Origin: a virus
IMG/VR virus record: IMGVR_UViG_3300008050_000022
Span: 41,938 to 105,937 of that record
Length of the DNA stretch: 64,000 nt
Reading direction: 5' to 3' (one strand)
The notes beneath the pieces are model-generated. The model made no database searches. It had not been told where the DNA came from and worked only from the letters and a program-made list of their open reading frames with translations. The translations under genes and the position numbers were made by a program. Below, in pieces: positions 1 to 64,000 of this stretch (position 1 is the stretch's first letter; each line of letters opens with the position of its first letter).

Positions 1-902
1 GCGACCCCCGAGTCGGCAAGGCCGAGCAGTACGCTCTGAACGCCCTCGATCTCCGTATGCAGCACCTGGTCGAGAAGACCGACCGGGACGGCAGGGTGAT
101 CAAGTACAGCAAGGGTGACCGCGCTGGTGAGGCCGTGATGGAGCGCCGTGCCTGCGAGGGCAAGGGCTGCGAGCACTGCGACGATGGCCTGGACCAGGTG
201 GTGGCTCGCAAGGGCTACATGCAGCTGGGCTCGGGTCACTACGGAGAGCACGGAATCCTCGGTCTCGAGCAGACCATCGAGGACAACTGCCGATCCTGCC
301 AGGAAGGCGAGATCACCCGAGTCGCCCTGACGTGCCCCGAGTGCGGGGAGGTCTGCGCCGACAGCCAGGTCTTCGACGCCGATGACCTGGAGGGGCTCTA
401 CAACGAGGGCATGAACTGCTCGGAGTGCAAGGCCAAGGGGATCTTCCCCATGGAGGAGCTCGAGTGCTCCGAGTGCAAGCAGCCGGCTCGTGCCGGGCTC
501 TCCGACGTCGTGTGGTTCCTCCGCAAGACGGGAGAGGGCAAGGACAGCAAGGTGTCCGCGTATCGGAAGAAGGAGCAGCCCTGGTGCTGGCTCAAGGACT
601 TCGACATGTCGGGCGACGATGACTTCGTGGCCGAGGACTACGAGATCGAGGAGACGGACGACGGCAAGTTCGCCATCAAGTACGAGTTCCACAAGGACCT
701 CCAGGACATGCTGAAGCCCTACGACTTCAACGCGGTCAAGGGGATCGGAGTCCCGAAGCTGTCGGCCGCCAAGGTCTGCGACTTCCTCGGGATGACGGTT
801 CCGGACGGCGTTGACCCCGGTGACGACGATCCAGCCCCCTCCAGCGGTGGAGGTGGCTCTACCCGCAGCTCCTCCCGCCGTCGCGGTGGGGCTCGCAGGT
901 AG
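1..902 (+). CDS. Zn-rich protein, possibly ssDNA-binding (5' truncated by window)
   Basis: Frame is open from position 3. Multiple CxxC pairs, acidic region and Gly/Ser/Arg tail; lies directly upstream of the DNA polymerase. Function is inferred from position. Confidence 0.45.
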   Translation, partial: DPRVGKAEQYALNALDLRMQHLVEKTDRDGRVIKYSKGDRAGEAVMERRACEGKGCEHCDDGLDQVVARKGYMQLGSGHYGEHGILGLEQTIEDNCRSCQEGEITRVALTCPECGEVCADSQVFDADDLEGLYNEGMNCSECKAKGIFPMEELECSECKQPARAGLSDVVWFLRKTGEGKDSKVSAYRKKEQPWCWLKDFDMSGDDDFVAEDYEIEETDDGKFAIKYEFHKDLQDMLKPYDFNAVKGIGVPKLSAAKVCDFLGMTVPDGVDPGDDDPAPSSGGGGSTRSSSRRRGGARR

Positions 903-913
903 CAACCCCTAAG

Positions 914-943
914 GAGGGGAGGGGCCTTCGGGCCCCTCCCCTC
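914..943 (+). terminator. 13-bp GC hairpin with cUUCGg loop, no U-tract
   Basis: GAGGGGAGGGGCC-TTCG-GGCCCCTCCCCTC, followed immediately by the GGAGG SD of the polymerase gene. Confidence 0.6.
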
Positions 944-952
944 GGAGGCGTA

Positions 953-2980
953 ATGCTTAGACCTGTAGCCGAGTTCATCGACTCGGAGAAGAAAGCCAAA
1001 GACGTCCTGCGCTACGTGATGAAGCACACGGACGTGGGCGTGGACACGGAGACCACCGGTCTCAACATCTCCCGGGACTACGTTCTGTTCTGGGGACTGG
1101 CGACTGAAGATCGCCGCTTCTGTATCACCGACGACGTGCTCCCGATCTTCGAGCCCTTCTTCGTAGACAAGAAGATCGACAAGCACTTCACCAACGCCAA
1201 GTACGACCTGCACATCCTGGCGAACTCTGGCATCCCAACTGTCAACGGCCACATCATCTGCACTCGTACCCTGGACTGGCTCCTGGACGAGAACCGCAGA
1301 GGCATGCACGGCCTCAAGGAGTGTGTCTGGGATCACCTAGGTGACCGGATGCTCAAGTTCGACGAGGTCTTCGGCAAGAAGATGTCCGCCGAGAAGCAGC
1401 CTCGCTTCCTCCTGGACGTGTTGAACGACGTAGACGGAGGCGGACGAGAGAAGGCAGTAGAGTACGCCTCCAGAGATCCGTGGGAGTCCCTACGACTGTC
1501 CCTGTACCTCCAGGAGGCGCTGGATGAGGTTCCTATGGGTGAGGAGGGCAGCTACACGCTGCTCGACCACTTCTGGGACGTGGAGGAGCCGTTTACCAGA
1601 GTCCTGTACCGCATGGAGCGGAGGGGAGTCATGGTGGACACCGGCTACCTGGATGAAATCTCCCCCGGCATCGCTAAGAGGGTCGAGGAGATCGAACGAT
1701 CCTTCAACGCCGCCGCTGGGAAGCCCGTCAACATCCGCAGCTCCAAGCAGCTTGCAGCCCTCTTCTTCGACGAGCTCGGCGTGCGTCCCACCAAGTGGGG
1801 CAAGCCCAGCAAGGTGACGGGCCTGAAGAACCCGTCCTGTGACAAGGAGGTAGTGGAGGCCTGGCGGGGAGGAGACATCGCCTTCTGGGACGGGGATGAG
1901 GACGTACCTCCAGAGGACTGTGAGGAAGAGCGGGAGATGGTGCAGGAGCTCGCACAGTCGTTGGGGGATCATCGCAAGCTGGCGAAGTTCCTCAGCACCT
2001 ACGTCTATGGGCTGGCGAAGTGGACTGACTCGAACTTCAGAGTCCATCCGACCTTGAACCAGAGTGTGACCGTCACTGGTCGCTTGTCCTGCGGCGATCC
2101 CAACCTGCAGAACATCCCCCGGAAGGAGAACGACGTGTTCAAAATCCGGGATGCCTTCATCGCTGACGGGGGGAACATCCTCTACGTGGCGGACTATGCC
2201 CAGCTCGAGATGCGCCTCATGGCTCACTTCAGCAGGGACGCCAACATGATCAAGTCCATCCTGGACGGCACGGACCTTCACGGGTTCACGGTGTCCGAGA
2301 TGAACATGGGCTTCTCCTATGCGGACGTGGTCTCGGCAAGGAAGGTGAAGGACTCTGGGGGCAAGTTGACTCCTCACCAGGCAGACGCTCTCCGAACTCG
2401 TAGTGCGGCCAAGGCCGTTGGCTTCGGCTTGATCTACGGGATCGGTGAGGTGAAGCTGGGGATGCAGCTGGGTCTGCCGATCATCATGCGGCAGGGACGT
2501 AACGGAAAACTGCGTCCCAGCTGCCCTGAGGCGGCGAAGATCACGAAAGCGTACTTCGGAGTGTTCCCAGGTGTGCAGGACTTCATCAAGGACACGCACA
2601 GGGCGTGTAGAGACATGGAGTACGTGCAGACCTACTTGGGGCGCTACCGTCGGCTGCCGACGATCAACTCGGGTAACAGGATGCTGGCCTCTCAGGCTCG
2701 GCGACAGAGTGTGAACTCGATCATTCAGGGATCGGCCGCTGATGTGGCCCGACTTGCGATGATCAAGTGTGAGTTTGATCCCGACCTCGAAGCTGCCGGA
2801 GTAAGGCAGCTGCTGCAGGTCCATGACGAGCTCATCTTCGAGATGCCAGATCACAAGGACATCCGCAGGGATGTTCAGGAGAGAATCCAGGGGCACATGG
2901 AGCACCCCTTTGAAGAGCCTCTACTAGTTCCACTCCCTGCAGACGGTGCGTTTGCTGTGGCGTGGGGAAATGCACATTAG
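953..2980 (+). CDS. polA: DNA polymerase family A (3'-5' exonuclease + polymerase, no 5' nuclease domain)
   Basis: Exo motifs DTETTG, NAKYD, YASRD; TGRLSC..PNLQNIP; motif A DYAQLEMR; motif B RSAAKAVGFGLIYG; motif C VHDELIF. Confidence 0.97.
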   Translation: MLRPVAEFIDSEKKAKDVLRYVMKHTDVGVDTETTGLNISRDYVLFWGLATEDRRFCITDDVLPIFEPFFVDKKIDKHFTNAKYDLHILANSGIPTVNGHIICTRTLDWLLDENRRGMHGLKECVWDHLGDRMLKFDEVFGKKMSAEKQPRFLLDVLNDVDGGGREKAVEYASRDPWESLRLSLYLQEALDEVPMGEEGSYTLLDHFWDVEEPFTRVLYRMERRGVMVDTGYLDEISPGIAKRVEEIERSFNAAAGKPVNIRSSKQLAALFFDELGVRPTKWGKPSKVTGLKNPSCDKEVVEAWRGGDIAFWDGDEDVPPEDCEEEREMVQELAQSLGDHRKLAKFLSTYVYGLAKWTDSNFRVHPTLNQSVTVTGRLSCGDPNLQNIPRKENDVFKIRDAFIADGGNILYVADYAQLEMRLMAHFSRDANMIKSILDGTDLHGFTVSEMNMGFSYADVVSARKVKDSGGKLTPHQADALRTRSAAKAVGFGLIYGIGEVKLGMQLGLPIIMRQGRNGKLRPSCPEAAKITKAYFGVFPGVQDFIKDTHRACRDMEYVQTYLGRYRRLPTINSGNRMLASQARRQSVNSIIQGSAADVARLAMIKCEFDPDLEAAGVRQLLQVHDELIFEMPDHKDIRRDVQERIQGHMEHPFEEPLLVPLPADGAFAVAWGNAH

Positions 2981-2992
2981 TCTATTTCCCCC

Positions 2993-3526
2993 ATGGGGGA
3001 AGACGGAGCCGTACCCATGGACGACCTAAAGACAGATAAGCAGGTGGTGGCTCTCATCGACGAGATCAAACACCGCCTCAAGGCAGGACAGCCTTACTCC
3101 CTACTGCGATCAGACTTCTGCATCGCCTTGAACCAGCTCATCGAGAAGCATGGACTGGACTGGGATCCCCACAGCTACGCCCGCCTACCAGAGAAGCCTC
3201 TCATCAAGTGGCAGTCCTGGGAGTACGTAGGGATCGAGGTATTCCTGTGGGTCGATGACCTGCCTGAACACGTCAACCCTCTCACGGACCTGCCGACCAT
3301 CAAGGAGAGGGACGGCATCAAGGAGGGGGATCTGCTCATCGTGGGTAGCGTTTTCGGCTGGACAAAGGCTCGAGCAGGAGCGGTGTTGGCTGACGGGAGC
3401 ATCAACGCCAAGAGCACCGCAGGATCCATGTTGTGCTTCCTGGAGTTCGCCAAGGACGACAGGAAGTGCTGGATCTGTAGCGGTTCAGGCAACCTGGCCG
3501 CCATCAAGAAGCTGGAGCTGAAGTGA
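2993..3526 (+). CDS. Hypothetical protein (start may be ATG at 3017)
   Basis: Coding-like codon usage, coupled to the next gene; GGAG precedes the second ATG. Confidence 0.75.
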   Translation: MGEDGAVPMDDLKTDKQVVALIDEIKHRLKAGQPYSLLRSDFCIALNQLIEKHGLDWDPHSYARLPEKPLIKWQSWEYVGIEVFLWVDDLPEHVNPLTDLPTIKERDGIKEGDLLIVGSVFGWTKARAGAVLADGSINAKSTAGSMLCFLEFAKDDRKCWICSGSGNLAAIKKLELK

Positions 3527-4005
3527 GTGATCTAGGACAATGCCCTAACGGGTGCGGCGAACTCGTTGCTAATGAGAGGCGGGCGTACTGCATCGAATGC
3601 GGAGCTACGCCAGGCTTCATTGTTGGTGACCGCATGCCGATCACCAAGGTGATCGAGTCTTCGTCGATGAAGGACTGGTTCGGGCTAGAGGAGGAGCACT
3701 TCTTCAAGCCCGAGGACGTCAAGAAGATGTGGGCCGACTGCGATGACATCGTTAGGAAGGCTGGAGTCGCTCACGGTGAGCGCTTTGACGTCCCCTACAC
3801 CCCCGAGGAGCTGGCCAAGTGGGCGAAGGCGGATGAGGCATACAAGAGGGCAGTGCTCGACCCTCTATCTGAGATCTTCGAGGAGTTCGGGGAAGGGATC
3901 AGAGACGCGATGGCCAAGTACCTTCCCGCTGTAAGGGGGTGCCCCGGCTGTTACCAACTGCCCGACCACTGCATCTGCCCGGAGACCAACGATGACGAGA
4001 AGTGA
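3523..4005 (+). CDS. Hypothetical Zn-ribbon protein
   Basis: CPNGCG...CIECG at the N-terminus and CPGC...CIC at the C-terminus; GTGA overlap with the previous stop. Confidence 0.75.
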   Translation: MSDLGQCPNGCGELVANERRAYCIECGATPGFIVGDRMPITKVIESSSMKDWFGLEEEHFFKPEDVKKMWADCDDIVRKAGVAHGERFDVPYTPEELAKWAKADEAYKRAVLDPLSEIFEEFGEGIRDAMAKYLPAVRGCPGCYQLPDHCICPETNDDEK

Positions 4006-4303
4006 GCTGATCGAGAGGGTTCTTGTTCGACTAGGCGAGGACCCTCTCTGGAAGGAGAAAGTTCCTGGGAAAGCGTCTGGAAGACAGGTGATTTCCCAGG
4101 TACTCAAGGGTACAATCGCTGAGCTGGTTGACGCCGTTGAGGACAAGATCGACGTCCAGGTTCACGGCCTCGGGACCTTCCTGGTCTCGAAGCAGAAGGT
4201 CCAGGGCTATGACTTCCGCAACGGCAAGCAGTTGCCTGTCGAGAAGAGGTACGTGCTTCGGTTCCGGCCCGGCAAAGCACTCATCGCAGCCTTGGAGAAA
4301 TGA
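3992..4303 (+). CDS. HU/IHF-family DNA-binding protein
   Basis: VQVHGLGTF...GYDFRNGKQLPV...VLRFRPGKAL matches the HU/IHF arm signature. Confidence 0.9.
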   Translation: MTRSELIERVLVRLGEDPLWKEKVPGKASGRQVISQVLKGTIAELVDAVEDKIDVQVHGLGTFLVSKQKVQGYDFRNGKQLPVEKRYVLRFRPGKALIAALEK

Positions 4304-4482
4304 TGGACAAGTACGCAGTAGAGATCGAACCCGGCATCGAGAAGACCGCCCAGCGCGGGAACGTCAAGCACTGCCAGAAGTGCGGCAAGAAGCTCTCCCA
4401 GAGCTCCAATGTGCCGCACTGTGCCGACTGCGGAACTCAGCCCTTCGAGCGGCATAAGACTCCCGATACCAAGCGGCGTTAG
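4300..4482 (+). CDS. Small Zn-ribbon protein
   Basis: CQKCG...CADCG; ATGA overlap. Confidence 0.75.
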   Translation: MMDKYAVEIEPGIEKTAQRGNVKHCQKCGKKLSQSSNVPHCADCGTQPFERHKTPDTKRR

Positions 4483-4535
4483 CCGCAACTAATCAATTGC
4501 GTTTACAGGCGCTCAATGAGCGTCAGGGGATACCT

Positions 4536-5774
4536 ATGGCTAAAAGAAAGACTGCTGCCCGGAAGGAAGGGCCGAAGCTGTCCCGCAGGGACAGGATCCA
4601 GGAGCTGAAGGCGAGGATCAACAAGAACTACGGCGGCAAGGGCGTGATGATGTCTGGGGACGAGTACGAGGCACCGTTCCTGGTGCTACGTCGTCCCTCC
4701 GGAATCGTAGAGCTCGACATCGCTTGCGGTGGTGGCCTGCCTGCAGGTGGTCTGAGCGAGCTCATCGGCAAGACCTCCTCCGGGAAGACGACGCTGATGA
4801 ACCAGTACTTCCGTCGTCAGCAACAGCTGCGAGGGGATGACGCCACGCTCGCAATCGCCATGACCGAGCACAAGTTCGACAAGGGACACGCGAAGTTCAA
4901 CTGCGGCGTGGTTCTGCCTATCCACAAGCGAGAGATCGCTGCCTTCGAGAAGACCCATCGCCGCATCCTCGACGACGCCGAGAGGCTCAAGATGTCGGAG
5001 ACGTTGGGGGTCTTCGAGGAGATCGGATCGGACATCGTTGACACGCTGTACGAGATCATTCTCGACTGCGTGGAGGACAAGACGTTCGACATCATCGGGA
5101 TCGACTCTTGGGGTGCCGTGCTCACGAAGGTGGCCCAAGAGGCAGAGATGGACGCTCGCATCCCTGGTGGTGCGGCTCTCATCAACACCATGTTCGTCAA
5201 CAAGATCGCCGGCCTGTTCGCTGTTCCTCGAGGGGGAGAGATGAACTACACCAGTGTCCTGGGCGTCAACCAGTACCGGGAGAAGATCGGCGGCAAGAAC
5301 ATGCGGGCCGGTGACATGACCAACATGAGCGTGCAGGGGGGCAACGCCCTCAAGCACCTCAAGCTCCTGTCGATCTACCTGGACTCCTCTGCCTACTGGA
5401 AGGAGGTCCAGGGGAAGAACAGGAGGATCGGCAAGAAGGTCAAGTGGACGATCTACAAGGGCAAAGCAGGGTGCCATGACGGTGCCTCCGGTGAGTTCAA
5501 CCTGATCTACGGCAAGGGTCTGGACATTGCCGGAGCCAACATGATGTCGGCTCTCAAGCGAGGGATCATTCGTCAGAGGGGGGCCTGGCTGACCATCGTC
5601 GACTCGTCAGACGAGACGGAGATCCTCAAGGCCAACGGCAAGGTCAAGATGACTGAGGCCCTGGAGAACGACCCCGATGTCCACGAGTGGCTTGTGGACG
5701 AGGTGGTCAGGTACGCCATCAAAGAAGAGGGGGCGATCGTCAACACCAACTACCTGCCCCCGGAAGATGACTGA
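4536..5774 (+). CDS. recA: RecA/UvsX-like recombinase
   Basis: SGIVELDIACGGGLPAG, Walker A GKTSSGKTT, Walker B IIGIDS, NQYREKIG, GGNALKH, GAW. ATG at 4536 follows an AGGGGA SD. Confidence 0.93.
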   Translation: MAKRKTAARKEGPKLSRRDRIQELKARINKNYGGKGVMMSGDEYEAPFLVLRRPSGIVELDIACGGGLPAGGLSELIGKTSSGKTTLMNQYFRRQQQLRGDDATLAIAMTEHKFDKGHAKFNCGVVLPIHKREIAAFEKTHRRILDDAERLKMSETLGVFEEIGSDIVDTLYEIILDCVEDKTFDIIGIDSWGAVLTKVAQEAEMDARIPGGAALINTMFVNKIAGLFAVPRGGEMNYTSVLGVNQYREKIGGKNMRAGDMTNMSVQGGNALKHLKLLSIYLDSSAYWKEVQGKNRRIGKKVKWTIYKGKAGCHDGASGEFNLIYGKGLDIAGANMMSALKRGIIRQRGAWLTIVDSSDETEILKANGKVKMTEALENDPDVHEWLVDEVVRYAIKEEGAIVNTNYLPPEDD

Positions 5775-6270
5775 GTTCAAGCCGTGTCCTAGCTGTGGGG
5801 CAGAAGGCTCCTTCTCGCAGTACATGAGGAGGTACCTCTTCCAGTGCTCCGAGTGCTTCGGAGTCTTCAAGCAGAGCGTCCTCGAGAAGCCGAAGAAGCG
5901 CACCCGTGCCAGCCACAAGGCAAAGGCACAGGTGCGTAGGAGTCGGAAGAACGAGAACAAACGAGCTCGCAGCATCGGAGGGAAGGTGACTCCTGGATCA
6001 GGAAACCGGGAGCTGCCTTCCCTCAAGGGCGACGTCGTCGTGGAAAACGTCCTCCGTGAGGAGGATAAGGAAACCGAGGCCAAGAGCTTCGTACTGAAGG
6101 CTTCTGAGCTGGAGAAGATCCAGATAGAGGCTCGAGCTAACGGAGAACTCATGGCCTTCCGAGTCACTTTCCTGGGTGGCCGGAAACCGAAGTCCTACGT
6201 CCTGGTCACGGAGGACGTATTCGACACCTTCATAGACCTGTGGAGAGCAGATGCAGATCAAGACGATTGA
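5767..6270 (+). CDS. Zn-ribbon + Hjc-like PD-(D/E)xK nuclease (putative Holliday junction resolvase)
   Basis: CPSCG..CSEC, then E..A...GGKVTPGSG....KGDV......EDKET...SFVLK, the pattern of resolvase-like genes found beside phage recA. Confidence 0.7.
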   Translation: MTEFKPCPSCGAEGSFSQYMRRYLFQCSECFGVFKQSVLEKPKKRTRASHKAKAQVRRSRKNENKRARSIGGKVTPGSGNRELPSLKGDVVVENVLREEDKETEAKSFVLKASELEKIQIEARANGELMAFRVTFLGGRKPKSYVLVTEDVFDTFIDLWRADADQDD

Positions 6271-7090
6271 AGACGGGCTGCGGCTCGGCAAGGAGAAGCT
6301 AGTAGCGCTGGGCAAGACCGTCTCCTTTCGAGCGGACCTGCTCGACTGGATCGAAGAGAACATGAACCGAAACAGCTCCGACCGAGAGGTGAAGGAGCTC
6401 GAATGTGGGACGTGCGAGGGATCAGGAGTCCTGATATCGCGACCTCGCTCACGAGGAAGACTTCACCCCTCTTCGTTCAAGCCGGATGCCTGCTTGCAGA
6501 AGCACTGGTACGACTTGATCGACGACGGGGACGAGGTAGAGGAGCGGGGGAACTTCGAGGCCGAGACCCTGATGATCTTCCAGACGGGGCACTGGGTCCA
6601 TGATGGACTGCAAGGCTTCGCTGCCAAGATGTATGGGGACACGTTCGAGGCAGAGGTGCCTGCCCGCATCGACGACTACTTCATCAGCGGATCTGCTGAC
6701 GGAGAGCGAACCGTTCCTCAGCTGCGGTACGGCTTCGAGTTCAAGACGATCAAGGAGCAGCGGTTCAACGAGCTCACAGGTGTGAAGGAAGATCACATCT
6801 GGCAGGGCACCGTGTACATGAAGGCGCTGGATCTCCCGGTGATGCTCTTCATCTACTTCAACAAGAACAACTCGCACCTCTTGGAGTTCGTGTCCCCCTT
6901 CAATCCTGCCGTATGGGAGGAGATCGAAGAGACCCTTATCACCCCCGTCCTGGAGGCGGGGAATGACGGTCCTGGGGCAGTGACTCCTCGCGGTCGTGAG
7001 GTCACCAAGTGGACCTGCAGGGACTGCGGATACAACCACGGTTGCCCGCTCTCCAAGTTCAAGCCAGGCCGCAGGAGGCGTAAGCGATGA
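6251..7090 (+). CDS. Cas4-like PD-(D/E)xK exonuclease
   Basis: HPSS...C, G..VH..LQ, SGSADG, EFKT, Q..VYM and C-terminal CxxC-x4-C (Fe-S staple pattern). Confidence 0.85.
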   Translation: MQIKTIEDGLRLGKEKLVALGKTVSFRADLLDWIEENMNRNSSDREVKELECGTCEGSGVLISRPRSRGRLHPSSFKPDACLQKHWYDLIDDGDEVEERGNFEAETLMIFQTGHWVHDGLQGFAAKMYGDTFEAEVPARIDDYFISGSADGERTVPQLRYGFEFKTIKEQRFNELTGVKEDHIWQGTVYMKALDLPVMLFIYFNKNNSHLLEFVSPFNPAVWEEIEETLITPVLEAGNDGPGAVTPRGREVTKWTCRDCGYNHGCPLSKFKPGRRRRKR

Positions 7091-7656
7091 GTCGACGACG
7101 AGAGCTAAAGGTCAGCCCCTCTGACTCTGATGACGTAGCCGCCGAGTACGAGGCTGCGTTTGATGAGGCAGTGGATGAGCTGGAAGAGAAAGGAGTGGCC
7201 TTGTCTACCTCCGCCCCCAAGACCGACTTTTGTGGGATCTTGCCCTCGAACCTGCCTGCCCTGGATTCCAAGGACCTGGGGGAGCTCTTGGGCCAGACGC
7301 AGACCTGGAGGTCCTACGTGTCCGGCCTGATGGCGCTAGCCGACGGCCAGAGCACTGCCCTGGAGCACGCCTTGAAGGCGGCCGAGGCAGAGGCACGGAA
7401 GCGCTTCGCCCACAGCGACGACATGAAGAAGTACGAGAAGGACGATGACGTGAGGCTGGATCCTCGAGTGGTGGAGCTCCGTGCTCGCTTCCTCAAGGCC
7501 AAGATCATGTCGGACTTCCTCTCCAAGAGTGTGGTTCCTTCTGCCGAGGGCTCGTACGGAGCAGTCAGCAGAGAGATCTCCCGCCGAGAAGGCGACCTGA
7601 GTACTGGGATGCGTACCACCAACGCTACCGGCAGGCGCCGGGGGCGAGGACGTTGA
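7087..7656 (+). CDS. Helical/coiled-coil hypothetical, possibly a recombination mediator
   Basis: Coupled ORF within the recombination operon; mediator role is positional inference only. Confidence 0.6.
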   Translation: MSRRRELKVSPSDSDDVAAEYEAAFDEAVDELEEKGVALSTSAPKTDFCGILPSNLPALDSKDLGELLGQTQTWRSYVSGLMALADGQSTALEHALKAAEAEARKRFAHSDDMKKYEKDDDVRLDPRVVELRARFLKAKIMSDFLSKSVVPSAEGSYGAVSREISRREGDLSTGMRTTNATGRRRGRGR

Positions 7657-8141
7657 CCGTCGTATTCGAGTACCCCGGCCTGCCCTTGTCCGAGAACCGT
7701 GCCTACTTCACCAAGGGGAAGATGCGGATCTTGAACAAGGACGGCCGGGCGTGGAAAAGCAGGCTGCGAAGTGATCTGTGGGAGGCCCTGGACAAGGAGT
7801 TGAACGAGCTCCTGGATCTGGCAGGCGATGACCTCTGGATCATGGTCGGATACGACATCTACTTCGACTCCTTAGTCAACAAAGGGTGGCTGAAAGGAAA
7901 GGCGAAGACTCGCTATAAGAAATGTGATGCACGGACCAGGGTTAAGCTACTCGAAGACGCGCTGTCCGAAGCCCTAGGCATTGACGATTCGCGCTTCCAA
8001 GTCGACCACATCTACAAGTGGCATGACCCCGACAACCCGCGTGTGCGGGTGGAACTGACCGTCATCGATCCTGAGGACTTCGGCGTGCCAGAAGGATTCA
8101 TCGATGTCGAAGGAGGAGGCGCCGTGCCCAGCGCACGGTAG
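7653..8141 (+). CDS. rusA: RusA-family Holliday junction resolvase
   Basis: PLSEN..Y, D...RVKLLEDAL....GIDDSRF, K.....NPRVRVEL. Confidence 0.85.
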   Translation: MTVVFEYPGLPLSENRAYFTKGKMRILNKDGRAWKSRLRSDLWEALDKELNELLDLAGDDLWIMVGYDIYFDSLVNKGWLKGKAKTRYKKCDARTRVKLLEDALSEALGIDDSRFQVDHIYKWHDPDNPRVRVELTVIDPEDFGVPEGFIDVEGGGAVPSAR

Positions 8142-8481
8142 CTACAAGGATCGTGACGGGGTCAAGAGGTACTACAGATCAGCTAGCCGAATGTTTTGTT
8201 TACTGGAGTCGTACGACGCCTGCAGGAAGTGTGAACACACGGAGTTCGAATTAGAGCTGATCAAGGCGGACACACTCGTCGAGTGTCCCGTCGTGGCTGC
8301 GGCCCAATGTGGTCCAGGAGCCACTGACGATCCCGTTAGGAACGCAGAAATAGACAAGCTACGAGAAGGAGACGGACCACCAGATGCACTGACCACACTA
8401 AACACCTGCGTATCGGACATGCCCTTCCCGGTATGTCCAGGATGCCTAACGAGGCGAAAATGGACGAAGAAACCAAGCTGA
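8104..8481 (+). CDS. Cys-rich hypothetical protein
   Basis: Several Cys clusters (CPAH, CxxC, CPGC); overlaps neighbours in operon fashion. Confidence 0.6.
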   Translation: MSKEEAPCPAHGSYKDRDGVKRYYRSASRMFCLLESYDACRKCEHTEFELELIKADTLVECPVVAAAQCGPGATDDPVRNAEIDKLREGDGPPDALTTLNTCVSDMPFPVCPGCLTRRKWTKKPS

Positions 8482-8774
8482 TCAACGTCACGGAACTTGT
8501 GACTTGCGGCGACGAGCAAGGTCTCGGAGTCCTGTCTCGAGGGGCCGGCAAGAAGCGACTGAAGGAGGTCGTCATCGAGGGCGAAGATCCGACAGAGAGC
8601 GACCTCTGTGGGACAACTTCTCTACGAGAGCGAACCACCTACTTCATCCGCAAGTATCGCCGCCAGATCACACTCCCCCCATCCGTGGGAGGCGGGCCCT
8701 GTAGCGGGGATTGCCGTACCTACGGGTGCCCTACCATCGTCGCGATCAACTGCTCTAGGAACATGAGCAAGTGA
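8460..8774 (+). CDS. Cys-rich hypothetical protein
   Basis: GAGG SD before ATG 8460; C-terminal CSGDC...GCP.....NC. Confidence 0.65.
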   Translation: MDEETKLINVTELVTCGDEQGLGVLSRGAGKKRLKEVVIEGEDPTESDLCGTTSLRERTTYFIRKYRRQITLPPSVGGGPCSGDCRTYGCPTIVAINCSRNMSK

Positions 8775-9574
8775 GGTTCAAGAAACAGAGTTGTGCAGGT
8801 TGTGCCCTCGTGGCCGCCTGTGACGAAGCCGAGAATGTCGGCGCGGGTGAGATCTCCAGGGGACATTCCTGCTCTTCCTGGAAGGAGGCAACTGCTCCTA
8901 CGATCGCAGCTCGCAAAGACGCCATAGAGACGCTGGGGATGATCGGACTCAAGGCCATCCTCGACGTGCCAACCACCAAGATCCATAGCGGAGACATGAT
9001 GAGCGACAAAGAGACACGAACGACAGAGCTGGGCGACCTGAGCCGTCCCCAGCTGAAGACCGAGCTGTACAACATCCTCGCGGAGCTGAAGGGCAAGGAC
9101 CTCCAGGCCGCGTTGAAGGTGTACAACCCCGAGACGAAGTGGAACAGCGACGACGTGCTGGCCCTCAAGGAGGCGAAGCGTGCGGGCATCCGCACCAAGC
9201 CCGACCGTCTGATCGAGGTGATTCTCGGCCTCGAGTTCCCGGAGAAGCCCAAGACGACCCGTCGTCGCAAGGCCGCGGAGAAGGAGCCCGAGGAGACTGA
9301 GGAGGCTCCGAAGAAGACGACTCGCCGCCGCCGTACCACGAAGAAGGAAGAGCCGAAGGCGGATCCGATCGAGGTCAGCTTCGACGCGGAGGCTTTCATG
9401 GATGCGCTCATCGAGAAGATCGGCCCGTCCCTGAACGGGATCGCCGACGCGGTCGAGGCGCTGCAGAAGGACGTGAGCGCGCTCAAGACGGGTCAGACCG
9501 TCCTGGGTGTGGCGACTGTCGATGAAGAGATCGAGAGCCACGACGACCTGAAGGCGTTCCTCGAGGAGGGGTAG
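8771..9574 (+). CDS. Putative nucleic-acid-binding protein with basic KTTRRR repeats; probable internal start at 8996
   Basis: KPKTTRRRK and KKTTRRRRTTKK tracts, C-terminal coiled coil; GGAG SD before in-frame ATGATG at 8996. Confidence 0.7.
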   Translation: MRFKKQSCAGCALVAACDEAENVGAGEISRGHSCSSWKEATAPTIAARKDAIETLGMIGLKAILDVPTTKIHSGDMMSDKETRTTELGDLSRPQLKTELYNILAELKGKDLQAALKVYNPETKWNSDDVLALKEAKRAGIRTKPDRLIEVILGLEFPEKPKTTRRRKAAEKEPEETEEAPKKTTRRRRTTKKEEPKADPIEVSFDAEAFMDALIEKIGPSLNGIADAVEALQKDVSALKTGQTVLGVATVDEEIESHDDLKAFLEEG

Positions 9575-9576
9575 AT

Positions 9577-9655
9577 ACCCGACCTGCTGGGAGGCCAGCC
9601 CTCCCCCCTAAGACGGGGGAGGGTTCAGGTCGGGTTAGGCCGCCTGGGGAAGGCG
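9577..9655 (+). other. Structured intergenic element (predicted three-way junction plus hairpin)
   Basis: ACCCGACCTG (9577-9586) pairs with CAGGTCGGGT (9626-9635), enclosing CTGG-gagg-CCAG and CCCTCCCCC-N7-GGGGGAGGG. Confidence 0.55.
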
Positions 9656-9666
9656 AGCTGATCGAG

Positions 9667-9849
9667 TTGACCTCTGAGGATCTCCGATCCATGACGGACT
9701 TGGAGCTCATCGACTTCTGCTCCAACGAAGTCGGGATGGTGCTGGAAGACGAGGACCTGGTTCGCCGAGGCGACAAGGTGATCGGCTGCAAGAGAAGCCG
9801 CCTGTACACCAGGCTGATGAGATTCGCGTACGACGTCCGGCCTCTCTAA
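9667..9849 (+). CDS. Small hypothetical protein
   Basis: 60-aa ORF with genome-like codon usage, last gene of the + block. Confidence 0.6.
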   Translation: MTSEDLRSMTDLELIDFCSNEVGMVLEDEDLVRRGDKVIGCKRSRLYTRLMRFAYDVRPL

Positions 9850-9868
9850 GGGTCGGGCGTCTGCGCCC

Positions 9869-10093
9869 TCACCGCTTTTTAGCTATTTCCGCGATCTTGT
9901 TCAGATGCTGTGCGTAGCTAGAGCTACGCCGGCGTACCTGCACACCCCGCTTACGAGCTCGGGCGGGCATGGCCGCCACGATGTCTGCTGGAGGAGAGCC
10001 CTTGTGCTTCGGAGCGGGGGCTTGTTCGGGCAGCACATGCTTCATGGCCTGAGCCGCAGCCTTAGCCAGCTTGATGGGGTCCGACACGATCAC
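9869..10093 (-). CDS. Small basic late protein with K-[IL]-A motifs
   Basis: GTG at 10093 overlaps the upstream TGA. Reads MIVSDPIKLA... and ends LNKIAEIAKKR. Confidence 0.6.
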   Translation of the reverse strand: MIVSDPIKLAKAAAQAMKHVLPEQAPAPKHKGSPPADIVAAMPARARKRGVQVRRRSSSYAQHLNKIAEIAKKR

Positions 10094-13000
10094 GGGTTGA
10101 TCCGGTTGTACTGGCAACCGAGCGTGGCTCCCAGGAACTTGAACCGAGTAATTTGCTTAACCGCTGTGAACACCGTCGCCGACGCAGCGTTCGCCGAGAT
10201 ATCGGACGCAAGCCCGATCCGCATACCCGAGGTCCCGTCGGGGTTATCGACCAGGTAATGATTCACGTCCTGGTTGACTCCACCGCCCTTACCCCAGCAA
10301 CGAAGCACTAGGGCGTAAGAGAACTGCCGCCTGTCCACATGAGCAGGGTTGAGAACAGTGACCTGCGGATCCTCTACCTCGGTGTAGAGCTCCTCATGCA
10401 GATCAAGCTTCAGCAGATACTGTCGATCTGTTCGAACGTCCTGGTTGATCTCATTCCCATCGCATTTTTGGTCTATGGACTTTGTAGTGGGAGCCACTCC
10501 CTCCATCCAAGGGATGTCGACCTCCTTGGAGAGGATCACTTCGGAGAAGCCGTGGGCAATGCTGCTCACTACTGCCGCCCCCACCTCTCGTTCCTCGTCA
10601 AAGGCGTTCTCCGTCGGGGAGACCCAGTACCTGTGGAGCTCTAGGAGGAAGCCGATATCACTTGCTGACGCCTGCGTCATCCCTCCCGGAGTGCAGGAGG
10701 TTCCGTAGAAAATTCCTCCGTCCGGAGTCCAGGAACCTTCCACATCCTTCCCCCCAGGACGGTAACCGAATCCGACTGTCAACGAGGACAGGATGGATCC
10801 GTGAGGGGGATCCAATCGGATGATGTGGCCCACCATCGGGGGGAAGCAACCCAGCCCGTCATCCAACGGGCTCTGCGGCATGAATCTGTCATGGACAAAG
10901 TTGAAGCACGCGGAGTGCTTGCCCCTTCTCCAGTACAGGTAAGGATCTGCTAGATCTAGGAAGTTCTCCCCCGTCAGCTTGACCTCACCGTCTAAATGCA
11001 GTACACGCCTTCCCGCCAGGAAGGCCATGTTCGGGGGGCTAATCTTCCCCTCATCTCCCGTGACAGTGGCGCCGTAGGTCCTGGATCTATCATCCCATGG
11101 GACCTCATCACCGTAGCCGCCCTCTGAGTAACACTCTGCACTCTCGGGGCCGTAGGACTTGTAGTCCATGGCCGTGCCCGCGATGGAGAACCCTGCAGCC
11201 AACACCGGCCCCTCGTTCACCAGCACTCCGTGGTGAACGTCTACGGCTTCGGTATCCACTACTAGGCTGTAGATGAAGAGCTTCTCTTCTCCGGTTCCGG
11301 CCTCGTGCTCTACATCACGCATCCAGGTCTGCCCCAGGCCGAGGCGCACCATCACGGGGGTGCCGTCTGAGAGAGCGTCCGCCGCCGCCTCTCTCAGATC
11401 GTCAGGACTGTCGAAGAAGAGCTCCGTAAACGTAGTGACGTCAGGCAGCAGCTGGAACGTCTGTGCAGGGGCCGCCTCGTTCCAGGGAGCGAAGTTCTGT
11501 CCAACAAGGGCGACTGAGATCGTCTTCTCGTCGTCGAAGTTCTGCGTCCCTGACCACCGCAACCCGATCTTCACTCGAATCCTGAAATGCCGCTGTCGGA
11601 CCCACCTAGCTCCGCCAGTATATGCGTGCAGCGTCTCAGGGTCTGCCTCCGCCGTGCCGTTAGACCAGTTGAGGAGGATTGCCCCTAGAGGTTCGGAGAC
11701 GTCGTCGAAAAGGTTGTCTGGGTCCTTGAAATCTGTGCTGAGCCTGAATGTCCCACCGACGCCATTGTCCCGGAACACCCACTCCGAGCTGTTAAAATTC
11801 AGGTCTCCAAGATCTCCAAGATCTAGGGGCTCGTAGAGGGGGTGCCAGGCCTGGTTAGCGATCGGCGGACGAGAGGCGTTCTGGAGCGCCCCGAGGAGAG
11901 CTTCCTCTTTCCTCGACATGCCTGCGGCGTAGTCATTCAGGAACAGGGTAGGGGGTGAAAGCGGCCCGTTCGGACCCAGCCCCATCGGGTAGCCCGCCAT
12001 ATCGCGCGCCTTGGAGTCCTTGTCCAGGAACCTGCCGAACGCCCCTAGCTGCTTGAACGCGATGTCCGGGTCTTCCCCCGGTGTGGCGGTCATGTAGGTG
12101 CCGACAGTGAACCATGACTCGATATCGAGGTTCGCCCAGTGCCACCGGTTACCTAGAACCGTAATCCTCTGGTTAGCAGAAGCGTCCGCAGTCAGGGCCG
12201 TAGCTCCTACGTAATCAGGGTGATACACCTCGAACAGGTGGTACCTGTAGCCTAGCCCAGTGATCGACTCGTCCAGAGACACGTTGACGATCACGTAGTC
12301 CCCCGCCTTCGCGGCATTGGCTCCGGCTAGATCATAGAGTCTTGCGATCTGCCCGACGAATGCTGACGGATCCTCGACCGGCGTACCTGGATGCGTGTAG
12401 AAACGCACGAACCCGCTGGTTCTAGCTGATCTGGACGAGGCAGCGTCCGGAGCCTCGATAGTGCAGAGATGTCCTCCCGTACCTCGATACGGGAGAACCC
12501 GCCCTGGCTGACCCAATCGGGCCGAGATCCGCTCTTCCAGAACAGCGGGGTTCCCTTCTCGAGCCACATCGTGGTTGGTCTCCCAGTACCGCATCCACGG
12601 CTCAGACATGGGGGAGTTCGAGAACCTGGACGTGCTAGACAGCTCCGAGTACGTGCCTCCGTACATCTCGTGCAGGTTTTCTCCGTCCGGCCAGGAGATC
12701 CGGGGATCCCACTGGTAGACGCCGCCCATGATTTCGAGGGCACCGCCCTGCATCATAGACCACCTGTCCTCTCGAACGATGACGCCTGTAGCCTTGCCAT
12801 CCACGAATGTGATGTCGTCTGGATTCGGAAGGTCGGCGTGGGCTCCACCGGTCTGCCAGCCCACCGCTACGAACGCGGAGTCGGTGCCCACCTGCGCCAG
12901 GTATAGCGCGGTGCCCATCATGGAAGGACTGGCCTTAGTGCCGTCCATGGAGTACGTGTCTGCGATCAGAGCGCCGGCCCAGCCGCCCCTCTTAACCGTA

Positions 13001-15690
13001 TCCGCGTCCTCAGAATCTCCGTAGTGCCGAGCAAGGAATCCTCTGGCCGGCTCGGTAGTCGCGATGTCTGTAGCAGGACCTCGCGTCAGCCCCAGCCCCA
13101 GCCCCTTTGAGAGCAAGTCCGGGTCGTTCAGGCGCATGACGATGCCGGAGGACGTACCTCTCCAGTCAATCCCTACGACGCCCATGTGGGCAGAGTCGGC
13201 AGTGCGATCGTCTGACCACTCCTTCGCATCGTCGAAGAAGAGGTTGGCGATTCGGACATCTAGATCGGCAGCGTAGCCGTCAGCTACCAGGTACTTCAGT
13301 AGCGCGAAGCCTTGAGTCGGCAAGTACAGGTGACCTCGAGCCGTGCTCGTAGCGTCGAAGTTCGGACGGGTGCCGTCGAAGTTCTGGAGGTACACCCGGA
13401 GAGGTACACCAGCGATTCGGTTGACGACGTACCAGCCATCATTCCCTTGCCCCTCTGTGATCCTGATGATCGACGGGGTGATCGACGGGTCCTTTACGTC
13501 ATCCTCGAATGCTCGAATGTTCGACGTGGTGGTAGGGTTCATCCCTGCGGGGAACGTGACGCTGTTGTCTCCGCCGGCGAACTCCACATCGAACACATCC
13601 ATCGGTAGTGCTGCGGCGTCCTCGTGAGTGCCGCACTCACGAAGGCCGAGCATGTGGTGCCCGTACTCCCTGCCCGCAACCCGATCCTCCTCATGGACGT
13701 AGCCCAGCCGACCGTAGCTGTTCGACTGCAGTACGTGGGTGCTCATCGATGCAGGGAAGCCGTTGAAACGGTCCTGCATGATCGAGTAGGAGTAGGAGCC
13801 TCCTGTGGGGATAGCCGGGTTGTTCTCTCCCGGCTCCACCACGACGTGTTCTGCGTCCAAGTAGTCGATGATGCAGAAGGACTGGTAGTTCCTCAGGGAT
13901 CCACCGATCCCTCCAGGAATCACCATGAACTCTCGGCCAACATCGTCTAGAGAGAAGTTCTCTCCGGTGATGTAGACCACGTTGCCGGCCTGGATCGTAG
14001 CGGTGACTCCAGTCCTGTTGGACGTGCCTGCCTGCGGGGTCTTCGGCGTGAGGTTGTTCCACTCCGGGGCGTTCCAGTCCACGTTGACGAAGTACCCGCC
14101 ACCACCGCCACGTCCCTGACCGTCGTAGGCGCCCTGGAGACTGATGCGTCTCCACAGGAGCTCCATGGTGACGTCGGCCTCACCTGCGTAACCGTTACCG
14201 CCAGGCAGAGTGTGGGCGAAGGGAGGCTGGGTGAAGTCGTCCGTGCTGTCCAGCAGCGGGCCCTTCATCTCCCGGATGACCTTCTGCACCAGGTCGTCTA
14301 CCTCTTCCGAGGTGGAGAGAGCGATGCGGAGGAGGTGGTCTGTGGGCAGGCTGCAGAGGCTGTATCCGCCACCCAGCATGAGCGTGAACTTCGCCGCTCC
14401 GGCAGTTGCAGGGATGGGCGGGTCGAAGGTCAGCCACACGTCCTCTGAGAAGAGGCCTCCCTGGAAGATCTCCACGTTGCCGAAGACTCCGGTACCGGGG
14501 TTGAGCTCCCCTCGGTCGCCAGCGTTCGTGGGCCGTAGGAGGATCGTCTCCTCGTCGAAGACCTGCTCGACCGTGTACGACCCGTCGTGGTTGAAGGGGA
14601 CGTTGACGGTGGATCCACTGATGGTGGCTACGTCACCAGGTACGACTCCGTCAGTGAGGAACGTGGCACCTGCACATCGAATGGCAGAGCGGTACAGGAT
14701 CTCCGAAATGCCGACCGAGGCAGTCTTCTTGACGTTGACGCCTAGCAGTCCCTTGCCGTCCGCCGGGAGCCACGGGGCGGTCGAGTCCGCCATCGCTACA
14801 ATCGGAGGATCAGTGTCCGAGCTGCCGAAGTTTGGGGGCGCTCCATTTCTCTGTCCGTGTGTCACAGCAGAGACTCTGACAGGGTACCCGCCTACAATGA
14901 TCTCCACCCTGTTCGGGTCGGTGACCGCGAAGTAGTCGGCGATGTCCTGGAGGCTGGAGTCCTGATTGTCTAGGCCGATGCCCAGGTACACCCGGTCGGA
15001 GAGGCCGGCATTGATCGCAGAGAGTCCACCGACATTGATCTGGTCGATGTTCCCGTCAGACTGCTTGATTCGAGCGGGCAGCCAAGGGTTGCCTACGGCG
15101 ACGGAGTCCACCTCCACGATCATCGGGAGGGCTACCTCCCGCTCGAGACAGGCGTTCAAGTAGTCTGCGTTGACCGACAACGCTCCAGCGACGCGGTTCA
15201 AGACGTCCGACGTGACATCCTCTCCGTCGGCGGCCATGTAGGTGCCGACGGGGTTGTTCTCAGAGCCTCCAGCAGGGGAGTAGGCTCGGTCTCCTCCCTC
15301 TACTAGCGCCAGGGGATCAGGACTGACCGGGAAGCCGAGTAGCGCAGAGGCGTCGTTGCCTCCAGCGTCAACGATCTCTACCGAGGCGCCGTCACCCGAG
15401 GCGTTGGAGAGGATGACTACGTAGCCCCCTCGATCCTCTGCACTACCTACAGCGCCTAGAGCGGTGTTGATGTCTGCGATGATCGTGTTGATCACCAAGC
15501 CGCTGAAGCTGAGCGGGATAGCCGCACCACCGTCGATCTTGATCGACATGTCCGCAGGTAGGGCCATGCCCGGGAACTGCAGAGTGGCGTCGCTGCGTCG
15601 GATGGACCCACGGATGGACGGCTGAGCCTGGATCAGCTCTCGGGCATTGCCGCCCAGAATGGGTCGTCTCGTGTATCGGAGGGACATCAA
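10090..15690 (-). CDS. Very large virion protein (tail fibre/appendage-like, 1866 aa)
   Basis: Gly/Asp-rich beta-type composition; shares the GD-x-L...G-x-Y repeat with the baseplate proteins; downstream of the baseplate genes. Confidence 0.7.
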   Translation of the reverse strand: MMSLRYTRRPILGGNARELIQAQPSIRGSIRRSDATLQFPGMALPADMSIKIDGGAAIPLSFSGLVINTIIADINTALGAVGSAEDRGGYVVILSNASGDGASVEIVDAGGNDASALLGFPVSPDPLALVEGGDRAYSPAGGSENNPVGTYMAADGEDVTSDVLNRVAGALSVNADYLNACLEREVALPMIVEVDSVAVGNPWLPARIKQSDGNIDQINVGGLSAINAGLSDRVYLGIGLDNQDSSLQDIADYFAVTDPNRVEIIVGGYPVRVSAVTHGQRNGAPPNFGSSDTDPPIVAMADSTAPWLPADGKGLLGVNVKKTASVGISEILYRSAIRCAGATFLTDGVVPGDVATISGSTVNVPFNHDGSYTVEQVFDEETILLRPTNAGDRGELNPGTGVFGNVEIFQGGLFSEDVWLTFDPPIPATAGAAKFTLMLGGGYSLCSLPTDHLLRIALSTSEEVDDLVQKVIREMKGPLLDSTDDFTQPPFAHTLPGGNGYAGEADVTMELLWRRISLQGAYDGQGRGGGGGYFVNVDWNAPEWNNLTPKTPQAGTSNRTGVTATIQAGNVVYITGENFSLDDVGREFMVIPGGIGGSLRNYQSFCIIDYLDAEHVVVEPGENNPAIPTGGSYSYSIMQDRFNGFPASMSTHVLQSNSYGRLGYVHEEDRVAGREYGHHMLGLRECGTHEDAAALPMDVFDVEFAGGDNSVTFPAGMNPTTTSNIRAFEDDVKDPSITPSIIRITEGQGNDGWYVVNRIAGVPLRVYLQNFDGTRPNFDATSTARGHLYLPTQGFALLKYLVADGYAADLDVRIANLFFDDAKEWSDDRTADSAHMGVVGIDWRGTSSGIVMRLNDPDLLSKGLGLGLTRGPATDIATTEPARGFLARHYGDSEDADTVKRGGWAGALIADTYSMDGTKASPSMMGTALYLAQVGTDSAFVAVGWQTGGAHADLPNPDDITFVDGKATGVIVREDRWSMMQGGALEIMGGVYQWDPRISWPDGENLHEMYGGTYSELSSTSRFSNSPMSEPWMRYWETNHDVAREGNPAVLEERISARLGQPGRVLPYRGTGGHLCTIEAPDAASSRSARTSGFVRFYTHPGTPVEDPSAFVGQIARLYDLAGANAAKAGDYVIVNVSLDESITGLGYRYHLFEVYHPDYVGATALTADASANQRITVLGNRWHWANLDIESWFTVGTYMTATPGEDPDIAFKQLGAFGRFLDKDSKARDMAGYPMGLGPNGPLSPPTLFLNDYAAGMSRKEEALLGALQNASRPPIANQAWHPLYEPLDLGDLGDLNFNSSEWVFRDNGVGGTFRLSTDFKDPDNLFDDVSEPLGAILLNWSNGTAEADPETLHAYTGGARWVRQRHFRIRVKIGLRWSGTQNFDDEKTISVALVGQNFAPWNEAAPAQTFQLLPDVTTFTELFFDSPDDLREAAADALSDGTPVMVRLGLGQTWMRDVEHEAGTGEEKLFIYSLVVDTEAVDVHHGVLVNEGPVLAAGFSIAGTAMDYKSYGPESAECYSEGGYGDEVPWDDRSRTYGATVTGDEGKISPPNMAFLAGRRVLHLDGEVKLTGENFLDLADPYLYWRRGKHSACFNFVHDRFMPQSPLDDGLGCFPPMVGHIIRLDPPHGSILSSLTVGFGYRPGGKDVEGSWTPDGGIFYGTSCTPGGMTQASASDIGFLLELHRYWVSPTENAFDEEREVGAAVVSSIAHGFSEVILSKEVDIPWMEGVAPTTKSIDQKCDGNEINQDVRTDRQYLLKLDLHEELYTEVEDPQVTVLNPAHVDRRQFSYALVLRCWGKGGGVNQDVNHYLVDNPDGTSGMRIGLASDISANAASATVFTAVKQITRFKFLGATLGCQYNRINP

Positions 15691-16331
15691 ACCACCCGGA
15701 GTTCGTAGATGACCTCTAGCGTACGCCCAGTCGTCTTGGTGAAGGGGTCGAAGGTCTTGTAGCCAACCGGAGCGGTCAGCTTAGCCGTGTCGAATGCCGT
15801 AGGACGCGGAGGGATGTTGCTGTTGGCTGGATCACCGTCCGTGAAGCAGCCGAATTCAGTGAGTACGACTGGGCCGGCCAGGCTGATCTCTGTCTCGGCG
15901 TATTCTCGGATGAGCTGCACCGAGGTCTTCGGGGTACCCAGACTGACGGAGGGGAAAGTGGCAGGGACCTGAGCCGCTGCCAGGAACTCTCCTGCGACGT
16001 AGGGAACAGGATCCACCAGGCGAGCTACCGCAGCTACCTCAGGGGTAGAGCCGGTGCCTAGGCCGAAGTACAACAGAGCGTCATCACGATTCTTGGTACG
16101 CGTAGGAACCAGCGAGGCCAGGCTGATGGTCTCGACGATGTACTCACGACCCGTCAGGGTCCAGATGTTGTGTCCTTCCCGGCGGCTACCGGGAACGATC
16201 TTCCCCCGTTCCCGCATAAGGCACGAGAAGTGGCCCCCGATGGTGGGGCCGTCGTGGGGCGGGGTGTCAGGCGACGGACCACGGCCACCGAAGAAGAGCC
16301 TGTCTGCGATCCTTGCGAAGTCTTTGAACAT
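15687..16331 (-). CDS. Baseplate/tail-collar-like structural protein
   Basis: HNIWTLTG...YFGLGTG...LTEFGCF...YKTF.PFTKT...LEVIYEL resembles fibre-attachment domains. Confidence 0.65.
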   Translation of the reverse strand: MFKDFARIADRLFFGGRGPSPDTPPHDGPTIGGHFSCLMRERGKIVPGSRREGHNIWTLTGREYIVETISLASLVPTRTKNRDDALLYFGLGTGSTPEVAAVARLVDPVPYVAGEFLAAAQVPATFPSVSLGTPKTSVQLIREYAETEISLAGPVVLTEFGCFTDGDPANSNIPPRPTAFDTAKLTAPVGYKTFDPFTKTTGRTLEVIYELRVV

Positions 16332-16333
16332 TC

Positions 16334-19300
16334 TTACCTCACTACGCGGAGAAGCCTACCAGTTACCGCTCCAGCCGGAGCCGGAGCGTTCGTCAGGTCG
16401 AAGGTCGTGGCTGCGGTCACAGTAGAGATCACGTACTGCCCCGCATCGACTCCGTCCAAGATCTCAAAGAGATCCCCTGGATTCAGCTGGTTGTTCACTA
16501 GATCGCCTCCCAAGTACGTTACCGTATCTCCTGCGATGGTGAACGCCAAGTCGTCATCCAGCACCTCTACCGTGGCCGGAACCACGGACGTCTGCAGATC
16601 AGTCTCGAGGGTAAGGTCGTTCCCGGACACGCCAGCGATCTTGTATACACCGGAGTTGTCCCCTACGACCTGCACATAGTGGCCTATCGCAGCGCCGCCA
16701 GCCTGGAAGTCGGTACCGGCAGAGGAAAGCACTCTGCCGCTGGCTGTGACGTCAGCGATGCCTGTCAAGGCACCTACTACTGCTCGAGGGCGCTCCATCA
16801 CCAGCGTCAGCTGATCCTTCAGGGACCAGTGCTTGAGCTGGTTGAGTAGCATGCCACCGCCCTCACCCAGACCCTTAGTACGTCGGATCTCCCAGTCTGC
16901 TCCGCCGTAGTTGGCAGGTGGGGGAGGGCGAACGTACAGCTCGGTAGCGCTAATCACGTCCAAGACCTGATACGTGCCAGCACTGGGCCCGTCCAGGATG
17001 CGGAGCTCGTCGAAGGTCTGTAGTAGCTCGAGGTCGAAGTTCTGGGCAGCGACGGAGACCTGGTTGCTCCCAGCCACCGTTGCCATGTTCTTCTGGCCGC
17101 TGAGGATGGGGTTGGTGCGGAGACACTCCCTCACGATGCTGTACACGGCAGATGAAGACGCTGCGGGAGTCGGGTCGATGCGGAGAGTGGTCCAAGGGAA
17201 TACGCCGCTAGTAGTCTCCCAAGGATTCGGCCCAATTCCTGGATTGATCATCTCCGTGATCGTGTAGACCTCCCGGTTAGCGGTGTCCCAGATGATCAGC
17301 TTGTCACCTACCGCGACCCCCTCCGTGTAGAAGCCGTTCAGCCCGTCCACCACGGTGTTGACACCTGCTGACATGGTGAGCTTCGACCCATTCGTGATCT
17401 CGTACCCGGTGGGCCGGTACACGAAGAAGGTCTGAGCCGTGTCCGCCTGAAGCCCATCGACACCCGGAGCTGCGAAGGGGTAGGTGGTGTGCTGCTTGAT
17501 CACCAGGTCGGTGTCGGAGCTAACGCTGTCTACCTCGTACCAGCCCGCGTTCTGCCCTAGAGGGATGTACAGCAGGTCACCTGCACGTACCAGGGGATCG
17601 TTGTGCCACACCGTCAATGCCGAGTAGGCGGGGTGAGGGGCGTTCGCTAGCGGGGCCTGGAACCCTCCTCGCACGGAGGACACGGTGGCCGTGGCTCCGG
17701 CACCGTCAGGCGTCACCAGGTCCCAGCCTGCGAACATCTGCCGAGACATGAGGGGAGGGGCCCCTAGGAAGTTCAGGTGGAAGCCTAGCCCGTTGTGGGC
17801 ATCCAGCTGAGCGGTGGCCTCGATGGGGAAGATGTCGTCGGTGAGGTACTGCTTACCGTGGGTGTAGAGCGTGTCCTGGATCTCCATGTCATCGGTGAGC
17901 GGCTTCACCATCTTGGCGACCACATCGACCCAAGCAGGGTCGAACACCTTGACGAACTGGGCCGCCAGATCCAAGTCATCTGGGTTCACTACGTCGATGC
18001 TCGCTCGCAGAGACCACCGGTGGTACTTCTGAAGCTCTGCGGACGAGGCGCCCTGGTGATACTCCCCCTTCCACCAGTCGGGATCGTTCACGTAATCCGA
18101 GACGACGACCCCCTTGGACAGGGCAGCAAACCGCTCCACCGTATCCCCGACCTTGTATGTCTCCCCTGTCGCAGGATTGGTCTCGAGCCCTGCAAAGTCA
18201 ACTACGTCGTCAGCATTCAGGGGCGGGAAGAAGTAGATCCTCACCAGCCCTGTGCCCACCCCATCATCATCCAGGTCTTCTACAAGGATCCTTCCCAACG
18301 AGGGCAGCCCGGTGTCGGGGTCCAGGGAGTAGTCCTCCTTGATGTCCAGGATCTGCCCCCGCACGTCAGCGACCGGCAGCCCTAGAAGGATCTGCACACC
18401 GAGGCGGATGTTGCCCTCCTTGGGTCCATTGGCCCAGGCGTACATGAGGCCCAGTACCGCTTCTCGGTAGGTGGTAGAGCTGGTGTTCCTGGAACTGAGA
18501 TCCTCCTCGGAGAAGGAGACCATCATTCCGAAGTTGTCTTCGATGACCTCTGAGTTGTCCAGGAAGGTCACCTCCGCCCACAGCCGGTCAGGGGCAGGGG
18601 CAGTCACTGAAAACGTGCCAGGAACGAAGCGAATGAACGTGCCAGACGTGCTCCGCTCCAGTGTGTACGGCAACGCAGTGTCAGTGAACAGGAAGGCGGC
18701 CCCCGTAAGAGAGTTCAACACCTGCAGCTGCGTCTCTGACAACACCTGGACTATGGTGTAGTCGAGCTCCAACACCTTCAACGTGTCGCCTATTCGGACG
18801 TTCCGGCTGAGGAATCTTCCGGCTGCCGAGGTGAATGTCGGAGACCCTAGAGTGGTCGCACCATCTCGTCCGGAGAAGTCCATCTCCCCGTCAACTACGT
18901 ACTCCAGGTTCTCCGTGAGCGACACCGGGATGTTGGGCACCTGTGTAAGCGCCCCATCCCGACTTGCCACGTGCACGTCTCCGTCCTGGAGCGACACGAA
19001 GGGGGTAGCGATGTACTCCCGCAGGCCGGGGATAGCTCGAGTCTTTTCGTCTACGAGGATGAGAGAGTTCCGAATGATTCCCTGAGCAGCGACGTAGAAA
19101 GTGTGCCCCGCAATCGTAACGGGCTCCCCGAACTCGACGGGGATGTTGTGGTACATGGCAGAGAACTGGTAGCTGCGAACTCCAGTATTCAGGGACGCAG
19201 CATCCCCCTCCAGGACCAGGTCCCCCAGCCCATTCCGAGTGGCTCCTGCTACCCCCAAGCTCTCCGCAAGCGCCTCAATCTCTACATCGGTAAGATCGAG

Positions 19301-21049
19301 TACAGCTCCGGGAGACACCGTGCCCGTAGTGATCTCGAACCCCAAACGGTTTCGATCCACGCCCACCACAGTACATAGAACCTCGGCCACCTTGCCTGTC
19401 GCGAGGTAAGTCACCTCCGCGATCAACACATCGCCTGAGGAGACCCCAAGCTCTTCGAAGTTCAGGGAAGTGGACACCAACGTGTGAGGGATTCGCCATT
19501 CGGCCGCCGAAAGCCCTCCTGTGATCTCCTCACGATCTAGAAGAGCTAGAGACAGCGGACCCGGTCCTACAGGGGGAGCAGGCTGCGCTTCAGAATTCTT
19601 GACCCGACGGATCGTGTACGCCTTCCCATTGACTAGCAGGACTCGGCCCTCTGCAGTGCTGATGGTGGGAAGGGCGAAGGTCACCGATTGGGGGAAGGGG
19701 CCTCTCAGGGGCTGATCCAGGTAGTATCCGTCCCCTGCGGGGGTGATTCCGCTGATCGTGAAACGGCCCGAGTTCGGCGAACCGTACACGTCAATAGTCC
19801 TACCGATTGCCGAGGTGAAAGCGAACCTCTCCCCGGTACGGATCTCGTACGTTCCTAGAACGGTGCCCACCCCTCCCAGACTCTCTGTCCGCAAGGTCGT
19901 GAAGTCCTCGTCAGGTAGGGGCACGGCCACTACATCAGTGAAGGGGGAGTCGTCCTCGTCTTCTACGACCGCATTGGATGCGGAGATCAGGGTGAATGCG
20001 TGCGAGCCCGAAGCACTGAACGTCTGGGAAAGGCGCAATGAGTTGTTGTTGGGGAGTCCTCCGGCAACGCCGATAGCCTCGATACGGAACACGCCGCCGC
20101 CCACTCCGGAGGGCAATCGGATTCCGTCACCCACATCCAGACCTACGACAGCGCTGAAGTCCACTGTTGCTGACAGGGCCACGTCGCTACCCAGAACGAC
20201 TGACAGGTCTCCTACAGGTCCGGAGCCCAACACCTCTACTGCTGGCGCGGGGAACACTGTGGACCTTCGCAGGACGTAGCTCTGTAGATCGTTGCCTACT
20301 CGATCTATGACGTAGTTCCCAGCGTTGGTCCCGAGGCTGGTAAGCACTTGTAGGGTGCGGCCTGCATTCTCCTCTCTAACCGCACCCTGCAGAGCTACGA
20401 AGATACGGGAGTCCAGCACCACCCCGATCAAGGGCTCCCCTACTGCACCGGTAATGGCTGTAGACCCGTCCGCCCGGTTCCCGAAGTGGAAGTAGTGCTG
20501 CGAGGGTTCCAGATCCAGTCGGGGCTCGTAGGCCTCCCATCGCCTCTGGTAGAGATCTTGAATGGAAACGATCGACTTGTTGTAGTCGGTCTGGAATACG
20601 TCGAGGAGCTCCGCAGCAGCTTGCTGCATGTAAGACGACCAGAGAACTGTCAGGGCGTCGGCGTCCTCTATCCCTGACCAAAAATCCCCCAACACCCGGA
20701 AGAAGAACTTGCCGTCGGGAAGAATGTCCGTGCTGGTGGGAGCCTGGATCAGACCTACGTTGACAACACTCTCTGCTCTAACACTGTCAAGGGTGCCGTC
20801 ATTGACGACTAGTCCGACTACGTAAGGACCTCGGATGTCAGGCGAGTACGTGGCTACCCCATCCAGGATCTCTACCAGGTCTGCGTCTACCAGCCTCGAG
20901 CCCAGGGGGCGAGACACGAATGACCAGGAGTACGTGAGCGCGTCACCGTCAGGGTCTACGCTGGCTCGGCCGTCCAGCCGGACGGTCACCCCCGTCACAG
21001 CACGCTGCTCGGCTGGACGGATTACGGCGGTGGGAGGTAGTCCAGGCAC
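16334..21049 (-). CDS. Large baseplate wedge-like protein with N-terminal PKD/Ig domain
   Basis: VRLDGRASVDPDGDALTYSWSFVSRP (PKD-like); YREAVLGLMYAWANGP...IRLGVQILLGLP; many beta-rich repeats. Confidence 0.7.
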   Translation of the reverse strand: MPGLPPTAVIRPAEQRAVTGVTVRLDGRASVDPDGDALTYSWSFVSRPLGSRLVDADLVEILDGVATYSPDIRGPYVVGLVVNDGTLDSVRAESVVNVGLIQAPTSTDILPDGKFFFRVLGDFWSGIEDADALTVLWSSYMQQAAAELLDVFQTDYNKSIVSIQDLYQRRWEAYEPRLDLEPSQHYFHFGNRADGSTAITGAVGEPLIGVVLDSRIFVALQGAVREENAGRTLQVLTSLGTNAGNYVIDRVGNDLQSYVLRRSTVFPAPAVEVLGSGPVGDLSVVLGSDVALSATVDFSAVVGLDVGDGIRLPSGVGGGVFRIEAIGVAGGLPNNNSLRLSQTFSASGSHAFTLISASNAVVEDEDDSPFTDVVAVPLPDEDFTTLRTESLGGVGTVLGTYEIRTGERFAFTSAIGRTIDVYGSPNSGRFTISGITPAGDGYYLDQPLRGPFPQSVTFALPTISTAEGRVLLVNGKAYTIRRVKNSEAQPAPPVGPGPLSLALLDREEITGGLSAAEWRIPHTLVSTSLNFEELGVSSGDVLIAEVTYLATGKVAEVLCTVVGVDRNRLGFEITTGTVSPGAVLDLTDVEIEALAESLGVAGATRNGLGDLVLEGDAASLNTGVRSYQFSAMYHNIPVEFGEPVTIAGHTFYVAAQGIIRNSLILVDEKTRAIPGLREYIATPFVSLQDGDVHVASRDGALTQVPNIPVSLTENLEYVVDGEMDFSGRDGATTLGSPTFTSAAGRFLSRNVRIGDTLKVLELDYTIVQVLSETQLQVLNSLTGAAFLFTDTALPYTLERSTSGTFIRFVPGTFSVTAPAPDRLWAEVTFLDNSEVIEDNFGMMVSFSEEDLSSRNTSSTTYREAVLGLMYAWANGPKEGNIRLGVQILLGLPVADVRGQILDIKEDYSLDPDTGLPSLGRILVEDLDDDGVGTGLVRIYFFPPLNADDVVDFAGLETNPATGETYKVGDTVERFAALSKGVVVSDYVNDPDWWKGEYHQGASSAELQKYHRWSLRASIDVVNPDDLDLAAQFVKVFDPAWVDVVAKMVKPLTDDMEIQDTLYTHGKQYLTDDIFPIEATAQLDAHNGLGFHLNFLGAPPLMSRQMFAGWDLVTPDGAGATATVSSVRGGFQAPLANAPHPAYSALTVWHNDPLVRAGDLLYIPLGQNAGWYEVDSVSSDTDLVIKQHTTYPFAAPGVDGLQADTAQTFFVYRPTGYEITNGSKLTMSAGVNTVVDGLNGFYTEGVAVGDKLIIWDTANREVYTITEMINPGIGPNPWETTSGVFPWTTLRIDPTPAASSSAVYSIVRECLRTNPILSGQKNMATVAGSNQVSVAAQNFDLELLQTFDELRILDGPSAGTYQVLDVISATELYVRPPPPANYGGADWEIRRTKGLGEGGGMLLNQLKHWSLKDQLTLVMERPRAVVGALTGIADVTASGRVLSSAGTDFQAGGAAIGHYVQVVGDNSGVYKIAGVSGNDLTLETDLQTSVVPATVEVLDDDLAFTIAGDTVTYLGGDLVNNQLNPGDLFEILDGVDAGQYVISTVTAATTFDLTNAPAPAGAVTGRLLRVVR

Positions 21050-21074
21050 TAGATGCTCGTGCTAGCCTTCAGGA

Positions 21075-21353
21075 ATGCTGGTTGAAATGACTGAAGAGGA
21101 GTTGTTGGCCGCCCTTGAGGGAGAGGAGTGCATCCTAGACCAGGTGGCTCAGCCCGGACTAGACGCTGTGAAGTCGGCAACCTGCCCGGAGTGCGGGGCT
21201 CGCCCCCTCCCCATGGTTGATCCGCACAACCCTCTGCATGCATTCTTGCCGACATTCAACTACGTCGCCAACTGCCCGGACTGCGGGTGCCAGTTCAGCC
21301 CACAGAGTGGAGTGATACGGAAAGTAGGAGGGTTCAGCCCGATCATCACCTGA
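21075..21353 (+). CDS. Zn-ribbon protein on the opposite strand inside the virion operon
   Basis: CPECG...CPDCG; fills the gap between two - strand genes; TAGCCT-N6-ATG upstream. Confidence 0.7.
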   Translation: MLVEMTEEELLAALEGEECILDQVAQPGLDAVKSATCPECGARPLPMVDPHNPLHAFLPTFNYVANCPDCGCQFSPQSGVIRKVGGFSPIIT

Positions 21354-24300
21354 ACCTTGCTGCCGTGGTCTCTTGCGTGAGCTTCAACTGCTCCCCCGGC
21401 TCCGCCGCATCGCCCGAGCCAGAAGCTATCACAGTCCCTGGAATGAAGAAGCTGATCCGGTTGCTGCCGTTGAAGAAGTAAGGCTCGTCCCCTCCCAGGC
21501 GGTCCCGAGACCTGTTCCCTACCAGCCGCCGGTTGATGTCGTGCGTAACGGCTACCAGGTAGATGTCGTGCGCCCAGTCGTTCGCCCCGTTGTTGTCCAA
21601 CACCTTCTCGATCTGCGTTGCCAGGCTCAGCGGGTCTACAGGCGAGAGAAGGTTGATCGCTGACTGAATCTTCTCCCCCATCACTGACGGCGCGCTTCCA
21701 CCGGTGTAGCGGATCTCCGCACTGATGTACGACGGCAGGAAGTGCCTTCCTACAGGGTTGGCACAGACCGTTCGCTCCTTGGGAGAGATGAGGAATCTGT
21801 GGATCTGGTTCACTAGTGGGGAGTGATCGTACTGAATCTGCAGGCTCTGTCCGTGCAGCGGAATCGTCTGGGTCAGACGATCTTCTCTTCCTATCGGCAA
21901 GAAGCTGGGGGAGAGCATGAGCTTCACTCTCTCGAGGGTGGAGAAGGTGAAGTTGGGATCCTCGACTTCGTAGTAGTACCCGTCTGCCTGGTACGTGCCG
22001 AACACTGCCTCGAACCGCTGCTCGGCTGGGACGTTGTGCACCTCGTCGGTTCCGAGAGCCCGAACGGCCACGTCGAAGTAGTACAGGGCCCCTTCCCGCT
22101 GCGCCTCCATGCGGGTGGAGGAGATCCTCTGTACACCTGGACGCACAATGCGGAAAGGCTGGGTAGTCCCTGCCCGAGGTGTAGCTGCCGGGGCAGTGGG
22201 GCTCCACACGGAGAAGGTGGTGCCTGCCGTGAGAGAGGAGCCTACGCCCACTACCGTAAACCGCTTTGCCGAGCCCTCGTAGATCCGCACGGCCCTTGCT
22301 GCGACGAGCTCCGTGCCTCCAGCAGTGGTGGAGGGAGGATCGACTAGTGGGGCGGCGGTGATGGCCCAGATCACTGCATTGTCGTCAACGGTGAAACTGC
22401 CTGCAGGGATGTCAAGGTCTACATAGTTCCCGCCTGCGTGTACAGCGGTGATCTCATATGACCCGTTGGACTGGGGCTCGTCCGACATCATGATCGTCAG
22501 GAACTTGCCCACGTCCGTGGACTGGAAGGGGTTCGAGTTGTCCCAGAACCGGGAAGGGAGCGCTCCTGAGCCAGCGTAGAAGCCTACGCCGCCACTCTTC
22601 TCGATCGACAGGGTCGTCTCCGTGAGAGGTCGGTCGAGCTCGAGCTGATAGGCATTGACGATCTTGGTGACGACGTAGCCGCCCTTGTCTGCTCCACCCT
22701 CGATGAAGAAGAGGTCACCTACCTCCACCAGATCCCGCAGGTCTACAGTGGGGATCAGCGTACGCAGAGCAAGGGTGACGACATTGCTCCCGAAACGTGT
22801 GGTGAAGGCCGGAATGTGGTCGGTGTCGTCAGTAGACGGGGCACTGGGTAGTACAAACACCTCCTCATGAATCTCGATCTCGTCTCGGTACTGCCGAATG
22901 CCCTCGAGGATGGGAGCGTCTCGGTCCGCCCCTATCAAGGTTAGCGCCGTGAAGGTGTTGTCTCCGTTGATCGTTGCTGTTCCTACTGCCAAATCTCGAG
23001 GGTACGCCTGCGGCTGAGTAACTGCTGCCTCGTCTTGGGAAGGGATCACGGGATGCGGGTCGGCGTCGGGGTCGGCGCCGAACAGCACCTCCAACGCGCC
23101 TACCGTGGTGGTGAAGAGGGTGGGTCTAGAGGCTGGTAGGACTACAGGGGTGGGATCTGGAGACGTGGTGGGATCGTAGAAGACGACGCACCTACCGCCG
23201 CTATCCACCTCTACCGAGGTGGGCTCGGTGAAGTACAGCCGCATCGTGCCAGCACAAGTGGATGGACCAACGCAATACGGGACGCTAGACCCGTTCATGA
23301 GACCTGCGAAGAACTCCGATGCCGTGAGGTCGAACGTCCCTGAGATGTCCATCCCCAAGGATTCCAGCGCCTCTAGGATCCACTTGAAGAATTCAACCAA
23401 CACGTCGAAGGGGTCTGTGGGATCGCCATAGCTGTCGTAGCAGACGTCGAAGTCGGGAGCCTCGGGCGGAGAGGGAACGAGCGGGAACCCAAACGCGAAC
23501 AGATCGCAGAAGGGCTTCCACGGGTCCACAGGGAACTGCCCTCGGATACCTACGGCGCACAGCTTCAGCACGGAGCGGAAGGCGTCCATGCCGTCTTCAA
23601 GCGAGCTGGTCAAGCTGATGAACTTCGCCTGATCTGCTGGCGACATGTTGACTAGGTCAGCCCTCGCAAAGCCCGTCACTGCCGCAGACAGGTCTACCGA
23701 ATCCTCATCACCCGCCAAGGCGATCAGCAGGTTGATGAGACCGAAGACGTCCTGACCTTCCGCAGCTCCGGCAAGCATGGCCAAGCCGACGCCGCTTCCC
23801 AGAGGAGTGGTGTCGAGGGAAAGCTCGTAGACGCTAGCAACATCATAGCCCCCCGCATTCGGCCCATCAGTGAGCACGAGAGTGTCTCCCACCAGAGAGG
23901 AACACAGAGCCGGACCGGTGCGGGGCAGCATGTTCAGGATGTCTGCCACCAGCTGCTGGGCTTCAGCGCTGTCTAGCGTGTCCGGCGTGCCCGACTTGAT
24001 GAGCTTGAACCAGTCCGACAGCGCCCTGAACAACTTGACCAGGTCCACATCGGGCATGGCCATGAACAGGTTACTGCAGCAGCCGATCAGCTCCTTGGGA
24101 ACACAGATCTCGAACTGCACGAAGGGGGTGAGGCCATCGGTGAGGAAGTCCCCTGTGAGCAGGGTCATGTTCCAGTTGATGACCATCTTGTCGTCTTCGA
24201 CTTGGAAGATGGGCGGAGTACCTGCGATGAAGGAGGGGAAGAAGGCTGCGATGGTCGTGGTGAGCCAGTCAGCTATCTCGTTGACGTAGTCCTGCCCCGT

Positions 24301-26592
24301 CGATGGAAGGCCCCAGTTGACGGAGATCTCATCCGGATGGACCGTCACACAGAAGATGTACCCGTCGCAGTCCAAGCACTCCGACGTGTAGTAGTCCTGC
24401 CGCCCCAGCATGGACGCCGCGATGACTTCGAAGTCGGGGGCAGCTGGGTTCAAGGCCAGGAAGGAGCTCAGGCTGGGAGGGCAAGCCGCTCCCATGTTCT
24501 CGAACGCTAGCCCGAGGCTCGGAACCGTGAACCCCAGCGTTCCACATGCCGTGGTGTCCGCTCCCGTGAACGCCTGGTTAGTACGAGCCTCTACAGGCAG
24601 GGCGTAGGGCACGTTGATGTCGGAGGGCTGCCCGGTGCTATCCAGAAGCGTTACGCCCTTGGGAGGGATACGTACTAGGGGAAGCTGGATCCCCGACTGG
24701 GAGGTGTAGACCTCGTAAGTCAGGTTCGACGCGCTGTCCGTCAGTGTCCGGTCTACGATCGGGGTGGCCCCGCCGCCCAGGGTATCGAACCCCCGGATGA
24801 CGTAGTCTCCGGCGTCGTCCCCGTCCTTGATCTTGATGATGTCGCCTACCGCTACTCCGTACGAGATCAGATTGACCGTGACGATGAGAACACTCGAACC
24901 GATCACCGTACTCAGATCTGCTCCGCCGACTCCTCCGAAGGGGATCTTCAAGATCTTGGGCTCGATCGGGTCGAACTCGAGGTCGGTTACGACGGAGAAG
25001 GGGAGACCGATCTCGTCAGCAACCAGATCGACGTCCAGCACTAGCTGGAGGGGTGTGACATCGAGGATGCGGTACACGCCTGCGTCAGCACCGCCCTTCA
25101 GGACTAGGTACATCCCGATCTGAACACCCAAATCCTCCCAATCCACCGTGATGTCCGAGGACGTGACGATGTTGGGGAACGCCCCAGACCCTGCAGTTAC
25201 GAGCGTGGTCATGGACACTAGAGGCGACTCGTCACTGATGTTGGTGACGGACATCGTGCTTCGCACATCCTTGGTAGGCCGCACGAATACGTCGTGGTGT
25301 CCACCGATATGAACTACCTCATCTAGTATTTCGAGCTCCCCTGAGCCGGTATTGGGGGCCTGGATCCCTCCCGGTATGTCAGAGATCGTCAGCTTTCCTG
25401 GGCCCGTAATGATCGCGTTCACGGCTGGTAGGAACCCGGGCAACGAGCCCAAGATGGCAGAGGTCGGAGTCGGAGACTTGTCCAGCCGGAACAGCAAGAT
25501 GTTGGGGAGGTTGGCGATCACGTCCTGACTGTCGAAGACGATCGAGTCGATTTCGAACTTCTCTTTACTGGACGCCGGCGGCAGGCCGTACAGGAGCTTC
25601 CCGTAGTTGAGGACCACCTCCATACCTACAGCGACCTTGTCCGTCCCCAGCAGGCCCCGGTCTTCCCAACCTGCGAAGAAGAGGACGAAGGTACCAAATA
25701 CGAACGCCTTGCCAGCTGCCCGTACTGACCCCTGCCCGCCCCCGGTCATGCGGTCTCGCTGCATCTCGGGGTCGTTGTACCCAACCACCTGCACGCTGTT
25801 GATCGTAGGGAAGGATCCCGCTAGCCGGGACTCGATGCCCCTGGCGTTGGTAGTAGATCGCTCAGTCAGGGACTTCCTACCTCGAGCCACTAGCTGCGCG
25901 TTGGTCTCCCTGGACCGCCCAGTCGAGGCTCTGGCCGGGTTAGTGACTCTCACCACGTTGGGGATGTCTTGCACCCGCACCAGTTGACCAGGAGTGATCT
26001 CGTACTGCGGTCCGGTCTGTTCTGCCCTCAGATGGAAGTCGGCGTAGTACAGGTCGCCGAACCGCTGGGCGGCCATCGTTGCCGCTGTAACAGCCTGAGG
26101 CTCGGGCGGGAAGAAGTTCAGACCGTTCGTTGTGGAGAACTGCGTGACAGGGGCCACGGAAACGAACGTCGGGTTCGAGAAGAAGACTCGCCCGGTCACA
26201 GAAGCATACTGCCCCGTCCGCCTCTCAACGAACCAGTTCGCCATGAGGTCGTCTGCGTCGTGCTCGGTCAGTAGCTCCGACCGTCGGACAGACTGTCGCT
26301 GCTTGGAGCGGAGGATCTGCTCCTTGAGGGCCCCAAGAGTCAGAGCCAGCGGCTTCGTCACCATGTCTGCGAAGGGACTGCCCTCGTCCACGTTGAGGCT
26401 GGGGTACTCCTGGCGGATGCGATCCTCTACGAAGGTACGCGTAGGAGTAGTGAGGGGGTCCGGCCCGAGAGCGTCCAGGATGGGGGAGATCACCTGGGAG
26501 TAGAAAGGCGACCCCTCAGCCACGTCCATAGTGGCGTCGAAGCGGAGAGCGTTGAGCTGTAGAAGCTCCTTGATGTCTTGTCGAAGAGCCAT
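21346..26592 (-). CDS. Baseplate J/gp6-like wedge protein with a very large insertion (1748 aa)
   Basis: N-terminal ANWFVERRTG..AS...RVFF...F.T..GL.F...RAEQTG..Y.I.PG...VTNP...GRSRETNAQL..R is baseplate J-like; adjacent to a gp25-like gene. Confidence 0.8.
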   Translation of the reverse strand: MALRQDIKELLQLNALRFDATMDVAEGSPFYSQVISPILDALGPDPLTTPTRTFVEDRIRQEYPSLNVDEGSPFADMVTKPLALTLGALKEQILRSKQRQSVRRSELLTEHDADDLMANWFVERRTGQYASVTGRVFFSNPTFVSVAPVTQFSTTNGLNFFPPEPQAVTAATMAAQRFGDLYYADFHLRAEQTGPQYEITPGQLVRVQDIPNVVRVTNPARASTGRSRETNAQLVARGRKSLTERSTTNARGIESRLAGSFPTINSVQVVGYNDPEMQRDRMTGGGQGSVRAAGKAFVFGTFVLFFAGWEDRGLLGTDKVAVGMEVVLNYGKLLYGLPPASSKEKFEIDSIVFDSQDVIANLPNILLFRLDKSPTPTSAILGSLPGFLPAVNAIITGPGKLTISDIPGGIQAPNTGSGELEILDEVVHIGGHHDVFVRPTKDVRSTMSVTNISDESPLVSMTTLVTAGSGAFPNIVTSSDITVDWEDLGVQIGMYLVLKGGADAGVYRILDVTPLQLVLDVDLVADEIGLPFSVVTDLEFDPIEPKILKIPFGGVGGADLSTVIGSSVLIVTVNLISYGVAVGDIIKIKDGDDAGDYVIRGFDTLGGGATPIVDRTLTDSASNLTYEVYTSQSGIQLPLVRIPPKGVTLLDSTGQPSDINVPYALPVEARTNQAFTGADTTACGTLGFTVPSLGLAFENMGAACPPSLSSFLALNPAAPDFEVIAASMLGRQDYYTSECLDCDGYIFCVTVHPDEISVNWGLPSTGQDYVNEIADWLTTTIAAFFPSFIAGTPPIFQVEDDKMVINWNMTLLTGDFLTDGLTPFVQFEICVPKELIGCCSNLFMAMPDVDLVKLFRALSDWFKLIKSGTPDTLDSAEAQQLVADILNMLPRTGPALCSSLVGDTLVLTDGPNAGGYDVASVYELSLDTTPLGSGVGLAMLAGAAEGQDVFGLINLLIALAGDEDSVDLSAAVTGFARADLVNMSPADQAKFISLTSSLEDGMDAFRSVLKLCAVGIRGQFPVDPWKPFCDLFAFGFPLVPSPPEAPDFDVCYDSYGDPTDPFDVLVEFFKWILEALESLGMDISGTFDLTASEFFAGLMNGSSVPYCVGPSTCAGTMRLYFTEPTSVEVDSGGRCVVFYDPTTSPDPTPVVLPASRPTLFTTTVGALEVLFGADPDADPHPVIPSQDEAAVTQPQAYPRDLAVGTATINGDNTFTALTLIGADRDAPILEGIRQYRDEIEIHEEVFVLPSAPSTDDTDHIPAFTTRFGSNVVTLALRTLIPTVDLRDLVEVGDLFFIEGGADKGGYVVTKIVNAYQLELDRPLTETTLSIEKSGGVGFYAGSGALPSRFWDNSNPFQSTDVGKFLTIMMSDEPQSNGSYEITAVHAGGNYVDLDIPAGSFTVDDNAVIWAITAAPLVDPPSTTAGGTELVAARAVRIYEGSAKRFTVVGVGSSLTAGTTFSVWSPTAPAATPRAGTTQPFRIVRPGVQRISSTRMEAQREGALYYFDVAVRALGTDEVHNVPAEQRFEAVFGTYQADGYYYEVEDPNFTFSTLERVKLMLSPSFLPIGREDRLTQTIPLHGQSLQIQYDHSPLVNQIHRFLISPKERTVCANPVGRHFLPSYISAEIRYTGGSAPSVMGEKIQSAINLLSPVDPLSLATQIEKVLDNNGANDWAHDIYLVAVTHDINRRLVGNRSRDRLGGDEPYFFNGSNRISFFIPGTVIASGSGDAAEPGEQLKLTQETTAARFR

Positions 26593-27236
26593 TACGCCAC
26601 CAGGTTCACTAGGGCAGCATCTCCTGCCATTGAGATCAGCTCGACCCGTCCCTGCAAGGTTCCGGACTGCGGTTCGAAGCTTACAGATACCACCCGGGCA
26701 GCGGCCAGCCTTTCATCCGCTGGGAGGGTGACGCGATTAGCCTGCAGTTCCAGGATCTGGCTCTTTGTTCGAGCGACGGCTTGAACGAACGAGGTCTTGA
26801 GGTCAGGGCGAGTTGGGGCCCCTGCTACCTGGCCCACCAGGGCCAGCAAGTTCCCTCCGATGTCGGGGCGGTACACGTCCCGGCCAGGCGTGGTCAACAG
26901 CACCTTCGTGAAGAGCTGCGCTAGAGACATGAGCCCCGACAGGAGTCCTGTCTCTAGCTTCGGCTTGATGATGCTTCGCTCCGTGAGGGTAAACGTGCTG
27001 CTAAGTACTTGGATCGTACGAAGGCGATCATCCCGAAGCTGTTCGGGACGATCAACTAGCAGCACGGAAGAAGAGAAGATCGCAAAGGTGGTCACTACGC
27101 CGTTGAGCAGCACTTCGGTGACTTTTCGGAAGTCTACTCCGGTGACTTTGTAGAGGACGGGGTACGTACTAGCGATCACCTCCACCCTGCTGACAGGGAC
27201 TATGTCCTGGACCGAGATGATTTGCAGATCGCTCAT
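26592..27236 (-). CDS. gp25-like baseplate/sheath initiator with N-terminal Ig-like domain
   Basis: LAQLFTKVLLTTPGRDVYRPDIGGNL...ERL is the GPW/gp25 pattern. Confidence 0.75.
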   Translation of the reverse strand: MSDLQIISVQDIVPVSRVEVIASTYPVLYKVTGVDFRKVTEVLLNGVVTTFAIFSSSVLLVDRPEQLRDDRLRTIQVLSSTFTLTERSIIKPKLETGLLSGLMSLAQLFTKVLLTTPGRDVYRPDIGGNLLALVGQVAGAPTRPDLKTSFVQAVARTKSQILELQANRVTLPADERLAAARVVSVSFEPQSGTLQGRVELISMAGDAALVNLVA

Positions 27237-27598
27237 TGTTCCTGAGTCTCCAGCTGCCGAGCGCTCTCCTTCTGCTCGGCAGCGTCCCGCAGAACCCCCC
27301 GCACTGCAGCGATTGCCCCGGTGTCCGGATCCAGCAATCGCTCTTCCAGGCTATCTAGCTTCTGTAGCACCCCTACTCCCCAAGACCCCACCGTGCGAGT
27401 GTTCTGAGACTGGGCGGTGTTTCCCTGTGCTTCCTGGTCGCTGTCTAGGAAGAGGAGCTGTTCCACGATGAGCTCCTCCATCGTAACGGCGGACAGGGCT
27501 TCAGCGGTCTCGCGGCCTCGAACAAAGGAGTACCCGTCACTGAGGGCACGTCGTACCTCCCGGGGAATGGGATCGTCATCCGACGTTTGCTCAGCCAC
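27233..27598 (-). CDS. Hypothetical protein
   Basis: Coupled ORF in the virion operon. Confidence 0.65.
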   Translation of the reverse strand: MAEQTSDDDPIPREVRRALSDGYSFVRGRETAEALSAVTMEELIVEQLLFLDSDQEAQGNTAQSQNTRTVGSWGVGVLQKLDSLEERLLDPDTGAIAAVRGVLRDAAEQKESARQLETQEQ

Positions 27599-30396
27599 TA
27601 GAATCGCTCCTTGCTGGTCGGACGGGTTGTCGCCATCACGTCTCCCAGCCGCTGACTCTTCGGCATGCCTCGAGCCGCCCTTCGGAAGGAGCTGGAGACG
27701 GCCTTAGTACTCGAAGCTCCGTCCGCTGTCAGCTCCTTCAACTCTGTGTACCTGCCCTCCATCAGAAGACTGGCCGCACGATCATACCCCTTCTCCTCCA
27801 GAGAGGAGAGCGCTGCCTCAGCCACCTCAGCCGAAGCTGTCGGCAAGGTCGGAGAGTACTGCTTCAGCACGTCATCCGCAGCCGTCCCAGACGCAGTCAG
27901 AGACACCCCAAGCCGCTGGAGAGAGATCGCTACAGACGTGGAGGACCTGTGGGACGCGGAGATGAGGAAGAGCAGCTTCGCCAAGTCCTTAGCAGCGGAC
28001 ACCAGGGAGGCTGACCGCGTGCCGGATCTCAGGGCCTCGACTACTCTTCGCAGCACAGGCTTGTGCCTCGACAACAGGGCGTACCGATCCTCTCGCTGGA
28101 GCACTCGTAGCGCCGCCTGTACACCGACGTACCCCGAGTACCCTGCAGGTAGGATGTCTATCTGGTACGTACCGGGATCATCTAGGGGGGTGGCCACGTC
28201 GAAGTAGGTCCCGCCCGGGTCCACCGATTCAATACTCGTCGTGACTCCATCGGCTAGGCGGATAGAGCACTCGGCCGTAACTCCCAACAGTCGAAGATCC
28301 TGCACCTTCGACTTGGTGTCCCCCTTCTTAGTGCCCGTGATCTGGAATCGAGAGGACTTCGACAACACGGACGTGTCGCTAGGAATCCCTAGAGGGGTGT
28401 GGGCGGTGCCTGTGCCGAGGTTGATCGAGTTCCCTTCCAGGGCTTTGGAAACCACCTTCAACACGGTTCGCGCCAGTTCCACCTCCATCAAGATCCCGGC
28501 ACCAGGCACATCACCTGCCAGCTGAGTCACCCCGTACTCCGTAGGGGAAGTCACAGAGGTCACGACGAAGCTGCCCTTGCTGCCAGCCTTCGCGATGTCT
28601 CCTGCTTGCACTGGAGATGATGGAGCTTCGTACAAGTACAGCACTCCTGCAGACACGGAAGCTTCCCCAGTGAACAACACGGTTTCGACAGTGGATATGG
28701 CGGCCCACGTGCCGATGGCTGCCTCGAGTTCCATCACTACTTCCGAGATCGGGTAGTAGTTCCCGGACACCTGCCCCTTACCGAACCCGAGCTCCGTTCC
28801 CGCGCTGTCGTCCTCGAACTTGGCCCCCAATCCCACATCTCCCCACAGGAAGGGGATCGGGAGGGCAAGAGCTTGGAAGGGCGGGGGAGGCAGGAGAGCC
28901 GTAGACGTGTCCGACAAGGTCAAGACGTTGGAGATGCTCAACGACGTCGAGGACACCACGAGGACGTCTCCGTCAGCAGCAAAGGTGAAGTCTGCTCCCA
29001 GACCTCCGCCCTCCAACTCCGTGATGAGGGAGGCCATGTCTGAGAAGAGGCCGCCTACCGCATTGAAGGTGTGCGTGAACTCGGCAACCCCGCTCTCATC
29101 CTGCAGCCGCAGAACCAGCGTCAGGCCTCCTGCGGGAATGAGCAGCGGTATTGTGAACGGCATGGAGTCCGTTCGCAGTACGGCCGGCTGAGCCGTCAGC
29201 CCAGACGAGGGGAGGCCTATCTCTCCCGGACCCTTCAAGTACAGTCGATCGTGCTTGATCAGAGCCTCATACCCAAGAGGGTCGAGGAAGGAATCTAGTT
29301 CTGCCACCACCTGAGCAGCTGTTCTCGACCCTACGGTCAGCGGAGCTGTGTAAGTGGTGTCTGCGATCCGCACTAGTAGGTGAGGAACTGTGACCGTGTA
29401 AGGATCGGTCGCCAGTTCGGCAGACTTCAGAAAGTGCTGTCCTGAGCCTGTCAGCACCACCGGACCGGCCCCAGGTCCATTGTCGATCTGGATCTCGGCA
29501 TCTACCGGGAAGGAGACGGGCTGCTGAGTACCTGTGAACTCCGCCGGGGTCATTGGTGGTAGTGCGTCAACGACGAGCTTAGACCCCGCAGGGAAGGCCG
29601 CTCTGCTGGAGTGGTGGGACAAGCCTCGAAGAACGTGGCCTGTGGGGTGCCGAGCGCTACTCAATGCGTCTACGGCTGCCTCAGGAGCTAGCAGCGTGAC
29701 CAGGCTGTCCTGGGCAGACCCGCTGAGTGTTCCCTCATCTGCCGCCCTACTGACCTTGGTGAGCATGTCCTGAGCACGCTGCAGAAGGAGGGGAGACAGG
29801 TAGGTCCTGATCGCAACGGGATCGAAGGAGGTGCTCGCCTCCAGGAAGCTGGTCAGTCGGCGATGTAGCCGAGGCAGCGACTTCTCGAGCCGCTCCAGCT
29901 CCTCAACTGCATCCTGGAGAGCCTCAGGTCGAGCCCGTCCCGTACTGCCGCTAGCTGCCCCTCGCAGGTCTGGGAGCAGCGCAGCCTTGGCGTACCGACG
30001 TGCGCCATTCAGCGCAGTACGAACCCTCTCCACCTCCCGCACGTCGGCAATAGTGCCCAGGTCCAACGAAGTCTGCAGCTTCGCCGTGGCCGTAGTCAGC
30101 TGGGTAGAGGCACTTGCCCTACTGCGTTCTAGGGAATCGGCTAGATCAACGAGAAGCTGCTCCAGATCAGTGGCTAGGGAGGCGAGATCCTGAAGTATGA
30201 CATTCCGCTGCAGGAGCAGCAGGTGAAAGAACGCTCCGGGCTCCAGCAACAGCCCAGTCAACAACGCTTCCAGGACTCTCGAGAACTGTGTGTGCTCCTT
30301 CCGTGTTCCCGCTAGGGACTTCTGAAAGGAGTTTGGTCGCTGGATCGCTTGAGACGCTCGAGCTCGGAGGGTTTCGGCGTTGAGGGGCTTGGACAT
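27598..30396 (-). CDS. Large putative structural protein (helical termini, beta-rich core)
   Basis: 932-aa ORF with AGAAGG SD; located in the baseplate region. Confidence 0.7.
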   Translation of the reverse strand: MSKPLNAETLRARASQAIQRPNSFQKSLAGTRKEHTQFSRVLEALLTGLLLEPGAFFHLLLLQRNVILQDLASLATDLEQLLVDLADSLERSRASASTQLTTATAKLQTSLDLGTIADVREVERVRTALNGARRYAKAALLPDLRGAASGSTGRARPEALQDAVEELERLEKSLPRLHRRLTSFLEASTSFDPVAIRTYLSPLLLQRAQDMLTKVSRAADEGTLSGSAQDSLVTLLAPEAAVDALSSARHPTGHVLRGLSHHSSRAAFPAGSKLVVDALPPMTPAEFTGTQQPVSFPVDAEIQIDNGPGAGPVVLTGSGQHFLKSAELATDPYTVTVPHLLVRIADTTYTAPLTVGSRTAAQVVAELDSFLDPLGYEALIKHDRLYLKGPGEIGLPSSGLTAQPAVLRTDSMPFTIPLLIPAGGLTLVLRLQDESGVAEFTHTFNAVGGLFSDMASLITELEGGGLGADFTFAADGDVLVVSSTSLSISNVLTLSDTSTALLPPPPFQALALPIPFLWGDVGLGAKFEDDSAGTELGFGKGQVSGNYYPISEVVMELEAAIGTWAAISTVETVLFTGEASVSAGVLYLYEAPSSPVQAGDIAKAGSKGSFVVTSVTSPTEYGVTQLAGDVPGAGILMEVELARTVLKVVSKALEGNSINLGTGTAHTPLGIPSDTSVLSKSSRFQITGTKKGDTKSKVQDLRLLGVTAECSIRLADGVTTSIESVDPGGTYFDVATPLDDPGTYQIDILPAGYSGYVGVQAALRVLQREDRYALLSRHKPVLRRVVEALRSGTRSASLVSAAKDLAKLLFLISASHRSSTSVAISLQRLGVSLTASGTAADDVLKQYSPTLPTASAEVAEAALSSLEEKGYDRAASLLMEGRYTELKELTADGASSTKAVSSSFRRAARGMPKSQRLGDVMATTRPTSKERF

Positions 30397-30697
30397 TCCT
30401 TCTTCTACTCCCCTCCAGCTTCATCTGCCGAAGCTCGTCTTTGGAGAGTCTCAGAGCTGCTGCCCTGATCTTCTCCGGAGGCATGTCTAACATCGCGCAC
30501 AAGGCAAGAAAGGAGTTCTCTCTTCCCGAGATGTCCTCGAACAGCCACCACTCCGCGCTGTAGAACAGCCTTCTATTAGACCGCCCAGTAGCGCCCTTGT
30601 TGTACACGTAATCGACCAGAGCTTGGAGGATGACGCAAATCCACATGTTGCGGCACGGCCCCGCATCCGAGGGGACAAGGTAGTCGTCCTCCATCAC
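30167..30697 (-). CDS. Conserved-type helical hypothetical (possible regulator)
   Basis: MW..VILQALVDY...AEWWLF....SFLALC.MLD..PEKIR pattern. The last ~75 codons overlap the next gene. Confidence 0.65.
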   Translation of the reverse strand: MMEDDYLVPSDAGPCRNMWICVILQALVDYVYNKGATGRSNRRLFYSAEWWLFEDISGRENSFLALCAMLDMPPEKIRAAALRLSKDELRQMKLEGSRRRNVQAPQRRNPPSSSVSSDPATKLLSEVPSGNTEGAHTVLESPGSVVDWAVAGARSVLSPAAPAAECHTSGSRLPSH

Positions 30698-31590
30698 GTC
30701 ACAGTCACTGCGACCGGAGTCACTGTGAGAACTGTGGCGGGTACTCGAGGAAGTGCGACCCCTGCCCGAATCGTCGCAGTAATCGTAGTATTGCCTGCAG
30801 CTACGCCGTGAGCAATGAAGCTACCTGCTGACGGAGTGACCGTAGCTATGGCCTCATTCGCCGACTCGATGTCGATGTACTGCGACCACGCAGGATCGGT
30901 TGTGCCTGTCAGTACTCTCCCGTCCGACATGGTGAGGGCCACGGCCACGGCAGCAGCGTCTGCATCAGCTGCCACACTGATCGCGGTCGCGGGAGTGAAC
31001 GTCACTGATGCTGGCACAGGGAAGAGGAGATCTACCAGGTTCTGATTGGTCAGAGCCGGGATCGCTACGTCGAAGGAACGGTCCATGTAGCCTTCAAGGC
31101 TTACATCGAACTCTGCCCCTCTGGGAAGGTCCACCTGCACATACCCGTTGCTATCGGTGATCAGTTGCTCAGGCTGCTGACCTAGTCCCACAGCGACTGG
31201 GTACATGCCCACAGGGTCCATCTTCGGTGCCAGGCGGATGTACTGATCTGCGAGGGGTCGACCGGAAGCGGTGCGGAAGAAGGCCCAGCACCTGCACATG
31301 TTGGGATTGGAGGCGACAGGGATCGTAAACGTAGCGGCCGTGAACTGCCATGCATTCGCCGGCGGAGGAGTCCGTACGTTGATCTGCTGAGGAGAAGTCA
31401 CCGAGGCCAGGATGTGCTCTCCGTAGAAGCGGAGTTGGTATCGGCCCGCTACTTCATCGAAGGCTGCGTCACCTAGGGCGTCGGTCATCCCTGAGTCCAG
31501 CAGGACAGTGTTCGCTTCGTTGTAAATCTGTACGACCATGCCCTGGACGGGGACTGCATTGGCGTCCACCACGTTGACTGCGATGATCAT
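30694..31590 (-). CDS. Ig-like/prealbumin-fold virion protein
   Basis: ATGA overlap at 31590; GMTDALG.A.F, TDSNGYVQVDL, C-terminal Big-like SANEAIATV...GVAAGNTTITAT. Confidence 0.7.
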   Translation of the reverse strand: MIIAVNVVDANAVPVQGMVVQIYNEANTVLLDSGMTDALGDAAFDEVAGRYQLRFYGEHILASVTSPQQINVRTPPPANAWQFTAATFTIPVASNPNMCRCWAFFRTASGRPLADQYIRLAPKMDPVGMYPVAVGLGQQPEQLITDSNGYVQVDLPRGAEFDVSLEGYMDRSFDVAIPALTNQNLVDLLFPVPASVTFTPATAISVAADADAAAVAVALTMSDGRVLTGTTDPAWSQYIDIESANEAIATVTPSAGSFIAHGVAAGNTTITATIRAGVALPRVPATVLTVTPVAVTVT

Positions 31591-31985
31591 CGGTGTTCTC
31601 CCGACAGTGCTAGCGTATCGACCAAGTAGCAGAAGCCGGCAGAGATCAAGCACCAACTGCCCACAGCTAACCACTGAGAGTAGTCGTTAATCTCTACGTA
31701 AAGAAGCCTGTGATCGGCGGTCTTCCAGATCAAGAGCCAGCTCACCCACCCCGCATGGAAACCCATGCAGTACGGGCAGGTGAAGAGCTGACCGAAGAAC
31801 TCCCGGAGAAATTTCTTGATGCGTGAGTCCGAGACGGGCTCCAGGTACGGCTCACCCTCCTCGTCCAGCTCGATCTTCGTGCCCGCTTGTAGCAACCAGG
31901 TGACTGGGGGCACCTGCGACAGCTTGTTCATGGCCCCGTAGCAAAGGCCGTAAGCAAGCAGAAGGGCGATCAAGTAAAGGGACAC
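31587..31985 (-). CDS. DUF1360-like membrane protein
   Basis: Hydrophobic segments flanking LFTCPYCMGFHAGW. Confidence 0.7.
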   Translation of the reverse strand: MSLYLIALLLAYGLCYGAMNKLSQVPPVTWLLQAGTKIELDEEGEPYLEPVSDSRIKKFLREFFGQLFTCPYCMGFHAGWVSWLLIWKTADHRLLYVEINDYSQWLAVGSWCLISAGFCYLVDTLALSGEHR

Positions 31986-32034
31986 GCGGGAATCCTACAC
32001 GAAGACGTGTCCGTACGAGGTTGGTAGAGTGAGG

Positions 32035-32790
32035 CTAGTCCTGAGGGTAGACGGTCAGGGGGCGCGTGATGCCCACCTCTCTGTAGTAGTCCAGAGCAGG
32101 CAGCTCGAACCCCTCGGGAGCCGTGCCGTTCTTCACCGCTTCCTTGTCCGTCAGGAAGGCGTCCAGGATCTCCAAGGAGTTCGCGGTCCTGCTGATCTGC
32201 TCGACCTGCTCGACCACGACGACCTGCATCTGCTCCATCACCGCCTGCATGTCCCCCTCGGCCCTCATGACGGTCTCGAGGTTCTGCTGGTCCATCAAGG
32301 TCAGGTCGGACTCCCGGTACTCGGGCCGTACCTCGAAGCCTCGCTCTGCGAAATAGGCCGCCAGGTCGGCATCCCCGAAGTCGAATCCGTGACGAGCGAA
32401 CACGGTGTTGCGGAGATAGCGGAGCTCTTCATCGTTCAGACCGGCCAGGTCCTCAGCTGACACCTCGAGCCCTGCCTTGATCAGCTCGTCGGCCCGGACC
32501 GGGGCTGCGTCTAGATCTGCTAGAAGCGGGACGTCTTCGACCAGTGGCAGGTCTGCCATCGGGTCAGCGTCGACCCACTGCGCCTCTGCCGGGATGCACC
32601 CGTTGAGCACCGTCATGGTGCCTAGAGCGATGATGAACAGGTAGCCTGCCAGCAGGAAACCGGTAGCCACGGGGTGTCGCATGATGAGGTTCATGCGAGG
32701 GGGCAGAACAGTATCCATGCCGACCTCTGCTTCCGGCGCCTGCTGCTCCCGCTGAAGATGTACTTCGTCTACGAGAGCCAGGTGTGGCAC
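32035..32790 (-). CDS. Membrane-anchored YARHG-domain protein
   Basis: TM segment ending VLNGC; L.GL..EELRYLRNTVFARHGFDF.D.DL.AYF...LT..DQQN. Confidence 0.85.
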   Translation of the reverse strand: MPHLALVDEVHLQREQQAPEAEVGMDTVLPPRMNLIMRHPVATGFLLAGYLFIIALGTMTVLNGCIPAEAQWVDADPMADLPLVEDVPLLADLDAAPVRADELIKAGLEVSAEDLAGLNDEELRYLRNTVFARHGFDFGDADLAAYFAERGFEVRPEYRESDLTLMDQQNLETVMRAEGDMQAVMEQMQVVVVEQVEQISRTANSLEILDAFLTDKEAVKNGTAPEGFELPALDYYREVGITRPLTVYPQD

Positions 32791-32792
32791 GG

Positions 32793-33086
32793 CTACTCCG
32801 CCCCAGCCAGGCGGAGAAGCGATCCCTCCACACGAGTCATCGTCTCGCCGATCTTCTTCAGCTCAGCACGCAGCTCTACGAGGCTGATGTCTCGCTCGTG
32901 CTTGACTGCCTCGAGGACTACTACCCGGGCCTCTAGCTTGACCGCTTTGGTCTGCTCGGCGGCGAAGTCTCGCTGTAGATCGTGGAACGCCAAATAGCCG
33001 CTCAAGACGATGGGCAACAATCCGATGATGTACCAGCCGATCTTGCCGGCCCAGCTGGGAATCTTGATCGTAGTCGGCTCGGACAT
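32793..33086 (-). CDS. N-terminal TM + coiled-coil protein
   Basis: GGAGG SD before ATG 33086; WYIIGLLPIVLSGYLAF followed by heptads. Confidence 0.7.
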   Translation of the reverse strand: MSEPTTIKIPSWAGKIGWYIIGLLPIVLSGYLAFHDLQRDFAAEQTKAVKLEARVVVLEAVKHERDISLVELRAELKKIGETMTRVEGSLLRLAGAE

Positions 33087-33087
33087 C

Positions 33088-33477
33088 TCAGCCTCCCTTG
33101 AGCAGCACGGCTGCAGCTGCCGTAAGGATTGCTCCCACAGTACCGCCCGCAACTAGTCTGGAAAACCACTTTTGCCAATCGGCCTGCTGCTCTAGGCGAT
33201 CTAGGCGGGTGGGTAGGTCCTGTTTTTCGGCGGCCTCTGCTGCCTTCTTGAGGGCAGCGACAGCTCCTACCAGGCCGACTTCCCCGTTGCCCAGCAGAAT
33301 CTTCCTCACGGACGCTGCGTCAGTCGCTCCCTGCTTCGAAAGTGCTTTGACTTCTGCGAGCTCTCGGGGTAGCGCACGAATGTCCTTCAGTTCTGGGGCG
33401 GACAAGGAATGTCCACTGTCTTGCTGCTCCCTGACCGCCTCCAGAAGGGAGATAATTCGTTCCTCGGACTCGGTCAT
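33088..33477 (-). CDS. Coiled-coil + C-terminal TM protein (holin/XhlA-like architecture)
   Basis: L.GNG..GL...V..L..RLDRLEQ...W..RLVAGGTVGAILTAAAAVLL. Confidence 0.65.
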   Translation of the reverse strand: MTESEERIISLLEAVREQQDSGHSLSAPELKDIRALPRELAEVKALSKQGATDAASVRKILLGNGEVGLVGAVAALKKAAEAAEKQDLPTRLDRLEQQADWQKWFSRLVAGGTVGAILTAAAAVLLKGG

Positions 33478-33561
33478 CCTGTCCCCGTGAGTAGTCCCCG
33501 GATTGCCTACGTGCGTGCGACCAAATGATGGACGGCTGAGCCGTCTAGGGCAATCACGAAG

Positions 33562-33990
33562 TCAGGGGGTGAAGCGAGGGGTGTCTACTGGGACTATTCG
33601 GGCAACCGTGAACTGGTCCTGAGCTGCCCCAACCAGGTCCAGGAGATCCGCAGAATGTGCGTTGGGGACGGTGATTCTTCTGGTGATGCCAGTGCCCGTC
33701 AGAGTTACCTCAAAGGTGCTGCCCCGCAGAAGGAAGATTTCCGCCTCACCTCGAGCATCTGTGACTGTGGCTACTCGCCCGCCAGACAAGAAGGCCAGGC
33801 CCCCAACTCCGAGGTGCTGAAGGTTCCCCAGGGTACTGTCGAAGGCGATTGTCCTGCCCACCGCAGGCTGACCATCTCCGCCCAGCCACCGAACGAACAC
33901 ACGGCATAGCTCCTCCCTAGGGGCCCGAGCAGAGCTGCGAGCGCCTAGGACCAGGCCGTTGAGTGCGTAGCCGGTGTAGCTCGGCATCAA
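33562..33990 (-). CDS. Putative virion protein, paralogous to the middle domain of 30694-31590
   Basis: Shared CR.......G.P...TD..G.....L.RG..F.V.L.G.......P......L.DL pattern. Confidence 0.65.
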   Translation of the reverse strand: MMPSYTGYALNGLVLGARSSARAPREELCRVFVRWLGGDGQPAVGRTIAFDSTLGNLQHLGVGGLAFLSGGRVATVTDARGEAEIFLLRGSTFEVTLTGTGITRRITVPNAHSADLLDLVGAAQDQFTVARIVPVDTPRFTP

Positions 33991-35027
33991 GTCACCTCGA
34001 GCGCTACGAAGTCCGAACTGTCAGCGAAGACTCTCAGAACCGTCGTCCCGAGCGTGATGTCGTCCAGAGCGATGAGAGTCCCGGTTGGCACACGTCGAAA
34101 CCGCTGCAAGGTGCCGACTAGCTGCCTTACCCCCGCCGTGCCGTTGTAGACGAAGATGTCGGAGACGGGCACCGAGCCGTAGTCATCACTCGGGAGGACC
34201 GACGTACCGAGCAGGTCGATCAGGGAAGTCCACAGCAGGACGTGGTTGAGTGCTCCCAAATACGCATCCGTGCTGTGCAGGGCATGCGGGACTGCATCCT
34301 CCAGCACCCCACCAGAGTCTCCCCAGAGGATCACGGGCTGAGGATCGACTGCCACTAGCGCCAGCGTGTCGTATGTCTCTGCCAGAGCGACGACCAGGTT
34401 GATCTCGCGATCAGGGATGTTGACCGAGGCGACCTGCACCCTCTCCACGTTCGCCGGCCCGTTGGCGTTCTGGTTCACTACCCAGAGGTACTGACCTGCC
34501 TCCAGGTTCGTGAAGTCCGTTCCAGCTCGGAAGTACAGCCGGGTAGAGGCCGTGGTGTTCGTCCCCGTCTTCGGGCCGTCTAGGAGACCGAAGAAGTCTC
34601 GCTGGGCAGGGATGGCTGGAGGTAGGGCTCCGAAGTAGCCCTTGTTGTAGTCCGCCCCTACCAGACAGCAGATCGCGACGCCGTCAGCGTCAGCGTTGAG
34701 CCACCCCGTCATCGCCCCGTTGGTTAGCTGGATGCACGATCCGCCGACCAGGTCACCAACCTCGTTGTACCCGGTGCCTGCGGACCAGTACGAGTACGCA
34801 CGGAAGTCGATCTTCTCTCCGGCCGAGTCGTGCGTAGCCCTAAGCCACAGCCCCTTACGCTGATCAGAGCCAGCGCTGTAGTACACGCGATCCTGCGCTC
34901 CCAGGGCCGCACTGACCTCTTGGGCGAGGGTCCAGCCCGCTGCTAGAAGAGCTTGGCGAAGTCCGTTCGCGGAGTCGATCAGATCATCGATGTCCGCAAA
35001 GGCCTGATTGGTAACGATCGCGGGCAT
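33987..35027 (-). CDS. Putative virion structural protein
   Basis: 346-aa beta-rich ORF in the late operon. Confidence 0.65.
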   Translation of the reverse strand: MPAIVTNQAFADIDDLIDSANGLRQALLAAGWTLAQEVSAALGAQDRVYYSAGSDQRKGLWLRATHDSAGEKIDFRAYSYWSAGTGYNEVGDLVGGSCIQLTNGAMTGWLNADADGVAICCLVGADYNKGYFGALPPAIPAQRDFFGLLDGPKTGTNTTASTRLYFRAGTDFTNLEAGQYLWVVNQNANGPANVERVQVASVNIPDREINLVVALAETYDTLALVAVDPQPVILWGDSGGVLEDAVPHALHSTDAYLGALNHVLLWTSLIDLLGTSVLPSDDYGSVPVSDIFVYNGTAGVRQLVGTLQRFRRVPTGTLIALDDITLGTTVLRVFADSSDFVALEVT

Positions 35028-35030
35028 GCA

Positions 35031-35345
35031 TCACGCCGATCTAACCACCCGCACCAGCACCTTGCGCTCGGCGTCGTACGAGTAGCTACGGACAGCCGTT
35101 TCCGGATCTGCCAGGTTCATGTCGTCCAGAGCCGTCCGCATCAGCTCGAGCTGAGCACGGGCGCTCTCTGCTACTTCTCTCTGGCAGTCTCGCAGATGGC
35201 CTCGGGCCAGGTCCACGCGTAGTGCAGCGTTCTCGATTCGGAGCTGCGTGAGCTCGTCCAGGGGGATGATGGGAGGTAGCTCCGTCGTCCGGGCTACTAC
35301 AGCCTCTTCTACCTGGGCATCTACGCTCTTCTTCGCTGCGGTCAT
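35031..35345 (-). CDS. Hypothetical coiled-coil protein
   Basis: AGGAG SD; operon position. Confidence 0.65.
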   Translation of the reverse strand: MTAAKKSVDAQVEEAVVARTTELPPIIPLDELTQLRIENAALRVDLARGHLRDCQREVAESARAQLELMRTALDDMNLADPETAVRSYSYDAERKVLVRVVRSA

Positions 35346-35347
35346 CG

Positions 35348-35545
35348 TTACTCCTGTAGGAAGGTCTCTAGCTTGTCCACCAAGAAGATCTCGGCGGTTT
35401 GGGCATTCAGCCGGCGCAGTGTACTCGACCCCGACCTGCCTTCGAGCACGGCCTTCAAGAACTTGACCTCGTTGTTCACGCGGTCACGCTCTTTATCGAT
35501 CCACTCTCGAGCGGACGATTCTAGGTCGTCTAGGCTAGATGCCAC
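35348..35545 (-). CDS. Small hypothetical protein downstream of the sigma factor
   Basis: GGGAG SD; overlaps the sigma stop codon. Confidence 0.6.
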   Translation of the reverse strand: MASSLDDLESSAREWIDKERDRVNNEVKFLKAVLEGRSGSSTLRRLNAQTAEIFLVDKLETFLQE

Positions 35546-36326
35546 CGCCGTACTCCCGGAACTTCTTCTCTACTTTGTTCTTTATACGGGAGACAGTGGG
35601 GGCCGACACGCCAATCCTCTTAGCAATCTCACCGGTTCCCAGCGTGGGCTTACCGTTGAGACCGAGCGAGTACTCGAGGACAGTGTACTCACGGGGAGCC
35701 AGCTCGTACTTGATCAGCCGAATGATCTCCAAGTCCTTGGGAGGGATCATGGAGGAAGGATTTGAGAGCTCTACTGCTCCCTCGTAGCCTGACGTCAGGA
35801 GATCCCTCCGCATCTCCAACTGCATGCGGTTCACCTCTGCAGGCGCCCACTGCAGCTTGTCCGAGATCTCCATGGAAGTGGGCTCTCGACCGAAGTCCTC
35901 AGACAGCTGACTCAGCGCCCCCTTGTACTCCGTGATCTTGTTGATCCGCTTCTCGGGAATCGCTCCGACGTTCTGGTACTTCTTGATGAAGCGGCCGGAC
36001 TTTCGAAGAAGTCCGTAGACGTGAGTGCTGAGCGCAGCAGGCTTGCCGGACTTCTTACCGACGTAGTTCGGATCGTAGGTACGGAAGGCGTTGAGCAGCT
36101 GCTGGTTCACCTCCGCCTCGATCACGGGGGTAGGCAAGGGCACCCGTCCAGAGAACTTCCTAACCTGACTCTGTGCCAGGTTCTGGAAGGAGGCTACGAG
36201 GGGTTCCAGCTTGACCGGATCCTCTCCCGATGCCTTCCACTGGTTCCACATCTCCATCTCTGCCTGCCGACGGGCAGACAAGCCGGGCCTCTTGGCGGCC
36301 AGCTTGTGGAGGATGTCCTCGTCCAT
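35535..36326 (-). CDS. Sigma-70 family (group 3, FliA/SigF-like) RNA polymerase sigma factor
   Basis: W..WK..G....LE.LV; region 2 LLNAFRTYDP....LSTHV; region 3 L...FGREPTSMEISDKL.W...EV; region 4 L.PRE..VL...GL.G......EIAKRIGVS..TVSRI. Confidence 0.9.
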   Translation of the reverse strand: MDEDILHKLAAKRPGLSARRQAEMEMWNQWKASGEDPVKLEPLVASFQNLAQSQVRKFSGRVPLPTPVIEAEVNQQLLNAFRTYDPNYVGKKSGKPAALSTHVYGLLRKSGRFIKKYQNVGAIPEKRINKITEYKGALSQLSEDFGREPTSMEISDKLQWAPAEVNRMQLEMRRDLLTSGYEGAVELSNPSSMIPPKDLEIIRLIKYELAPREYTVLEYSLGLNGKPTLGTGEIAKRIGVSAPTVSRIKNKVEKKFREYGGGI

Positions 36327-36856
36327 TACCTGAAGCCGGGGTTAGGGAGCGGTACCGTAGTGGCTTGAGCGTTAGAGGGAGGGGTAGGTACTCCAGATCT
36401 ACCAGCGTTGAACCTGAACGCCGACTGATCCGCCTTCAAGGAGCTTTTAGCCGCCGTCAGGGTGCTAGGAGGAGAGAAGGCGGGGCGCTTGATCTTCGCC
36501 AGACCGTTCCTACGGAGATCGACTCCAATGTCTGCCGCAGTCTTCTCAGCCGACTCGCGGTAGTTCTTCAGGACGCCCTTGTACCCCCGGCGGGTGGACA
36601 GCTCTTCCAGGTACTTGTCCCCTGCAGCGACAGCCCCTCCGATAGCCGCCCCTGCAAGGTGGTGCTTACGGCCAGGGTTCTTGGCCCCGAAGCTGGCCAG
36701 CATGCCTCCCGGGATGGCCCCGATCACTCCTCGATGAGCGTACGGGCGCGCAGAGTCGATCTTTCGCAAGACCCTCTTCTTCCGCTCACGCGACTTCGCG
36801 TTCTCTGCCAACTTCAGCAGCTCGAGTCCGAATGCCTGGTAGACGAGGTGGTTCAT
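36326..36856 (-). CDS. Basic glycine-zipper protein with AFGxExxKLA leader (candidate internal head protein)
   Basis: MNHLVYQAFGLELLKLA, internal EKTAA, Gly/Ala hydrophobic segments. Confidence 0.7.
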   Translation of the reverse strand: MNHLVYQAFGLELLKLAENAKSRERKKRVLRKIDSARPYAHRGVIGAIPGGMLASFGAKNPGRKHHLAGAAIGGAVAAGDKYLEELSTRRGYKGVLKNYRESAEKTAADIGVDLRRNGLAKIKRPAFSPPSTLTAAKSSLKADQSAFRFNAGRSGVPTPPSNAQATTVPLPNPGFR

Positions 36857-37080
36857 CCGCCGTATCGCTGCATCATCCTCTGGGCCTTGAGCTGCCGCCT
36901 CTGCTGCTTCCGCACCCTGTGGCCCACGGAGATGTCCTTAGCTGCCTGCTGCGCTCCTACGGTGCCTACAGCGCCGGCTAGGAGGCCTTGCTGGACCTTG
37001 CTGAAGCGAGCCTCCTTGGTCCACGGGGCGGACTTGCTCACCGCGATCTTGATCATCTCTTCACCGAAAGCACTGAACAT
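36853..37080 (-). CDS. Small basic protein with AFGxExxKIA leader (candidate internal head protein)
   Basis: GGAGG SD before ATG 37080; MFSAFGEEMIKIA...KEA...GLLAGAVGTVGA. Confidence 0.7.
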   Translation of the reverse strand: MFSAFGEEMIKIAVSKSAPWTKEARFSKVQQGLLAGAVGTVGAQQAAKDISVGHRVRKQQRRQLKAQRMMQRYGG

Positions 37081-37084
37081 CTGT

Positions 37085-40000
37085 CTATCCCTCCAAGCCT
37101 CGACCAAGATCGCCGCCTCGGCCTAACAATTCTCTGCGGTACGCCAGAACCTTAGCGCGTCTGGCTTGCCGAGGGTCCATATCCGGATTCAGCTGAATCG
37201 GCGTTCCCATGGAGACCTTGGGCATTCTCTTGTTCGGGTCGTTGATCAACCCTTTCAGTCCGGTTAGCTCTGCTACTGCCCGACTATGGAACCCTTCTTC
37301 CCCTTTGGTCAACGCGCCATCCTTGTCGAACTCGACATGACGGCCCAGCACCTCATCCATCCTAGCAACTGGGCGGAAGGTGTAGTTCTGAATGAACTTG
37401 GTCAGGTCCAGGTGATCTCCTTGAGAGGACTTCAAGTGCCCGTAAACGGTCGCTAGTGCGTCAACTGCCTGAGCAATAGACACACTCTGCTCCACCTTGA
37501 TCTTGACTGCCTCAGACTTCTCCGCCGCCGCCGTACCGTCTGTGGATGGGACAGTGACGTCCACATCCACGTAGACATGGCCCGACCTCAAAGAGCCTAG
37601 ACGATCCGCTTCGCTCAGCTGGAACACCTGATCGTCTACTACCGACCCGGTACCGAATAGCGGCTCGTACACCTTCTTGCCGATCTTGTCGTTGTAGTAC
37701 ACGTCGGAGAACCAGGGAGGGAACAACGCCATCTCTACAGGCGTTTGGATCTTCGTAGTAGCGAAGGCCTCCTTGTCCTCTCTGCTGAACGTGACTCTTT
37801 CCTCAATAATGATGTCGGAGAAGAACACTGCACCGTGATCAGCTGGGTGCTCTTCAGGCACTCCGGCCGGCACGGCGCCCGCACCCCATGATTCTATATA
37901 GGGGCCCACACCCCCAACCGTAACGGAAGTGATCGTCCCTCCATTGATCCCGACCGTATCGAGTAACCGTATCTCTGCGTCCCCCTGCAGATCCTCTAGA
38001 GAGGGGAGTTCTACTGACATTGAGGCGCTGACGGATCTTCCGTACAGGAACTTCGCAGCTTCTGGAGAGTCCGTGATGTTTGACGTGACGTGATCGAAGT
38101 GGGTGATCATGGTCACGCCAGCCAGCGCCCTTTCCCGCGCCCCGATGAAGAGGTTGAGGAACTCATCATCAGATCCGTCAGCCGTTCTATGTGAGCGGGC
38201 CTGCGTGAACGAGACTGACGAGGTCCCTCCGGACTGACTAATGGAGTGGGACAGGGAGCTGACCAGTCCGAGCATGGCAGTAGGCAGGTACGTGATGCCC
38301 CCCTCTAGCTCAAAGCCGGTGACGGACTCCTTAATCTTGCTGAAGACCTGCTGCACGGTCATGTCCCCTGGAGGAGTGAACCCCCTCTGGATCACTACGC
38401 CGGGGAACCCCAAAGCCAGGTACGGGTTGAAGTAGCAGCTCACCTCCATCGATCTAGACGAGAAGCGGTGCCGAAAGAAGTTGAAGTCTGCGACATGCTT
38501 CCTCAGAGCGTCCGCGTCCGAGGAGAGTCCTTGCGCTGCTCGAGCCTCCGTCAACGTCTTGTTGGCGAAGAAGTTGACCTGGCCCATGCGCTCGAAGCGA
38601 GGAACGATTCCTGTGAACCGCTCGTGCTGCATCGTGAAGTTCTTGGTGAGATGGCCGCCTGCCTCAAACTCCTTCCGGAACTCCTCGACCCGGGGGGAGT
38701 AGTTGAAGGACGCTAGTAGGGCGTTCTCCTCCGATCCGAGGATCTCCAGGTTTGTTCGCAGCTGGATGCGAGAGACCTCTCGCATGTACCCACGGGCGTA
38801 GTTCACGCTGAGCTGCTGCTCTGGGAAGATCACGTTGCATCGTGGAGGGGCCACGAACCAGACGTCCGGCCGGATGATCTGCGTGAGCAGGCGCGCTGCT
38901 CGCCTCTTCTCCGCGAAGCTCGAGGCCTCCCTGGTAGGGATGTCAGCCAGTCCGCTGCCCCTGCCCCGCACCAGCTTCGGCACCACTAGAGCCGTGTACT
39001 CATCCGGTGTAGTGAAGGGAGGAGAATCGCGCTTACCCTGCTGCTGTGCGATGACGTCGTCAGGGAATTTCGTATTCCCTGGTTCGTTGACGTAAGCCGG
39101 GTAAAAGACCTTCATCAGGAGACTGCGAAGGCTCCACCCTTCGGCGGGTGGGCGAGCGCCCCTAGTGAAGTACTGGTACATGAGCTCGAAGTGCTCCTCT
39201 GGGGTGAGCTCCAGGATCAGAGTACCGACCTCCCGCCTAGCCCGCTGGGTCTTACCGAGCTGGATATCGAGATCATCCGCACTGTGGCCCCCCTCTATCG
39301 TCCCCTTTTCCCACTTCTTCCTCCAGACGACGTTCCTCTTCTGGAAGTGGCTCACCTTCGCTGCCAGCAAGGGGAGGTCGTACACATTCGCTGGAGTGAA
39401 CTGAATCAGTCCTGTAGCGAAGGTCCCTGGAGGCGGCTCTGTTACGTCCTCCCAGTTCTTTGTGTTCTGGCTGGCGATGTTCCACTCAGACTCTTTTTGG
39501 ATGATGGCTGCCAGGTCGTAAGGATCTGCGCCGATCTTGCGGGCCAAGGCCACGCACCTCTGCGCGAGATCCAGGTTGCACCCACCTATCCGGCCATGAT
39601 GATCAGCGATCTCCCGCGCGGCCAACTCGTCTGACACCGCCGAGGTGGCGACTATCTCATCCGACAGACCCGAAACCCGCTCCCCTAGAATGTATCGCGG
39701 CGTCGGATTGGGGCAGATGTTGTGGTACGTGTGCGAGTTGAAGAGCCCTACGACATCTCGGAAGCTCACGAGATCGCCCATGCCTCCTAGTGAGTTCTCC
39801 AACCACTGGGTAAACGCCTTCGCCTTGAAGAGCTCTCCGGCAGTGACGTCGTCCTCCACTGCCCCGACCTGGTGAGTGTTCTTGACTCGGAGTTCGGCGA
39901 TTGTGTTGTACAGATTCGCCCCAGCCCGAATACCGGGAACCCCTCCCACTGCTTCAAGTGTGTGAATTACTCCTCCTAGAAGTCCTGTGGCGTTCTGCAG

Positions 40001-40519
40001 ATCAGGAGTCAAGGGAGTCTTGGTCAGCATCCCCGCCAGCACTGTGGAGGGGTTGTTCACCACGTCATCGAAGAGGTTGTCACTAGCGCCCAAGTACGCG
40101 GCGGGACGCTCTGCGAGCTTGTCGCTAGACACACTCATCATGTACTGGAAGGTGGTGTCCCAGTAGGAGCTGGTGTCCAAGCACTGGAACGTCACCGACC
40201 TGCTGCCAGGCGACTTGCTCATGCTTACGGAAACGATCTCCCCGCAGAACATGAGTCGATACTGTCCCCGATCCTTGGCCTCTCCCCACTCATCTTCAGG
40301 GATCGTCCACCTAGCCGGACCTGCTCCCTCGTCTAGGTAAAACAGATGAACCAACGTCCTTGGCTTGAGCTCCAGAGCGCGATCAGTCGGAACTACCTGG
40401 ACGTTGGCGGATGCTCCGCTCCCTATGGAGGCGTTGACGGAAGCGCCTACTACAGGAACTTCGATTCCTTCGAGGAACAGCCGCAGGTGGATCTTACGTC
40501 CTTGGCCGTGCGCCGCCAT
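37085..40519 (-). CDS. Baseplate hub-like protein with an inserted lytic transglycosylase (SLT-like) domain
   Basis: LRLFLEGIEVPV N-terminus; LAAIIQKESEWN...ATGLIQFTP catalytic motifs; FNPY...GFPG. Confidence 0.75.
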   Translation of the reverse strand: MAAHGQGRKIHLRLFLEGIEVPVVGASVNASIGSGASANVQVVPTDRALELKPRTLVHLFYLDEGAGPARWTIPEDEWGEAKDRGQYRLMFCGEIVSVSMSKSPGSRSVTFQCLDTSSYWDTTFQYMMSVSSDKLAERPAAYLGASDNLFDDVVNNPSTVLAGMLTKTPLTPDLQNATGLLGGVIHTLEAVGGVPGIRAGANLYNTIAELRVKNTHQVGAVEDDVTAGELFKAKAFTQWLENSLGGMGDLVSFRDVVGLFNSHTYHNICPNPTPRYILGERVSGLSDEIVATSAVSDELAAREIADHHGRIGGCNLDLAQRCVALARKIGADPYDLAAIIQKESEWNIASQNTKNWEDVTEPPPGTFATGLIQFTPANVYDLPLLAAKVSHFQKRNVVWRKKWEKGTIEGGHSADDLDIQLGKTQRARREVGTLILELTPEEHFELMYQYFTRGARPPAEGWSLRSLLMKVFYPAYVNEPGNTKFPDDVIAQQQGKRDSPPFTTPDEYTALVVPKLVRGRGSGLADIPTREASSFAEKRRAARLLTQIIRPDVWFVAPPRCNVIFPEQQLSVNYARGYMREVSRIQLRTNLEILGSEENALLASFNYSPRVEEFRKEFEAGGHLTKNFTMQHERFTGIVPRFERMGQVNFFANKTLTEARAAQGLSSDADALRKHVADFNFFRHRFSSRSMEVSCYFNPYLALGFPGVVIQRGFTPPGDMTVQQVFSKIKESVTGFELEGGITYLPTAMLGLVSSLSHSISQSGGTSSVSFTQARSHRTADGSDDEFLNLFIGARERALAGVTMITHFDHVTSNITDSPEAAKFLYGRSVSASMSVELPSLEDLQGDAEIRLLDTVGINGGTITSVTVGGVGPYIESWGAGAVPAGVPEEHPADHGAVFFSDIIIEERVTFSREDKEAFATTKIQTPVEMALFPPWFSDVYYNDKIGKKVYEPLFGTGSVVDDQVFQLSEADRLGSLRSGHVYVDVDVTVPSTDGTAAAEKSEAVKIKVEQSVSIAQAVDALATVYGHLKSSQGDHLDLTKFIQNYTFRPVARMDEVLGRHVEFDKDGALTKGEEGFHSRAVAELTGLKGLINDPNKRMPKVSMGTPIQLNPDMDPRQARRAKVLAYRRELLGRGGDLGRGLEG

Positions 40520-41790
40520 CAGAGAGCCGGATTAACCGCTGACAGGCCGCCCATGACATTGTCCTCCCTAGGAGCGCCTGTCGTCGTGGGTAGCATCATA
40601 TCTCGAACTACGAAGGCCCCGTGGGTAGGCGGATCATCTACGGACCCGGCGGACATCTCACCGTTGGCTGCAAGCATCTGCCCACCCACCACAGTCATGG
40701 CCCCCTGCAGATTGCCGGACAGGTTCTTCTTCAGAACCCCAAAGCTCTTGTCGTGTACCTCGGTCGGGTTCTCGGGGGTGCTGCCTTGCTGCCTCAGCTC
40801 AGCCCACATTTGATCTTGCCGAGCCGTCGCCTCTGCCTCGGCATCGAACTCCCCTCCTCCTGCCCCGTACACGTACTCATCCACGTTGTCGTAGATGTTG
40901 CTCCTGATGGAGTCCCTGTCTCTTCCCTCGTAGACTGTCCCCGAAACTGGGGGCACGGTGTAGTAGGTGCCGTCGGCGTCCTGGTAGTACTCCTTCTCGG
41001 GATCTGTCCACAGCTGCAGGGCATCCACCTTGTAGGGTTCGTTGAGCGCGTCAGCAATCTCCTGAGTCCGCCTACTCCTGATGTCGGCCACCTTGTCCTC
41101 GGCAGCGCGTAGAGCGGAGTGTCCAGGGAACTCCGCAGCTCCAATGTCGCTGCTGTCGTGGTACCCCGTCACCCACATCGAGAAGTTGAGGGACACCAGG
41201 TTGGGGTTCGCTTCTGCCTGCTGCCCGATCGCGGAGTTCAGCATGTACCCCTCAACGACGATGTCGTCGTAGGAGATGTACAGCCGAGCATTCCGCTCCA
41301 CCAGCTTCGTGCCCCGAAAGATGTTCTCGTAGTTCTCCCACCACTCCGATCGCCAGTTGAAGTCAGCGGTGTTCACCAGCACTCCACTGAACTGCACTAC
41401 TCGAGGTCGCTCCCCAAAGAAGAAGCCGTAGGCCTGGCCGAAGGTCTCCAACAACTGCAGCTTCTCGTCTCTCGATTCGCTGACGGACTGGAGAATGTAG
41501 TTGGCCGACATGTCGGCGCTCTTTGTCTCGTTCGGCGGGGCACTGGAGTTGATGAGTCCTACAGGAGCTCCCCCTGCATCCAGCACCCGCATGGTCGAGT
41601 ACGTGTTCGGCGTCACCTGGATGCCTCGAGTAGGTCTACGGACGTAGAGCCCTCCGTACGAGCTCTCCCCAACGGTCACCTTCCTCCGATACGCGGTTGA
41701 GCGAGTCGTACTGTGCTCCCGACCCACAGTAGCGGCTACCTCCTCCGGCGAAGCGTGGAATACTTCTTCCTCTAAGGTGATGATCGTCAC
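40519..41790 (-). CDS. Tail/baseplate structural protein (tube-initiator-like)
   Basis: LQSVSESRDEKLQLLETFG..YGFFFGERPRVVQFSGVL; lies between the tape-measure-like and hub genes. Confidence 0.6.
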   Translation of the reverse strand: MTIITLEEEVFHASPEEVAATVGREHSTTRSTAYRRKVTVGESSYGGLYVRRPTRGIQVTPNTYSTMRVLDAGGAPVGLINSSAPPNETKSADMSANYILQSVSESRDEKLQLLETFGQAYGFFFGERPRVVQFSGVLVNTADFNWRSEWWENYENIFRGTKLVERNARLYISYDDIVVEGYMLNSAIGQQAEANPNLVSLNFSMWVTGYHDSSDIGAAEFPGHSALRAAEDKVADIRSRRTQEIADALNEPYKVDALQLWTDPEKEYYQDADGTYYTVPPVSGTVYEGRDRDSIRSNIYDNVDEYVYGAGGGEFDAEAEATARQDQMWAELRQQGSTPENPTEVHDKSFGVLKKNLSGNLQGAMTVVGGQMLAANGEMSAGSVDDPPTHGAFVVRDMMLPTTTGAPREDNVMGGLSAVNPAL

Positions 41791-42020
41791 ATTCTCACCC
41801 TTCCGCGTGCCAGCAGGTAGTCCGTGACGTCTCTGCCGTACTCTGGCGTTCCGCCAGAACCTGTCTTGACCTTCGCGGCGTAAGCCTTGATCGCGTTCAC
41901 CATGAAGTCGTCAACGATCGCCTCACTCAGGATGCGGATCCGCTTGATCCGCACACCTCGACCTACCGTGAACTCCTCGACCCTCTCTTCTCGGGATCGG
42001 ATCTCGTCGAACTGACTCAT
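41787..42020 (-). CDS. Small hypothetical protein
   Basis: ATGA/GTGA coupling on both sides. Confidence 0.65.
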   Translation of the reverse strand: MSQFDEIRSREERVEEFTVGRGVRIKRIRILSEAIVDDFMVNAIKAYAAKVKTGSGGTPEYGRDVTDYLLARGRVRM

Positions 42021-45000
42021 GGATGCTTCTCCAGCTCGATGAGCTTCTTGTCGTGCCCCTCCACCACCTTGTCCATAGACTCTATCGCGAGCGTCTGACT
42101 TGTGATCAAGGTGTCCATACCCCCTATCAGACCCTCCATCTTCGTCATGAGGGCCGTCTCTACGTGCATGGAGCGAACACGCGTACCTCCGGATTGTGCG
42201 ATCGAGGCAGCACTGCTCAAGCCGACGCCTCCCGCCGCTACCTCTGCAAGTTCGCTGGGGCTGAGGTCTCCCGATACGGTGTCGGAGATCTTACCTCCCA
42301 ACGCATCGACGAGCCCTTCCTCCACTCCGGCCCTCTCCAGAGCCCCGGTGATGTCGGCTTCATCTGACCCGGGACCTAGAGCAGAGACGGCATCGTAGGC
42401 TTCGAGCTGTGCTTTGAGCGTGGCTCCTGCCCCTCGCCCCAGATTACCGATGGCGCGGAGCATGGCTTTACGCTTCACCTTGTCCGGGGGCAGTGCCGCT
42501 ACGATGTCAGCCAAGAAGTTGGTGGCGTCTCTACCACTGGCCCGCTCTTCAGCGTACTTCACAATAGCGTCCTTGAGATCGCCCTTGACGCGCGAGGTAC
42601 TCTTCAGCGCACCCAACAACTTAGATCCTTCATCTGCTAGGGCGGAGGAGATCCTGGTCCCGCCAACAGCCGTGAGGTACTTGTCCACTCGAGTCAGGTT
42701 CCCACGGATGGCCGCGGCCGAGTTCGGGCTGGCCCGCGACATGCTGACCACCGCAGCGGCCATTGCCTGCGCCTGCTCTCCTCCAGCCTCCCCAAAGACG
42801 GCCGACAATTCGGGGTTGTCTCCGCCTCCGCCGAAGTCCTTCCAGGCGTCTACATCCGTCTCAAGTATGTCCCCCTTCAGGATCCGCATTATGGCTTCCC
42901 GCTTAGCAGGGTCATCCATCATCCGTTCCAGCGTACTGGCCTGTTTGTCAGTCACATCCAGGGAACCTCTCTTATCGCGCTGCATAGCTCCCCAAGAGAG
43001 TCCCCCTGCAGCCCCGAGCCCCATACCCGCCAGAATCCCGGACCCCATCCATGCGAGCGGTGCGGCAACCGCACCAGCGATGCCTCCGAGCGCTATCCCA
43101 CCTGTGTTCATGACTGCCCTCTCAGCCCAGGCCCCCTTCCCCCTGTTGAACAGATCTGACATGGACGCATCTACGCCCCCCTGTGCAAGCTCCTCTAGAG
43201 CATTGGCTCGGAAGGTGCCTCCGCCGAAGTCCTCACGCCCCCCTCCCCGCATGATCGCTGTAACGGCTTCCAGAGCTCGCCCCTTAGACGCAGGATCAAT
43301 GGCGTTCGCCCCGATACGATCTGTGCCGATGTGAGCAAGCCCCGACCCCTCCTTCACGCCTATCTCTCGAATGATCGCAAGCGCCTCGCGCTGTCCAGCG
43401 GTGCGACTCCCCTCCTTGGAGTACATCAGTGCGTCCAAGACCTGCTCTGCGGACTTTTTCTTGTCCCCCTTGATGCCCTTGTCGTACATCAAAGCACCGA
43501 GGCCCCGAGATGCGGTCGTGACTCGGTCCTGGTCAACGTGCTGGAGAACCCCTACTCCAGCCCCCATCCCCGTCTCTCGAGCAACAAGATCCATGATCTT
43601 GTCTACGTTATCTTCAGTGATCTTGACGGATCCTGAGGGAGAGAACGCCTTCATCTGCAAGCGGGTGGCCTCGGAGAAGTTGTCGGTGTCCAGGACCTGA
43701 CCGATCAACGCTCCCCGCATCAAGTCAGACCGCTCCGACTGTGACATGGTTTGGAGTCGCCTCATCTGATCGTCAGAGAGTGATGACGACTCGTATCGGC
43801 CGTAGATCGTGTTGGCAATGCTCTCCACGCCCATCTCGATATCCGTGCCGATGTCTCCACCAACTCCCTTGATCGGGTCGGAAACGCTCTCCTTCCACCC
43901 CTGCTTGATGCGTCTCTTCACCCCTCCCCACGATCGGTAGTGCTCCCGCTCGTACTCTCTGGCCCGGGACTGGATCAGCTGCCGAGCTTCCTGACCCTGC
44001 TCCCGACGAATGTCGTCGTACTCTCCCGACATCTTGACCAGGAACGCTGCCGTCTGACGGTCCACGCCGGCGATCTTGTCCATGACTAGAGTGATCATGT
44101 CGTTCTTATCGGCACCCGGCTCGAGCTTGTCTACGATGCTCCGGACGATCGCCATCATCGCCTCGTTACCCCCACCCTGAGCAAAGTTGCCGGACATTTC
44201 GTGGGACTTGGCCGCGAAGGATGCCTTCCCTCGCACATCTTGAGTTCTCTCTCCTGCTACGGAGAGCATCTTGTCTATGCCCACGCGGCCCGAAAGGATG
44301 TCGTCCATGGCACCGGCGTTCATGCGGCCTGTAAACCGACCGTCCTTCATCTCGCCGGCGTAGATCATTGCAGCTTGGCCAGCCTGCCCTTGCGTGAACT
44401 GCATGGAGGCTTCGCCCAGCCGCTGCCCCATAGCCGCGTATGCGTCAGCCCCCTCCATGCCAGTTGCCTCAATCAGATCCTCGGAGGAGATGACCCCCAT
44501 TCGAGCAGCGGTACCCACTGCAGCAGCGAGTCCGGTATTCAGCCTGGCTCCCGTACCTCTCCGAGCCCCTATTTGGGCAGCCGTAGCAGCTCCAGATCTC
44601 TCGAGCCCCGTGACCTGTTGAGCGCTCAACCCGTGCGTACCCAGTACCTGCCGCTGCAGGGTTCCTCCTAGGACGTCTTGGGCGGTGTACAGGCCCGAGG
44701 AACGCATAGATCCCAGGAGCTCCGCTGCCTCTGTCATTGACGTGCTGAACGTATGAGAGATCTTCTTGACGGAGTCGATCATGCCCTTGAACTTCTTCTC
44801 GAAGTCCTGGGCACTGCGGACGGTCTGCATCATCCCCATGTCGCTCATCGACTGGAAGGTCTGCATGATGTCGTCCATGCCGGTCTGCGAGGTGGTAGCC
44901 ACACTCCGCATGGTCTTAGCGATCTGACTGACGTCCTTCGGGTTGAACCCCTGCCCCGAGAAGGCGTTGGGGTTCGCGAAGGAGTAGTTCTGGGACATCA

Positions 45001-45433
45001 TGTTGCCGACTTGGGCGGTCTCCCGGTACCCCGACACCATCTGGTTGGCTCCGTAAGCCAGAGCACCTACCCCTGCAAAAGCAGGGAGACTGGCAAGGGC
45101 ACCTAGAGAACCTCCTCCCAGTCCTCCCACAGAGCCCATCAGTCCCCTTCCGGTGACTCCGAGACCCATCTTGCCTCCGGCCCAGCCTCCTAGCCCGACC
45201 CCCATCATTCCCATTCCGGCGAACCCTGTGACCTTGTTGGCCAGGTTCAGTGGCGCGGCTGCCGCCGACAACGCGTTGCCAGCTGCCCCTCGACCAAGGC
45301 CGTGAATTCCTGGATGGACGGGCATAGGCATGTGTAGCCCCGCCCCGACGGACTGGGCCATCTGCTGGCCCTGCATCGCCATTTGCTGCTGCTGACCGAT
45401 CAGCGCGGCTGTTTGATCAGATGTCCAGACCAC
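42017..45433 (-). CDS. Tape-measure-like protein
   Basis: 1138 aa, Gly/Ala/Met-rich and helical with glycine-zipper segments; upstream of the hub and baseplate genes. Confidence 0.7.
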   Translation of the reverse strand: MVWTSDQTAALIGQQQQMAMQGQQMAQSVGAGLHMPMPVHPGIHGLGRGAAGNALSAAAAPLNLANKVTGFAGMGMMGVGLGGWAGGKMGLGVTGRGLMGSVGGLGGGSLGALASLPAFAGVGALAYGANQMVSGYRETAQVGNMMSQNYSFANPNAFSGQGFNPKDVSQIAKTMRSVATTSQTGMDDIMQTFQSMSDMGMMQTVRSAQDFEKKFKGMIDSVKKISHTFSTSMTEAAELLGSMRSSGLYTAQDVLGGTLQRQVLGTHGLSAQQVTGLERSGAATAAQIGARRGTGARLNTGLAAAVGTAARMGVISSEDLIEATGMEGADAYAAMGQRLGEASMQFTQGQAGQAAMIYAGEMKDGRFTGRMNAGAMDDILSGRVGIDKMLSVAGERTQDVRGKASFAAKSHEMSGNFAQGGGNEAMMAIVRSIVDKLEPGADKNDMITLVMDKIAGVDRQTAAFLVKMSGEYDDIRREQGQEARQLIQSRAREYEREHYRSWGGVKRRIKQGWKESVSDPIKGVGGDIGTDIEMGVESIANTIYGRYESSSLSDDQMRRLQTMSQSERSDLMRGALIGQVLDTDNFSEATRLQMKAFSPSGSVKITEDNVDKIMDLVARETGMGAGVGVLQHVDQDRVTTASRGLGALMYDKGIKGDKKKSAEQVLDALMYSKEGSRTAGQREALAIIREIGVKEGSGLAHIGTDRIGANAIDPASKGRALEAVTAIMRGGGREDFGGGTFRANALEELAQGGVDASMSDLFNRGKGAWAERAVMNTGGIALGGIAGAVAAPLAWMGSGILAGMGLGAAGGLSWGAMQRDKRGSLDVTDKQASTLERMMDDPAKREAIMRILKGDILETDVDAWKDFGGGGDNPELSAVFGEAGGEQAQAMAAAVVSMSRASPNSAAAIRGNLTRVDKYLTAVGGTRISSALADEGSKLLGALKSTSRVKGDLKDAIVKYAEERASGRDATNFLADIVAALPPDKVKRKAMLRAIGNLGRGAGATLKAQLEAYDAVSALGPGSDEADITGALERAGVEEGLVDALGGKISDTVSGDLSPSELAEVAAGGVGLSSAASIAQSGGTRVRSMHVETALMTKMEGLIGGMDTLITSQTLAIESMDKVVEGHDKKLIELEKHP

Positions 45434-45446
45434 CTACGGCTCCTGG

Positions 45447-45483
45447 TGAAAGAATCGGGGAGGCGCTGGGATAAGACTACTGT
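45447..45483 (+). promoter_or_regulatory. Candidate phage-sigma promoter, copy 1
   Basis: TGAAAGA-N14-GGGATAAG-acta-CTGT; matches copy 2 at 47579. Confidence 0.55.
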
Positions 45484-45755
45484 CTAGATGCAGTCGTGGG
45501 GTCAACAGAGGCACCGTTGGTGACCATGGAGTTGACTCCTTCCCGGGACGACTGACCATCGAGGCAACCCCGAATTTTCTGTACCAGGTACGTCCGTACC
45601 ATGGCGTCTTCGAAGCTCGTCAGAGCGCCGGCGCCCTGAGACCTCAGCCATTCATTTAGCAATTCAGTCTCGGAGTCTAACAGTTCCTTCATCTCCGCCT
45701 GGGAAGAAGGGACGGGGACGCCATCCACTAGAGACAGAGAGAAACGGGACTTCAT
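45477..45755 (-). CDS. Hypothetical protein at the head of the late operon
   Basis: Strong AGGAGG SD; LTSFEDAMVRTYLVQK. Confidence 0.7.
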   Translation of the reverse strand: MKSRFSLSLVDGVPVPSSQAEMKELLDSETELLNEWLRSQGAGALTSFEDAMVRTYLVQKIRGCLDGQSSREGVNSMVTNGASVDPTTASRQ

Positions 45756-45817
45756 GAGGACCTCCTAAGGTCCCGCACGCTACCACGCTGCCCGATCCGG
45801 GCGTAACAAGGAGATGA

Positions 45818-46351
45818 GTGATGCCGAATTGGTGTGAGAACAAGCTGGGGATCAGCGGCCCAGAAGGAGAGTTGAACCTCTTCCTGCTCAGGGCGAAGGG
45901 GGAGGAAGGGAAGCCGCTGAGCTTCCAGAGTCTGTACCCCATGCCTGAAGAGCTGGCGGGCACCTCCAGTCCGGGGGACAGCCCCAACTGGTACGACTGG
46001 AGGGTTCAACACTGGGGGACGAAGTGGGACGTCGGGGACGTGCACGCTGCCGAAGGCTCTGCCACCTCGGTTGAGTTCAGCTTCGACACCGCGTGGGCCC
46101 CTCCCACGGCCCTGATCGAGAAGGTCTCGGAGGACTTCCCAGGTCTCCGATTCCGGCTCGACTACGCGGAGATGGGCATGTGCTTTGCCGGCTTCGAGGA
46201 ACGCCAGGCAGGCGAGCTCCTCGAGGGGTCTCAAGGAACGCCGGAGGACTACGAGTGGAGCAGGAAGCTCATCTGGAACTGGTGCGAGGACTGCGATGAG
46301 GACTACCAGCCCTACGTCAATGGGCACACGTGCGAGAAGGAGGAGAAGTAA
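45818..46351 (+). CDS. YubB/DUF1281-like ferredoxin-fold protein
   Basis: MPNWCENKL.I.G...WYDWR...WGTKWD...FDTAW.PP...Y.E.GM.FAG. Confidence 0.85.
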   Translation: MMPNWCENKLGISGPEGELNLFLLRAKGEEGKPLSFQSLYPMPEELAGTSSPGDSPNWYDWRVQHWGTKWDVGDVHAAEGSATSVEFSFDTAWAPPTALIEKVSEDFPGLRFRLDYAEMGMCFAGFEERQAGELLEGSQGTPEDYEWSRKLIWNWCEDCDEDYQPYVNGHTCEKEEK

Positions 46352-46971
46352 TGGGAACGAGGCATTTGATCTGCATCGTCGTGGACGGCAGGTTCGCCAC
46401 GGCACAGTACGGACAGTGGGACGGCTATCCCGGCGGACAGGGCGCCGACATCGTGAAGTGGTTGCGAGGCACAACTCCTGAGGAGATGGAGGTCTTCAAG
46501 ACGCATGCACGTGCCGCCAAGGTGCTCGATCCCAAGGAGTACGACCGGCGCTGGACGGCCTGCGGGCACGATGGCGGTCGATTCGTCAGCATGGACATCT
46601 CTGGTCGCTTCAAGGGGCAGTGGCCGCACCTGTCCAGGGATCATGGCAGCAACGTGCTGAACTACTTCCTGGAGACGGCGGAGCCGGAGGCCTTGGACCA
46701 GGATCCCAGCTTTGCGGCCGACAGCCTGTTCTGTGAGTGGGCCTACGTCCTGGACTTGGACAACCTGGCCTTGGAGGTGTACGCGGGATTCCAGAAGGAA
46801 GCGCACACCGAGGGCCGCTTCCACGACCTGCCCTACCTCCCTCCCGAGCACCGCAAGGATGCGGAGCAGGAGTACTTCCCCGTCAGGCTGGTCGGGAAGT
46901 GGAAGTTCGACGACATCCCGGAGGACTGGCAGAAGCAAGTCAGTCCTCCTGATGAGGAGGATGAGGAGTAA
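46351..46971 (+). CDS. Phage conserved hypothetical protein (MGTR...DGYP type)
   Basis: TAATG overlap; MGTRHLI...QYGQWDGYP.GQG...FCEWAYVLDLD...LEVY. Confidence 0.8.
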   Translation: MGTRHLICIVVDGRFATAQYGQWDGYPGGQGADIVKWLRGTTPEEMEVFKTHARAAKVLDPKEYDRRWTACGHDGGRFVSMDISGRFKGQWPHLSRDHGSNVLNYFLETAEPEALDQDPSFAADSLFCEWAYVLDLDNLALEVYAGFQKEAHTEGRFHDLPYLPPEHRKDAEQEYFPVRLVGKWKFDDIPEDWQKQVSPPDEEDEE

Positions 46972-47357
46972 TGGGGGCAGACCTGATCTTGGCCTACGCC
47001 GAAGTCCCTGAGCCCTTCACCGATGGCACGGTGGGGGAGCTCCGGGCACTAGCAGCGAATCCACCGAACCTCCTGTTCGACATGGTGGCGGATAGGTTGG
47101 AGTACGACGACGAAGCTGACTCGAGAGCAGATGTGACGGACAGGCTTCGTACTGCCGTCGACGTCGTGTTCGTCGAGTATTACCACCGAGGAGGTATGCA
47201 CCGAGAGCTGGCCACCATTGCCATCCGCGATCGTGAGTACATCTTCACTGGCGGTATGTCGTGGGGAGATCTGCCCTCGGACGTCTACGAGGACGTCTGT
47301 ATGGCAGCGATGCTGTCGGAGATGTTGATCAAACGAAACGAACAGTCAGGGTCGTAG
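46971..47357 (+). CDS. Hypothetical protein
   Basis: TAATG overlap; MGADL...TGGMSWGD.PS..Y. Confidence 0.75.
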   Translation: MGADLILAYAEVPEPFTDGTVGELRALAANPPNLLFDMVADRLEYDDEADSRADVTDRLRTAVDVVFVEYYHRGGMHRELATIAIRDREYIFTGGMSWGDLPSDVYEDVCMAAMLSEMLIKRNEQSGS

Positions 47358-47399
47358 GGATCCTGGCTTCCGGGATCCCCTTCTTCGGAGGGGGATCCC
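47357..47399 (+). terminator. Two overlapping alternative hairpins
   Basis: 47357-47379 GGGATCCTGG-ctt-CCGGGATCCC and 47372-47399 GGGATCCCCTTC-ttcg-GAGGGGGATCCC. Confidence 0.55.
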
Positions 47400-47578
47400 A
47401 TAACGGGCATGTAGACGCTGAAGGAGGAAAGATGCCGAATCTCAAAGCCCTAAATCGAGTGTCAGAAAAAGAGGATAAACCACTGAAATACCTCAGTTAA
47501 ATAGGTACCTCAACAGAGGACAATAGTAGCCTGTGTCCGGCGGAGCCGGGCACCAATACTTAGCCCTAAAAACCCGCC

Positions 47579-47614
47579 TGAAAGACTGCACCATCTAGGG
47601 GATAAGGACTCTGT
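47579..47614 (+). promoter_or_regulatory. Candidate phage-sigma promoter, copy 2
   Basis: TGAAAGA-N13-GGGATAAG-gact-CTGT, about 40 nt upstream of the ligase ATG and its AAGGAGG SD. Confidence 0.6.
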
Positions 47615-47653
47615 GGAGACACAGGGACCTACCCCTGAAGGAGGTATCTACAA

Positions 47654-49117
47654 ATGGCGTGGAATGGATCGACAAGAGAGTTTAGACAGACGGGTCGCAA
47701 GCACACTCTGGTGTGGAAGATCCGGGTAGTCAGCGCGACTGAGACTACCTGGCACGGAACCTTGGACGGGCAGCTGCAGAAGACGTCCCACACTTACGGC
47801 GGTGTGAACAGGGGCAAGGCGAACGCGCTTTCCCCCTCCGAGAACGCCGTACTGAAGGCGGAGAGGAAGATCACTCTGAAGACTCGCTCCGGGTACCTGG
47901 AGTACGAGGACGGTCGACCCCTTCGAGGGGGTCGAGCAGACAAGATCGACCCCGAGCGGCCCCTCCCCAGCAACCTCTGCTTCTACAAGCCCGACAACTC
48001 CTTGGGGGCGGGGCTGAAGAAGAAGGCTCGTTCCGGCGACGCACTCTTCTTCAGGAAGCGGGACGGCATGATGTACGTCCTCCGCACCACGGAGGATGAC
48101 GTGGAGTTCTACTCCCGCCGCATGATGCCCAGCATGGACAAGGAGCCCGAGCGGGACTGGGCAGAGAGGCTTCCGTACATCTACGAGGAGGCCGTTCAGG
48201 CGCTCTACGATGGAACTCTGGCCCCGAACAGCATCGTGCTGGGAGAGCTCGTAGCGGATCGTGACGGACAGGACGACTTCAAGGGAGTGGCTGAAGTCAT
48301 CAAGTCCTCCACGGGCAAGGCTCTCTCCCGTCAGCAGACGAGCGGGTTCCTCAAGTTCTACCCGTGGGACATCGCACTGTGGGACGGAGAGCCTGTAGTC
48401 AAGACCCGTCCGTTCAGCGAGCGGCTGGGAACCTTGCAGGGGCTCGTAGCCCGGAGCACGGAGGGGTTCGCAGAGCCCGAAGTCTTCACTGGCAAGGACA
48501 TCTGGGATGACGGCATCCCTGCCGTGATCTCCCTAGCCGCAGAAGACGGGATTGAGCTCCACTTTCGAAAGACGCTCTCCGAGTACCCGGTGGCCAAGTT
48601 CGAGGACTCCTCTGGGACGATCCGAGAGGTGCTGTTGGACGGCATCGCCAAGAGCCTGGCTTCTCAGTTCGACTGGGAGGGGTGGGTAGTAGTCGATCCC
48701 AAGGGAGTCTACGGCGAGAAGGGCTTCAACTTCCGAGGCAAGGCAGATCGTCCCGGCAGGTTCGTCGGGAAGCTGAAGCCTTCCTACGAGGACGACTTCG
48801 TAGGTCTGTGGGAGCCCGACAAGGGAATCGGTACGTGGGGTACGGGCCGACACCAGAAGCAGGTAGGCAGCCTGGGCCTCTACCAGCTGGACAGGAACGA
48901 TGAGCTGGTTTTCATCTGCAACTGCGGGGGAGGGCTAACCGACGCCATGAAGGCGAGGCTGATCGATCCAGACGAGTACCCGGTGGTGGTGCGGGCGGAG
49001 TACGACTCCCGCACCTACATCACGCAAGGAGGCAAGACGAACGCTCTCAGGTTCCCCCGTGTGGTGGCCCTGAGAGACGACAAGACCGCTGAAGAGTGCA
49101 TCAACATGAAGCTGTAG
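47654..49117 (+). CDS. ATP-dependent DNA ligase with N-terminal WGR-like domain
   Basis: Motif I KRDG, III LGEL, IIIa FYPWDI, IV EGWVV, V KLKP; OB-fold LRFPRV..LR.DK. Confidence 0.92.
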   Translation: MAWNGSTREFRQTGRKHTLVWKIRVVSATETTWHGTLDGQLQKTSHTYGGVNRGKANALSPSENAVLKAERKITLKTRSGYLEYEDGRPLRGGRADKIDPERPLPSNLCFYKPDNSLGAGLKKKARSGDALFFRKRDGMMYVLRTTEDDVEFYSRRMMPSMDKEPERDWAERLPYIYEEAVQALYDGTLAPNSIVLGELVADRDGQDDFKGVAEVIKSSTGKALSRQQTSGFLKFYPWDIALWDGEPVVKTRPFSERLGTLQGLVARSTEGFAEPEVFTGKDIWDDGIPAVISLAAEDGIELHFRKTLSEYPVAKFEDSSGTIREVLLDGIAKSLASQFDWEGWVVVDPKGVYGEKGFNFRGKADRPGRFVGKLKPSYEDDFVGLWEPDKGIGTWGTGRHQKQVGSLGLYQLDRNDELVFICNCGGGLTDAMKARLIDPDEYPVVVRAEYDSRTYITQGGKTNALRFPRVVALRDDKTAEECINMKL

Positions 49118-49127
49118 GAGAGCATCG

Positions 49128-51209
49128 GTGATACCGAGCAGAAAGACTAGAGCCGTCACTAGTGGCGGAGTGATGACCCAGGGGGTCTTCGGGATCAGCG
49201 ACCAGGATCAAGCCCACATCCTGCAGATTCTCCGAGACCGCCTCTACACCAACAAGATCCTGGCCGTCCTAAGGGAGTACGGCTCCAATGCGTGGGATGA
49301 GCACCGTGATGCGGGCACCCCCGACCGACCGATCAAGGTCGTCCTTCCGACCAGGCTGGTTCCCGCCCTAGTCATTCGTGACTACGGGCGGGGGCTGTCG
49401 GAGGACGACGTCCTCAACGTCTACGTCAAGTACGGTGCCTCTACCAAGAGGGATGCGGACGTGGCCGTAGGCATGTTGGGGATCGGGGCCAAGTCCGCGT
49501 TCGCTTACGCAGACAGCTTCACCGTCACCTCCTTCCAGGCGGGCGTGAAGTCTATCTACGTGGCGGTCCTGGACGAGTCCGACGTGGGCGTGATCAACAA
49601 GCTGGGCGAGGCTCCGTGCAAGGCGGACGAAACTGGCGTCGAGATCAAGGTTCAGGTCGATCCGAAGGACATCTGGGACTTCCAGCGGGAAGCTGCTGCC
49701 CTGTTCCCCTTCTTCAACCCGCAGCCCGTCATCAACCTGGAACTGCCGAAGCTCGAGCTGGACAAGAACAGCGCGGGGTTCGTCTACGCAGAGCAGTTCG
49801 ACGGACTGGATCAGTGGGTAGCTGTGATGGGCTGCGTCCCGTACCGAATCGACTTCACCTCGGTGAGTGATCGGCTTCGGGACGCAGGACTCCTAGGCTT
49901 CTCGCGTGCTGCAAGAGGCGGCCTGCTCTTCGACATCGGAGATGTGGACGTTGCGGCCAACCGGGAAGGTCTCGAGTACACCGAGGACACGAAGAACGGG
50001 ATCGTAGAGAGGCTAGGAGATCTCAGAGACGAGATCATCAAGGACCTCGCCAAGTCGGTAGACGATCCAACCCTGTCGCACTGGGAACGGCGCCACAAAG
50101 TACTCCGGCTGATGACTGCTAGAGGACTGAGCGGGTTGCGAGAGGCCGCCAAGGGCTACGAATCCAGCTCCGTGACCATCATTCCGGCGGATCCAAAGGA
50201 GGCTCCCAAGGAGTTTCGTCTCCGTCACCTCCAGAAGCCTGGGTACAAGAAGCGAGCATGGACCCTGGAGAGCATTCGCAGAATCGAAGTTGATGTGGGC
50301 ACCCGTTTCATCATCCGAGACAACGCGAAGAACTCCAGGGGGTACTACGAGTCGAACAGCGATCGGTTCATCCTCCCCATCAACGGAGTGGATGATGCAG
50401 AGAAGGAGCTGCTGGAAGTACTGGAGAAGCACAAGCTGACAGGGGTTCCGGTTCTCCGGGCCTCCAAGATGACCTACGTGCCCTTCTCGACATCCTCCCG
50501 TAACTACGGGCCGTCGAACTCCAAGTACAACCAGCGAACCTTCGTACTGAGCCGTGACGAGTACTTCTCCTACGACTCCAAGGACTGGAGTAAGGCGGAG
50601 ATCCCTCTGGACAAGGACGATGTGTTCGTGATCTTGGAGAAGTTCAAGTCCTGCACCGCAAGGTTCTACCAGCGCGTCGACATAGCTCGAGATCTGGCGA
50701 AGCTCTTCAAGGAGCCCCTGCCAGACTTCTACGGACTGCGGAGCACGCAGACCAAGCCTGTCTATGCGGACGACGTAGACGCGATCCCGTTCACAGAGTG
50801 GTACGAGTCGTACCTGGATGACCTTCTCCGGCTACCCAGGGCAAAGTACCTGGCACGGGCCTACGCCTGGACCAGCTCCGTCGGATCCACTGCCGACACT
50901 ACGGGGGTCGAGAAGCTCCTAGGCAAGAAGCATCGGATATCGAAGTTCCTCCGCACTGATAGGGAGTACAGAAAGGCTCTCTACGCAGCACAGAACGTCA
51001 ACGCTGGCGCACTGTGGGAGCGGTCCAAGCAAGCCCACCCCAAGTCTGCTCCAGGCGAAGCAGGGCGGGACCTCGTTCGGGACATCAAGCAGCGCTACCC
51101 GCTGCTCCAGGTAAACAACCCCGCCTTCAACATGGATCAGCTCACCAGTCGGCACGCGGCTGACTGGATTGAGTACATCCAACTAGTCGACAGCCAGAGG
51201 AAGAAATGA
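49128..51209 (+). CDS. rIIA: rIIA-like protein (GHKL ATPase domain)
   Basis: LYTNKILAVLREYGSNAWD, IRDYGRGLS, YGASTK, G.LGIGAKSAFAY; paired with rIIB. Confidence 0.9.
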   Translation: MIPSRKTRAVTSGGVMTQGVFGISDQDQAHILQILRDRLYTNKILAVLREYGSNAWDEHRDAGTPDRPIKVVLPTRLVPALVIRDYGRGLSEDDVLNVYVKYGASTKRDADVAVGMLGIGAKSAFAYADSFTVTSFQAGVKSIYVAVLDESDVGVINKLGEAPCKADETGVEIKVQVDPKDIWDFQREAAALFPFFNPQPVINLELPKLELDKNSAGFVYAEQFDGLDQWVAVMGCVPYRIDFTSVSDRLRDAGLLGFSRAARGGLLFDIGDVDVAANREGLEYTEDTKNGIVERLGDLRDEIIKDLAKSVDDPTLSHWERRHKVLRLMTARGLSGLREAAKGYESSSVTIIPADPKEAPKEFRLRHLQKPGYKKRAWTLESIRRIEVDVGTRFIIRDNAKNSRGYYESNSDRFILPINGVDDAEKELLEVLEKHKLTGVPVLRASKMTYVPFSTSSRNYGPSNSKYNQRTFVLSRDEYFSYDSKDWSKAEIPLDKDDVFVILEKFKSCTARFYQRVDIARDLAKLFKEPLPDFYGLRSTQTKPVYADDVDAIPFTEWYESYLDDLLRLPRAKYLARAYAWTSSVGSTADTTGVEKLLGKKHRISKFLRTDREYRKALYAAQNVNAGALWERSKQAHPKSAPGEAGRDLVRDIKQRYPLLQVNNPAFNMDQLTSRHAADWIEYIQLVDSQRKK

Positions 51210-52210
51210 CAGCAACACCGGCATACACGCAGACCAACGAGTCCATCACGGTGGTTCTCGAGGGCACCCCGTACACCATCAAGCGAGAACAGAAGAACTG
51301 GGACGCGGTGAAGACCGCGGTCTTCCACGAGGACTGGGAGGAGCTCGCTCGCATGATCTCCCCCAAGATCCCCATCGAGCAGTGGGCTTCGGGCGAGTTC
51401 ACCGTGCAGGACAACCTGATCTTCTACAACAGCGAGCCCATCGACCAGAGGCTCAACGAGCGCATCCTGGAGATGGCAGAGGCGGGAGATGATCCCAGCT
51501 TCATGTTCGCCTTCTGGAAGCGGCTCCAGCTGAACCCGTCCTCCCGATCGGTGGCCCAGCTCTACCCCTTCATGGCCCACCAGGGCATCCCGATCGTCGA
51601 AGGTGGGTACTTCCTGGCCTACAAGGGCGTCAAGGATGACTACACCGACTGCCACACTGGGAAGGTGGACAACAAGCCTGGCACGGTCAACGAGATGCGG
51701 CGCAACCGCATCAGCGATGACCCGAACTACGCATGCCACTACGGCTTCCACGTCGGAGACGAGAGCTACGCCACCTCCTTCGGGAGCCGCACCGTGGTGG
51801 TCAAGGTCGATCCGGCCGACGTGGTCTGCATCCCCTACGACTCCGGCCAGCGCAAGATGCGGGTCTGTAAGTACGAGGTGGTTGGGCACTACGGAGGTCA
51901 GCTCCTGCCCAGCACCACGTTCGAGGAGGGGAAGGTCGAGGAGATGGACTCCTCTGGTGTGGACGAGGCCGATGTGGTCGACGAGTCGGAAGCAGAGCCA
52001 GTCAGGTTCTGGGTGGCCGGTGTGGCGGTGAGCGGGTGGGAGGACTTCCACAAGCTCTCCGACGGAGTCCTGGCTACTCAGAAGCTGGGAGACCTGCGGA
52101 AGTACGCCTCCAAGGTGTGCCAGATCGTAGGTGCCAGCAAGCTGCGGGGAGGCAAGTCTGCTCTCCTGGAGAAGCTGTATCAGGTCCGTGCTGATCTCGG
52201 AGTCAGCTAG
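51206..52210 (+). CDS. rIIB: rIIB-like protein
   Basis: F..RL..NPS.RSV.QLY.F...G.FLAYK.V..DY.D.HTG..DN.PG...M.R..ISDDP..AC..GFHV...V.P.DVV.IP.D....KMRVCKY.V. Confidence 0.92.
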   Translation: MTATPAYTQTNESITVVLEGTPYTIKREQKNWDAVKTAVFHEDWEELARMISPKIPIEQWASGEFTVQDNLIFYNSEPIDQRLNERILEMAEAGDDPSFMFAFWKRLQLNPSSRSVAQLYPFMAHQGIPIVEGGYFLAYKGVKDDYTDCHTGKVDNKPGTVNEMRRNRISDDPNYACHYGFHVGDESYATSFGSRTVVVKVDPADVVCIPYDSGQRKMRVCKYEVVGHYGGQLLPSTTFEEGKVEEMDSSGVDEADVVDESEAEPVRFWVAGVAVSGWEDFHKLSDGVLATQKLGDLRKYASKVCQIVGASKLRGGKSALLEKLYQVRADLGVS

Positions 52211-52217
52211 AACGTGA

Positions 52218-52258
52218 GATAGGGGAGGGGCTTCGGCCCCTCCCCTATCCTCTTTCTT
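52218..52258 (+). terminator. Rho-independent terminator
   Basis: GATAGGGGAGGGGC-TTCG-GCCCCTCCCCTATC followed by CTCTTTCTT. Confidence 0.8.
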
Positions 52259-52274
52259 AGCTTACGCTGCCCTC

Positions 52275-52736
52275 ATGTCACGACGACCCTATGTCTCGAC
52301 CTACTTCTCCCCGAACCGTGGCTCTGCGGCCACTATCGAGGGATTCATCCGGAACACTCAGTCCACTCTGGACATAGCCATCTACGCCCTGACGCATGAG
52401 AGCATCGGGAAGGCAGTCGTAGCAGCGCACAAACGAGGGGTCGCTGTCCGCCTCCTAGTGGACAAGGTGCAGGCTGCCGGCAGGTACTCCATCGTCGCCA
52501 GGATGATGGTCGAAGGAGTACCTACCAGGCTGGACCACCAGAGCGGTTCGATGCACCACAAGATGGCGATCTCCGATGCTCTGCTCCCCTCTCGAGCGGT
52601 CGCCCTTGGCAGCTTCAACTGGACCAAGAACGCCGACGAGAGGAACGCAGAGTCACTAGTGATCGTCCGACTACGTGCCGTGACCAGTGCGTGTACCAAG
52701 GAGTACGAGCAGCTCTGGGAGGCGAACTCCCCTTAG
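52275..52736 (+). CDS. Phospholipase D-family (Nuc-like) nuclease
   Basis: YFSP, LDIAIY, A..RGV.VR; single HKD motif HHKMAISD...GSFNWT...N.E. Confidence 0.9.
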   Translation: MSRRPYVSTYFSPNRGSAATIEGFIRNTQSTLDIAIYALTHESIGKAVVAAHKRGVAVRLLVDKVQAAGRYSIVARMMVEGVPTRLDHQSGSMHHKMAISDALLPSRAVALGSFNWTKNADERNAESLVIVRLRAVTSACTKEYEQLWEANSP

Positions 52737-52754
52737 GCCGCCTCACCAACCGAG

Positions 52755-52934
52755 CTACAGGGGCGTCTCTGTCCGACACGAGCCACACTTGCCACACCGC
52801 AAGGAGTTGTCGTGCTTCTGCCGAACCAGCGTGCCTCCGCACTTGCACCGCAGGTTGTTCAGGCCGCCCTTGGGAGCCTGCACGATCCCAGTACGACCGT
52901 TGTTCACCACCTTGACGATTCGCCTCTTCTTCAT
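52755..52934 (-). CDS. 59-aa Zn-ribbon protein (not in the ORF track)
   Basis: Hand translation MKKRRIVKVV...RCKCGG...RCGKCGS...PL; GGAGG SD. Confidence 0.7.
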   Translation of the reverse strand: MKKRRIVKVVNNGRTGIVQAPKGGLNNLRCKCGGTLVRQKHDNSLRCGKCGSCRTETPL

Positions 52935-52935
52935 C

Positions 52936-53403
52936 TCAACCTCCGAAGACTTCTGCCGCTGGGGGATGCGAGCCTAGCGCAGACAGGTCGTGCGGGGCGT
53001 CGTCTACTGCGCCCATCGCCTTCAGGACAGCATCGCCCTTCTCGGCCCGCTCTGCCTCGAGCTGAGCCTCGGCCTCGGCCAACTTCTTCTTGGCCTCTCG
53101 CTCCTCGCGGAAGACTCTGATGGCCTCCTCTCGTCGCTCCCTCTGAGACGTGGCGAACTGGAGGAACTCTTCCTCGGTGAGGAGGTTCTTGTCGATCAGG
53201 ACATCGACCACGGCGTTGACTCGATCGTTCTGGGCATCAACCACAGCTGCCGAAGCTTGAACGATCTGTCCGAGCCTCGCCATGTTGATTTCCATCGATT
53301 CGTTCACGGCGTTGCGGAACTTGTCCAGCGCCTCCGTGACGAAGACGAACATCCGCTTCTCGAGCCTCGCCAGTAGGTCCTTCTTCGTACCCTTGCTCAT
53401 CAC
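52936..53403 (-). CDS. Coiled-coil hypothetical protein
   Basis: Coupled ORF with high GC3. Confidence 0.75.
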   Translation of the reverse strand: MMSKGTKKDLLARLEKRMFVFVTEALDKFRNAVNESMEINMARLGQIVQASAAVVDAQNDRVNAVVDVLIDKNLLTEEEFLQFATSQRERREEAIRVFREEREAKKKLAEAEAQLEAERAEKGDAVLKAMGAVDDAPHDLSALGSHPPAAEVFGG

Positions 53404-53633
53404 ACGTCCCGGTTCAGTAGTTCTTCCAGGGCCTCTTGCAGCTCCTGGAGGGCGGAGTCCAGCTCCTCAGCTACCTCATTCACATGAGCCAGCTCGACGT
53501 CTCGGAGATTCACGATCGGATCATCGTCTCCGGTGGGGAGGAGATCCGAATCGAGCTTCTCTCGAAGGTGTGACCATACGCCGATCAGCCCTTCAAGGTG
53601 CGCGATCTCTTCTAGAAGTTCTTTTGCCTTCAC
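53400..53633 (-). CDS. Small acidic coiled-coil protein
   Basis: GTGA overlaps. Confidence 0.7.
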   Translation of the reverse strand: MKAKELLEEIAHLEGLIGVWSHLREKLDSDLLPTGDDDPIVNLRDVELAHVNEVAEELDSALQELQEALEELLNRDV

Positions 53634-53790
53634 CGCAAATCCCCTTGGTGCTCAGGTATAAGTGGAATGGTCGGTAACGCGCTGGGCGGAGGTACCCCAA
53701 CCGGCAAGAGCGCAGACTCTGGAACCGACCGACGCGACCTGGTGAGCACTCCAACCTGAGTGTGAAGGGGTCGCGTCTCTGTAAGTAGGC

Positions 53791-54054
53791 TCATCCATGG
53801 CGATTCTCGGTATCGACGATAGTTCGATGAATAGTCCCTTGGAAGTCCACTGAACAAACGTGCCAAGAGCAGTAAGAGTCGTACCGCCACAAGAATCGGT
53901 CGCCAGGTCTTCCATGTTCGGGGCACGGTCCTTCTTCCTTACGTAGCCCGAACATCTGATCAGTTCCAGGTAACGGCGAGGCATGCCTCGTCTTCTTAAG
54001 CCAGAAGGCTGCCAGGGCAGCGACTACGACAGCCGAGACGATTAACCAAGGCAC
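53791..54054 (-). CDS. Small N-terminal TM protein
   Basis: GGAG SD before GTG 54054; PWLIVSAVVVAALAAFWLKK, CPEHG. Confidence 0.55.
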   Translation of the reverse strand: MPWLIVSAVVVAALAAFWLKKTRHASPLPGTDQMFGLRKEEGPCPEHGRPGDRFLWRYDSYCSWHVCSVDFQGTIHRTIVDTENRHG

Positions 54055-54068
54055 GATCTCTCCGCTTC

Positions 54069-54839
54069 TTACTGCTGTAGGAAGACGTAGAAGCGGTCTT
54101 CTACCCCTGCCCCTCCGGACGTGTCTTTGATGATGTTCTGCAAGGGGTAGATCGCCATCCCTCTCAGGTGACGAGCAGTGGACGTCCCGTGCAGCTTCTC
54201 CATCGTGATGTACCGGATGTCGGTGTGGTGGTACTTCAAGTAGATGTCCGCGTCCCCGTCGGCGTGGATCCACATGTCGTACAGCTTCTTAGCTAGCCGC
54301 CGCGTGGACCACCTGCCCATCACACAGTCGGTGAGCATCGCGGCGTTCCACATCCTATTGCAGTGCGGACAGACTGCCTTCCGGACGGTGGTCATCTGCT
54401 TGTCCTTGCCCACCATCGTCTCGTTGACGATGCAGTCTGACGTGATGACCTTGCCGCAACCGATCTGCTTGTTGCTCGGCTTGTGCGTATCTGCATGGAA
54501 CTTGGCGTGCGTCCCTGCACCTGCATCTCGAGCACTGCACCACCAAGCCAGGTCGTCCCCACCTCCGTGGAAGCGGCGACCGCTCTCGTAGACGACGATC
54601 GAGCAGGCGTTCCCGTTGGGCTGTCCTAGCGGAGTCCTCTTCGACCCGAAGGTCACCTCGATCTTGTATCGAGCCTGCTTCTCTCGGTCCTTCTGGACCT
54701 CTGCTTGGATCTCCTTGTTGAGCTCCTCGAGGATATGCATCTCCTCGGGGGTCTTCGTCCTTCGTAGGACCGCCTCAGGATGCTCTGGGTTGAGCTCCAG
54801 GTACTCGTCCCATGTGGCGGGCTTGGTGTCGCCGATCAT
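54069..54839 (-). CDS. Hypothetical protein with Cys motifs
   Basis: 256 aa, high GC3, GCG...CPHC. Confidence 0.8.
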   Translation of the reverse strand: MIGDTKPATWDEYLELNPEHPEAVLRRTKTPEEMHILEELNKEIQAEVQKDREKQARYKIEVTFGSKRTPLGQPNGNACSIVVYESGRRFHGGGDDLAWWCSARDAGAGTHAKFHADTHKPSNKQIGCGKVITSDCIVNETMVGKDKQMTTVRKAVCPHCNRMWNAAMLTDCVMGRWSTRRLAKKLYDMWIHADGDADIYLKYHHTDIRYITMEKLHGTSTARHLRGMAIYPLQNIIKDTSGGAGVEDRFYVFLQQ

Positions 54840-55393
54840 CGTCTAGACCTCACTAGAGAGGCTCCCTTGCCGTGCCCTAGAGGCGACCCATCTGCCTGCG
54901 TGGGATTGTTCCGGTCCTGGCTCCTCACATGGGGGAGCGGGAAGGAGACGATCCGAACTCCCCCATCATCTCTCCTGCCCGTGTCCCTCAGGACTCGGAT
55001 GAGGGAGGTGGGGGAGGCTGGGGAGGCTGTAGGAGGGGCGGGAGGCTGCTCCACCGCTACTCCAGGAATGGAGATCTCCAGACTCATCTCTCCTAGGGCA
55101 CTCTCGAGGAGCTCTAGAGCCGTCGATCCGAAGACGGAGACGTTCCAGCTGTAGCCCATCCTCCCTTCCTTGACCACGAACTGCTGTGCGATCAAGATCT
55201 TCCCACCACTGGAAGGCAATAGGGTCTTCGCCAGGAGCGCCATAGTCTTGAACTTGGCGTCTCCGTCAGCCCCTACCGGACGACACATGACTGTGTAGGC
55301 CTGCTCCTGCTCCGCCTTGAACCAGACGGACTTCACTAGCCCGGTGGTGAGCAAGGCGGCTTCTAGTCGATCTACACCTGACACTGTCTTCAC
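54836..55393 (-). CDS. Hypothetical protein
   Basis: Coupled ORF. Confidence 0.7.
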   Translation of the reverse strand: MKTVSGVDRLEAALLTTGLVKSVWFKAEQEQAYTVMCRPVGADGDAKFKTMALLAKTLLPSSGGKILIAQQFVVKEGRMGYSWNVSVFGSTALELLESALGEMSLEISIPGVAVEQPPAPPTASPASPTSLIRVLRDTGRRDDGGVRIVSFPLPHVRSQDRNNPTQADGSPLGHGKGASLVRSRR

Positions 55394-55812
55394 TCCATGC
55401 CAATCATCGCCTGCACCAGGACCTTCTTGTCGAGGCGCACCAAGCTCACATCTCTCAGGCTTAGGGCGGCGAACGTGTCTTCTATCTCGCTGATCCAGAT
55501 AACGCCGTCAGGGATATCCCCGAGGTACTCGAACCAGAGCCGCCCTTCCGTCTTCCAGGCAGGAACCCGCGTGTCGGAGCCTACCGGCTTTACCCAACCC
55601 CTCTCACCTTCGAGCTCTAAAAGCTCTGGAAGGTGGTCCTCCCGTAAAGCGTTTTCGATCTCCCAGACAAGGGCGTCTAGGTCATGAGGGTGAGGGGCCG
55701 AACCATGTAGGAGGACCTGATCCTCCGTGATCAACCCCTGGGTCTTCATCGAGATCAGGACCTCCTTCGGAATAGCCCCGAAGGCGATCAGAGTGTCCGT
55801 TAGTTTCGACAC
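55390..55812 (-). CDS. Hypothetical protein
   Basis: GGAGG SD; coupled to the downstream gene. Confidence 0.7.
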   Translation of the reverse strand: MSKLTDTLIAFGAIPKEVLISMKTQGLITEDQVLLHGSAPHPHDLDALVWEIENALREDHLPELLELEGERGWVKPVGSDTRVPAWKTEGRLWFEYLGDIPDGVIWISEIEDTFAALSLRDVSLVRLDKKVLVQAMIGME

Positions 55813-56353
55813 GGCGTAGATCCTCCAGTCGGATTAGTAGGCCCCGCTCTACCTCCATCGGCAGAGCGTCCTGGGAGGGGGCCATGCAGGCAACCAGATC
55901 GCCTACTCGTAGTTGGTCAGACTCCACCACTACGCCGCCTGCCACGATGAAGTCCCTGTTCAGAAGAGAGATCTCGAAGCCGCCCAGCTCGCGGAAGGCC
56001 TGCACACTGCCGCAGGCCCAGTGGGAAACGAACGCCCCGGAGCGGGCAGCCAGGTGAACGCACTCGAACAGGACCTCCTTCAAGGAGAGATCGGTCACGT
56101 TCATCTCGATCAGGTCGTTCTCCATCACCACGGGCACGGGGTCCGTGAGGCCGGAGAGCTCCTTCTGCTGCTTTCGAAGAGTGGCCTGCTTGTGCGCCTC
56201 TGCCGTGCGCTCCAAGTACATCTTCCGCTCACCGAAGTCGATGACCACTGAAGCTACGCCGCCGGCTACCAGGTAAGGGCGCAGTACACGACAGACCTCG
56301 GCAGCGTCTGTGCGATGCAGTCCGACTACGGAGCCTACTAGCTCAGAACTCAT
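55682..56353 (-). CDS. Hypothetical protein
   Basis: 223-aa ORF; its 3' end overlaps the next gene. Confidence 0.65.
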   Translation of the reverse strand: MSSELVGSVVGLHRTDAAEVCRVLRPYLVAGGVASVVIDFGERKMYLERTAEAHKQATLRKQQKELSGLTDPVPVVMENDLIEMNVTDLSLKEVLFECVHLAARSGAFVSHWACGSVQAFRELGGFEISLLNRDFIVAGGVVVESDQLRVGDLVACMAPSQDALPMEVERGLLIRLEDLRRVETNGHSDRLRGYSEGGPDLDEDPGVDHGGSGPPTWFGPSPS

Positions 56354-56522
56354 GTACTTGGATCTCCTCGACCTTCTGTCGATCCTGCCGAACCTTGTTC
56401 GAGATGCCCTTCAGGAACTCCGTAACCAAGGCGGACAGAGTAGTTCCCCTCTCGCGGGCGTACTCCTGCACGTCGCTCTTGATCTCCGAGTCAACCCTCA
56501 TCTGCAGTCGATCAGTCTTCAT
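56343..56522 (-). CDS. Ribbon-helix-helix DNA-binding protein (59 aa, not in the ORF track)
   Basis: Hand translation MKTDRLQMRVDSEIKSDVQEYARERGTTLSALVTEFL..., a typical RHH pattern. Confidence 0.8.
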   Translation of the reverse strand: MKTDRLQMRVDSEIKSDVQEYARERGTTLSALVTEFLKGISNKVRQDRQKVEEIQVHEF

Positions 56523-56558
56523 TTGTACGTCCGGCTGTGAGCACGATACAGGACTCCG

Positions 56559-56711
56559 TTACTTCTTGCGACTCTTCGCAGGAGTCGTAGCGATTTGACG
56601 AACTCGCAACGAGGGCTGGGTACGTCCACGACGTACTACCGTCACTCTACGATCCTCGGGAGTACTGACCTTCGAGGTCTTCCTACAGCCACAGGGTTTA
56701 CGACCCGCCAT
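56559..56711 (-). CDS. Small basic protein (50 aa, not in the ORF track)
   Basis: GGAGAG SD; MAGRKPCGCRK...AKSRKK. Confidence 0.5.
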   Translation of the reverse strand: MAGRKPCGCRKTSKVSTPEDRRVTVVRRGRTQPSLRVRQIATTPAKSRKK

Positions 56712-57447
56712 ACCACTCTCCTCTCACCGGCCCTGGAGAAGCCAGAGAATCTACGATCCTGTTTCTTAGCCCCCACCGAGTGTCATTGCCGTTGGGACCT
56801 CGAGCCATCCGCTGGTTCTTACTAGCACTCTGCCGTGGGGCAGCGGGGTGATGCTGGTGAAGTACGGCCTTGCCCAGGTCCGCCATCCTGCCACCTCCGG
56901 CCCTTCTAACGTAATGAGTATCCTCCCACCCCCAACCAGCGAACCTCTCGTCGAGGCCCTGAAGATCTGTGAACCTGGCGAATGTGTCTACTGCGAACAT
57001 CCCCCAGGTCATGTGATCTCCGCCGTCCCAGGCACGCGATGCTAGAGCGCTCAAGCACTCTGTTGTCCCGATCCGAGAACTCAATCGTCTCGGTCGAACA
57101 CTGATCGGCCGCTTCTCACCTGCACGAATCAGGTCGGCGACCTGCTTCACAACGTGCGGTAGCGCGATCGCGTCCATGTCCACAGCTACTAGGTGCCGTG
57201 CAGTCCCCTGCAGGTAGCGAGCTCCTACGTTCACCAGCTTGGCCCTGTTGAAGGGGCCGGGGATCGGGAGCACTCGAAGGTAGTCGATGCCTAAAGAAGA
57301 GCAGAGGTGCTTCAACCTCGAGCTCTCGCCCTCCTCAACTACAACGATCCTGTTGAAGGGGTGGGACTGTGCACAGAGGGAGCTCAGGCAGTTCCGTAGC
57401 CGCCACTCTTCTCGACCCCGTACAGGCACTACTGCCGAAAAGGTCAG
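56698..57447 (-). CDS. GT-A fold glycosyltransferase (GT2 with GT7-C-like C-terminus)
   Basis: FSAVVP.R.R...L..CL.SL..Q, IVVVE, FNRAKL.N.GA, DxD (DMD), GLDERF.GWG.ED, HQHH. Start uncertain; CTG at 57447 proposed. Confidence 0.85.
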   Translation of the reverse strand: MTFSAVVPVRGREEWRLRNCLSSLCAQSHPFNRIVVVEEGESSRLKHLCSSLGIDYLRVLPIPGPFNRAKLVNVGARYLQGTARHLVAVDMDAIALPHVVKQVADLIRAGEKRPISVRPRRLSSRIGTTECLSALASRAWDGGDHMTWGMFAVDTFARFTDLQGLDERFAGWGWEDTHYVRRAGGGRMADLGKAVLHQHHPAAPRQSASKNQRMARGPNGNDTRWGLRNRIVDSLASPGPVRGEWYGGS

Positions 57448-57755
57448 GCCGCCTGCTGAATGTCCAGCATTCCCTTGAGGTACCGCTCCAGGCCGGCGAC
57501 TAGCGGGTATTGCAAGGCCACCCACTCCAGGACCCAGCAGTTCATCGACTCGAGGTGAAGCTCCTGAATGTCGTCCTCTTCGTCTAGAGGCATCTCGATC
57601 ACGCCTGCCCACTGCTTCCTCCAGGCTTCTGCTAGGCGCTTGTGCATGGAGATGTCGGTGGCCATGAAGTGGGGGAACCACTGCCACTGGATCTCTAGGG
57701 CTGGAGGAGTTCCCTCCTCCTCAGCCGCCTTCGTGTTCAGGAAGAGGCAGCGCAT
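57444..57755 (-). CDS. Hypothetical protein
   Basis: TGATG overlap gives the start at 57755. Confidence 0.7.
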   Translation of the reverse strand: MRCLFLNTKAAEEEGTPPALEIQWQWFPHFMATDISMHKRLAEAWRKQWAGVIEMPLDEEDDIQELHLESMNCWVLEWVALQYPLVAGLERYLKGMLDIQQAA

Positions 57756-57988
57756 CAGCCGGCCTTCACCTTGTCTCCGATGCTGACCTTGTCCACGAGC
57801 TTCAGCGTGCCCTTCTTGAGGTTCTTCTTGACGGGTTCGACGGGGCGGCCATGCGGGCAACCTGGTCCGAAGTCCGCAAGGAACTTCTCCGAAGGCGTGC
57901 CTCCTAGAAGCTCGAGCACTTCCTCTTCCTCGCCGGCGAGCCACAGCTCTGCCAGATCCTGACACTCTTCGATCGGTCTCGTGCTCAT
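57755..57988 (-). CDS. Small hypothetical protein
   Basis: AGGAGG SD; CPHGRP motif. Confidence 0.7.
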   Translation of the reverse strand: MSTRPIEECQDLAELWLAGEEEEVLELLGGTPSEKFLADFGPGCPHGRPVEPVKKNLKKGTLKLVDKVSIGDKVKAG

Positions 57989-58019
57989 GGGGCCTCCTGT
58001 ACGGTCAAGTGTACGTACA

Positions 58020-59060
58020 TTACCTTAGCCATGTTCGCAGATCAGAAGCAATTCTCTCGCCGGCCCCTCCCTCCCATTTGGGAGGAATGCCAGCTGTTTT
58101 TGCATGTGCTCCTAGATCCAGCCGCCGAATCGATTCCGGAGAAGCACCTATGAGCGTGTTTGTTCCCTCCCACACCGTAGTGGGTCGCTCAGTGTTGTTG
58201 CGTACCGTCGCACAAGGCGTGTTGAGTACGGTCGTCTCCTCCTGCACACCTCCGGAGTCCGTAATCACCAGGCGAGCTCGCTGCATCAACCACAGACAGG
58301 TGAGGTACCCCACTGGAGGCACTACCTGCACTCGAGTGTCCATCACCCCCAAGGACCGCAAGCGGTCTCGGGTACGGGGATGTACTGGGTAGATCAAGGG
58401 GACCCGCTCCGCCAGCTCGTCCAATGCCTTGAACACTGCTGCCAGTGTCTCGGGATCGTCTACTAGGCCTGGGCGGTGCAAGGTCACCAACGCGAATCCT
58501 TGGGGCACGTCGAAGGTGGGGGCTCTCTCCTTCTCCCGAAGAAGTAGGGCCGCCTCCGTCAAGACGTTGCCTACCCACCGGACAGACTCTGTTGACTTGC
58601 CCTCGTCTACTAGGTTCTTTGCTGCCCACAGGGAGGGTGCATACAGCCTGTCTGAGATTACGTCGACCGCTAGACGATTGATCTCCTCTGGCATGGCCCG
58701 GTCGTACGAGCGCAGCCCTGCCTCTACGTGTCCTAGTGGGATCTGGAGCTTGGAGGCTACTAAAGCTGCGGCCAGGGTCGAGTTGGTGTCCCCGATCACC
58801 AAGACTGCATCTGGCCGGTCTTCGAGGCACTTGGCCTCGAAGGCAGCCATGATCCTCCCGGTCTGTACAGCGTGGCTTCCAGAGCCCACCCCAAGGCTCC
58901 AACGAGGCTCAGGCAGGTCCAGCTCATCAAAGAAGATGTCCCGGAGCCTGGCGTCGTAATGCTGTCCCGTGTCGCACAGGAAGAGACCTTCTACTGCTCT
59001 TAGCAACGGGACCGCTTTGATGAAGTGGGGTCGAGCCCCGACTACTAGACAGATCTTCAC
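58020..59060 (-). CDS. wecB: UDP-N-acetylglucosamine 2-epimerase (non-hydrolysing)
   Basis: VGARPHFIK, TGQHYD, GDTNST, HVEAGLRS, MPEE.NR, TLHR, PVHPRT, TDSGGVQEE, TERP. Confidence 0.96.
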   Translation of the reverse strand: MKICLVVGARPHFIKAVPLLRAVEGLFLCDTGQHYDARLRDIFFDELDLPEPRWSLGVGSGSHAVQTGRIMAAFEAKCLEDRPDAVLVIGDTNSTLAAALVASKLQIPLGHVEAGLRSYDRAMPEEINRLAVDVISDRLYAPSLWAAKNLVDEGKSTESVRWVGNVLTEAALLLREKERAPTFDVPQGFALVTLHRPGLVDDPETLAAVFKALDELAERVPLIYPVHPRTRDRLRSLGVMDTRVQVVPPVGYLTCLWLMQRARLVITDSGGVQEETTVLNTPCATVRNNTERPTTVWEGTNTLIGASPESIRRLDLGAHAKTAGIPPKWEGGAGERIASDLRTWLR

Positions 59061-59085
59061 AGCTCTACCGGCACGGCCCAGGACA

Positions 59086-60723
59086 TCACGCTATGACCCT
59101 CGAGACGTCCTTACCCTTGTAGACCACAGAGCCGTTTGACGTGAAGTGTGTCGGCCCCACAGTCCACGTATGTGTCCCTCGATCCAACCTACGGGTCATC
59201 AGGAAGTTGTACCTGTCCCCGGAGTACACCTTGACCCCCGCAGCTCGGCAGTCGTCCAAGAACGCCGTGTCCGACCCGCGTGACAGTTCTCTGAACTTGA
59301 TCCGAGCAAGGACTTCTCTTCGTACGACAAGAGTGGCCCCCGATACCCAGTTCACGTACTGGTGCTCCTGCCCCACATCCCGAAGTACCGTTTCCCCGGA
59401 CTCCTCTAGATACACGAAGTGGGACTTCTTCCCCACTATCCCCGCCTGCGTATACCGGAACTTCAAACACTGGTCCCACAAGTAGTCGGCTGCGTAGAAG
59501 TCGTCGTCATCAAACTTGGCCCAGTACCTGCCCGTACTTGCCGAAACCGCCACGTTGAGGCACCGCCCCAGAGGCCTCTGCTCGGGAACCTGTAGAACCT
59601 TCGCGCCGGGGAAGCGGGCCGCTACCTGCTCTGAGACCGTCTGCAGGTCGAATGCATCGTTGTTGAGGACTACTACCAGCTCCTTGTTGGGGTACGTCTG
59701 CCGCTGGAAAGCATCTAGTGCTCCCTGTAGTAGCTCGGGGCGATTAGTGACCACCGCCACAGTGGCCTTGGGCCAGCGCTCCCGCACACGCAACCCCAGC
59801 ACCTCACGGATTACGTCCGCCCGATCCCGGTACGCGTGCTCTCGCATCACCTTGCGGTACCCCTTCTGGGCAAAGCGGTCCCGCCACTCCTCATCCCCCA
59901 GCACCTTCTGGACATGCTGGCTGGCCTCGGCCCGACTCCCTGCCGTTAGGACTACGTCACCCAGCATCTCGTCTACAGCGCGAGTCGGGTTCGTGATCAC
60001 AGGGGTCCGGGACGCCAAGAGCTCGAAGACTCTTCGAGCCATCATGGTCGGAGAAGAGGTGACTGTGTTGACGTTCAGGAACGCCTTGTAGCCCTTGTAG
60101 CTCTTCACCATCTCTGCGTAGCTCAGAGAACCCCTGACGTACTTCCGGAGGGCTGGGGGGAAGGTGTACCGGGGATTCTTCTCCGCCAGGTGCCGATCAA
60201 ACACGTCCAGCGAACCGGACCTTGCCGCTCCCTGTAGCAGGATCTCCAGATCCTTGCACCTTTGAGGGTATTGGCTGTACCACGACCCTGCAAAGCAAAC
60301 AGCGCTCTTCCTGCTGCCTGAGTTAACGGGGTTGTGCACCTTGGGCTGAGCCGCGAAGGGCAGTGCTTTCACCTGATCGTGCCCGAGGTCTCGCTTGTAG
60401 CGATCTACGCACTCTGCATCTGTCGTGAACACCCAGTCGAACAACCGGGCGCTCTGCAAGAAGTCTTCGTAGTGAGGAGGGTCCTCCTTAGCTCTGAAGA
60501 CCCTGGGGATCTGCAGAGCTCGACTAAGTCGAGCCAGGCGGACCAGATCAGGAGAAGGTTCTCCGTAGATGCACCCTGCCCACTCGTTGAAGTTCGGTCG
60601 CCACCCACTCTCTACTAGGAGTAGATCCTCTTTCCCAGAGATCGAGAAGTCTCTGGGTACGGGGGACAGCTTAAACTCGGGGGCCCACCCCCGGAAGGAG
60701 AACTCGTCCAAGATGGAAAGCAC
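59086..60723 (-). CDS. Two-domain glycosyltransferase (CgeB/GT1_2-like + GT2-like)
   Basis: ILDEFS, KEDPPHY..F, LPFAAQP..HNP, FAGSWY, LNVNTV..SPTM.ARRVFE; then LG.CLN, KFDDDDFY..DYL. GTG start at 60723 proposed. Confidence 0.88.
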   Translation of the reverse strand: MLSILDEFSFRGWAPEFKLSPVPRDFSISGKEDLLLVESGWRPNFNEWAGCIYGEPSPDLVRLARLSRALQIPRVFRAKEDPPHYEDFLQSARLFDWVFTTDAECVDRYKRDLGHDQVKALPFAAQPKVHNPVNSGSRKSAVCFAGSWYSQYPQRCKDLEILLQGAARSGSLDVFDRHLAEKNPRYTFPPALRKYVRGSLSYAEMVKSYKGYKAFLNVNTVTSSPTMMARRVFELLASRTPVITNPTRAVDEMLGDVVLTAGSRAEASQHVQKVLGDEEWRDRFAQKGYRKVMREHAYRDRADVIREVLGLRVRERWPKATVAVVTNRPELLQGALDAFQRQTYPNKELVVVLNNDAFDLQTVSEQVAARFPGAKVLQVPEQRPLGRCLNVAVSASTGRYWAKFDDDDFYAADYLWDQCLKFRYTQAGIVGKKSHFVYLEESGETVLRDVGQEHQYVNWVSGATLVVRREVLARIKFRELSRGSDTAFLDDCRAAGVKVYSGDRYNFLMTRRLDRGTHTWTVGPTHFTSNGSVVYKGKDVSRVIA

Positions 60724-60794
60724 CCTGCCTTCCGTGGACGAGTTCTCCTTCCGGATCCGCGGGGTCCTCTGTTCTCGGGGCCGTCTAGTCGAAG

Positions 60795-61298
60795 CTACGC
60801 GGACTTCTTGGCGGGCACGACCTCTGTCAGATACGCGTCCTGGGAGATCAGCCACATCGCCTCCTCGAGCTGCTCGTGGATCAGGTTGAGCTCCCACGTG
60901 CTCGGAGACCAGGTGAGGACCGTGTGCAGCGTCGGAGGGTTGTCGTCATCGCCGGGAACGATCTTCTTGATGGTGACCGTTGCGCCCTCGATCAGGTACT
61001 CCGCATCCTTGCCGGGCTCCAGGATGTCTTCCGGGTCGTCGATCGGCTCGAAGGAGAGGAAGATGTCCTGGGTGTGAAAGGAGAGGTTAGGGATCGCGTA
61101 CTTGAGCATCTCCGAGCAACTGCCGAAGAGGAGCTCCTGAACCTCGGATCCCAGCTCACGGGCGAAGGCCGCAGTTGGTACCGGGATCTCTACGTAGAGA
61201 TCTACGATGCGGATCCGATCGTCGTCCGGCCCCTTCTTCTTGGGCACGAGCTTCTTGAGGACGACTTCGAGAGGACTGGTGAAGAAGCTGCTAGCCAC
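60795..61298 (-). CDS. Acidic hypothetical protein
   Basis: High GC3 ORF. Confidence 0.75.
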   Translation of the reverse strand: MASSFFTSPLEVVLKKLVPKKKGPDDDRIRIVDLYVEIPVPTAAFARELGSEVQELLFGSCSEMLKYAIPNLSFHTQDIFLSFEPIDDPEDILEPGKDAEYLIEGATVTIKKIVPGDDDNPPTLHTVLTWSPSTWELNLIHEQLEEAMWLISQDAYLTEVVPAKKSA

Positions 61299-61506
61299 AG
61301 ATGGCCCCCTTACTGGAGTTCTTGACGATGGCCTCGAACTCTAGCTGAAGCATGTCTCCAGGGGGCAGCTTCGCCAGCTTGAGGCACGTGAAGTCCGTTG
61401 CGAACTTGAAGAAGCCCTTGGTAGCGAAAGTCATTCCGTTCTTCTCCTCCAGCCGGAATTCGCTACCATCTCGCTCCAGGGTCTCGTTCATCTCTTCGAT
61501 AGTCAT
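61291..61506 (-). CDS. Small hypothetical protein
   Basis: ATGA coupling. Confidence 0.65.
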   Translation of the reverse strand: MTIEEMNETLERDGSEFRLEEKNGMTFATKGFFKFATDFTCLKLAKLPPGDMLQLEFEAIVKNSSKGAICG

Positions 61507-61817
61507 GTGTGCTCGTTGGGCTCGTTGGTTGAGACCTCGACTCCTAGCGCACGAAGGGCTGCTAGGAAGCCAGCAGCAGCCTCATCGTAGGTGAGGTCGG
61601 GGCCGATGATGATGTGCCCGTCTCCAGTGATCGTCAGGTACGTCTTGTTGAGGTCACCTCCATGGAAGACGGTGTCGAGGGGAAGGTTCGACGGCACGAT
61701 CGTAGGATCACCGCTGGACTCCAGAGGCAGACCCTGCTCAGCGCCCTCAAACGCAGGACCGCACGGTCCGGGGTTATGTCTGCCGCCGCAGCGACCGCAA
61801 CCAACAATGCCAACCAT
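61503..61817 (-). CDS. Hypothetical protein
   Basis: GAGGAG SD; CGRCG..H...C. Confidence 0.65.
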   Translation of the reverse strand: MVGIVGCGRCGGRHNPGPCGPAFEGAEQGLPLESSGDPTIVPSNLPLDTVFHGGDLNKTYLTITGDGHIIIGPDLTYDEAAAGFLAALRALGVEVSTNEPNEHT

Positions 61818-61981
61818 CAGTCCTGCTCCTCTTGAAGACGCTGAGCCGTCCTCTCGAAGTCCTTCTCAGTGACTTCGATATAGCTTCTGACCACGAGGGC
61901 TACATGGCAGGTGCCGCACACAGCACTACCTCCTTGGGCCGTCAACGGGTGGTGCCCGAAGTTGGGGTCGAGTTTGCTCAT
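61817..61981 (-). CDS. 54-aa hypothetical protein (not in the ORF track)
   Basis: ATGA and TGATG overlaps fill the gap exactly; CGTC motif. Confidence 0.6.
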   Translation of the reverse strand: MSKLDPNFGHHPLTAQGGSAVCGTCHVALVVRSYIEVTEKDFERTAQRLQEEQD

Positions 61982-62298
61982 GGGATCACCTGCAGGCTGA
62001 GCCCGAACCCACCATCAGCGGGGTCCGTCGGGTCTGGGGCATGGGCCACCAGGCGCAGGCCGGGGATGGCCTGGTCAAGCAGCGTGTTGATGAGGCCGAG
62101 ACGAGACAGGGACAGGTGGCCGTCGTCGTGCTGGAGGGTGACGACGTCCTTGAAGTAGACGACGACAGCGTCCTTGCGCTCTCCGGACTCCTGAGGCAGA
62201 CGGACTCCTCGACCGGGAGTGAACGGGTCCATGATCGGTTCGCAGAGCGCTTCGACCTGGTCGGCAGGGATGGGAAGAGTGGCGGGTCCGAGCTTCAT
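61978..62298 (-). CDS. Hypothetical protein
   Basis: Coupled ORF. Confidence 0.7.
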   Translation of the reverse strand: MKLGPATLPIPADQVEALCEPIMDPFTPGRGVRLPQESGERKDAVVVYFKDVVTLQHDDGHLSLSRLGLINTLLDQAIPGLRLVAHAPDPTDPADGGFGLSLQVIP

Positions 62299-62522
62299 GC
62301 GACGTCCTCGAGCTTCTGCTTCAGGTACCGCAGCATGGGCATGTCCGCCGCCAGAAGCTCCTGCTCGGTGACCTGGAAGGTGGTCTCCCCGGCCTTGAAC
62401 CGGAGCTCGTTGGCGACCTTCTCGATCAGGCGGATAGGTGATCCTGCCTCCACGAAAGCCTTGTTGACGCCCGCCACGTCGCGGGACAGGAAGATCGAAG
62501 CGAACTCTGTGAAGGTGCTCAT
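62295..62522 (-). CDS. Small hypothetical protein
   Basis: ATGA overlap with the endolysin stop; begins MSTFTEFAS. Confidence 0.7.
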   Translation of the reverse strand: MSTFTEFASIFLSRDVAGVNKAFVEAGSPIRLIEKVANELRFKAGETTFQVTEQELLAADMPMLRYLKQKLEDVA

Positions 62523-62537
62523 GCGACGTCCTTGAGC
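62295..62537. repeat. 19-bp direct repeat pair at gene junctions
   Basis: tcatgcgacgtcctcgagc (62295-62313) vs tcatgcgacgtccttgagc (62519-62537), 18/19 identical. Confidence 0.8.
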
Positions 62538-63493
62538 CAGGGCAGGATGTGGTCGTTGGCGCTCAGGGCGTTGACCATCTTCCTGCAGGTGGCGGTGTCG
62601 ATCCACTTCACACACTCGAAGTGCTGGCCGTCCTTGCGGCTGCGGTACCAACCGCCCCAGTAGAAGCCCCACCTCTCGAAGATGGTCACGAGTCGCCTCA
62701 GGGAGCCCTTCTCACCGACCAGGGCCGGCTGCTTGCCGAGACCGTTCCAGGCCATGTTCAGGTCGATGGCGACGGCGAACGCGTGGTTACTCAGCGTGGT
62801 GGTCGACCCCCGGATGAACCGCATGTTGTAGGTGCCGCCGTACGTCAGCAGCAGATCTGCAAAGCCCGCATCGTCGGCCTCCTGGAAGGCCCCGAGCAGC
62901 TGGGCTGCCGCCAGCTTGTGAAACTGGCAACGGCCTGAGCTCGGTGTGCCATAGACGTCGACCCCGACGAGCTGCGGGACCTTGATGGTGACGACGTTCT
63001 CGGTGTACCAGTCGTTGAGCTGGGGCGTTGACAGCTTATGAGTCAGAACAGGCTTGCCCTCGACGAGCTTGTACTCGAGCGGACCCCAAAGATCCTGGCG
63101 CTCGTCCTCGCTGAGGTAGACCAGATCGGCCCGACCATCCCCGTCCAGGTCGGAAGGGGCGGGGTACTTCGGGTCCATGTACCCGAGGCCGTGCTCGGCC
63201 AGCGTCGTCGACTTCGGGACGGTCCTGTCCACGGGGAGGGGGCGCCACGGAGGGTTGAGCCCTCGAGCCACTGCAGCATCCGTGGTGTCGTCTCCGACCT
63301 TGCCGTCGACGGCGATGCCCCACGCAGCCTGAGCTCGCTCAGTGGCGTCCTTTGTCTTCGGTCCGAAGTTCGGGCTGTAGTCGCCGACGTAGATGCCTTG
63401 GCCGGCGAGGAAGCTCTGCCAGGAAAGGATCCAGTCTCCCTTGCCGCCGTCACCAGCGGTGCCCTTGTCGCCTCGCTTCAGATAGACGGTCAT
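62519..63493 (-). CDS. Endolysin: peptidoglycan-binding domain + M15 zinc peptidase
   Basis: LKRGDKG...WQ.FL...FGPKT..A....Q...GI.VDG.VG..T; R..RG.....S.HA...AIDLN...FERWGFYWGG......D..HFE. Confidence 0.9.
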   Translation of the reverse strand: MTVYLKRGDKGTAGDGGKGDWILSWQSFLAGQGIYVGDYSPNFGPKTKDATERAQAAWGIAVDGKVGDDTTDAAVARGLNPPWRPLPVDRTVPKSTTLAEHGLGYMDPKYPAPSDLDGDGRADLVYLSEDERQDLWGPLEYKLVEGKPVLTHKLSTPQLNDWYTENVVTIKVPQLVGVDVYGTPSSGRCQFHKLAAAQLLGAFQEADDAGFADLLLTYGGTYNMRFIRGSTTTLSNHAFAVAIDLNMAWNGLGKQPALVGEKGSLRRLVTIFERWGFYWGGWYRSRKDGQHFECVKWIDTATCRKMVNALSANDHILPWLKDVA

Positions 63494-63621
63494 ACCGCGA
63501 CCTCCGCAGCGACCCCGAGACCGAGCCGCACGGCCAGGTGCTCCGACCCATGGTCGACCATGCGCTTCTCCAGGGGTTCCTCGATGCCTGTAGTCGGAAT
63601 CATCTCTTTGGGATCACTCAT
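63490..63621 (-). CDS. 43-aa hypothetical protein (not in the ORF track)
   Basis: GGAGG SD; ATGA overlap with the endolysin start. Confidence 0.5.
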   Translation of the reverse strand: MSDPKEMIPTTGIEEPLEKRMVDHGSEHLAVRLGLGVAAEVAV

Positions 63622-63723
63622 TGCGACCTCCGTATGTGGCCCGCCGCCCCGTACACGAAGGTGGATCTGCCCGTCTTCACCGAGCCTGAATTCGCCGCGA
63701 GCGACATGTAGCCCGCGAGGTGC

Positions 63724-64000
63724 TTAGGGGAGGTCTTTGCACATATCCCGTGTGAACCCGGCAGGCAGGCAATCACAGCACCCCATAGACTTAACCAGTT
63801 CAATTGCTGGCAGGCACGCCTCGCCCTCGGTCACCACACAGGCGGTGGCAGCGGCAGCGGTCGCTGCGCTGCAATAGGCTGTCTGCCACCAAGAGCAGCC
63901 CATGAGCAACGACGACGGCGCAGTGAGCTTTGCCTTGCAGGCTGGCTCTTTCTTGCACTCGCCAAGGTGCATGACGATTTCGTCGTAGTGCGCTACGGGC
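63724..64000 (-). CDS. Cys-rich protein, C-terminal part (5' truncated by window)
   Basis: Frame is open to the window edge; 10 Cys in the last 82 aa. Confidence 0.65.
   Translation of the reverse strand, partial: PVAHYDEIVMHLGECKKEPACKAKLTAPSSLLMGCSWWQTAYCSAATAAAATACVVTEGEACLPAIELVKSMGCCDCLPAGFTRDMCKDLP

Follow-up and report, generated by a model that had tools for sequence, protein, structure and literature searches.

Why does a tailed phage keep a sigma factor gene among the genes for its tail hub and baseplate, and which RNA polymerase does the encoded protein serve? The question was raised by a 64,000-nucleotide stretch of viral DNA, the whole of which we refer to as the window. Its source is a 105,937 bp IMG/VR record that is about 56% complete and from which a second sigma factor or polymerase could be missing. 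According to the initial annotation, the gene encodes a FliA/SigF-type sigma factor that is made late, packaged into the capsid, matured at a short leader ending in K-L-A and injected, so that the host core RNA polymerase is redirected immediately upon infection. We examined the gene and its neighbours, the leaders, the relatives of the phage and the published virion data for one of these relatives.

The sigma factor gene and its neighbourhood

On the minus strand, a hub gene is followed by four small or medium-sized open reading frames, one of which encodes the sigma factor, and then by baseplate and fibre genes. The features are as follows.

37085..40519, minus strand: tail-hub / cell-wall hydrolase protein of 1144 aa, with a weak SLT (transglycosylase) domain by Pfam
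36853..37080, minus strand: small basic protein of 75 aa, pI 11.4; one glycine-zipper run; a strong leader at the N-terminus
36326..36856, minus strand: basic protein of 176 aa, pI 10.8; glycine-zipper runs; likewise a strong leader at the N-terminus
35535..36326, minus strand: sigma-70-family factor of 263 aa with sigma2, sigma3 and sigma4 domains
35348..35545, minus strand: 65-aa acidic protein (pI 4.9), overlapping the 3' end of the sigma gene by 11 nt

A GGAGGG Shine-Dalgarno sequence is located 8 nt before the ATG of the 75-aa gene, just past the stop of the hub gene. The stop of the 75-aa gene overlaps the start of the 176-aa gene as ATGA, and the stop of the 176-aa gene overlaps the sigma start as TAATG, leaving no intergenic gap. 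These overlaps bear out the proposed coupling of the sigma gene behind two small basic glycine-zipper genes, both of whose products contain G/A-xxx-G/A runs. Neither small protein, nor the product of most neighbouring genes, matched a Pfam or PHROG family. Beyond the 65-aa open reading frame lie genes for a structural protein (phrog_687), a baseplate wedge (phrog_6) and a fibre. Homologues of the 65-aa protein, with 12 invariant columns, are encoded directly 3' of the sigma gene in related loci (L010, L011, L012, L016 and L025); judged by these alignments, it is a conserved companion of the sigma factor.

Pfam, PHROG, AlphaFold2 and Foldseek together identify the 263-aa protein as a genuine but divergent member of the sigma-70 family. 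The sigma3 domain scored 27.1 bits against Pfam Sigma70_r3 (cut-off 25.3) and the protein matched phrog_351 (sigma factor) at 3.6e-13. The sigma2 region gave no Pfam Sigma70_r2 match and is modelled as helices 16-116 at pLDDT >90; the sigma4 region, at 16.6 bits for Sigma70_r4 against a cut-off of 24.1, is modelled as helices 196-260. The whole AlphaFold2 model, built with 59 homologues, has a mean pLDDT of 86.7 and consists of sigma2, sigma3, a disordered linker and sigma4. Foldseek aligned about 270 columns of it to the SigA, sigmaS and SigB chains of holoenzyme structures with a probability of 1.0. The membership in the sigma-70 family thus stands, whereas the FliA/SigF subtype does not. 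TIGR02980 matched at 2e-7 with 30.9 bits against a curated cut-off of 234, and TIGR02479 reached 26.2 bits against a curated cut-off of 190. With scores this far under the NCBIfam thresholds the resemblance is distant, and a SigB/SigF/SigG or FliA/WhiG subfamily label was rejected.

Two elements are conserved in the sigma family, a region 2.4/3.0-like block (YQNVGxIPExR) and the helix-turn-helix of region 4. Sigma-70 melts the -10 element with a tryptophan pair, and in an alignment read by eye this pair is apparently replaced in the phage protein. The change in the melting residues, the sub-threshold Pfam scores for regions 2 and 4 and the fixed place within the tail-hub/baseplate block would all suit a sigma-derived structural or DNA-binding part of the tail or ejection apparatus that has no role in transcription initiation. 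We regard such a role as highly improbable, as the model contains the complete sigma2-sigma3-sigma4 arrangement at high confidence and matches holoenzyme sigma chains in fold, the YQNVGxIPExR block and the region 4 helix-turn-helix are kept, and the gene strictly co-occurs with a phage polymerase, as described below.

The position of the gene was followed in 59 related loci, retrieved with a search alignment of 16 closer sequences. Many of these loci come from complete contigs of 175-215 kb, and the sigma factor characterises a large family of tailed phages of this size related to Arash, a Salmonella phage that is the sole cultured close relative with data. The window sigma and Arash gp10 share 30.6% identity (tblastn, E 2e-18; reverse search, E 5e-23). 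The gene order in Arash is cell-wall hydrolase gp8, small gp9, sigma gp10 and gp11, followed by structural proteins, and Vibrio phage D69 has the same order. A hub gene, zero to five small genes, the sigma gene and then baseplate genes were found in Arash, D69 and at least 26 of the 49 metagenomic loci. In at least 26 of these 49 loci, a figure obtained with a regular expression that missed some, the sigma gene lies 0-2.3 kb after a gene for a hub-like protein starting with (L/V)(F/Y)LEG, at sigma identities down to 25-30%. The LFLEGIEVP signature at the N-terminus of the hub protein is common to the gene before sigma in at least 26 of the 49 loci and to Arash gp8. In a subclade (L057, L059, L060 and L065) the sigma gene follows a cluster of leader-bearing proteins instead. 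The annotated location inside a tail/baseplate operon, with the hub upstream and the baseplate downstream, was thereby confirmed and extends to a large phage family.

N-terminal leaders and the K-x-A pattern

The three N-termini read as originally quoted, each with a leader that ends in K-[IL]-A: KIA at residues 11-13 of the 75-aa protein, KLA at residues 15-17 of the 176-aa protein and KLA at residues 8-10 of the sigma factor. The last of these is encoded as follows.

36297..36326, minus strand: proposed sigma leader MDEDILHKLA, residues 1-10, a weak match to the leader matrix

The resemblance was quantified using an ungapped leader matrix trained on 23 similar leaders, with the 75-aa, 176-aa and sigma genes left out. 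When all 1525 lysine sites of the proteome were scored, the top 11 were all N-terminal. The 75-aa leader ranked 4 and the 176-aa leader ranked 8 among the 1525 sites, and for this reason we take both to be real leaders. Four orthologues with 56-70% identity preserve Y6, F9, E12, K15, L16 and A17 of the 176-aa leader without exception. The underlying signature, aromatic-x-x-E-x-x-K-x-A/S, occurs in many head-region proteins of this phage and in sigma neighbours of its relatives. By these comparisons, a strong leader is common to the 75-aa protein, the 176-aa protein and about ten head-region proteins, and it is family-wide. The two small basic proteins are probably internal or ejected head proteins. 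They are reminiscent of the T4 internal proteins, which likewise have a short, common, amphipathic N-terminal leader with an end motif that is enriched in head proteins. In T4, however, the leader ends in L/I-x-E and is cleaved by the gp21 prohead protease, whereas here it ends in K-x-A, lies in a tail operon, has a poor match in the sigma factor and is known from sequence alone.

The sigma factor itself is a different case. Its K8 site has a matrix score of -3.3, which is in the top 6.3% of lysine sites and, taken alone, not distinguishable from chance. The claim of a leader common to all three proteins therefore holds for the two small proteins, and the idea that the sigma factor shares their strong leader was dropped. 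In the AlphaFold2 model the sigma leader is a short helix (residues 3-11, pLDDT 68) separate from sigma2. Among the orthologues the picture is mixed. Some have leader-matrix scores in the top 0.7-0.8%, and 14 of the 15 close orthologues retain K-x-A. Among the 54 representatives with an N-terminal extension that can be delimited, 42 contain K-x-A (20.7 expected) and 25 contain K-x-A-[AGS] (5.1 expected, a close-to-fivefold excess). The sigma factors of Arash and the Vibrio phage, and those of many distant relatives, have neither the extension nor the leader. The expectation that homologues would keep both the synteny and the K-x-A leader was thus confirmed for the synteny and for the close orthologues, but not for Arash, the Vibrio phage or the many distant relatives. 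Taken together, these comparisons weakly support a cleavable leader on the sigma factor, and its K-L-A leader may represent a degenerate version of the small-protein signal.

The K-x-A tripeptide also has a distribution of its own. Compared with shuffled sequences, it was enriched in head-region proteins only, most strongly in a 759-aa protein (23 versus 6.3 expected, z 7.2) and with z values of 3-5 in other head-region proteins. Tail proteins showed no enrichment, and in the polymerase the tripeptide was depleted (9 versus 15.9). The capsid protein has K-x-A at residues 26-28, and about the same place is occupied by K-x-A in Arash. The surrounding sequence takes the form L-E-K-[LTQE]-A-[SAG]-A. 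This pattern fits a prohead-protease site, although the enrichment could arise from helical repeats instead, and we know of no protease with K-x-A specificity. Within the first 24 residues, K-x-[AS] occurred in 15 of 47 structural-region genes and 7 of 55 other genes (Fisher p=0.03), a weak difference in a set where several starts, including that of sigma, are mis-set. Together, the common leader and the excess of K-x-A suggest that head proteins are targeted and processed by a code not yet described. An N-terminal motif of the polymerase, LDPxEAFExLK, present in ten relatives, contains no K-x-A and was not accepted as a leader.

These observations bear directly on the originally proposed mechanism, in which the K-L-A leader would direct the sigma factor to the capsid and the prohead protease would trim the protein to a start at AKRPGL, after which it would be injected and bind the host core polymerase, redirecting it at once. 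The K-L-A leader is literally present in the sigma factor, K-x-A is kept in its close orthologues and enriched in the N-terminal extensions of the family, the neighbouring small proteins carry an unmistakable common leader, and K-x-A is over-represented in proteins of the head region (z up to 7.2) and found near residues 26-28 of both this capsid protein and that of Arash. Against these points, the sigma leader reaches only the top 6.3% of lysine sites, the Arash sigma, which is the one homologue with virion data, is leaderless, and a protease of the required specificity is not known to us. The phage also has a polymerase of its own.

The phage RNA polymerase and the Arash virion

A single chain of 2067 aa is encoded in the part of the record that lies upstream of the window; it contains both a beta part (Rpb2_6, 1.6e-57) and a beta' part (Rpb1 domains). 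By mapping to Arash, this fused beta-beta' gene is placed just after the portal gene. Every one of the 21 relatives examined, a set that includes Arash and Vibrio phage D69, has exactly one RNAP beta domain, a count made on genomes that were all chosen for having the sigma factor; in most of them the domain lies within an open reading frame of about 2030-2150 aa. As for a second sigma factor, none was found in the approximately 56%-complete genome or in its three nearest complete relatives, and one above the Pfam cut-off was present in 9 of 19 relatives.

The protein composition of Arash particles, purified on a sucrose gradient, has been determined by LC-MS, and 116 proteins, including ribonucleotide reductase and kinases, were identified (PMC10585845). 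The RNAP beta subunit Gp206 was the top virion protein with 3516 spectra, and the beta' subunit Gp216 had 1210 spectra (PMC10585845). The sigma factor Gp10 was detected in the particles with 100% coverage, 24 unique peptides and 467 spectra (PMC10585845). For comparison, the portal had 32 unique peptides and the helicases and primase had 2 each, and gp8, the hub / cell-wall hydrolase, was also a virion protein (PMC10585845). The second, canonical sigma factor of Arash, gp196, is absent from the virion MS table (PMC10585845). The authors suggested that the polymerase may serve early transcription and that abundant enzymes may be carried over (PMC10585845). A virion-associated sigma factor is therefore already reported, briefly, in the Arash paper, together with a suggested role in early transcription, and it is not without precedent as the initial annotation had assumed (PMC10585845). 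By the same data, the claim that the sigma factor is packaged is supported by the detection of a homologue in purified particles (PMC10585845). In our literature search there was no functional study of a virion sigma factor, and none on injection or host-independent early transcription in this family; the mReC paper makes no mention of sigma.

Arash resembles the window phage in having a homologous sigma factor, the order of hub, small gene and sigma, and a polymerase beside the portal (PMC10585845). It differs in that its sigma is leaderless, its polymerase is split between two genes (gp206 and gp216) and it has gp196 as a second sigma. The small genes before sigma in Arash are also unrelated to those of the window.

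Because a matching sigma factor was detected in Arash particles, the phage probably brings transcription machinery of its own into the host cell. The reading that we prefer, at about even odds, is that of a virion-associated sigma factor serving the beta-beta' polymerase of the phage itself. The sigma factor would be the promoter-recognition subunit of the 2067-aa chain. Both would be made late, from genes in virion-structural operons, would travel in the particle and would enter the cell along with the DNA, and the delivered enzyme would read early phage genes without the host polymerase. In the clade of the window, the sigma factor would be co-translated with the two small basic leader-bearing proteins. 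The partnership with the phage polymerase, injection, the early-gene targets and processing are each what we infer from this combination of genes, motifs and Arash data. In a more elaborate version, the complete holoenzyme of beta-beta' chain and sigma is delivered and the sigma factor of one clade bears the head-targeting propeptide of the internal head proteins, which is removed by a prohead protease with K-x-A specificity; this version we consider unlikely.

Redirection of the host core polymerase became less likely, since a polymerase was found in this genome and in all 21 relatives tested and is the top protein of Arash particles. With the poor sigma leader described above, we find it very unlikely that the mechanism of the initial annotation operates as a whole, even though each of the leader-related observations in its favour is retained.

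The virion data can also be read in another way. The sigma factor could be an undelivered middle or late factor that works in the infected cell, with the phage or the host polymerase, on the structural genes, in which case its place in the tail operon would reflect timing and its detection in Arash would be carry-over. Phage sigma factors for late genes are well known, T4 gp55 and SPO1 gp34 being examples. The nearest relatives have no detected second sigma, and a single one might serve all gene classes. Carry-over of an abundant late protein is possible because the preparation contained 116 proteins, metabolic enzymes among them, and it was raised by the authors themselves (PMC10585845). On the other side, the 24 unique peptides of Gp10 are closer to the 32 of the portal than to the 2-3 of clear contaminants, and gp196 is not listed at all. 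The conservation of the hub/baseplate-block placement across relatives at 25-30% identity also argues against this reading, as does the distribution of candidate promoters.

Candidate promoters and comparison with known systems

No sigma-70-like or phage-type promoter was matched directly upstream of the sigma gene, a result that favours the initial annotation. In a scan of positions 33000-48000 for sigma-70-type promoters and terminators, sites were no commoner than in shuffled sequence. The plus strand of the window has three matches to a bipartite motif, TGAAAG-N16-19-ATAAG, for an expectation of 0.02, and the motif heads non-structural units there. Two copies are listed here.

45447..45475, plus strand: bipartite promoter-like motif TGAAAG-N18-ATAAG heading a non-structural unit
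47579..47606, plus strand: second copy of the motif, before the operon starting at 47654

The minus strand of the window, which carries the structural operons, has zero matches to TGAAAG-N16-19-ATAAG. This absence, with the peptide counts and the conserved placement, leaves an undelivered sigma factor as a possible but rather less probable explanation. For the delivered sigma factor that we favour, the targets would be the plus-strand candidate promoters of the form TGAAAG-N17/18-GATAAG. We infer that the plus-strand motif may be read by the phage holoenzyme, and the promoter pattern is consistent with a sigma factor that is made late and used early.

Several phages are known to bring an RNA polymerase into the cell. 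In N4, phiKZ/AR9, the crAss-like phages and P23-45, as here, the polymerase gene is among late or structural genes, and their polymerases are particle-borne and serve early genes. In Thermus phage P23-45 the polymerase is fused to a tail protein (PMC10770324). These virion polymerases have no sigma-70-family subunit, whereas a bacterial-type sigma factor is encoded together with a bacterial-type beta-beta' chain here. Reviews describe the RNAP-encoding jumbo phages as being without sigma homologues (PMC7824862, PMC13282480). A second group for comparison comprises T4 gp55, SPO1 gp28/gp34 and the sigma factors of RNAP-less jumbo phages, which are likewise phage-encoded and set promoter specificity. 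They belong to phages without a polymerase of their own and are unreported in particles, in contrast to the present sigma factor, which co-occurs with a phage polymerase.

How multisubunit virion polymerases find early promoters is still poorly understood. In the Arash family, a true sigma factor goes with a bacterial-type polymerase, both apparently in the particle. If true, a sigma-dependent virion polymerase would be the first of its kind, and the capsid-targeting and processing code would be new. If so, a compact, sigma-dependent, injected transcription machine would also be a tractable model, as Arash grows on Salmonella. The system would further bear on the kinship of phage and cellular polymerases. 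The sigma family is common in metagenomes: a full-library search at E<=1e-10 recovered 578 cluster representatives, most of them metagenomic.

Neighbours of the sigma gene

Several of the leader-bearing proteins that precede the sigma gene carry a basic motif, QTR-x-G-R-R-P/S-x-x-V, right behind the leader, as seen in the related loci L059, L060, L065, L010 and L011. This common motif suggests that they may form a single conserved family of ejected or internal proteins that differ in length. The 3' end of the sigma gene is translationally coupled to a further gene:

Window 35348-35545, minus strand: small acidic protein

The coupling is kept in five related loci, and the conserved acidic protein ranges from 65 to 83 aa. 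It could be a partner of sigma or an anti-sigma, or simply a part of the baseplate.

Transcription components

A phage RNA polymerase is encoded outside the window, in the whole genome record (G000:C1), where the portal gene directly precedes it. A cultured relative, Salmonella phage Arash, has a second sigma.

G000:C1 20912-27115 (912-7115 of the fetched stretch L005), minus strand: single-chain beta-beta' RNA polymerase, 2067 aa
OQ632216.1 120656-121693 (L067:657-1694): Arash second sigma, gp196

The beta-beta' fusion is also found in most related genomes, and the polymerase is split in Arash and the Vibrio phages; the polymerase N-termini have in common the motif LDPxEAFExLK. The more canonical of the two Arash sigmas is gp196, which is not in the Arash virion table. 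A gp196-like gene with a strong Sigma70_r2 match occurs in 9 of 19 relatives and was not found in those nearest to the window.

The sequence TGAAAG-N16-19-(G)ATAAG, a promoter-like motif in two parts, is restricted to the plus strand, upstream of non-structural units, with three copies in the window against 0.02 expected.

Window 7891-7919, 45447-45475 and 47579-47606, plus strand: motif copies
G000:C1 34712 and 46387, plus strand: further copies

Head proteins with K-x-A sites

Two genes outside the window concern the candidate processing site.

G000:C1 14476-16755, minus strand: 759-aa head-region protein
G000:C1 387-1550, minus strand: major capsid protein, homologous to Arash gp226

In the 759-aa protein K-x-A occurs 23 times where 6.3 are expected; 22 of these sites fall within residues 166-668, mostly at intervals of 13-37 residues. 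The protein may be a scaffold or inner-body component that is cleaved into peptides, or else a protein built of repeats. The capsid gene is overlain by a longer, spurious plus-strand ORF; K26-L-A28 of the capsid protein corresponds to K-E-A in that of Arash.
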